In this document: one piece after another, positions 1 through 27,349 of the stretch
Numbering within the stretch: position 1 is the first letter of the stretch
Layout: each line of letters starts with the position of its first letter
DNA from: a virus
Lineage: Duplodnaviria > Caudoviricetes
Length of the DNA stretch: 27,349 nt
IMG/VR virus record: IMGVR_UViG_3300049173_000085
Coordinates: 1-27,349 of that record
Strand: one strand, 5' to 3'
Translations under genes and position numbers: made by a program
Notes under the pieces: model-generated
What the model was told of the DNA's origin: nothing
The model's database searches: none
The model's input: only the letters and a program-made list of their open reading frames with translations

Positions 1-128
1 GCTTCGACCCCACCCCCTACACCGTCGCCGACACCTCGTTCGGAGGGGGCGACAGCTCCCCGTCGTCGAGCTGCCACGACTCGGGCAGCTCCAGCAGCTC
101 GCCGAGTTGCGACAGCGGCGGCTACTGA
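1..128 (+). CDS. 3' end of a convergent gene with a Ser/Gly-rich C-terminus (partial)
   Basis: Frame from nt 3 reads FDPTPYTVADTSFGGGDSSPSSSCHDSGSSSSSPSCDSGGY*, TGA at 126-128; GC-rich third positions; followed by a hairpin. Confidence 0.6.
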   Translation, partial: FDPTPYTVADTSFGGGDSSPSSSCHDSGSSSSSPSCDSGGY

Positions 129-142
129 CCGGCCGCATGGGA

Positions 143-174
143 AGAGGCCCCGGGACCAGCGTGCCGGGGCCTCT
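143..174. terminator. Probable bidirectional intrinsic terminator
   Basis: Perfect 11-bp inverted repeat AGAGGCCCCGG-N10-CCGGGGCCTCT between convergent stop codons (128 and 234). Confidence 0.7.
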
Positions 175-233
175 CCAAGGTCCAGACCCACCCAGGTCAG
201 ACCGCGCACTTCAACTATCGCACCTGCCTGCGA

Positions 234-611
234 TCACCTGCCGATGCGCAACGCCCTGGCCAGGAAGTTGTTCGGCCTGGTCCCGGGGTGCCTGGCGTAC
301 GCGGCGAACACGACCTGTCCCCCGGCGTCGAACCTGAGAGCTTTCGCCCGGCGCGGCCGGATGATGTGCGGCCGGGTGCCGTCGAGGACGAACCGGGTCG
401 CCGGGTGGTCGCAGGTGATGACCCCCTGGAGGCCGCTCGGCCCCTCCTCGATGTGCCAGTCCACGAACTGGCCCATCCGGCCGGGCGCCTCGTTGCGGGC
501 GATGTCCGCCACCCTCGCGGTCTTGCGGGCCAGGCGCCGTTCGACGATCCCGCCGCGCAGCCGCAGGAACCGCGACAGCCTGCCCTGGTCGAGCCGTACC
601 TCCACGCTCAC
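234..611 (-). CDS. HK97 gp10-like neck/tail-completion protein, 125 aa
   Basis: GTG at 611 overlaps upstream stop (GTGA), SD GAAGGAG; motifs GTRPHIIRPRRAKALRF and HPGTRPNNFLARAL typical of this family; position after adaptor/terminator. Confidence 0.7.
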   Translation of the reverse strand: MSVEVRLDQGRLSRFLRLRGGIVERRLARKTARVADIARNEAPGRMGQFVDWHIEEGPSGLQGVITCDHPATRFVLDGTRPHIIRPRRAKALRFDAGGQVVFAAYARHPGTRPNNFLARALRIGR

Positions 612-1189
612 GACGTTTCTCCTTCCGGGCAGCGGCAGGACGGCAGGGAGACGGTGAGCCGCTGTTCGATGCCCACGCACTGGCCCTCCGGCCCCACGGG
701 GCGCTGCTGGCCCAGGACGAACTTCTGACCGCGCCGGGCATCGCTCGTCCCTGGGAAGCAGCACTGGAGGGCGTTCCACACCGACGTCGCGTCCACGGCG
801 AGGATCCGCGCGGCCTCGGCCAGCTCCTCGCAGGTGGGCGGACAGCCCTGCTGGTCGTACGTCGGCGCGCACCGCAGCAGCGTGATGACGTACTCGGCGG
901 CGGGTGTGACCGGCAGACAGTTTCGGCTGCCCAGGACGTCACGGGTCTCCACGGGGAAGTTCGACGTCGCCACCATGCCGGCGTAGTGCACGGTGAGCTG
1001 GCCGGGCGTCTCGGCGCGCACGCAGTCGCCCGCGCAGTCGTCCCAGGCCGGGGTGCCCGGGACAACGCACGACCGGCACGGGCATCCCGGCTGCCCCTCC
1101 ACACGGGCGGCCGTGAGTGTCAGCTCCGCGCACACACAACTCAGGAGCAGCTCGGCGGTCTCGTGGATCACGAGCGGGTTCAGGGCCAC
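608..1189 (-). CDS. Putative tail terminator / neck protein, Cys-rich, 193 aa
   Basis: Overlaps both neighbours; position after head-to-tail adaptor; C-terminal GPEGQCVG motif; 16 Cys. Confidence 0.55.
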   Translation of the reverse strand: MALNPLVIHETAELLLSCVCAELTLTAARVEGQPGCPCRSCVVPGTPAWDDCAGDCVRAETPGQLTVHYAGMVATSNFPVETRDVLGSRNCLPVTPAAEYVITLLRCAPTYDQQGCPPTCEELAEAARILAVDATSVWNALQCCFPGTSDARRGQKFVLGQQRPVGPEGQCVGIEQRLTVSLPSCRCPEGETS

Positions 1190-1986
1190 TGCTGCACCCT
1201 CGGCTGCCGGAAGTCGGGGCTGTAGACACGGGAGGGGCTGGTGAGGCGGTAGGGGTTAACGACGCTCAGCCACAGGTCGACGAGCGGCAGGCCGGTGCGG
1301 CCCTCGCTGTAGATGAGCGTCGGGTCCGCGAGCTCCATCTCCACGCCCTGGCGGACCAGCCTGGTCAGGTTGCGGTTCGCCTTGCAGCCGCACGTGCCGC
1401 TGCCGCCGCACCCCCGGAGCAGGTGGCAGGTCAGCTCGGACACCGCGGCGACGGCGGCCTCGTCGACCGGCAGGCCGATCCGGTACGTCACGGTGAACGT
1501 GCCGGGCTCGCCGGGCGCGGCGGCCATGTCCTGGCAGTCCGGCCAGCAGCCGCCGCCGACCCGCACCAGCCGGCCGGCCGCGTCCACCCGGTACTGCTCC
1601 GGGGCCAGGACCTGGCCGTCGATGTCCACCTCGGTGATGTCGTAGACCGGGCCCGGCAGGTAGACCTCGCACAGCTCGCCGCACGAGCAGTCCGACTTGC
1701 AGCCGCACACCGACGCGTTGCGCCACAGGCCATCGGTTCCGATGTACGGAATCCACGGGCCGGTGCCGCCGCCGTACTGGAAGCTGATGAACGGCGACGA
1801 CTCCAGACAGGCTCGCCTGCATGGGCGCACCGTGACCGGGCACGGCCCGATGCGGCGCCCGGACAGCGCCCACAGGATCTGTGACGCCACCAGCGTCCAC
1901 CGGTCCAGGTCCTCCTGCTCGACGTTCTCGACGTCGCAGCACAGCTCGGTCGGCCACGCCTCGCAGGGGCCTGTCTCGATGGCCAT
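1180..1986 (-). CDS. Head-to-tail adaptor, 268 aa
   Basis: N-terminal PCxxWP, LWALSGRR, LPGPV..ITEVDIDG, RQGV and TGLPLVDLWLSVVNP motifs as recalled for cluster-B-like actinophage adaptors; TGATG coupling. Confidence 0.7.
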   Translation of the reverse strand: MAIETGPCEAWPTELCCDVENVEQEDLDRWTLVASQILWALSGRRIGPCPVTVRPCRRACLESSPFISFQYGGGTGPWIPYIGTDGLWRNASVCGCKSDCSCGELCEVYLPGPVYDITEVDIDGQVLAPEQYRVDAAGRLVRVGGGCWPDCQDMAAAPGEPGTFTVTYRIGLPVDEAAVAAVSELTCHLLRGCGGSGTCGCKANRNLTRLVRQGVEMELADPTLIYSEGRTGLPLVDLWLSVVNPYRLTSPSRVYSPDFRQPRVQQWP

Positions 1987-2687
1987 CAGCGCCTCCGCAG
2001 CTCGTAATCCGACGGCGTGGGGAAGTGGGAGCGGATGACGCGGCCGACCTCGCCGTGCGCGAACGAGTCCGGCATCGTCGAGAGGAACGGCGACCGGTCG
2101 AAGCGCGGCCCGCGGTGCATCACCTTCACGTCTTGGATCCGCTCCCCGCCGATCTCGTTGAGGACGCCGTACGCCGTCCGCTTGTGCAGCACGGCCAGGT
2201 GCCGGCCCGCGTCCAGCGCCTTCAGCATCCCGGCCTTGGTCACCGGCAGCGGCACGTGCAGCTCGTACGACAGGGGGTCCGTGAACCCCTGGTCGACGAG
2301 GAGGTCACGGGTCTCCCGCATCCCCCGCAGGTACATGCCGGAGGCGCGGGCCGCGTAGTACGCCTCCACCTCCCGCACGGGCCCGCGATGAAGCACCGGC
2401 ATGGCGTCGAGCCGCTCCATGACGAACATGTCGTCGTTGGCGAACAGGAACGTCTCGCTGATCTCCGGGTGTTCGCAGGCAGCCCGCATCGCCACGGTGG
2501 TGTTCTGGTACTTCGTGCCCGTCTGCCGTGTGGGGATGTGCCGGACCCCGCCCAGCCATGCCGGCTTGTAGCCGACGATCCACAGGTGCCGATGCGGGAG
2601 GTTCGCCAGCCAGCTCCTCAGCGCGTAGCGGAGTTGCTGGTTGGCGGGGGTCTCCCGCAGCGGCACGACCAGGTCGAGGTCCGTCAC
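1986..2687 (-). CDS. Stealth-family-like hexose-1-phosphate (phosphoglycosyl) transferase, 233 aa
   Basis: GTG at 2687 just after tail-tube stop; LRYALRS and FLFANDDMF match Stealth CR2, ELHVPLP matches the CR3 HxPxP motif. Confidence 0.65.
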   Translation of the reverse strand: MTDLDLVVPLRETPANQQLRYALRSWLANLPHRHLWIVGYKPAWLGGVRHIPTRQTGTKYQNTTVAMRAACEHPEISETFLFANDDMFVMERLDAMPVLHRGPVREVEAYYAARASGMYLRGMRETRDLLVDQGFTDPLSYELHVPLPVTKAGMLKALDAGRHLAVLHKRTAYGVLNEIGGERIQDVKVMHRGPRFDRSPFLSTMPDSFAHGEVGRVIRSHFPTPSDYELRRR

Positions 2688-2689
2688 GG

Positions 2690-3391
2690 TCAGGACGCCA
2701 GGCAGAGATCGCCCGCGACCGGCGTGTAGGCGCAGACGGCCTCGGGCGGCGGCACGGAGGTGAGGAAGTAGCGCCGGTGGCAATTCGCGCCCACCGGGGT
2801 GAGCATCGGGCCCGCGGTACCGGCCGCGTCGATCGGCAGGACGTCGTACGGGCCGACGCCCCAGCCACCGCCGGACCGGGTGGCGCCAGTGAGCTGGAGG
2901 GTGACCGCCTCGCTGCCGATCTCCAGGTCGCCGAGCATCCCGTTGCTGACCCACGGCAGCAGGTAGTACAGCCAGGCCCCGCCGGTGCCCTCAGCCTCAC
3001 AGACGTCCTCGCCCAGGGCCTCCGCCCAGAATTCGAGGGCGAAACCACTGCGGCACTGCACCGAGCAGTCGTCGTAGCCGATCGGTTCACCGTCGAACCC
3101 GTACACCACCGGATTGCCCGTGGTGATCTCGATGAATTCTGGCGACACGGAGAAAAAATTGACCTCCACGTCGTAACCGTTGAACGTTGGACAACCGCGC
3201 TTGAAGCCACACTGGCGGCCATTCGCGGCGCGGTAGTTGACGTCGTCACCCTCGTCGACGTTGGGGTTCATCGCGATGGACGCCAGACAGTCGAAGGTGA
3301 ACCCGTTGTCTTCGCCGCAGACAGGGCGACCGCAGGCATCGAGCCTGGTAACCCGGACGGTGTCCAGGTTGCTGATCAGGGGACATGGCAT
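2690..3391 (-). CDS. Major tail (tube) protein, 233 aa
   Basis: ATG at 3391 with SD GGGAGG; VRVTRLDACGRP, FALEFW, YYLLPW and WGVGPYDV motifs of cluster-B-like siphophage tail tube proteins. Confidence 0.8.
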   Translation of the reverse strand: MPCPLISNLDTVRVTRLDACGRPVCGEDNGFTFDCLASIAMNPNVDEGDDVNYRAANGRQCGFKRGCPTFNGYDVEVNFFSVSPEFIEITTGNPVVYGFDGEPIGYDDCSVQCRSGFALEFWAEALGEDVCEAEGTGGAWLYYLLPWVSNGMLGDLEIGSEAVTLQLTGATRSGGGWGVGPYDVLPIDAAGTAGPMLTPVGANCHRRYFLTSVPPPEAVCAYTPVAGDLCLAS

Positions 3392-3419
3392 GGCCAAGAC
3401 CTCCCGGTAGATCAGGAGG

Positions 3420-3455
3420 CCCGGCCCAAAACCAGCGGCGCTTTGACCCAGCATA
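3420..3455 (-). promoter_or_regulatory. Putative late promoter (-10 TATGCT) plus conserved leader motif, copy 1
   Basis: TATGCT at 3455-3450, then 11 nt, then CCGCTGGTTTTGGGCCGGG (3438-3420). Confidence 0.65.
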
Positions 3456-3495
3456 ACTAGGACAAAGCGTCACAATGCGGCGTGCTTACGGGCGA

Positions 3496-5466
3496 TCAGG
3501 TGTCGATGAGCTCCTGGACCAGGCCGGTCCACAGCTTCAGTTCGTCGCGGGTCTGGTCCGCGAGGGCGGCGCTGCGCTCCAGCGCGGCTGCGGTCGCCCC
3601 CGCGCGGCGGTCACCGTTGCGGTACAGGTCGCGGATCGTGCTTCCCCAAGCCCGGTAGTCCGCCCTGTCGATAAACGTTCCCGCGTCGCCGAGCGCTTCG
3701 CGCAGTCCCGGCGTGGGGTGGGCAATGACGGGGATGCCGGACGCCAAGGCCTCGACAGCGGCCATGCCGTACGACTCGTAGACGCTCGGCACCATCAGCA
3801 CCCGTGTGCGCGCCCACACGTCCCGCCGCATGTCCGACGTCTGGCGGACGATCCGCATGTTCGGCTGCGTGACCCGGGTGATCTGCTCGCCGTGCGCGCC
3901 CGTTACGCCGAGGAACGGCAGCTCGCGGCGCATCCCAGCAGCGGCCTGCCAGGTTTCCACGCCCTTGTGCCGGTTCAAGTTGACCAGCGTCACGTGCGTA
4001 CCCGGGCGCGCCCGGTGCTCCTCGGGAATGACCGGCGGATGAACGACCAAAGAGCGCGGCCGGGCTACTTCGGCCGGGTAGCGGCCGGCGAGCGACTCCG
4101 CGACCCAGCGGGTGTTGTAGACGGCCAAGTCCGGGCCGAGGGCGAGGGCGCGGGCTGTGACGTCGAAGTCGTTGTGTACCAGCAGCACGGACCGCGCGCC
4201 GGTCTCGTGGGACAGGGTGATCGCCCGCTCGGCGAAGTCGTGGTGCGTGATGACCGTCTTCGGCCGCACGGTGCGCAGCAGCGCCTGGGCATCGTGCGGG
4301 GCCAGGGCCCGGTATGGGACTTCGTCAACCTCCCAAGCAGTGGGCGCTTTGGGCATGGCGGAGCAGATGACCAGCACAGCGAGGCCAGCGCCCTGGAGCG
4401 CCCGCATCATCGTGTGGAGCATCGTCTCCGATCCGGCCCGCCGGTACGGCACGCCGAAGTGGACCCATGCGATCGCGTCAGCCTCCCGTACGGGCGGAGC
4501 GGGCGCGGGACGACGCTTCGGCCTGCCAGCTCCTGGACGGCCTCTTGCCAGGCTGCCGCAAGCCTCCGTGAACGCGCGCAGGTTGCCCGCGTGGTCCAGC
4601 GTCTCGGCCTGGGCCAGGGCCGCCGTCGACGCCGCCGCGTAGGCGACGGGATCGGACAGGCGACGAATCTCGGCGATCCAGCCGTCCACGTCCTCGCGCG
4701 GCACGTACGAGGCGGCTGCGCCGAATGCCTCCCGCATGCTGGGCAGCGGGGAGGCGATGACGGGGATCCCCGACACCATGGCCTCGAGTCCGGCCCGCCC
4801 GTAGGACTCGGTCGTCGACGGCATCAGCAGCAGCCGCGTGCGCTCGTACAGGGCGCGCGGGTCCATCCGGTCGACAGTCTCGACGTTGGGCAGCTCCACG
4901 GCGCTGGGATAGCCGTAGCTGCGCACGAGGAGGAACCGTTCCTCGGGCATGCGCGCGGCGACGGCCGCAAGGACATCGGCGCCTTTCTCGGGGGCCGTGC
5001 CGTTCATGCTGATGAGCCGGCCGGGCGTGGTGCGGTACCGCTCCGGGGCGATCGGAGGAGACAGCACGAGGGTCCGGCCCCGGTAGTCGCTGTAGTGATC
5101 GCGGCACGCGTTCGAGGGGAACCAGGCGAGCGCTGGCGTCCCGAGCCGCCGTCGCGCTGACATGCCGTGCACCATCAGCAGATGCGGCACCCCGCGCAGG
5201 TGCTGCATCATCTGCGGGGCCCGACGGTCGCCGTGATGCGAGACCGCCAGCTCGGGCCGAACCTTGAGGAAGGCGCGCCACCAGTCCCCTTGCGGCCATA
5301 CCCGGATGCCGTCCTCCACCCGAACTGTGCCAGGCTCACGGCGCGTCAGGACAACGTCCACCGTGTGCCCCGCCGCCACCAGGCCAAGGGCGTACTCCCG
5401 GCTCGTGATGAAGGCCCCCGTCGGCGCCGTCCGCCCGTAGTACGGCAGGAGGAACAGGATGCGCAC
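3496..5466 (-). CDS. Tandem double GT4 (GT-B) glycosyltransferase, 656 aa
   Basis: GTG at 5466 with SD AGGAG; two EX7E signatures: PSTTESYGRAGLEAMVSGIPVI and PSVYESYGMAAVEALASGIPVI. Confidence 0.85.
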   Translation of the reverse strand: MRILFLLPYYGRTAPTGAFITSREYALGLVAAGHTVDVVLTRREPGTVRVEDGIRVWPQGDWWRAFLKVRPELAVSHHGDRRAPQMMQHLRGVPHLLMVHGMSARRRLGTPALAWFPSNACRDHYSDYRGRTLVLSPPIAPERYRTTPGRLISMNGTAPEKGADVLAAVAARMPEERFLLVRSYGYPSAVELPNVETVDRMDPRALYERTRLLLMPSTTESYGRAGLEAMVSGIPVIASPLPSMREAFGAAASYVPREDVDGWIAEIRRLSDPVAYAAASTAALAQAETLDHAGNLRAFTEACGSLARGRPGAGRPKRRPAPAPPVREADAIAWVHFGVPYRRAGSETMLHTMMRALQGAGLAVLVICSAMPKAPTAWEVDEVPYRALAPHDAQALLRTVRPKTVITHHDFAERAITLSHETGARSVLLVHNDFDVTARALALGPDLAVYNTRWVAESLAGRYPAEVARPRSLVVHPPVIPEEHRARPGTHVTLVNLNRHKGVETWQAAAGMRRELPFLGVTGAHGEQITRVTQPNMRIVRQTSDMRRDVWARTRVLMVPSVYESYGMAAVEALASGIPVIAHPTPGLREALGDAGTFIDRADYRAWGSTIRDLYRNGDRRAGATAAALERSAALADQTRDELKLWTGLVQELIDT

Positions 5467-5473
5467 GCTGCTC

Positions 5474-5638
5474 CTACTCCTGGTTCTCTTCTGCTGGGGC
5501 GGGCACGACGATGATTCCGGCGGCCTCGTTGAACTCGGCCTCCGTGACTTCGCGGTAGCCGTCCGGGACGACCCCGAACACCTCCGCGTCACCGCTGAGC
5601 GAGATCCACCCGCCGGATTCGTTCACGAAGTAGCGCAT
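5474..5638 (-). CDS. Small acidic protein, putative fibre-assembly chaperone, 54 aa (absent from ORF track)
   Basis: SD AGGAG; MRYFVNESGGWISLSGDAEVFGVVPDGYREVTEAEFNEAAGIIVVPAPAEENQE*; fills the gap between genes; paralogous to 6733-7029 and 11909-12121. Confidence 0.7.
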   Translation of the reverse strand: MRYFVNESGGWISLSGDAEVFGVVPDGYREVTEAEFNEAAGIIVVPAPAEENQE

Positions 5639-5648
5639 GGCCAGGCTC

Positions 5649-6701
5649 CTACCGGGTGATGGCGATCAGGTCGGTGTCGGTGATCCACTGCTGGAACGTG
5701 ACGCTGCCCGCAATGACGCGCACCGCCGGGTAGACGCGCACCGCGTAGCCGGTATGCGGGGGAAGCACGGCCGCCTGAGAGACACCGAAGCTGTACCTCT
5801 CGCGGCGTGCGGGGCCGTTGACGTAGACGCCGTGCAGTACCCGAACCCCGAGGGCGCCGCCGTTGATCTGCACGGCGTAGCCCAGCTCCCACTGGGCGTT
5901 CGCCGGCCAGGTGAGTTCAACGTGGCCGGTGAACCGGGTCGAGAAGCTGATGCCACGGCACGCGCTCAAGGTGTCGGCGGTGTACGTGCCCTCCGACCAG
6001 GCGTTCGTGTCGACGAGGACGAACCCGGAGGTGACGTTGACGGTGGGCGTGCCGAGCGGGTGGTTCTGCTGGAGAGTGACGGCCGCCGACGTGTGCTCGG
6101 GCGGAGTCCACAGCGCGCCCGTGTCCGGGTCGCAGTGCAGGGTGCTGTTCGCTGCCGGGTCGCAGGTCCAGTCCGTGGTCCACGCGCGGTCTGCCGCGAT
6201 CGGGAATGCCGCGAGCGGCGCCCCGGCGGAGCCGTCGCCCTGGAGGCCACAGCCGATCTCCAGCGGCGCGTCGGGCGGAACAAACAGCCCGCCGTCCGTA
6301 CCGAACGAGACCTGGTTGCCCGCGTCCGTCGACAGCCGCGCCTCGACCTCGCCGGTGCCCGCGTCGTACGCCGCGCCGTCGCCGGCCGTGATGCACGAGC
6401 GGACGTCGGCGCACTCGACGTAGAGCCCGTCCGGCCCCTCGTGGACCAGGTTGCTGCCACCGCCGGGCGGGCTGGGGTCGAGGATGACGTCCGTGCTGAT
6501 GACGTACGGGTCACCGGCGCTGCCGGTGCCGCTGACGGTGTTGTCCGCTGTGGGGGTGTCGCCGGCCTGGACGGCGGTCGTTGCGCCACCGCCGCCGCTG
6601 ATGACGTAGGGGGCACCGGACGAGCCGTTGCCCTCGACGGTGATGCCGGGGCCGGCGACGACGCGGCAGGTGCAGCGCGGTGCGCCGCAGCAGTTGGCCA
6701 T
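5649..6701 (-). CDS. Cys-rich fibre-like virion protein, paralog B, 350 aa
   Basis: MANCCG start; VxGxGSxGxPYxIS and GNxVxxGxDGGLFV fibre-type repeats; beta-rich C-terminal domain. Confidence 0.6.
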   Translation of the reverse strand: MANCCGAPRCTCRVVAGPGITVEGNGSSGAPYVISGGGGATTAVQAGDTPTADNTVSGTGSAGDPYVISTDVILDPSPPGGGSNLVHEGPDGLYVECADVRSCITAGDGAAYDAGTGEVEARLSTDAGNQVSFGTDGGLFVPPDAPLEIGCGLQGDGSAGAPLAAFPIAADRAWTTDWTCDPAANSTLHCDPDTGALWTPPEHTSAAVTLQQNHPLGTPTVNVTSGFVLVDTNAWSEGTYTADTLSACRGISFSTRFTGHVELTWPANAQWELGYAVQINGGALGVRVLHGVYVNGPARRERYSFGVSQAAVLPPHTGYAVRVYPAVRVIAGSVTFQQWITDTDLIAITR

Positions 6702-6732
6702 GAGGAGGCTCCGTCTCGTGAAAGTGGAACTG

Positions 6733-7029
6733 TCAGGCGCCGCTGTCCGGGCCCATGTAGCCGGTCAGGCGGCGCGTGGTCGCCTCCGGGACGCCGAGCG
6801 CCCGCAGCGCCTCGTAGTCGGCCTGCTGGTTCGCCTCGGTCTCCTGGGTGAGCTGCTGGGTGTGGGCCTGCCGCTGCTCCTGGACGTCGGCGAGGGCGTC
6901 GGCGTACTCGGCTTCGGTGAGCGCCGTGGCCCCCTCGGGGAGCGGCGGCGCCTCCGCGTGGTCACCGGTCACCGTCCGGGACGCCAGGGCCCCGCCAGCA
7001 GTCCGGTAGTACAGGGATGCGTCTGCCAT
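6733..7029 (-). CDS. Putative fibre-assembly chaperone, 98 aa
   Basis: SD AAGGAG; LPEGATALTEAEY resembles the Tfa-type PxxAxE(I/L)(T/S)EEEY motif; directly follows a fibre-like gene. Confidence 0.5.
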   Translation of the reverse strand: MADASLYYRTAGGALASRTVTGDHAEAPPLPEGATALTEAEYADALADVQEQRQAHTQQLTQETEANQQADYEALRALGVPEATTRRLTGYMGPDSGA

Positions 7030-7042
7030 GGAACGGCGCTCC

Positions 7043-8059
7043 TTACAGGACGATCACGAAGGCGCGGAGGAAGCTCTGGACGCGGTTGTACGTCGCGCCT
7101 CCGCTGCCGCGGCCCATGCGGATGGACAGGGTGAAGTTCAGGCTTCCGCCTGCGGGGATGGTGCCGCCTGCGACGACCTTGGTGGCCTGCGCGTGGGTGT
7201 CGAGGATGGCCGTCGTGCCGCTGTTGCGCAGGTACCAGGTCTCGTCTGTGGCGATGCCGAGCGCGGCCCCTGCTCCTGCCGGGAGGTTGAAGTCGGCGTC
7301 GACCTCGCCCTCCATGAGGAGGAACGCGGGACGGCAAGCGTCCGGGTTGTTGACCGTCATGGTGTGCGTTGCGACCTCGGTGTCCTGCGCAGCAGGTACA
7401 GCCACGTCGGCGAAGTCGAGGACCTGCTGATCCTGTTGGTGGGTGATCTGGCCGCGCGGTTCGGAACGGAGCTGCCCGCTGCTGTCGCAGTACACCCCGC
7501 CCGCGTTGGCGTCCACGTCGCACGGGTACGGCCAGGTCCCCACCATCGCAGTCAGTGGCGCCCCAGCGCTGCCGTCGCCGGTCAGGCCGCACCCCGTCCC
7601 GGGCGGCGTCGCGCTCACCTCGTACGGATCGGCCGCCGATCCGGTGCCCGTGACGGTCACACCCGGGCCGGCCTCCACGACCGTGCCCTCAGCGGCGATC
7701 GTGCCGGTGGTCTCGTCGTAGGTGACGCCGTCCCCCGCCGTGAGGCAGGTGCGGACCTGCGCACACTCCAGGAACAGCCCGTCAGGGCCTTCCTGGATGA
7801 GGTTGCCGCCGCCACCGGGCGGGGCCGGGTCGAGAATGACTTCCGAGCTGACGATGTACGGGTCACCCGCCGCACCGGTACCGGTGACGGTGGTATCCAC
7901 AGTGGTGGTGTCGCCGGCCTGAACGACGGTCGTGCCGCCCGAGCCGCTGTCACCGCTGATGACGTAGGGGGCCCCCGACGAGCCGTTGCCTTCAACGGTG
8001 ATGCCGGGGCCGGCGATGACGCGGCAGGTGCAGCGTTCCGCGCCGCAGCAGTTAGCCAT
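7043..8059 (-). CDS. Cys-rich fibre-like virion protein, paralog A, 338 aa
   Basis: ATG at 8059 (MANCCGAERCTCRV), SD GGAG; N-terminal ~115 aa nearly identical to 5649-6701. Confidence 0.6.
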   Translation of the reverse strand: MANCCGAERCTCRVIAGPGITVEGNGSSGAPYVISGDSGSGGTTVVQAGDTTTVDTTVTGTGAAGDPYIVSSEVILDPAPPGGGGNLIQEGPDGLFLECAQVRTCLTAGDGVTYDETTGTIAAEGTVVEAGPGVTVTGTGSAADPYEVSATPPGTGCGLTGDGSAGAPLTAMVGTWPYPCDVDANAGGVYCDSSGQLRSEPRGQITHQQDQQVLDFADVAVPAAQDTEVATHTMTVNNPDACRPAFLLMEGEVDADFNLPAGAGAALGIATDETWYLRNSGTTAILDTHAQATKVVAGGTIPAGGSLNFTLSIRMGRGSGGATYNRVQSFLRAFVIVL

Positions 8060-8092
8060 GAGGGGGCTCCGTCTCGTGGAGAGGTGGAGTCG

Positions 8093-8127
8093 CCCGGCCC
8101 ACAACCAGCGGCGTCACGTCGAGTCTA
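8093..8127 (-). promoter_or_regulatory. Putative late promoter (-10 TAGACT) plus conserved leader motif, copy 2
   Basis: TAGACT at 8127-8122, then 10 nt, then CCGCTGGTTGTGGGCCGGG (8111-8093). Confidence 0.6.
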
Positions 8128-8141
8128 GGCAGCGGCGCCCG

Positions 8142-8447
8142 CTACGGGGCGACGGCTTGCGCGTGCACGGTGACCCCGGCGGCCGGGGCCCCGGCCGCGA
8201 GGACCCCGATGCCGAGGAGGGTCACGCCCGCGGACGCGAGGACGTTGACCGTGGTCGACGTCGCCGAGTTCGCGGCGATCGAGTGCGAGCGGAACGCGCT
8301 CCCGCCCTGGAGTCCGATGGTCACGACCGGGGGTGCGGAGAACGCCCCGGCCGGCCAGTTGAAGACGACGTTCCCGGAGCCGTCGGTCACCCCGGTCGCA
8401 CGCTCGACGCGCGGCGAGGGTGGCGTGTAGGTGCCGTGTGTGGGCAT
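8142..8447 (-). CDS. Small beta-rich protein, H-type-lectin/gp53-like fold possible, 101 aa
   Basis: In operon order; VVFNWPAGAFSAPPVVTIG resembles the VxFxxxFxxPPxV motif of fibre-tip domains. Confidence 0.5.
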   Translation of the reverse strand: MPTHGTYTPPSPRVERATGVTDGSGNVVFNWPAGAFSAPPVVTIGLQGGSAFRSHSIAANSATSTTVNVLASAGVTLLGIGVLAAGAPAAGVTVHAQAVAP

Positions 8448-8456
8448 CGGCCGCGT

Positions 8457-8939
8457 TTACAGCTCGCGCGTCGACAGGACGATGAAATCGGAGCCCGCGA
8501 CGCCGGTGAACACGAACGCATCCTGCAACTTCTCGCCGTTCTTCCCGCCCTGGTCGACGGACCACGTGCCCGAGCTGCCCGCCGGGAACGCGACGGCCGT
8601 CCCGCCGCCGATCGCCACGGTGGGCGATCCGGCGAAGACGAGCAGCGTGACGGAGCGCGCCCCGGCCGCGATGGTCACGTTCCCGGCGCCGGTCTGTCGC
8701 TGCGCCGTAGAGTCGATCTGTGGGTTCGGGGAGGCGCCGCACCGTACAACGGTGCCGGTCGGCGCGTACGCCGTGGTCCCGTCCAGCGTCGTGTCCGACA
8801 CGGCGGGGGCGCCGGTACCGCTGGTGGTGTAGTGCCGCAGGAACGGCGTGCTGCTGCCGTCGGCCTGGACGTCGCACAGGATCTCGTACTCGGCATCGGC
8901 CGCCGCTGCCGCCGAGACGCTGCCGCTGGTACCGGACAT
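8457..8939 (-). CDS. Mini-scaffold: one Cys-bounded repeat plus C-terminal cap domain, 160 aa
   Basis: ATG at 8939 with SD GGAGG; EILCDVQADGSSTPFLRHY...DTTLDGTTAY..TGTV..C repeat and SVT...WSV cap shared with the two large proteins. Confidence 0.75.
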   Translation of the reverse strand: MSGTSGSVSAAAAADAEYEILCDVQADGSSTPFLRHYTTSGTGAPAVSDTTLDGTTAYAPTGTVVRCGASPNPQIDSTAQRQTGAGNVTIAAGARSVTLLVFAGSPTVAIGGGTAVAFPAGSSGTWSVDQGGKNGEKLQDAFVFTGVAGSDFIVLSTREL

Positions 8940-8961
8940 GGGGGACCTCCAAAGGGAAGGG

Positions 8962-9438
8962 TCAGGCGACTCGGTGGAATCGAAGGGTGGTGCGGGCGTT
9001 GACGTCGGAACCCAGACCGGCCAAATCCGTGCTGCCGACGGCGTTGATGTCCTGCCGGACGGCTTGGAGGCGGATCGTCCGCGCGGAGGTGACCGCATAC
9101 TCGACGCTGATCGCAGTGGACCCGTTCCACGCCAGCCCAGTGGCCGCCGTCCCGCCGTACTCGGAGATCTGAACAACGATGGCTTCACTGTTGGGGACGA
9201 CCGTCCCCGACGTGACATCGAACAGGCGGGCACCGACGAAGGCGTTCTCCCCCGCCGTCATACGGCCCACGTTTCCGCGAACGACGGCGTCGAGGTGGTA
9301 CGTCCCGGCCGTCGGAAGCACGAGCGAAAGCGCGGTGTCGACGAACACCCCTGAAGCGGCACTCATGAGGTTCATGGGCGCGGGGAGGACGGCGAACCCG
9401 CTGCTGCGGATCTCCACGCTGGCGGCGGTTCCGGTCAT
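8962..9438 (-). CDS. C1q/TNF-like jelly-roll protein, paralog 5 (no N-terminal Cys module), 158 aa
   Basis: ATGA overlap at 9435-9438; LVLPTAGTYHL..ARLFDVTSGTVVPNS..TIRLQ aligns with the neighbours. Confidence 0.65.
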   Translation of the reverse strand: MTGTAASVEIRSSGFAVLPAPMNLMSAASGVFVDTALSLVLPTAGTYHLDAVVRGNVGRMTAGENAFVGARLFDVTSGTVVPNSEAIVVQISEYGGTAATGLAWNGSTAISVEYAVTSARTIRLQAVRQDINAVGSTDLAGLGSDVNARTTLRFHRVA

Positions 9439-9923
9439 GCCGGGGTGTCTCCCTCCGGGCCGACCCAGTGGGCCGTGATGTACGTGCGGCCGTCCGGATT
9501 GCTGACGACGGCGGCCGTCCCGTCCGTGCCAGGGCGCCAGGCGGCGAGTTGCACTGTGTCCCCGGCGGCGAACGTGTGCATGAACTGGCGTGAGCCGCAC
9601 GCCTGCACGTTGCCGCCCTGGTCGCCCGCCGCTTGGCTGAGGTAGACCACCATCGCCTCGGTGCCGGGGACAAGAGCACCGTTCTTGTACATGCCGCCCG
9701 TGACGCCTGTCCCCGTAGCCGCTGCCGATCCGGGAAGGGCTGCGACGCCACGCATCTGGTAGTTGACCTCCCACACCCCGGCGCGCGGGATGGTCAGCGT
9801 GGGCACCTCAGGGAGAACCTCCCACGTCCGCACTGGCGCAGTGATCGTGTGGAGGAAGTCGAGCGTGCCTGTCTGTGCCCACGCTCCGTCAACTCGGTTG
9901 AGGCTGGCGGCCGTGCCGGTCAT
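9435..9923 (-). CDS. C1q/TNF-like jelly-roll protein, paralog 4, 162 aa
   Basis: LTIPRAGVWEVNY..MYKNGALVPGT..ACGS..FAAGDTVQL closely follows the C1q/BclA-CTD pattern. Confidence 0.65.
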   Translation of the reverse strand: MTGTAASLNRVDGAWAQTGTLDFLHTITAPVRTWEVLPEVPTLTIPRAGVWEVNYQMRGVAALPGSAAATGTGVTGGMYKNGALVPGTEAMVVYLSQAAGDQGGNVQACGSRQFMHTFAAGDTVQLAAWRPGTDGTAAVVSNPDGRTYITAHWVGPEGDTPA

Positions 9924-10612
9924 CAGTCGCTCACCTTCTGCCAGAGGATGCCCTGCTGGTTGGTGGTGCTGCTCAGGTAGTGCTGGAGGTTGGCGTTAGC
10001 CTGCGTCCCCCCGTCGGCAGTGGCCCGCAGTCCCCGGATCTCATACGTCGTGGGAGCTGCGATCGTGACGTACCCCTCACATACCGCGTTGCCTCCGATC
10101 GACTTGAGGCCAGTGTCCGGGTTGACCGTGCCGGGCTCGTCGTGGAGAAGGACCTTCCTCGGACTGCCGGGCACGAACGCATTCGTTGCGGTGTTGACCC
10201 ACAGGGCGTTGATCGACGCGATGTGCCGGCCGTTGAAGTTCCACGTGGCGAGCCCGAACACGTGGGCGGTGAGCCGGTAGACGCCCGGCTCGGGCAACAC
10301 CACCTGACTGTTCGGCAGGGGCACTTGCTGGCCCAGAGCCGACGTCCGCAGGTCCGCGGTGCCAGCGTTGAGAGTCCCGAATACCGGGGTGAGTCGCGCG
10401 CCGACCGTCCAGGTCTCCGGGCATGCCCCGGCGGCCGGGGGCGTCACGTCCACGTCGACGGACCGCTCGGTGCCGACCGCCGTGCCGGGGGCGATGCCCG
10501 TGACCTCCGTACCCGGCACGAGGAGGCCGCGCGCCGTCTGCGTCAGGGCGTTGCACGCCGCCGGGTCCAGCTTCGGGTCGATGCGGTACGTACGCCCGCA
10601 CGCTCCGGCCAT
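9923..10612 (-). CDS. Cys module + C1q/TNF-like protein, paralog 3, 229 aa
   Basis: MAGACG..DPAACNALTQ..GACPETWTVGARLTPV then VLPEPGVY..; ends KVSD; TGATG coupling. Confidence 0.7.
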   Translation of the reverse strand: MAGACGRTYRIDPKLDPAACNALTQTARGLLVPGTEVTGIAPGTAVGTERSVDVDVTPPAAGACPETWTVGARLTPVFGTLNAGTADLRTSALGQQVPLPNSQVVLPEPGVYRLTAHVFGLATWNFNGRHIASINALWVNTATNAFVPGSPRKVLLHDEPGTVNPDTGLKSIGGNAVCEGYVTIAAPTTYEIRGLRATADGGTQANANLQHYLSSTTNQQGILWQKVSD

Positions 10613-11259
10613 CAGTCGCTCACTTTCCGGTAGCGGAAGTTATGGGCCCACACGACCTTCTGAAAGGTGGTTCCAACGTCGGTACGCCAGGACCCGTCAA
10701 CGCGGATCGTTGCCGGGCTGGTCACCTGATACAGCGCTGCCGCCGAGGCGTTGGCCTGGATGCCGGTGGTGCCCGTGGCGGTCTGATCGGTGAACAGGAT
10801 GATTCGCCGTGCAGTCAGCGGGACCTGGGCGCCGGCGGTGACGTCGAAGACTCGGGCGTCGATGATCGCGTTGCCGACACCGGCCGCCCACCCGATGGAC
10901 CCCTGCACGTCCGCGACCACCTCATATACGCCCGCCTCCGGCAGCACCAACTGCGCGCCGGTGACGGGAACCCACGTGTTGGCGGCAGCCGCATCAAGGG
11001 ACACAGCCCCCGAGGTCTGCCCAGAGACGGGCGTGAGCCGAGCACCGACCTGCCACGTCTCGGGGCACGCCCCAGCAGCCGGCGGCGTGACGTCGATGTC
11101 GACCGAGCGCTGCGCCGACACCGCGCCGCCAGGGGCGATGCCCTGGAGGGCCATGTGCGGGACGAGGAGCCCGCCCGCCGTCTGGGTAAGGGCGTTGCAC
11201 GGCGCAGGGTCCACGGGCGCGTCGACGCGGTACGTACGCCCGCAGCAGCTACCGGCCAT
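10612..11259 (-). CDS. Cys module + C1q/TNF-like protein, paralog 2, 215 aa
   Basis: Start ATG at 11259 (MAGSCCGRTYRV), TGATG overlap; ends KVSD. Confidence 0.7.
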   Translation of the reverse strand: MAGSCCGRTYRVDAPVDPAPCNALTQTAGGLLVPHMALQGIAPGGAVSAQRSVDIDVTPPAAGACPETWQVGARLTPVSGQTSGAVSLDAAAANTWVPVTGAQLVLPEAGVYEVVADVQGSIGWAAGVGNAIIDARVFDVTAGAQVPLTARRIILFTDQTATGTTGIQANASAAALYQVTSPATIRVDGSWRTDVGTTFQKVVWAHNFRYRKVSD

Positions 11260-11909
11260 CAGTCGCTCACCTTCACGAACCCGAGGCGTGGCCCTCCGAG
11301 GATCGCCTGTGTGGAGTCGTTGAAGCCGACGTGCTGCCGCAGCCCTTCCACGCGGATCGTCGTCGGCCCGGTGACGGTGAGGAAGGTGCTGACGCTGCCC
11401 GCGTTCTGCAGGGACATCACCGTGCCACCGCCGGGATCGTTGATGTTGCCGAACTGGATCCGCCGGTTGGAGCCGGGCACGAGTGCCCCCGCGGTGACGT
11501 TGAACAGACGAGCGTTGATCGCCACCGCCCACGGCGTGGTCGCGTTGATGTGCGAGTAGAAGTCGGCTGACAGGGCGTACGTCCCAGCCTCGGGCAGCAC
11601 AACTTGGGCACTGGTCGCCACCCATGTCCCGGAGGCCACGGCTTGCAAGTTCGCATCCGCCCCGAACACTTCACCGCTGACGGGGGTGAGGCGCGCCCCG
11701 ACCGTCCAGGTCTCCGGGCAGGCACCGGCGGCCGGTGCCTGGACGTCGACGTCGACCGAGCGGGTCGCCGAGACCGCGCCGCCGGGGGCGATCCCGGCGA
11801 CCTCGGCGTGTGGCACGAGGAGCCCGGCCGCCGCCTGCGTGAGCGCATTGCACGGCGCCGGGTCCAGGCGCGGGAAGACTCGGATTGACCCGCAGCAGCT
11901 CCCCGCCAT
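11259..11909 (-). CDS. Cys module + C1q/TNF-like protein, paralog 1, 216 aa
   Basis: MAGSCCG..; VVLPEAGTY..ARLFNVTAGALVPGS; ends KVSD. Confidence 0.7.
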   Translation of the reverse strand: MAGSCCGSIRVFPRLDPAPCNALTQAAAGLLVPHAEVAGIAPGGAVSATRSVDVDVQAPAAGACPETWTVGARLTPVSGEVFGADANLQAVASGTWVATSAQVVLPEAGTYALSADFYSHINATTPWAVAINARLFNVTAGALVPGSNRRIQFGNINDPGGGTVMSLQNAGSVSTFLTVTGPTTIRVEGLRQHVGFNDSTQAILGGPRLGFVKVSD

Positions 11910-12121
11910 CAGTCACCTTCCGAGGCAGTGGGGAGCGGCGAGGCGAAGACGTCCGGCAGGCTCGCGAGATAGGCGGCCTCGTCGACCTCCTCGTAGCCGA
12001 GATCGAAGTAGGGCGCGGCATCGCGCAAGTTGTAGACGACCTGGACGCCCTCGTCTTCCTTGGTGAAGTACCGGGGATTACGGGGCTCGGGCTCCAGGGC
12101 CTCGGTGGACTCGTTGCTCAT
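11909..12121 (-). CDS. Small acidic protein, putative fibre-assembly chaperone, 70 aa
   Basis: ATG at 12121, SD GAGG; RYF...GYEEVDEAAY motif shared with 5474-5638. Confidence 0.6.
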   Translation of the reverse strand: MSNESTEALEPEPRNPRYFTKEDEGVQVVYNLRDAAPYFDLGYEEVDEAAYLASLPDVFASPLPTASEGD

Positions 12122-12128
12122 GGCTGCC

Positions 12129-15100
12129 TCACTTCCAGGTCCAGTTGAGGAGGTAGCTCGCCCCGGCGGCTGCCCCGGCGAAGGATGCGGCGGCGAGCGC
12201 GGTGTCACTGTCCTGCGCGACGGACCACGTCATCGTGACGCCGGCCGGGATCGGCACCGCCGCGCCGTCCGACATGGTGACGTTGACCGTGCCCGCGAGG
12301 ACGGTCAGGCTGACGCTCTGGACACCGGCGAAGCTGCCCGCGAGGTTCTGTGGTGCGGTGCCGGTCACGGCCCGTACGCCGGTGCTCAGCGGCCCAGGCA
12401 GCGCCTCCGCGGCGGTGCACTCGACCGGCGCGACCGGCGTATACGGCTGGGTGAGGTCGCCGTCGAGGAACGCGCCCAGGAGTTCGGGGTCGGCCCCGCC
12501 GCAGGGGTCGACGGCCCACAGCTCGGTGTACTGGACGTCTCCGAGGCCGTCGCCGTCGGTGTCGTCGCAGCCGCACCGCTCCACCACCTGCTTGGCGCAC
12601 GAGGTGCTGTTTCCTGCCTCTCCGCCGCATGGCGCCAGATGCCAGCCGTCCGGGACGACGTCCTGGCGCTGCCCGTCCTCGTCCAGGTAGTAGACCGAGT
12701 CATCGCAGCAGACCATCCGCGTCCACGAGCGGGTCTCGGGGATGACCTCATAGGTGACCTTCAGGTGGACCATCAGGCCGGCGCCGCCGCCGACGGTCTC
12801 CTCCACGTCGAGGTAGAGGAAGTTCCGGCCCGCCTGCGCGCCCGGGACGGTGGCGGGGCCGAACGTGTACGTCGTCCCGTTGTGCGTGGCCGTCGCCGGC
12901 AGGGCCTGCCAGGCACCGTTGTTCAGCCGGAACGCGCGGCCGATCTGGTCGGCGTTGAACACCGTGGCCTGGACCTGGATGGTGGCCGGGTCGGCGTTGT
13001 CCGGCAGGTCGAAGTAGGCGCGCGGGTACCAGTGCTGAGCGGTGAGGGTCGGGCCCTCGTTGGGCAGCGCGGGGCTGGACTGCTGGATGCCGCCGGTCGG
13101 GTGCGGGCTCACCCACCAGGCCGGGCGCGCGGTGTCGGAGTCGGTGACCGACCAGGCCGCCGAGTACTGGTACTCGTACATGTCGTACCAGGGCGGGTTG
13201 GCCACGCTGAGGTCCGGAGTCCACTTCCATACCGGGTCCACAGAGCTGTTGTTGAGGTGACCCTCATTCGAGATGAACTCGACTTCTTGGGTGGGGTCCT
13301 GCTGGATGCAGACCTGGACCGGCTGGCAGCAGGACTCCGGCTCAGGCGGCTTGGGCGGCTCGCACACCCCGGCTGTCCCGGCCACGGTGTAGAGGGTGGT
13401 GCCGTCGAGGAGGGTGTCCGTGACGGTGGGGGTTCCGTCGCAGGAGCGGCAGATGTGCCGCAGGAACGGGCCTCCGGGCACCACCGACACAGCGCCGGCC
13501 CAGTAGGTGAAGAACACGCCGCACGCCGCCACGCGGCTATTGGGTGCCGGTGCGGTGGTGAACGAGGTGACCGCGCTGGCGGTGCGGAACCGGGCACTAC
13601 TCGCGATCAGCGGGTTCGTCACGTACGAGCACGGGTCGGGCGGCACGCCGTCCGCGGTGCGGGTCAGAACTCCGGTGGTCTCGTTGTAGGAGTAGCCGTC
13701 TGGCAGGTAGACGGCCTCCAGGCCGGCCGGGAGCTGAGCCCAACTGATCGACGGGTTGGCCGTGTAGTAGCGGACGTACACCGAGAACTCGACGATCGAG
13801 GGCCGAGAGAACGTCCACTTCGTTGGCGCGGTGACGGAGTGAGGGAAGCTGTGCAGTCCCCACCAGGAGCCGTCAGCGTTGCTGAGGTTGGCCGCCATCG
13901 CCGTGGTGTTCGTGGCGCCGGTGGACGTCCAGCCGACGCCGTTGGACAGGGTGCCGGATGAGGCGGTCCCGGTGATCGTGACCGGCGCGGCCGTGGGCAT
14001 GTCGCACAGCACCAGCGTCTCGCAGTCGCGGCAGCCCGGGCACACGCCCACGGTGGCCCCGGCCGGGACGGTCACCGGGTTTCCGGTGGCCGGGTCCACC
14101 AGGCGCGAGCCGACCACCGCGCCGGCCGAGTCGTACAGCACCTCTCGCCGTACCTGCTGGAGGACCGCCCCGGTGGCGCTCAGGACGCACAGGGGGATGG
14201 TCTCGACGTCGACCGGCACGTCTGGTGCGCACTGCTGCACGGTGCCGGTCGGCGTGTAGGCGGTGCCGTCGAGGGCGTAGTCGCTGTGGGCGACGATGGC
14301 GCCGGTCTCGTCCCTGCGGTAGTCCCGCACCAGGGGCACGCTGGTGCCGTCCGCCTGGACGTCACACAGGATCAGCGCGTCCTGCTCAGGCTGCTCGACT
14401 CCGGCCGGGCAGGTGGTGACGGTACCGGTCGGGGTGTAGGTGGTGCCGGTGACGGCGTCGACCAGGCGCACGGAGGCGATCGCCCCGGTGTCGTCGTAGT
14501 GGTACTCGACCAGCACCAGCCCGACGACGTCCCCGGCCGTGTCGATGTCGCAGAACGTACCGGCGAGGCTGATGGACCGGGATTCTCCGCACGCCACCGT
14601 CCCGGTCGGGACGGCGCCGGCCGTCCACGCCCCTGTGACGAGGTTCAGCCACCCCTCGGACGTGACCGTGCCGGTGCAGTCCCGGACGATCGTCACGGCG
14701 ATCGGTGTGCCGTCCGCGAGGCACAGGCCGACGCTCGTCGTCGGGGTCGTCGGGGAGGCACAGCCAGGGTCGGCGGGGCACGGCACCAGGACGGGGGCGG
14801 TGACGTCCTGGCCGGTCTCGACGTCCACGTACGTGATGGCCGAGTCGTCGCATCCGGCGCAGCGCACCGCGGCGGCCTGCCGGACGGTGCCGGTGCCGTC
14901 GTCGTAGCAGACGTGGCCGAGGACCAGCGGCGGCGGGTCGTCCGGGCTGCTGGTGCCGCACGCGCCCACGGTGCCGGTCACCGTGTACTCGGTGGTGCCG
15001 TCGAGGTCGGTGTCCGTGATCGTCGGGGTGCCGTCGCAGTCCCGGCAGATGTGCCGCATGAACGGGAGGGCCTGACCCGTGCAGCCGGTGACCGGCACCG

Positions 15101-15929
15101 GGCCCACGGTGACCGCGCCGTCCGTCACGGTCCACGTCTTGGGGTTCGTGTCCGTGCCGTCCGCCCCGGTTTCGAGGTCGAACTCCACCGTCACGGTCCC
15201 GGCGAGGAGGGACGCGACGGGAACGGTGTTCGTGATCGTGGCCGTCCTGGTCGACCCGGCCGGGAAGAACGCCCCCGAGCCCTGCCCGAAGTTGTCGACG
15301 CCCGGCAGCAGGGTCACGCCGTCCCACATGGACAGGCGGCCATACCAGTCCCACGCCCCACCCGTGCCGTCGTTGCGATAGGTGACGGTCGCGGTGAGGT
15401 CGACGGTGCCCGCCGGGTCCAGGTCGCCGCAGGCGGCGTCCCCGAGGCCGAGGATCACGCCGTAGTGGGTGTGCGCGCCGTCGTCGGCGCCGCCCGGTGC
15501 TGCGCCCGGGACGCTGACGGTCTGCCCCGACCAGATCGCCTCTGCGTCCGCGTCGCTGCCGTTCCTCGGCTGGCCGCTGATCTGCTGCCCGGCCGGGACC
15601 TGGAAGCCGGTGGCGGTGACCGGCGCGGTCGAGGTGGGAACAGTCGCGGTGTCGCACAGGATGACCGTCTGGCAGTCGGGGCAGTCGCTCGACGCCCCGC
15701 AGGGCTGGAGCGTGCCCTGCACCGTGTACGGGGCGCCGGTGACTGGATCGACGGTGCGGGTGCCTACGCGGTCGCCGCTGCTCGTGTCGTAGACCGGCTC
15801 GACGAGGACGGTGGCCGCGGCCGTGCCGTCCGGGAGGACGTCGCACAGTAGGACCGCCTCGACGTCGACTCGGGGCGTGGCGGTGGCGCCGCTGACGATG
15901 ACGGGCCCCTGCCCGCAGCATCCACTCAC
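12129..15929 (-). CDS. Large Cys-rich repeat scaffold 2 with three inserted domains, 1266 aa
   Basis: Long ORF with GC-rich third positions, GTGA coupling; about 10 Cys-bounded ~50-aa repeats; DxDxDG loop; no signal peptide. Confidence 0.8.
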   Translation of the reverse strand: MSGCCGQGPVIVSGATATPRVDVEAVLLCDVLPDGTAAATVLVEPVYDTSSGDRVGTRTVDPVTGAPYTVQGTLQPCGASSDCPDCQTVILCDTATVPTSTAPVTATGFQVPAGQQISGQPRNGSDADAEAIWSGQTVSVPGAAPGGADDGAHTHYGVILGLGDAACGDLDPAGTVDLTATVTYRNDGTGGAWDWYGRLSMWDGVTLLPGVDNFGQGSGAFFPAGSTRTATITNTVPVASLLAGTVTVEFDLETGADGTDTNPKTWTVTDGAVTVGPVPVTGCTGQALPFMRHICRDCDGTPTITDTDLDGTTEYTVTGTVGACGTSSPDDPPPLVLGHVCYDDGTGTVRQAAAVRCAGCDDSAITYVDVETGQDVTAPVLVPCPADPGCASPTTPTTSVGLCLADGTPIAVTIVRDCTGTVTSEGWLNLVTGAWTAGAVPTGTVACGESRSISLAGTFCDIDTAGDVVGLVLVEYHYDDTGAIASVRLVDAVTGTTYTPTGTVTTCPAGVEQPEQDALILCDVQADGTSVPLVRDYRRDETGAIVAHSDYALDGTAYTPTGTVQQCAPDVPVDVETIPLCVLSATGAVLQQVRREVLYDSAGAVVGSRLVDPATGNPVTVPAGATVGVCPGCRDCETLVLCDMPTAAPVTITGTASSGTLSNGVGWTSTGATNTTAMAANLSNADGSWWGLHSFPHSVTAPTKWTFSRPSIVEFSVYVRYYTANPSISWAQLPAGLEAVYLPDGYSYNETTGVLTRTADGVPPDPCSYVTNPLIASSARFRTASAVTSFTTAPAPNSRVAACGVFFTYWAGAVSVVPGGPFLRHICRSCDGTPTVTDTLLDGTTLYTVAGTAGVCEPPKPPEPESCCQPVQVCIQQDPTQEVEFISNEGHLNNSSVDPVWKWTPDLSVANPPWYDMYEYQYSAAWSVTDSDTARPAWWVSPHPTGGIQQSSPALPNEGPTLTAQHWYPRAYFDLPDNADPATIQVQATVFNADQIGRAFRLNNGAWQALPATATHNGTTYTFGPATVPGAQAGRNFLYLDVEETVGGGAGLMVHLKVTYEVIPETRSWTRMVCCDDSVYYLDEDGQRQDVVPDGWHLAPCGGEAGNSTSCAKQVVERCGCDDTDGDGLGDVQYTELWAVDPCGGADPELLGAFLDGDLTQPYTPVAPVECTAAEALPGPLSTGVRAVTGTAPQNLAGSFAGVQSVSLTVLAGTVNVTMSDGAAVPIPAGVTMTWSVAQDSDTALAAASFAGAAAGASYLLNWTWK

Positions 15930-18900
15930 AGGGTGACTCCGATCGTGTACGAGACGGTGACGGTGCCGCTGTCGGCGGCGATGGTGAGGGGGCCGGTGAG
16001 GAGGGCGTCCGCGTCACGGGCGACGCTCCAGGTGGCCGCCTCGCCGGTGTGCAGGGTGCTCGTTCCGTCGGCGGTGGTGACGGTGCCGGTGCCGCCGTGC
16101 GCGACCGCGGTGACGGACTGAAGCGTCGGCCAGGCCGCCGCACTCCAGGACTGGCCGGCCGCGAGCTCGCGGCGTCGGGCCTGGACGCCGAACGCGGGCT
16201 CTGCGCCCTCCTCGTCGTCGAGGGTGTCGCAGTCGATCGGCGCGACTGGGGTGTAGGGGCCGGTGAGACCGTCGGTGTAGGTGCCGAGGCTGGTGAGGTT
16301 GCCGTCGCAATCGACGGCCAGTAGCTCGACGTAACCCACGTCTGGCAGGCCGTCCGCGTCGGTGTCATCGCAGCGGCACGCCTCGATTACGTTCTGCACG
16401 TCGCACGGCGTGACCGTCCCGGCCGTCGCACCGTCCGCGGTGCACGCGCCCGCCTCGCCTTGCACGGTGTACGGGGTGACTCCGTCGAGGCCGAGGTCCT
16501 CGGTTGAGGTGAGGCCGCCGTCGCAGTCGAAGGTGAAGCGCCGCAGGAACGGTGTGCGCGTGAGGGTGAGCGCTGCCGTCCGCACCTCCTGTGGCATGAG
16601 GAACAGGTCACGGTCGTTGACCGGGCCGCCAGTCGTCTGGTCGGTGAAGCGGATCCGGACCGTTCCCGTGGCCGGGGCGATGAACTTCACCGGCGGCAGG
16701 TCCTCGGTCAACATGCCGCCCGGGAACACATTCGACCCGTTGGAGACGTTGCGAGTCCTGTTGGCGAGCACCGTGGTGCCGTCCAGGATCTCCAGGAGAT
16801 AGATCGCGTTGTTGGTGGCCGGGGTGGGATTTCCGGCGCCGACCCACGCGGACGCGAACCGGAACTCGTACAGCACGGTCGGGAGGAGTCCGCTGACGGT
16901 CAGTTCCGCTACGCCGTTGGCGGGCTGGTTGGCCTGTGCGAACCACAGGGTTGTGCCGTTGTTGGCGGCCACCACGTTCCCGGTCAGGGCGAAGTCGCGC
17001 GCCGGGGTCGGGATCGGGGCCTGCGGGTCATACGTCAGGTCGCAGAGCTGGGCGACCTCTGTGTCCCCGCACGGCTCGACGACCGTGCCGCCGCCACTGG
17101 CCGGGGTGCACTGTCCCGGCTCCCCGGTGACGGTGTACGGGTCGCCGTCGAGGGTGGTGTCCGTCACGGAGACGACCGCGCCGGTCTCACAGTCGAGGGT
17201 GATGCTGCGGAGGAACTGCGCGGCGCATCCGGTCTGGTCGTAGGCCACGGTTGCGGCGAAGTCGTCGAGCTGCCACCCGGTGCGGCGCGGCGGCGGGCAG
17301 GTGGCGCCGCTGTCGTCGTAGGCGTCGAAGGCGAGCGCGACGGCGATGTTCCCGGCGGCGAGGTCGCCGGCCGGGACGTCGGCCTCGACGGTGAGCGTCC
17401 CCGTCCACCCGGCGGGGGTGTCGGGCGGGGCGAGCGCGAGAGCTACCCGGTTCGCTTCCCCGGTGCCGTTGTAGAGGCCGAGGAATCCAGTGGCGCGGCA
17501 GCCGTCATCGGGGCCGAGCTGGGTGACGTCGACCTGCACCGTGACGTGTGCGGTGCCGGTGTCGCAGACCGGCCGCGGGGCCTGGAGGATCGCCGCGGCG
17601 GTCCGTACGGTGCCCCCGGTGCCCGGCTGCGGGCCTGCCGCGTCGGGGAGGGTCAGCGTGCCGCCGTCCCAGAGGGCTTGCGCGCCGGCCGCAGGGACGC
17701 CCGTGGTGTACGGGTAGTAGGGCGCCCCGGGGGTGTCGGTGACGGTCGGGGTCGGCGTGCCGTCTGTCGGCAGGTCGCACAGCAGGACCGTGCTCGTGTT
17801 CCGGCACGGCTCTGCCTCGGGCGCGCACTGGCCGACGGTGCCGGTGATGACGTACGGCGTGGTCCCGTCGAGCCTGGTGTCCCGGGAGTTGGTGACCTGC
17901 CCGGCGCAGTCGTAGACGAGGTGCCGCAGGAAGGCGGTCACGGTGCCGTCGAGGGCCGTGTCGCACAGCGTCAGTGTCTCCGTCTGCCCGCACGGATCCG
18001 TGTCCGGGGAGCAGGTACCGACGGTACCGGCGACGGTGTACGAGGTGCCGTCGAGACCGTAGTCCGTGTGGCCGTTGATCTGGCCGGTGCTGACGTCGCG
18101 CCGGTAGTCCCGCAGGAACGGGACCGATGTACCGTCGGCCTGGACGTCGCACAGGACGGTCAAGTCCTGGTCGGCGGCGGGCTGCCCTGCGCCGGCCGGA
18201 CACACCGTCAGCTCGCCCTGCAGCGTGTACGTGCTGCCGTCGGCCGGGTTGATCAGGCGCACAGACGCGAGGGAGCCGTCCGGGTTGTACTCGTACTCGA
18301 CGAGGACGACGCCGAGGACGTCACCGGTGCCGGGGTCGACGTCGCACAGCAGGCCGGCCAGCTCGAAAGCCCGGCTGTCCCCGCATGCCTGCGCACCGGC
18401 CGGTGGCGCGCCCGCACTGTAGGTGCCGGTGGTGAGGTTGAGCCATCCGTCCTGTGTGACGGTGTCGGTCGCGCAGTCCCGGGTGACGACGACGGCGATC
18501 GGTGTGCCGTCGGCGAGACACAGGCCGAGCGTCGCGGCCGGGGTGGTCTGCTCGGCGCACGGGGTGGCGCCGCTACCAGCGTCGCCCGCGCAGGCCCCGA
18601 CGGTGCCGGTGACGACGTGCGGAGTCTGTCCGTCGAGCGCGACGTCCTCGTACGTCGCTGTCCCGCTGAGGAAGACGTACCGGCGCAGGAACGGGCCGCT
18701 GGCGTCGCACAGCATCACCGTCTCGTGGTCGGGGCAGCCGTAGGTGCAGTCGACGGGCGAGATCGGCACGTAGGGCACCGACGGGTCGTCCTGGTAGGTG
18801 AGGACGAGTTCGGCGCTGCCGTCGGCGCGGATGCACCACAGCTCGCTGTAGGTGGCGTCGGCCGCGCCGTCGCCGTCGGTGTCGTCGCACAGGGCGCGAC

Positions 18901-19171
18901 ACACGGTGTCGACGCATCCGGCCTCGCACGGCCCGGCGTCGGTGGGGAGCGCGCCGGGAGTGAAGGTGCCGGCGACGTCGAGCCAGCCGACGACTTCGGG
19001 GTCCTCGGGGGCCTCGCCGCACTCGACACATCCGGAGCGGACGACGGCAAGGATCGTCGTGCCGTCGGCGCGGCACAGCGGTGCCGAGGCGACCGAGGGC
19101 GCGCAGCAGGTGGTGACCTCGATCGGTGTTGATCCGCCCTCGGGCGCGCAAGGTACGGGCTCGACCGGCAC
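15926..19171 (-). CDS. Large Cys-rich repeat scaffold 1 with two inserted domains, 1081 aa
   Basis: Starts immediately after upstream TAA; about 10 repeats; two DxDxDG loops; paralogous to 12129-15929. Confidence 0.8.
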   Translation of the reverse strand: MPVEPVPCAPEGGSTPIEVTTCCAPSVASAPLCRADGTTILAVVRSGCVECGEAPEDPEVVGWLDVAGTFTPGALPTDAGPCEAGCVDTVCRALCDDTDGDGAADATYSELWCIRADGSAELVLTYQDDPSVPYVPISPVDCTYGCPDHETVMLCDASGPFLRRYVFLSGTATYEDVALDGQTPHVVTGTVGACAGDAGSGATPCAEQTTPAATLGLCLADGTPIAVVVTRDCATDTVTQDGWLNLTTGTYSAGAPPAGAQACGDSRAFELAGLLCDVDPGTGDVLGVVLVEYEYNPDGSLASVRLINPADGSTYTLQGELTVCPAGAGQPAADQDLTVLCDVQADGTSVPFLRDYRRDVSTGQINGHTDYGLDGTSYTVAGTVGTCSPDTDPCGQTETLTLCDTALDGTVTAFLRHLVYDCAGQVTNSRDTRLDGTTPYVITGTVGQCAPEAEPCRNTSTVLLCDLPTDGTPTPTVTDTPGAPYYPYTTGVPAAGAQALWDGGTLTLPDAAGPQPGTGGTVRTAAAILQAPRPVCDTGTAHVTVQVDVTQLGPDDGCRATGFLGLYNGTGEANRVALALAPPDTPAGWTGTLTVEADVPAGDLAAGNIAVALAFDAYDDSGATCPPPRRTGWQLDDFAATVAYDQTGCAAQFLRSITLDCETGAVVSVTDTTLDGDPYTVTGEPGQCTPASGGGTVVEPCGDTEVAQLCDLTYDPQAPIPTPARDFALTGNVVAANNGTTLWFAQANQPANGVAELTVSGLLPTVLYEFRFASAWVGAGNPTPATNNAIYLLEILDGTTVLANRTRNVSNGSNVFPGGMLTEDLPPVKFIAPATGTVRIRFTDQTTGGPVNDRDLFLMPQEVRTAALTLTRTPFLRRFTFDCDGGLTSTEDLGLDGVTPYTVQGEAGACTADGATAGTVTPCDVQNVIEACRCDDTDADGLPDVGYVELLAVDCDGNLTSLGTYTDGLTGPYTPVAPIDCDTLDDEEGAEPAFGVQARRRELAAGQSWSAAAWPTLQSVTAVAHGGTGTVTTADGTSTLHTGEAATWSVARDADALLTGPLTIAADSGTVTVSYTIGVTL

Positions 19172-19684
19172 TTACGCCTCCGGGTGTGCCTGGCGGCGGT
19201 GGGTGTCCCGGCCGCGCTCGGTCTTGAAAGGGCGGTCGCAGACGTCGCAGGTGAAGCCGTCACTCTCGCCGTCGGTGTCGGCGTCTCGGTCGCTCGAGTC
19301 GCTGTCGTCGTCGCCGGGTGCGTCGTTGAGCGGGGCGTAGTCCGGCTCGGGCAGCGGCTTGGCGTCCGGCGGGTACGCCTCGTCCGGGATGGGCGGCAGC
19401 GCCTGGCCGGGGATCCCCTCCCTCTCCGGCTGGAACACGCCGAGGAGATCGGGCCCGTCGGCCGGCTCGGTCTGCTCCTGGTCCTCGTCGGGGCTGACGT
19501 AGCGGTGGCCGTCCACCGTGGCGCCGATCAGCAGCCGCTCGGGCACTTCGGTGAACAGGCGGGCGGGCACGGCGAAGTCGGTGGTGGAGACGGTGCGGAT
19601 CTTCGGTTCCTGGGCGACCGCCCACTCGGCGAAGTCGCGGCGCAGGCTGGGGGCGGGCCGGACGTGGATCAGCTCGGGGGGCAT
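19172..19684 (-). CDS. Protein with acidic/Pro linker and C-terminal C2H2 zinc finger, 170 aa
   Basis: ATG at 19684 with SD GAGGA; FTCDVCDRPFKTERGRDTHRRQAH = C-x2-C-x12-H-x4-H. Confidence 0.75.
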   Translation of the reverse strand: MPPELIHVRPAPSLRRDFAEWAVAQEPKIRTVSTTDFAVPARLFTEVPERLLIGATVDGHRYVSPDEDQEQTEPADGPDLLGVFQPEREGIPGQALPPIPDEAYPPDAKPLPEPDYAPLNDAPGDDDSDSSDRDADTDGESDGFTCDVCDRPFKTERGRDTHRRQAHPEA

Positions 19685-19692
19685 GGCGGTCC

Positions 19693-20532
19693 TCACGGGC
19701 AGGTCGTGACCTGTACCGCGCACACGGTGCAGGTCGTCGCGGGAACGTAGGTGCGCTCGGCCAAGACCCGCCGGTCGTTGACGCGGCGGTCGATGGAGGC
19801 GCCTGCGCGGTCGGGGATGACGTCGATGGGGCCTCGGCGGACGACGACCGGCCCGGAGATGTAGAGCCAGGCGGTGCCGGGCTCGGCGGGGGTGCCGTCG
19901 GGCCCGGTGTTCGCGGCGCTGTACCCGGAGCCGACGATCACGCAGTTCCCGGCGAGGGTGGACAGCCGGTTGCCGTCGACGTAGGCGATGTTGCAGCAGC
20001 CAAGGAGGGCGGCGGCGCCGGTCGGCACGTGAAGGGTGCCGACGCCGCCGTAGGACTCGGCAAGGCAGCCTTCCAGCGCGGCGACGCCCTGCGCGAGCGA
20101 CACCGGCCCTTCGCCCGGGGTCAGGTCGATGGCGCGAGGAGCGAGGGTGTACCGCCAGAACGCGCTCTCGACGGCCTGCTGCTCCCCCAGTTCCAGGGAG
20201 GCCCGGACGTGTTCGATGGCCTCCTGGTACGACCAGCCGATCGTGGAGCAGCGCACCCCGGCGTAGATGGTGACCGGGTCGGCCTCTTCGTGGGCCGGGT
20301 CGCAGAACTCCTTCTGGCCCGGCGGGGATCCTGGGGACTCTTCGCCAGGGGACTCGTCGGAGCACCAGTCGGTGTCACGGACTGGACAGCAGCCGAGCGC
20401 CATCCACTCCACGCCCAGCAACTCGTGCACGTCGTCGACATCGATGACGTCGGTACAGCCGCCGAGGATGCCGTAGGGCAACGGGCGGCCGGGGATGGCC
20501 TCGACTCGGCGTCGCATGCCAGCGGGTGGCAC
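19693..20532 (-). CDS. Second capsid protein, major capsid pentamer protein-like, 279 aa
   Basis: GTG at 20532, SD GAGGAGG; follows the MCP; PYG(I/L), GTLHVP, WLYISGPV and VLAERTY motifs as recalled for cluster-B-like pentamer proteins. Confidence 0.65.
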   Translation of the reverse strand: MPPAGMRRRVEAIPGRPLPYGILGGCTDVIDVDDVHELLGVEWMALGCCPVRDTDWCSDESPGEESPGSPPGQKEFCDPAHEEADPVTIYAGVRCSTIGWSYQEAIEHVRASLELGEQQAVESAFWRYTLAPRAIDLTPGEGPVSLAQGVAALEGCLAESYGGVGTLHVPTGAAALLGCCNIAYVDGNRLSTLAGNCVIVGSGYSAANTGPDGTPAEPGTAWLYISGPVVVRRGPIDVIPDRAGASIDRRVNDRRVLAERTYVPATTCTVCAVQVTTCP

Positions 20533-20556
20533 CTTGCCCACCTCCTCATAGTGATC

Positions 20557-20587
20557 GCGCCGAGCCCGCCGGGGCGGGTCTCGGCGC
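20557..20587 (-). terminator. GC-rich hairpin after major capsid gene (attenuator or mRNA stabiliser)
   Basis: GCGCCGAG-CCCGCC..GGCGGG-TCTCGGCGC inverted repeat in the intergenic gap; no U-tract. Confidence 0.5.
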
Positions 20588-20605
20588 TGGGTGCGGAAGG
20601 TGGGG

Positions 20606-22231
20606 TCAGGCGATCGGGCAGGTGAGGCCGAGCTGCTCGCCGGTGCGGCCGTCGGGGCAGACCGGCACGGTGACGATGCGGGACTCCGGGCCACGGTCGA
20701 TGAGGGCCACGCACTCTTCGCTGAAGGCCGCGGTGTAGTCGTTGGTCTGGAACTTCGTCGAGTCGTGGATCACGCCGAGCGAGATCTCGCCGCCGCGTCC
20801 GATCTGGAAGGCGCCCGCCGGGTGGATCAAGAACGGGATGGAGTCGGGCCAGTCCACGGCCGGGGTCGGGCCGCCGATCTGCGCGGGGACGTTCGGGGCG
20901 AGGCCGCGCGCCCACTGGACGCGCACGCCGAGCGTGGCGAAGGCGTTGATGATGCACGCCGGGTCGATCTCGTCGCAGCCGACGCCGTTACGGCGGGCGA
21001 TGTCCGCGAGGAACATCGACCGGGCCCACCACGGGAACACGACCTCGATGTTGATCGAGTCGCACAGGCTGTGCCGCTCAACCATGTCGGCGGCCTGCAG
21101 AGCGACCGCCGCGAAGATCGCGGAGAACGCGCCGAAGGTCGCGGCGATGGTGACCGGGGTGGACGCGGCCACCGCCTGCTCGAACAGGACCTGACGGACG
21201 CGCAGTTCGTGCGCGACCATCGTGTTCCTCTGGTACCACGCCACCAATTCCGGAAAATGACGCTGCGTCAGGATTCCGGCCTGGAGGCACACGCCGACCG
21301 CGTCACAGCGGACCTCTTCCGGCTCCGGGCAGGGAATGACGAAGCATGGCTTGACCGCGCCGCTGATGTCGTCCGCCTCGGTGTGGACGAACGTCATCGA
21401 GCCGACGTCCAGCGACGGGATCTTGAAGAACCGCAGGCCACCGCGAGCGAGCTGCACCTCGGGCGCGTCCCACAGCATCTCCGGACAGGCGATGTCCGTC
21501 AGCGTGTAGACGGTCTCCGACGGAGCGCACCAACCGCCGCTCGCGACGATGTTGCCCTGCGGCAGGCGGGACTGGTCGGCGGCGAGGATGACCGCGCGGG
21601 TGCCCTCCGTGCCCGAGCTGGAGTCGTTGACGATGAGGTTGTTGTCGAACGGCAGTCGGTAGCTCGCGCACAGGCCGACGCCACCACCCGCCGTCTTCAA
21701 CGCGTTGGCGCGGCGGATGATGCCCTCGGTCACGCCCTCCATGTCGAGGGGCTGGCCCGGCTGGTAGCCCGGGACGTCGACCGAGGCGGTGATCTCCGGG
21801 CGCGGGTTCGGGTCCGGGGGCAGCACGCGCGGCTGATGGACGCGGACGCGGGACAGGTCGAGGGCGCGCTGCTTGACGACCGCGGAGGCACTGACGGGCT
21901 TGGCGGGCTCGGGCTCGACGACCGGCTCCGGTTCGGCCGGCTCCTCGGGCTCGTCGGAGGCGGTGACCTCCTCGCCATCGTCGCCGCGCACCGAGGCGGC
22001 GAGCTGCTCGATCTCGGCGGCTGCCTTCTCGGCGGCCTCCATGCGGTCGGCCTTCTCGGCGCGGATGTCATTGACCGCGGTGGCCAGCTCGCGGAGCTTG
22101 GCCAGATCGTCGGTGGTGACGGTGCTGCTGCCCGCCTTCGCGTCGAAGGCCCGCACAGCGCCTTCGAGAAGGTCGTCCAGCTCTTCGTCGTTGAGGGCAG
22201 TGATGTCCTCGGGAAGGGAGAACTCTTCCAT
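20606..22231 (-). CDS. Major capsid (hexamer) protein with N-terminal scaffold-like helical domain, 541 aa
   Basis: ATG at 22231; acidic coiled-coil N-terminus, then ASGGWCAPSETVY, RGG, KPC..IPCP and LGVIHDS..NDY motifs of cluster-B-like HK97-fold capsid proteins. Confidence 0.85.
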   Translation of the reverse strand: MEEFSLPEDITALNDEELDDLLEGAVRAFDAKAGSSTVTTDDLAKLRELATAVNDIRAEKADRMEAAEKAAAEIEQLAASVRGDDGEEVTASDEPEEPAEPEPVVEPEPAKPVSASAVVKQRALDLSRVRVHQPRVLPPDPNPRPEITASVDVPGYQPGQPLDMEGVTEGIIRRANALKTAGGGVGLCASYRLPFDNNLIVNDSSSGTEGTRAVILAADQSRLPQGNIVASGGWCAPSETVYTLTDIACPEMLWDAPEVQLARGGLRFFKIPSLDVGSMTFVHTEADDISGAVKPCFVIPCPEPEEVRCDAVGVCLQAGILTQRHFPELVAWYQRNTMVAHELRVRQVLFEQAVAASTPVTIAATFGAFSAIFAAVALQAADMVERHSLCDSINIEVVFPWWARSMFLADIARRNGVGCDEIDPACIINAFATLGVRVQWARGLAPNVPAQIGGPTPAVDWPDSIPFLIHPAGAFQIGRGGEISLGVIHDSTKFQTNDYTAAFSEECVALIDRGPESRIVTVPVCPDGRTGEQLGLTCPIA

Positions 22232-22265
22232 GGGGCCGGGCTCCAAATGATCGATCTTGGAGTGA

Positions 22266-22303
22266 CCCGGCCCAAAACCAGCGGTCGATTTGTGCCGATA
22301 TTA
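22266..22303 (-). promoter_or_regulatory. Putative late promoter (-10 TAATAT) plus conserved leader motif, copy 3
   Basis: TAATAT at 22303-22298, then 13 nt, then CCGCTGGTTTTGGGCCGGG (22284-22266). Confidence 0.65.
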
Positions 22304-22383
22304 GCTTGCCGCTCTGGTGAGCGGTCCGATCGCATGGCGGGCGGTGTACCCGGCCCGCTGCGGGGCCAGGTACCGCGCTGCCC

Positions 22384-22560
22384 CTACTTCTTCGGCTCGT
22401 GCTCGCGAACGACGCTGCCGGGGTACCGCTTGGCGACGTTGTCGGCGACGGTCTTGTGCCCCGAGGAGAACACGATCTTCTCCTTCGGCTTCTGCGTCTT
22501 CGGGTCCGTGACGGTGGTGACGACCTCGAACTTCTTCTTGTTCTGGCAGGCGCACGGCAT
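22384..22560 (-). CDS. Small basic CxC protein, 58 aa (absent from ORF track)
   Basis: MPCACQNKKKFEVVTTVTDPKTQKPKEKIVFSSGHKTVADNVAKRYPGSVVREHEPKK*; ATG 1 nt after protease stop; strong GC3 bias. Confidence 0.75.
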   Translation of the reverse strand: MPCACQNKKKFEVVTTVTDPKTQKPKEKIVFSSGHKTVADNVAKRYPGSVVREHEPKK

Positions 22561-22561
22561 A

Positions 22562-25500
22562 TCAGTGGGCTCCGTTCGGTGCGGCGCTCGCGGTGATCTC
22601 CTCGGGCGTGAGCGCGAGGGAGGCTTGCAGGGACGCGACCTCGGCCCGGCGTGCGGCCTCCCGCTCGGCTACCCGGTCCAGGAACCGGTCTACGAGCGCG
22701 TCGCTGAGGAGGATCTCCTCCGCTGCTGCGACAGCGGCGTCCGGACGCCGTCCGGACGCATCGTCCGGACGCGGTCCGGGCAGGTCAGGACCGGTGTCCG
22801 TCGAGCTCACGGACGACGTCCGGACGGCGTCCGGATCCTGTCCGGACACGACGTCCAGGACCGGCATCGGGCCGGCGGCCGAGGCGGCCAGCGCGAGGTT
22901 GGACCGCTCGATCACCGCGGCGACGAGCGGTGAGGAGTGGCCAGGCACGGGCACGTCCAGCACGGCCCGCAGCTCCCAGCCGCCGCCCTGGCGGGGGCGG
23001 AGGTGGTAGCTGGGCTGGCACGCCCGGAAGACGGCCTTGTCCCAGTCCGACAGCCACGGCGCACCCGCGCCCGAGAACCAGAGCCCGCCGTCATTCATGC
23101 CGACGGTGACGATCGCTCCCACCGTGCCGCTGTTGTCGAACTGGCAGGCCGCGTTCTCACACTGGGCACCGTCGCGGTTGTGGCCTGTGTTCATCGTCAT
23201 GGCGCCGACGCGGATCTCGCTGCCGTCGTCGAGTCGGAACTTGGCCCGAAGGAAGTGACTGAAGTCCAGGCCCTCGCGGGCGAGCTTGTCGATGGTCAGC
23301 TTCTTGCCGGGGTAGCCGGCGTGCGGCACACCGGCCTGGGCGACCCAGCCGAAGACCCGGCCGTCCTTGTAGTGGACGCCACCCGATCCGGGCGGCAGCT
23401 CCTCCGCTGTCGGCTCCTTGAACCACTGGGCCGGCATCGGCGGCATGTCCTGCATGGCCTGCCACGCCGACGCCTCCAGGTCGGCCAGCATCGCCGCCTC
23501 GATCTCCTCCTCGTCCTGCCAGGGCGGAGTAATCGAGTCGTCGTCAAAGGCCTCGGCGAGCCGCTCGTACAGCTTGGTGACGCGGGAGCGCAGGTCGTCC
23601 ATCTCGTCTGCGGGGACGTCGACGCCGCCCATGCCGCCCTGGAGGACGGAGGCGATCGTGTAGACAGCGTTCGCCACGATCTCCAGGCGCGGGGTGCCGT
23701 CGTTGTCGAAGACGTCGGCGAAACCGAGCTTGTACGCGGCGAGGGTGGTCGGGTCGGCGTCCGGGTCGCGCCACAGGAACGCCGAACCGAGCTTGTCGGC
23801 ATCGACGTTGCCCTCGTCGTCGGTGGCCCAGGCCAGGACGCGGGAGCTGGCCTTGTCGCCGTCCCATTCGGCGTCTGGCTGGTCGTGCACCGGCAGGTCG
23901 AGCTTCCCGGACATCGCCGCGGTGACGTCGCCGTCGTGGCCTTCGGGCATGGTGGAAGGTCCGCAGAACAGGCCGGGCGCCAGGCGGATGATCCTGCCTT
24001 CCTTGGCAGCCGCGTTGAGGTGACCGCGGGCGGTGCTCATGGCGATACCGATCGCGGTGGAGACATCTCGAGCGCCTACGGCGGCCGGGGAGGTGCACAC
24101 GTAGGTGATGACCCGCTCGCGGGTCTCCCCCGCCGCAGTGATGCTCGGCTGGACGGCGGCCGCGGTCTCGTCGGTCGGGTCGAGGACGATCTTCGCGTCC
24201 TTGAACGCTGGCATCGCGACCAAGGTGGCGCCGCGCAGCCGGGCGCGGGTGATGCGCAGCAAGAACTCGCCGGACTTGGACTCATGGACGACGAGGCCGG
24301 TCTCAGGGTCGTCGGCGTCGCCGGCTGCCGCGGTGAGGACGCCGGTCCCGCCGAACGCCTTCGTGAGGGCGGAGGCGTTGACGGTGCCGCCCGGACCGGT
24401 GATGAGCTGAAGGTCGTAGCGGGACCAGGCCAGGGAGGTGCCTGCGGCGGTCACCTGCGGGTTGGTCGACGCGGTCAGCATCACCGCGCCGTCTTCCATC
24501 CGCATGAGGCTGGCGTGCGGCAGGTGCGCCGAGGCGAACAGCCACTCGGCGTCTTCCGGGGACAGGGTCTTGTCGACGAACTCCAGGTCGACGTCGTCCA
24601 GGTCGACGCTGATGCCGAGTACCGGGTCGTCCTCGTCGAGGAGCTGCTCGGCGTCCAGTCCGGCCGGCTGGTTGCGGTAGAGCACGCCGGAGGCGGTGAT
24701 GCGGGTTCCTTCCCGCTTCACCTTCCTGATGGCGCCGGCGAGGCGGGCGCCCTGGTGGCCCATCAGCAGTTCGTCGGCGTACTGCAGCGGCATGGGCTGG
24801 CGGTCCCACTTGAGGGCGCCCTTCTTGAAGGTCCGGCCGTCGCCGGTCTCCTCGTCCTCGTAGGCGATCGCCCACGGGTCGGGCGTCGACCAGCCCCGGA
24901 CCGTCAGCGGGATGAAGTCCTGGGCTACGTCGGCGGCTGCTTCAACGTCTTCGGTGGGCATGGGCTCCTCCTGCTGCGGGCCGAGGGGGATATCGGTGTG
25001 GTCGCCAGCGAAGGCGAGGCGGACTCGGTCGAAGGTGATAGGCCCGAGGCGGTCGACGAGGGCGGGCAGGAGGCCGTGGTCGTCGCTGTACTGGGCGCAT
25101 ACGTGCGGCGCCCACGGGGAGTGCTGCACGGGCAGTTCGGGGCGCTCGTGGGTGTCCTCCAACGCCGTGGTGACCAGCAGGCGGACGTCTTCCAGGGCCG
25201 GGGCGCCGTCGGGGCGGTCGCGGTCGTCGCCGACGGCCCACACCCATGACGGGCTGTCGCTGTGGGGGTTCCAGTGGTTCACGCCGAACGCGTTGGCTGT
25301 GAGAGAGCCGGGCAGGTCGGCGACGGCGGCACGGACGTTGCCGATCAGCTCGTTGCGCTGGTCCTCGGTCCAGGCGCCGCCGTCATCGCCGAGGAAGTAC
25401 AGCGTCAGATGCAGCTCCTCGGGCACTTCGCCGCCATCGAGGGCGAGGCGGGCCGCGTCCTCCGCGGTGGGCATGAGGGCGATCATTCCGCCCATGAGGT

Positions 25501-26350
25501 GACTCCCGTTCGCTGCGGCCGTGGATTCCAAAGCTCCAGAGCGCGGACTGTCCTGCGTTTCAAAGGCCGAAGCTCGGGTCTCGGGGTAGACCGCGAGGAC
25601 GCACCGGCAGTTCACGCACTGCGACGCCGGCGCGGTCGGGTCGTGCGGGGCGTCCATCTGTACGCCGCCGACGGTGAACGGCTCGTCGAGCAGCTGGATC
25701 TGACCGTTGGCATCCGCGTGGTCCTCGCGCACGCGGTCGTCGCGGCGGCTGATCCACTGCTTCACGACCGGCCGGTCCGGGCCGGTGACATCGCGGGCCG
25801 CGCCGAGGGTGGCCGTGTTCCATGCCCGGCCGGACTCGGTGCGCGCGATGCGCTCCTCGCGTGCGTCGCCGAGCTGCGCGCCCTCGCGGGCGAAGGCCTC
25901 GCGGAGGCGGGCGCGGAGCTGCTCCATGGTCTCGCCGGCGTCGACCCCGGCAGCCAGTTCGTCGCGGGCGACGTCGGCCAGGCGGTCGCCGACGGCGCGC
26001 AGCAGGTGCTCGGTGACGGTCACGTACTCGGCCATGGCCGGGGGCAGGGCGCGGCCGTCGTCGTGCCGTTCGGGGAGGTCCTGCCACTCGGGGGGCAGCT
26101 CGGCGTCGACGGCTTCGGCGGTGTGCTCAGCGGCCTGTTCGGAGATCCGCAGCAGGCGCCGCACGATGCGCGGCATGCGGGCGGTGAACATGCTCGCGAT
26201 GCGGGAGACGGAGAAGCGGGCGGCCACGATCTCGTCGGCCTGGGCGAGGGAGTCGGCGAACTCCTCGGCGACTTCGGCGAGGACGGCCGCGACCTCTTCG
26301 GCGAGGTCTTCCTCGGCCTGTTCCAGCAGGGCGAGCAGCTCCTCATCCAT
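22562..26350 (-). CDS. MuF-like minor head protein / 2H phosphoesterase / capsid maturation protease fusion, 1262 aa
   Basis: MuF motifs IARTE, KQW...DDRVREDH, NCRC; HLTL and PHVC 2H motifs; protease-type TGDGR, GH, GISVDLD, GATLVAMPAF; a wHTH-like segment; a second protease-like C-terminal domain. Confidence 0.8.
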   Translation of the reverse strand: MDEELLALLEQAEEDLAEEVAAVLAEVAEEFADSLAQADEIVAARFSVSRIASMFTARMPRIVRRLLRISEQAAEHTAEAVDAELPPEWQDLPERHDDGRALPPAMAEYVTVTEHLLRAVGDRLADVARDELAAGVDAGETMEQLRARLREAFAREGAQLGDAREERIARTESGRAWNTATLGAARDVTGPDRPVVKQWISRRDDRVREDHADANGQIQLLDEPFTVGGVQMDAPHDPTAPASQCVNCRCVLAVYPETRASAFETQDSPRSGALESTAAANGSHLMGGMIALMPTAEDAARLALDGGEVPEELHLTLYFLGDDGGAWTEDQRNELIGNVRAAVADLPGSLTANAFGVNHWNPHSDSPSWVWAVGDDRDRPDGAPALEDVRLLVTTALEDTHERPELPVQHSPWAPHVCAQYSDDHGLLPALVDRLGPITFDRVRLAFAGDHTDIPLGPQQEEPMPTEDVEAAADVAQDFIPLTVRGWSTPDPWAIAYEDEETGDGRTFKKGALKWDRQPMPLQYADELLMGHQGARLAGAIRKVKREGTRITASGVLYRNQPAGLDAEQLLDEDDPVLGISVDLDDVDLEFVDKTLSPEDAEWLFASAHLPHASLMRMEDGAVMLTASTNPQVTAAGTSLAWSRYDLQLITGPGGTVNASALTKAFGGTGVLTAAAGDADDPETGLVVHESKSGEFLLRITRARLRGATLVAMPAFKDAKIVLDPTDETAAAVQPSITAAGETRERVITYVCTSPAAVGARDVSTAIGIAMSTARGHLNAAAKEGRIIRLAPGLFCGPSTMPEGHDGDVTAAMSGKLDLPVHDQPDAEWDGDKASSRVLAWATDDEGNVDADKLGSAFLWRDPDADPTTLAAYKLGFADVFDNDGTPRLEIVANAVYTIASVLQGGMGGVDVPADEMDDLRSRVTKLYERLAEAFDDDSITPPWQDEEEIEAAMLADLEASAWQAMQDMPPMPAQWFKEPTAEELPPGSGGVHYKDGRVFGWVAQAGVPHAGYPGKKLTIDKLAREGLDFSHFLRAKFRLDDGSEIRVGAMTMNTGHNRDGAQCENAACQFDNSGTVGAIVTVGMNDGGLWFSGAGAPWLSDWDKAVFRACQPSYHLRPRQGGGWELRAVLDVPVPGHSSPLVAAVIERSNLALAASAAGPMPVLDVVSGQDPDAVRTSSVSSTDTGPDLPGPRPDDASGRRPDAAVAAAEEILLSDALVDRFLDRVAEREAARRAEVASLQASLALTPEEITASAAPNGAH
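22739..22847. repeat. Array of 8-bp palindromes GTCCGGAC
   Basis: Perfect copies at 22739, 22750, 22763, 22818, 22840; one-mismatch copies at 22774, 22784, 22829. Confidence 0.85.
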
Positions 26351-26585
26351 CGGCGCTCACCGCCTCTACCTCGCGGCTGGGATGCGGCATCCGGTCGGGG
26401 GCCGATGACTCGCCGACCGCCTTGTTGTCGCGGGTCCGCCAGGCCAGGAGTTCCTCCCACACCTCGCGGCCAGGGCAGGCGGAGCACCAGCCGAACGCTC
26501 GGTGTCCGGCGCGGGAGTGGCCTGGCGGGGCGACGTGGAGCTTCGGCGGCTCCGTGATCGTCAGCTCGTCGGTCGCGTCGCACAT
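26343..26585 (-). CDS. Hypothetical protein with His/CxxC motif, 80 aa
   Basis: ATG at 26585 with SD GGAGG; GHSRAGHRAFGWCSAC; overlaps both neighbours. Confidence 0.6.
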   Translation of the reverse strand: MCDATDELTITEPPKLHVAPPGHSRAGHRAFGWCSACPGREVWEELLAWRTRDNKAVGESSAPDRMPHPSREVEAVSADG

Positions 26586-26785
26586 GGCTGGCCTCCTGGC
26601 GTGTTCTCGCAGGCGAAGCAGAACGCGAACGTGCCGACTTGGTGCACGCCGCGTGGGGTGGTCACGGTGAACGCCGCTTCGAGTACGGATCCGCTGTGGC
26701 CACACTCGGTGCAGTCCAGGTGTCGGGTGTTCACGTCAGCGACCAGCGGGAGCGGTCCGCTGACGTCCTGGTCGGGGTCACACAC
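26561..26785 (-). CDS. Small C4 zinc-ribbon protein, 74 aa
   Basis: GTG at 26785 with SD GGAGGA; CTEC...TPRGVHQVGT..FCFAC. Confidence 0.6.
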   Translation of the reverse strand: MCDPDQDVSGPLPLVADVNTRHLDCTECGHSGSVLEAAFTVTTPRGVHQVGTFAFCFACENTPGGQPCATRPTS

Positions 26786-27005
26786 GGCCGTCCTCCGGGT
26801 CGTCGTGCTCGTCGCAGATTTCGCAGGCGGTCCAGGTGCCGACGACGGAGACCCCGCCCGGTGTGAGCATGAGGATGTCTCCGGTGAGGCGCGTGTACGC
26901 CTTGCAGACCGGGCACCAGTCCTCGCGGGCCGGGCCCAGGTCGACATGCACGGTCAGGGGCGGCGGGGGTTCGGCCACGGTGCTGCTCCCTCGCTGGCCG
27001 GTCAT
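26778..27005 (-). CDS. Small C4 zinc-ribbon protein, 75 aa
   Basis: ATGA overlap at 27002-27005; CPVC...TPGGVSVVGT..ACEIC. Confidence 0.65.
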   Translation of the reverse strand: MTGQRGSSTVAEPPPPLTVHVDLGPAREDWCPVCKAYTRLTGDILMLTPGGVSVVGTWTACEICDEHDDPEDGRV

Positions 27006-27349
27006 GCCGCCAGCCCCACGCACGAGGTGACGACTGCGGGCACGACGTCGTAGGAGTGCTCGACGCCGGCCGCGATCAGTTCGCGGGCGTACCCATCGAG
27101 CACGCTGGTGAGGCACACCGGGTCCAAGCCGTACCGCTTGGCGATCTCGGGGACGCGAGACCACGCGCCATCGAGGAGCCGGTACTGCTCGACCTGGCCG
27201 GGCTCGACCTTGAGAGCGGTGTGCAGGGCGGCGGACTGGATCTCGCGGGCGCGGGCGCGCTCGCTGCGCGGGCAGACGGGCGTACGCAGCAGCTTGTCAC
27301 CGGCCGAGGACAGGGCGGCCCAGATCAGGCCGTCGGCGGCGGCGAGGAG
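27002..27349 (-). CDS. C-terminal 115 aa of an upstream gene, probably portal protein (partial; absent from ORF track)
   Basis: Open frame from the window edge, LLAAADGLIWAALSSAGDKLL...VGLAA*; portal call rests mainly on synteny upstream of MuF/protease. Confidence 0.5.
   Translation of the reverse strand, partial: LLAAADGLIWAALSSAGDKLLRTPVCPRSERARAREIQSAALHTALKVEPGQVEQYRLLDGAWSRVPEIAKRYGLDPVCLTSVLDGYARELIAAGVEHSYDVVPAVVTSCVGLAA

Follow-up and report, generated by a model that had tools for sequence, protein, structure and literature searches.

The window, a stretch of 27,349 nucleotides, belongs to a siphophage of the Rosebush/cluster-BG type, with separate hexon and penton proteins and the gene order of that chassis (MuF-protease fusion, hexon, penton, tail tube, adaptor). 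The penton gene (major capsid pentamer-type, 274 aa, 19693..20517; all features given here lie on the minus strand) was assigned to PHROG 779 and matched Rosebush gp16 (E 3e-6, 23-protein set); it lies beyond the region covered by the earlier note and encodes the likely anchor of the structures discussed below. It is followed by a small gene (19172..19684) with a conserved N-terminal part of 65 aa, an acidic linker and a C2H2-like end, and then by an optional slot, which in the window is occupied by a block of 14 genes running from 19171 to 5474. The block is thus flanked by the small post-penton gene on one side and by a double GT4 glycosyltransferase (3496..5466) on the other. Its earlier description as a set of co-oriented, often translationally coupled genes was borne out, as all genes share the minus strand and 6 of the 13 internal junctions overlap. 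Another locus, L046, is a decayed remnant and was rejected as a second block arrangement.

Three genes form a scaffold family (BLAST E 4e-56 to 1e-6). S1 (15926..19171, 1081 aa; Cys8 codon at 19148-19150) has an N-terminal P-x-x-P-C connector, 55-aa two-Cys repeats, two inserts and a C-terminal domain of type 1; S2 (12129..15929, 1266 aa) starts with CCG and carries repeats, three inserts and a type 2 domain, and the short S3 (8457..8939) consists of one repeat and a type 3 domain. The scaffolds are chains of this 55-residue repeat, in which Cys7 and Cys53 were invariant (56/56); variant repeats carry DxDxDG motifs, suggesting calcium sites. Swappable domains are inserted in one repeat loop, and all scaffolds end in a common putative beta-sandwich, represented by the three related C-terminal domain types, which contain no cysteine and form the ends of longer chains. 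At 81 of 84 loci the first scaffold has a cysteine within its first 16 residues, the first gene of the other three having no early Cys. S1 is predicted as a flexible chain of beads (pTM 0.35), with an elongated repeat shaft, an N-terminal anchor and distal putative binding domains. A carbohydrate-binding module (CBM) fold was predicted for both S1 inserts: insert B (aa 714-867, 16571..17032) is a galactose-binding-type jelly roll (CBM4/16/22/35 fold) aligning with CBM22, CBM4, CBM35 and CBM16 (Z 8.3–10.1, rmsd about 3, 120–140 residues aligned), and insert A (about aa 468-645, 17237..17770), a beta-sandwich inside the repeat loop, aligned more weakly with a CBM22-type tandem and a cyclase jelly roll (Z 9.0). 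Sugar binding by these inserts is a prediction; Z values of 8–10 speak for likeness of fold, binding being a separate matter. Pfam CBM families gave no match for S1, S2 or the 62 homologs scanned, whole-S1 Foldseek returned diffuse multi-domain matches, and an Atlas search with the repeats returned none.

The five tip genes are linked by profile matches (E 2e-111 to 8e-10) and are preceded by a1 (11909..12121), a small acidic protein of 70 aa ahead of the long tip genes. T1 (11259..11909) combines an N-terminal CCG stem with a head homologous to that of T2 (10612..11259), T3 (9923..10612) has a CG stem and a head, and T4 (9435..9923; BclA_C E 0.086) and T5 (8962..9438, without cysteine) consist of the head only. 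The T2 model (pLDDT 85.9) has a TNF-type jelly roll, predicted to be TNF/C1q-like, with Foldseek matches to 9ib7 (E 2.7e-5), 2wq4, 3twi and 1pk6; T1, T3, T4 and T5 were assigned to this fold by homology only. Lectin-like folds, proposed earlier for many different tips, are predicted for one tip (T2) and two scaffold inserts.

Behind S3 and x (8142..8447, 101 aa) lie two fibre-like genes, F1 (7043..8059) and F2 (5649..6701), 58% identical over their first 200 aa. F1 has a paralog among the ordinary tail-tip genes, likewise coding for a fibre, and matches Mischief19 gp34, a post-Tal F gene (E 6e-44); a2 (6733..7029), a small acidic partner, follows F genes at both locations, and a3 (5474..5638) is its weak relative. 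The two F/acidic pairs are homologous to a tail-tip fibre and its small partner in the same phage group; among five block-bearing prophages, the F+a2 pair was found behind Tal in four, and the ordinary tail tip was intact in four. Judged from sequence, the pairs F1/a2 and F2/a3 go back to duplication of tail-tip modules, and a head fibre and the baseplate are both candidate sites for them. Atlas searches linked F proteins to C1q and adenovirus-fibre clusters at scores below 0.9, to be taken as leads only, and homology between T and F was rejected on comparison. The paralog families of the earlier note held for scaffolds, tips and fibres, the small acidic trio being related only weakly (a2–a3 E 2e-7, a1–a3 E 1e-3, a1–a2 E 0.03; 24-protein set).

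No Pfam or NCBIfam family matched the block proteins at cut-off, PHROGs returned unnamed families only, and searching the PDB sequences with profiles of T, F and S gave nothing significant. An N-terminal CC/CG motif was confirmed in 7 of the 14 block genes, and a crude hydrophobicity check likewise found no signal peptides. Cysteine richness, proposed as a hallmark of the block, was rejected as such: 2.9–4.1% Cys was reached in S1, S2, F1 and F2 only, the other ten block proteins having 0–1.9%, and levels of 4.7–8.3% occur in flanking proteins (penton, tail tube, adaptor, terminator position), so that the richness is lineage-wide.

Among cultured phages, the cassette is present in the Streptomyces cluster BG phages Xkcd426 (gp17-21) and Mischief19 (gp18-22), which share the slot with the window block, and is absent from TP1604 and TurkishDelight. 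The scaffold repeats of Xkcd426 and Mischief19 are homologous to those of the window (43–45% over about 330 aa), as is the x gene that closes both cassettes, but their slot holds a single scaffold and no T or F genes, unlike the window. The Xkcd426 insertion was published as five orphams with no function given (PMC5511901). The x gene occurs in 34 of 43 complete slots and the glycosyltransferase in 14 of 43; since TurkishDelight has a glycosyltransferase without the block, the distribution of this enzyme is independent of the block, and its inclusion in the kit is not supported. The post-penton gene was found both with and without the block. It is syntenic with Rosebush gp17, a decoration gene directly after the penton gene, whose product is an outer capsid protein proposed to aid host contact (PMC7150772). 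gp17 sits on hexamers, and the post-penton gene of the window was rejected as its homolog (hhalign 0.2%); a phmmer comparison of the block proteins with 23 Rosebush proteins gave no gp17 match at E 0.05 either.

The evidence for the site of the scaffolds comes from the C-terminus of the penton. A cysteine among the last four penton residues was present in 85/85 scaffold-bearing vs. 4/17 scaffold-less pentons, and among pentons at least 60% identical to that of the window, C273 (codon 19699..19701) was present in 54/54 vs. 0/7, both the identity cut and the four-residue range having been picked after the first set was seen. C273 was the best column of the whole penton (p 2e-9, next column 1e-3, with kinship ignored). 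All four scaffold-less exceptions with a cysteine possess another N-terminal-Cys gene; in three of them another set of fibre genes occupies the slot, and the fourth, PIS 136, carries its scaffold elsewhere. For three Cys-less pentons, scaffold status was looked up only later, and in none of them (3/3) does a scaffold gene precede that of the tail tube. On the tree, six block changes were needed, five of them forced by starred branches. Of 85 penton–scaffold pairs, 80 have as many cysteines at the penton end as at the scaffold N-terminus: 64 carry one on each side and 16 carry two. The other 5 are mismatches, and the pairs with two are confined to few clades. TP1604-like phages have no slot gene, yet cysteines occur among the 8 residues that end their pentons. 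In a smaller set, neither Dit nor the tail tube, the hexon or the post-penton protein showed a Cys pattern tracking the block.

Because the cysteine at the penton end comes and goes with the block, the scaffolds are likely fibres bonded to the head corners, and their physical attachment at pentons is likely on the strength of this co-variation. We therefore read the block as a set of genes that Rosebush/cluster-BG-type phages may or may not carry; its scaffolds are probably flexible fibres, disulfide-bonded to pentons and displaying predicted sugar-binding domains (probability about 0.7). The disulfide-linked head fibre of the earlier note thus gains comparative support, and the capsid coat or exosporium-like lattice it allowed for does not. 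In the proposed assembly, the N-terminal peptide of S1 would dock to the penton C-terminus, which would face outward in the middle of the vertex, and after lysis Cys8 and Cys273 would oxidise to a bond, as would the two cysteines of each repeat. S1, S2 and S3 may join via their C-terminal domains, which are related in all three, perhaps in equal (1:1:1) numbers, and tips with N-terminal CC would attach to cysteines left free along the chain. The fibres would let the particle stick weakly, broadly and reversibly to glycans of hyphae, spores or soil matter, ahead of infection through the ordinary tail tip. The full branched version, in which every penton would bear a covalently locked S1/S2/S3 heterotrimeric bead chain that receives tips and fibres through N-terminal CC connectors, is tentative and somewhat doubtful.

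Head fibres also occur in phiCbK, phi29 and RcGTA. Vegetative Streptomyces cells are not known to have flagella. Agrobacterium phage 7-7-1 has one flexible fibre per penton and a disulfide-linked capsid, and makes first contact before tail attachment; its fibre, to which no protein is assigned in that account, binds flagella (PMC12796354). Mycobacteriophage Jabs, with the same two-capsid-protein chassis, is a precedent for many disulfides (about 1,700 across the virion) and for receptor-binding proteins docked by N-terminal Cys (10.64898/2026.07.24.740622). Jabs also shares with the window CBM-like domains and a heterotrimer of paralogs (proposed for the window), but in that preprint its accessory proteins are all at the baseplate, its capsid is undecorated and no repeat scaffold is described. 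The Bacillus endospore appendages L-ENA and S-ENA, with N-terminal Cys connectors, disulfide locking, BclA-type ruffles and C1q-like tips, offer a good working analogy (PMC11362473). They differ in being polymers of a small subunit with jelly-roll cysteines, whereas the window has long repeat chains with Cys-free ends and no collagen stalk, and a first scan with PF13157 gave no candidate.

The block could instead have grown out of the tail-tip adhesion device and moved away from it, with all products on Dit/Tal as extra receptor-binding proteins. The F+a pair at the canonical tail-tip place, the PIS 136 order TMP-Dit-Tal-scaffold-tip and the likeness of the T2 model to phage tail-fibre and spike domains (8ke9, 9eul) fit this, as do prophage G004, whose F genes lie solely inside the block, and the Jabs heterotrimers of receptor-binding proteins, which dock on Dit via N-terminal Cys (10.64898/2026.07.24.740622). 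With scaffold and tip genes directly behind Tal in PIS 136 and a fibre+acidic pair in the tail-tip region, gene position alone, as used in the earlier note, fails as an argument for the head. We nevertheless consider a tail-tip site for the whole block unlikely, as the block is tracked by cysteines of the penton and not of Dit, the PIS 136 penton itself ends in three cysteines, and the T and F profiles showed no homology to Rosebush gp36, nor the F profile to gp37. For F1/F2 taken alone, tail-tip attachment has about even odds.

Products that are non-virion morons at the lysogen surface, or cysteines that bind metal, would suit assembly in a reducing cytoplasm, the DxDxDG motifs and the fact that carriers are mostly prophages; this is hardly probable given the lack of signal peptides in the crude check, the coupling of the genes within the late structural operon, the capsid residue involved in the co-variation and the disulfides seen in the structure of Jabs, which shares the chassis (10.64898/2026.07.24.740622). 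Cross-linking into a continuous exosporium-like coat, glycosylated by the neighbouring enzyme, draws on the many scaffold cysteines, the resemblance of the T2 fold to BclA, ExsF and BxpB and the top PDB sequence match of the S3 C-terminal profile, the endospore-appendage subunit 7a02 (weak, E 0.18). It is very improbable, since co-variation involves the penton only (11 sites) and not the hexon, the repeat cysteines form invariant pairs suiting internal staples, Pfam Enas PF13157 gave no candidate in a first scan (5/5 records) and the glycosyltransferase is missing from most slots. Family and PDB sequence searches found no lattice-protein homolog, and no test pointed to a lattice, the S1 model being a bead chain.

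The penton-bonded reading names a candidate capsid-fibre protein family that has no Pfam or PDB family, with 678 clusters at 50% identity, and proposes one specific anchoring bond. No account of such a fibre turned up in the literature covered, and the capsid fibre here is likely made of a repeat family not described before. The repeat would be a natural display scaffold tolerating inserts of 150–240 residues. Should the branched version be true, it would be a combinatorial lectin array whose connector code is readable from sequence, and would parallel endospore appendages on the viral side. If the penton-bonded fibre is right, the heads of phages of filamentous soil bacteria would carry a modular array for glycan adhesion, with relevance to phage persistence in soil and to the finding of hyphae.

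The window is an entire linear virus record (27 kb, 38% complete) that does not reach the tail tip. On its minus strand, genes for a MuF-protease fusion and for hexon-type capsid and penton-type proteins, then one small gene, precede the block (19171..5474); it is followed by genes for a double GT4 glycosyltransferase and the tail tube, then by a Stealth-like gene and neck genes. The capsid protein shares ~52% identity with its counterparts in cluster BG Streptomyces phages, and core genes match Rosebush gp15, 16, 21, and 24. Internal residues 273–457 of the MuF-protease fusion (22562–26350) match PHROG 'RNA ligase' families. The gene just after the tail tube gene (1986–2687) has a Stealth-CR2-like match below the cut-off (E 8e-6) and also occurs in TurkishDelight and many relatives, with the block present or absent. 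In the prophage clade the post-penton protein (19172–19684) ends in a C2H2 zinc-finger-like motif, absent from its counterparts in TP1604, Mischief19, and Xkcd426.

The fourteen genes claimed for 5474–19171 were confirmed, with overlaps at 6 of 13 junctions. Among the paralog families of the earlier note, the scaffolds (S1–S3), tips (T1–T5) and fibre-like genes (F1, F2) stand, whereas the three small acidic genes (a1–a3) are related just weakly. Contrary to the earlier note, cysteine richness does not mark out the block: scaffolds and fibres contain 3–4% Cys and the other block genes 0–1.9%, against 4.7% in the penton, 5.2% in the tail tube and 6.3% in the adaptor, and equally Cys-rich tail tube proteins occur in relatives without the block. 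The tail-tip protein Dit of this clade (L070–L073) has 24–29 cysteines vs. 15 in Rosebush, block present or absent.

The slot after the penton and post-penton genes is empty in TP1604, holds a glycosyltransferase alone in TurkishDelight, and a cassette with one scaffold in Mischief19 and Xkcd426, the Xkcd426 insertion being already in print with no function given (PMC5511901). Of 32 loci from bacterial genomes, 30 have a scaffold behind the hexon and penton genes (one of the others is incomplete, the other decayed). The carriers are Streptomyces, Streptosporangiaceae and a few other actinomycetes; among 401 genomes sampled from one genus, 17 had a penton match. Across 43 complete slots, 14 contain a glycosyltransferase, 27 tips and 20 fibres; such glycosyltransferases glycosylate mycobacteriophage capsid and tail proteins. 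The block is a real, widespread and optional module, probably of the virion. In some cluster-BG-type phages the slot is filled by a second, unrelated three-gene set (L239:5244-6913, L241:5366-6878, L111:8303-9882), whose first gene has the same P-x-P-CC connector at its start and a short-repeat shaft. One head-tail region with the block (L055) comes from a record whose title names a 102-kb Streptomyces plasmid.

Core-protein cysteines were compared between block-bearing and block-less members of a small set, in which the last cysteine (C273) of the penton (19693..20517, minus strand) was the only one tracking the block, with none in Dit, tail tube, hexon or the post-penton protein. Penton-anchored searches enlarged the set to 166 full-length penton rows, or 109 once near-copies were dropped; 85 of these have a scaffold and 17 lack one, and 7 of undecided scaffold status were excluded. 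A cysteine lay within the last four penton residues in 85/85 with a scaffold vs. 4/17 without, and in 54/54 vs. 0/7 for pentons at least 60% identical to the window's, a cut picked after a first look at the data; at this identity it is the penton's strongest column, with p-values that ignore kinship. In each of the four exceptions some other gene begins with a cysteine group at the N-terminus: three have a different fibre set, and PIS 136 has its displaced scaffold. Three Cys-less pentons from the excluded group, checked later, have no scaffold before the tail tube gene. The tree needs 6 block-state changes, 5 forced by starred branches. TP1604-like pentons have cysteines slightly farther from the C-terminal end, yet no slot gene. 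On the scaffold side, the first scaffold has a cysteine among its first 16 residues in 81/84 loci (P-x-x-P-C or similar in 73), three genes lacking it. Where the scaffold's cysteine is doubled, so is the penton's (16/16), and single-cysteine pentons go with single-cysteine scaffolds (64/64); 5 pairs are mismatched, and the doubled pairs are confined to few clades.

Scaffolds consist of tandem 55-residue repeats (963 copies counted in 123 proteins) with invariant Cys7, Gly48, and Cys53 (56/56); no Pfam, NCBIfam or PDB family matched them, and a repeat profile search yielded 678 clusters at 50% identity. S1 is predicted to form a three-stranded meander per repeat with loose linkers (pLDDT 80, pTM 0.35). 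Inserts of 150–240 residues sit between repeat strands one and two; about six types recur in close homologs, and in 139 further proteins 476 segments lying outside the repeats group into 65 clusters. The predicted fold of S1 insert B matches CBM22, CBM4, CBM35, and CBM16 (Z 8–10), with weaker matches for insert A. An 88-residue beta-sandwich of three related subtypes ends 223/262 scaffold homologs at the C-terminus, and 26/43 complete slots have three genes ending in it, ordered 1-2-3 in 21. Variant repeats near both S1 ends (18866–18889, 16349–16372) and the S2 end (about 12547–12570) carry DxDxDG motifs, possibly calcium sites.

The predicted T2 fold is TNF/C1q-like; its closest matches are the lectins PLTL and BC2L-C, and BclA, C1q and a tail-fibre domain of a cyanophage are similar too. 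Some results speak against reading the block simply as a head structure. An ordinary tail tip is intact in 4/5 block-bearing prophages and closes with a fibre gene and an acidic partner that are homologs of F and a2, whereas the fifth prophage has F genes in the block only; by sequence, F1/a2 and F2/a3 are paralogs of tail-tip genes. In PIS 136, a scaffold gene and a tip gene come immediately after the tail-tip gene Tal. Gene position therefore proves nothing. Between Tal and this scaffold gene lies a small protein with a secreted look (L005:4086-4358), with a possible likeness to chaplin/rodlin-type surface proteins.

The block probably encodes a penton-anchored fibre (probability roughly 0.7). 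The description of mycobacteriophage Jabs (10.64898/2026.07.24.740622) reports ~1,700 disulfides, receptor-binding proteins docked on Dit by N-terminal cysteines, and a turret of hexon C-termini at the capsomer centre; the two-capsid-protein design is shared, while the Jabs docking site is Dit. By analogy with this turret, the penton C-terminus may face outward at the vertex, where S1 would dock and be locked by oxidation after lysis, and S2, S3, and the tips could attach via common C-terminal domains and CC connectors. Precedents are the vertex fibres on the disulfide-linked capsid of Agrobacterium phage 7-7-1 (PMC12796354) and endospore appendages with N-terminal Cys connectors and C1q-like tips (PMC11362473), to which the best sequence link of the block is weak (E 0.18). 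Literature searches found no description of such a fibre. It likely works as known capsid fibres do but is built from a repeat family that is undescribed, and would give the virion weak, broad adhesion to glycans.

Follow-up and report, generated by a model that had tools for sequence, protein, structure and literature searches.

The window analyzed here, a stretch of 27,349 nucleotides (positions 1-27,349 of IMGVR_UViG_3300049173_000085), is the late region of a Streptomyces phage, with its genes on the minus strand. Based on Pfam and PHROG matches, these genes include those for a portal, a MuF-protease fusion, a major capsid protein, a glycosyltransferase, a major tail protein and a head-tail adaptor. 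The capsid protein is nearest to those of Streptomyces phage TurkishDelight and the Woodruffviruses and falls in the 'major capsid hexamer' lineage, which also takes in Gordonia and Mycobacterium phages. The initial annotation had labeled the three genes of interest capsid, tail and fibre; PHROG matches support the first two labels (Table 1), whereas the third gene, which is tail-associated, gave no Pfam or PHROG match and is referred to as fibre-like. Inserted between the capsid and tail genes, at 12129-19171 and 8962-11909 (minus strand), are genes for two giant Cys/Asp-rich repeat proteins (phrog_18824) and a run of phrog_25393 paralogues, and a two-domain GT4 glycosyltransferase is encoded at 3496-5592.

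Table 1 Features of the three leaders and neighboring genes in the window.
Feature	Position	Strand	Evidence or remark
Small basic CxC protein, DUF7196 family	22384..22560	-	just upstream of the capsid leader
TANNNT (-10-like) box, capsid leader	22298..22303	-	sequence; ends 15 nt before the bulged G of the motif; putative promoter
21-nt bulged hairpin, capsid copy	22265..22285	-	A-U variant of the outermost pair; 34.5 bits
SD-masking stem, capsid leader	22233..22273	-	SD GGAG 22241-22244; ATG 22231
Major capsid (hexamer) protein gene	20606..22231	-	phrog_777, E 3.8e-154
TAGACT (-10-like) box, fibre-like leader	8122..8127	-	sequence
21-nt bulged hairpin, fibre-like copy	8092..8112	-	38.1 bits
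Weaker SD-masking stem, fibre-like leader	8062..8095	-	SD GGAG 8067-8070; ATG 8059
Tail-associated gene with Cys-rich N-terminus, 'fibre-like'	7043..8059	-	ORF
TATGCT (-10-like) box, major tail leader	3450..3455	-	sequence
21-nt bulged hairpin, major tail copy	3419..3439	-	37.8 bits
SD-masking stem, major tail leader	3392..3426	-	SD GGGAGGT 3399-3405; ATG 3391
Major tail protein gene	2690..3391	-	phrog_792, E 7.7e-88

Each of the three genes is preceded on the minus strand by the same series of elements, namely a TANNNT box, a 21-nt motif and a stem over the Shine-Dalgarno (SD) sequence. The leader strings given in the initial annotation match the minus strand letter for letter (22232-22272, 3392-3426 and 8062-8095), and in all three CTCC pairs with the SD and the 3' half of the motif forms the stem base, as had been claimed. 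Taken as 19 nt, the motif occurs three times in the window compared with 0.06 copies expected from shuffles. When the leaders were folded alone in windows of ~60 nt, the capsid and tail leaders surpassed dinucleotide shuffles (z -3.10 and -3.34; 1/200 shuffles as good), with longer fold windows giving z values of merely -1.69 and -1.59, but the fibre-like leader did not (z +0.61; 150/200 as good). Forcing the motif's hairpin to form lowered the predicted cost of opening the SD-to-start region from 19.4 to 8.5 kcal/mol in the capsid leader, from 23.7 to 13.8 kcal/mol in the tail leader and from 13.6 to 7.8 kcal/mol in the fibre-like leader. A paralogue of the fibre-like gene retains the apical SD hairpin at window positions 6701-6735 (minus strand) with G-U-tolerated changes; it has neither the motif nor a -10 box, lies directly behind a stop codon and is perhaps opened by translational coupling.

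Sequence comparison resolved the motif into a hairpin with a helix of 3 bp, a bulged G, 1 bp, a bulged U and then G-C, G-C and Y-G pairs closing a 5-nt loop. With the bulged G numbered 0, the seven pairs are -3:17, -2:16, -1:15, 1:14, 3:13, 4:12 and 5:11, and G0 and U2 are bulged. Among 115 distinct sequences, in an alignment that includes one misaligned row (L535), 98.1% of 802 cells were paired, compared with 15-55% in slid controls. Two-sided changes were found at four of the seven pairs (46 cells vs 8.4 in shuffles, which ignore the relatedness of the sites by descent). At 257 sites gathered without a pairing rule, the pairs -3:17, -2:16, -1:15 and 1:14 hold in 245, 252, 254 and 257 sites, respectively; 1:14 takes all four Watson-Crick types, and pairing at the positions flanking the hairpin is near chance. 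The invariance of the core bases is partly built in, since many sites came from exact patterns fixing part of the core. RNAalifold, unprompted, recovered the helix from 41 capsid leaders, and the many G-U cells in the hairpin pairs favor the RNA strand. The mini-hairpin initially ascribed to the motif is thereby identified as a seven-pair helix that covaries in homologs. Its commonest loops are UUGUG, UUUUG and UUCUG, with CCGAG in Gordonia cluster DC phages. The hairpin alone is weak (-3.4 to -5.1 kcal/mol), and therefore suits a binding site more than a stabilizer.

The exact pattern of the motif was found at at least 178 IMG/VR loci and a relaxed pattern at at least 177, together giving at least 272 distinct sites, some of which are chance matches of the relaxed pattern. 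Streptomyces prophages, TurkishDelight, the Woodruffviruses and Gordonia cluster DC phages carry the motif, in most cases ahead of genes for virion or lysis proteins; in complete genomes it is confined to the sense strand of such genes. In TurkishDelight, a covariance model located nine copies, all sense, at seven virion-gene leaders, those of the capsid, major tail (two copies), chaperone and tape measure (two copies) genes and genes 30, 32 and 33; it gave no copy at E<1 in the right-hand 43.6 kb, and no antisense copy was found on the opposite strand within three mismatches. Loop variants stand ahead of the capsid and major tail genes in the Woodruffviruses and ahead of the capsid, major tail, tape measure and lysin A genes in Gordonia phage Phlop, whose capsid leader has matches in 49 records at a coverage of at least 80%. 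When capsid loci were fetched by protein homology, the exact core was present in 45 of the 46 close loci, the remaining one having an extra base, and the core was present in 3 of the 34 distant loci. The motif is absent from Mycobacteriophage PG1 and from five distant phages, the latter forming one supported clade in a capsid tree of 17 rows that do not include PG1. A host-gene version of the motif was considered and rejected, as strong matches in five bacterial genomes cluster in prophage structural regions; most of the weaker matches inspected in these genomes lie inside coding sequence without a -10 box. Among 132 matches in a genome collection, most that combine box and helix lie ahead of phage-type genes. 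It is likely that the capsid, tail and lysis messages of this phage and of many Streptomyces and Gordonia relatives begin with the same conserved hairpin.

Several other arrangements were observed. The motif and a -10-like box precede a DAM-like phage methylase (L441:256-525), a poly-gamma-glutamate hydrolase (L276:345-614) and a weakly integrase-like ORF (L470:355-615). Tandem hairpin pairs, ~26-40 nt apart, occur in some major tail, tape measure and capsid leaders (L179:18510-18575 and 22900-22953; capsid leaders L602, L633 and L626). At G005:C1:18139-18261, two motif copies are divergent, and the capsid-like gene has the orientation opposite to that of the tail gene. In motif-negative relatives, the capsid gene is preceded by other leaders that are conserved and apparently structured, one kind per clade (L640-L643, L648, L652 and L653; L644, L656 and L657; L645, L646 and L669; L671 and L672; L668 and L670), and leader control may be general in this capsid lineage.

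The position of the motif relative to its neighbors is constrained on both sides. The bulged G follows the end of a TANNNT box (often TANNCT) by 9-17 nt at most sites and by 3-8 nt at none; the distances have a hard edge at 9 and no single spacing, being spread over nearly a helical turn. In 226 coding stretches of 60 nt, a hexamer of this kind was encountered just four times, and no -35 consensus was seen upstream of the box. Because a -10 box usually lies 6-7 nt from the transcription start, the hard edge at 9 suggests that transcription begins at or just before the first base of the hairpin. Judged by the promoter consensus, host RNA polymerase would thus start just ahead of the hairpin, and a box spacing that varies across most of a helical turn speaks against an activator site in the DNA. 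On the other side, the hairpin ends a median of 27 nt before the start codon (5-95%: 23-32), which would leave it outside the usual 30S footprint.

We then examined the SD-masking stem across leaders. From the at least 272 sites, 226 with an ORF and an SD-like signal were kept, and 223 of these passed the SD and length filters. The mean predicted cost of opening the SD-to-start region in these 223 leaders was 14.8 kcal/mol, compared with 11.5 kcal/mol after spacer shuffling and 8.7 kcal/mol for 157 motif-less genes of TurkishDelight and TP1604. Grafting the real motif 27 nt ahead of the motif-less genes left their cost at 8.8 kcal/mol, indicating that the GC content of the motif is not the cause of masking. 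With the hairpin forced, the cost fell to 8.4 kcal/mol (p=0.68 vs the motif-less controls), and it dropped by more than 1 kcal/mol in 191 of the 223 leaders; the corresponding values for 47 dereplicated leaders were 13.1 (free), 8.0 (forced) and 10.7 kcal/mol (shuffled). In 196/223 minimum-energy folds, at least three of motif nucleotides 12-17 pair downstream. For 60 leaders with a variant shared strand, the native masking stem was better than that after a swap to the common strand in 42, worse in 16 and equal in 2. Several capsid leaders change their 5' arm, shared strand and post-SD segment together, and tape-measure leaders have a masking stem with a compensated pair. The 3' strand shared by hairpin and masking stem covaries with both partners. 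The competition between masking stem and mini-hairpin suspected from the window thus held up: masking exceeds three kinds of control and depends on the 3' strand of the motif.

Masking differs among leader classes, whose names, except for capsid and major tail, rest on N-terminal patterns and the TurkishDelight annotation: the cost is 22.6 kcal/mol for tape measure, 19.0 for capsid and 10.0 for chaperone-type leaders, and two of the ten classes, chaperone-type (n=34, p 0.65) and 'VCVC' (n=31, p 0.30), were not above spacer shuffles. Three of the four Phlop leaders and the Mischief19 tail leader also have ordinary opening costs (7.8-8.8 kcal/mol). As the sites share descent, the p-values given here are overstated. 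When the leaders were folded stepwise, the hairpin was the minimum-energy structure for most lengths up to the point at which the post-SD bases are added and the long stem takes over; the apical SD hairpin forms once the SD is made and persists in the forced state. Forcing the hairpin costs ~12.6 kcal/mol under strict constraint, meaning that its capture must be tight or co-transcriptional. These folding models predict that the masking stem wins at equilibrium and that the forced hairpin returns accessibility to the level of ordinary genes.

We consider it fairly probable that virion and lysis mRNAs begin with a two-state translational ON switch formed by these leaders, in which the hairpin and the predicted masking stem share one strand and a putative factor holds the hairpin and frees the ribosome-binding site. 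In such a switch, the hairpin, weak alone, would fold first, and during transcription the factor would capture it by the fixed bases of its bulges and loop, just beyond the footprint of the ribosome. Capture would keep the basal stem from forming and allow ribosomes to load, and without the factor the message would stay untranslated, that is, off by default. The factor would more probably be encoded by the phage, as a late protein, than by the host; its binding, the direction of its effect and its timing are what we infer here.

Among other explanations, it is unlikely, in our estimate, that the hairpin is a promoter-proximal antitermination or attenuation element like lambda nut/boxB or HK022 put, which modifies RNA polymerase or recruits a factor, with the long GC stem serving as a U-less terminator or pause site. 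The lambda boxB/N and HK022 put RNAs are small promoter-proximal hairpins with specific unpaired bases that act on transcription, and the hairpin here resembles them in its unpaired bases and in its closeness to a promoter, as placed by consensus; according to their usual description, they do not alternate with an SD-masking stem as this one does. This explanation would suit the constant location of the hairpin at the inferred 5' end, the long operons behind it (~14 kb lie between the capsid leader and the next copy in the window), the tandem copies and the unmasked leaders that still keep a hairpin. Antitermination, however, does not require a competing stem centered on the SD and start codon, nor a hairpin-to-start distance confined to 23-32 nt. 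Moreover, TurkishDelight re-promotes seven times inside its late region, and one U-tailed terminator-like site was counted in 20 kb compared with 4.1 in shuffles, a count in which U-less terminators are unscored.

We regard as rather more doubtful a factor-free kinetic timer, in the manner of the MS2 maturation leader or type I toxin mRNA, in which a metastable hairpin delays the masking stem so that nascent transcripts alone are translated. The stepwise folding described above and the lack of a dedicated phage factor among our search results (see below) agree with it, but a fixed loop G and fixed bulges (G and U) are not required of a timer, and yet the core is exact in nearly all homology-fetched close capsid leaders; in addition, the hairpin is weak, and the apical SD hairpin is in place from the moment the SD exists. 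Still less likely, the hairpin may act at the 5' end in mRNA stability or processing, or may bind a repressor, such as an unassembled virion protein exerting feedback, with SD masking merely tuning stoichiometry. Although its location at the 5' end and the variation of masking strength by gene class fit this view, a held hairpin opens rather than closes the site in silico in most leaders, it ends beyond the usual 30S footprint, and capsid, the most abundant protein, has one of the strongest blocks, which would be odd without an activator. A DNA operator or stoperator-like site with RNA folds as by-products of GC-rich sequence is very improbable. The motif does share with cluster A stoperators, in the available part of their description (PMC3203893), an asymmetric and oriented form, multiple copies and locations close to gene starts, but it has compensated pairs with G-U wobbles, one-sided bulges, differing variants within one genome and a -10-box spacing spread over nearly a helical turn, and the graft control argues against masking by GC-richness.

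The proposed ON switch shares features with several reported systems. In phage Mu, Com binds a small hairpin with the loop motif CC(N)2-3GAG; as far as the accessible account goes, this hairpin lies beside and in part overlaps the structure that hides the translation start of mom, a late phage gene, and its binding is proposed to open that structure (PMC6483171). The hairpin described here likewise overlaps a start-masking structure, one obtained by computation, and one motif copy precedes a DAM-like phage methylase (L441). In contrast, Com controls one gene in that account, whereas the motif here occurs at up to seven leaders per genome, and none of the common loops contains CC(N)2-3GAG, to which the Gordonia DC loop, lacking the spacer, comes nearest. 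The host phylum also differs, and a Com-type CCCC zinc ribbon (PF10122) was found in none of the ten motif-bearing complete phage or prophage records searched at E<=1. The parallel with Com drawn in the initial annotation extends to the overlap of hairpin and masking stem and, in the ten records searched, not to the protein family. The best reading of this analogy is that the switch would work like Com/mom but serve a whole virion regulon. T4 late genes (I-TevI, segB, soc and e) similarly have a stem that sequesters the SD, which is freed in late transcripts starting inside the hairpin, according to the part of the report available (PMC2988022); unlike in T4, the TANNNT box here lies upstream of the whole structure and, scoring consensus boxes alone, inside it in 0/223 leaders. 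The SAS/ESAS repeats of cluster K mycobacteriophages, as described in the accessible text (PMC3203893), are also asymmetric elements near start codons of actinobacteriophages with a proposed role in translation, but SAS is a 13-bp sequence that contains the SD and lies 3-7 bp from the start of non-structural genes, whereas our motif, a hairpin with covarying pairs, leaves out the SD and is placed ~27 nt ahead of virion genes.

Rfam 15 gave no match in the window at the gathering score, and a search of 11 loci at an E-value threshold gave five chance matches (E 1-9), none on the motif. The CaiB repeats were considered and have a different sequence, as far as given in the available text (PMC9302106), and the accessible portions of PMC5559632, PMC13313380, PMC5737381 and PMC10690425 do not mention the motif. 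Our literature search found no description of it; the alignments of Fremin 2023 (IMG/VR-mined) and Weinberg 2017, which lie outside that search, might contain it. The motif is a real and, apparently, unpublished RNA element.

A candidate for the factor was sought among 18 sequences, several of them partial, comprising 12 motif-positive (window included) and 6 motif-negative ones. BLAST clustering, small-protein phmmer and domain tiles gave no phage protein or domain that was present in the motif-positive and absent from the motif-negative genomes, and G001-G005 gave no match to the 2H-type domain seen in the head polyprotein. The DUF7196 protein encoded just upstream of the capsid leader is a weak candidate. 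PF23826 matched 21 of 51 aligned relatives of this pre-capsid CxC protein and not the window's own copy, and 43/51 relatives have a pI >9. The protein is universal in the lineage, motif-negative members included, and very variable; its predicted model (pLDDT 78) showed no clear fold match (best Z 4.8, rmsd 3.8, 55 aligned). In the PG1 record (L507, ~9370-9641), the annotated start of the small pre-capsid gene appears to lie too far downstream; an earlier start would give the protein the CxC N-terminus of the family.

How late genes are switched on in actinobacterial phages is poorly known. To our knowledge, the translational activation documented in phages concerns single genes such as Mu mom, and no documented case covers a whole virion regulon. 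With a short motif, naturally occurring compensatory variants and cultured phages that have laboratory hosts (Gordonia cluster DC on G. terrae and Woodruffviruses on S. griseus), the proposed switch is directly testable, and a cognate activator-hairpin pair would give a compact translational switch for Streptomyces engineering. More tentatively, as a possibility we would not yet bet on, a phage lineage across Streptomyces and Gordonia may time its whole virion and lysis program post-transcriptionally: late mRNAs would arise in the locked state from minimal -10-only host promoters. A single RNA-binding activator, which may be the DUF7196 protein of the portal-protease operon or a host factor, would unlock them all via their shared 21-nt hairpin and take the place of the usual activator of late transcription.
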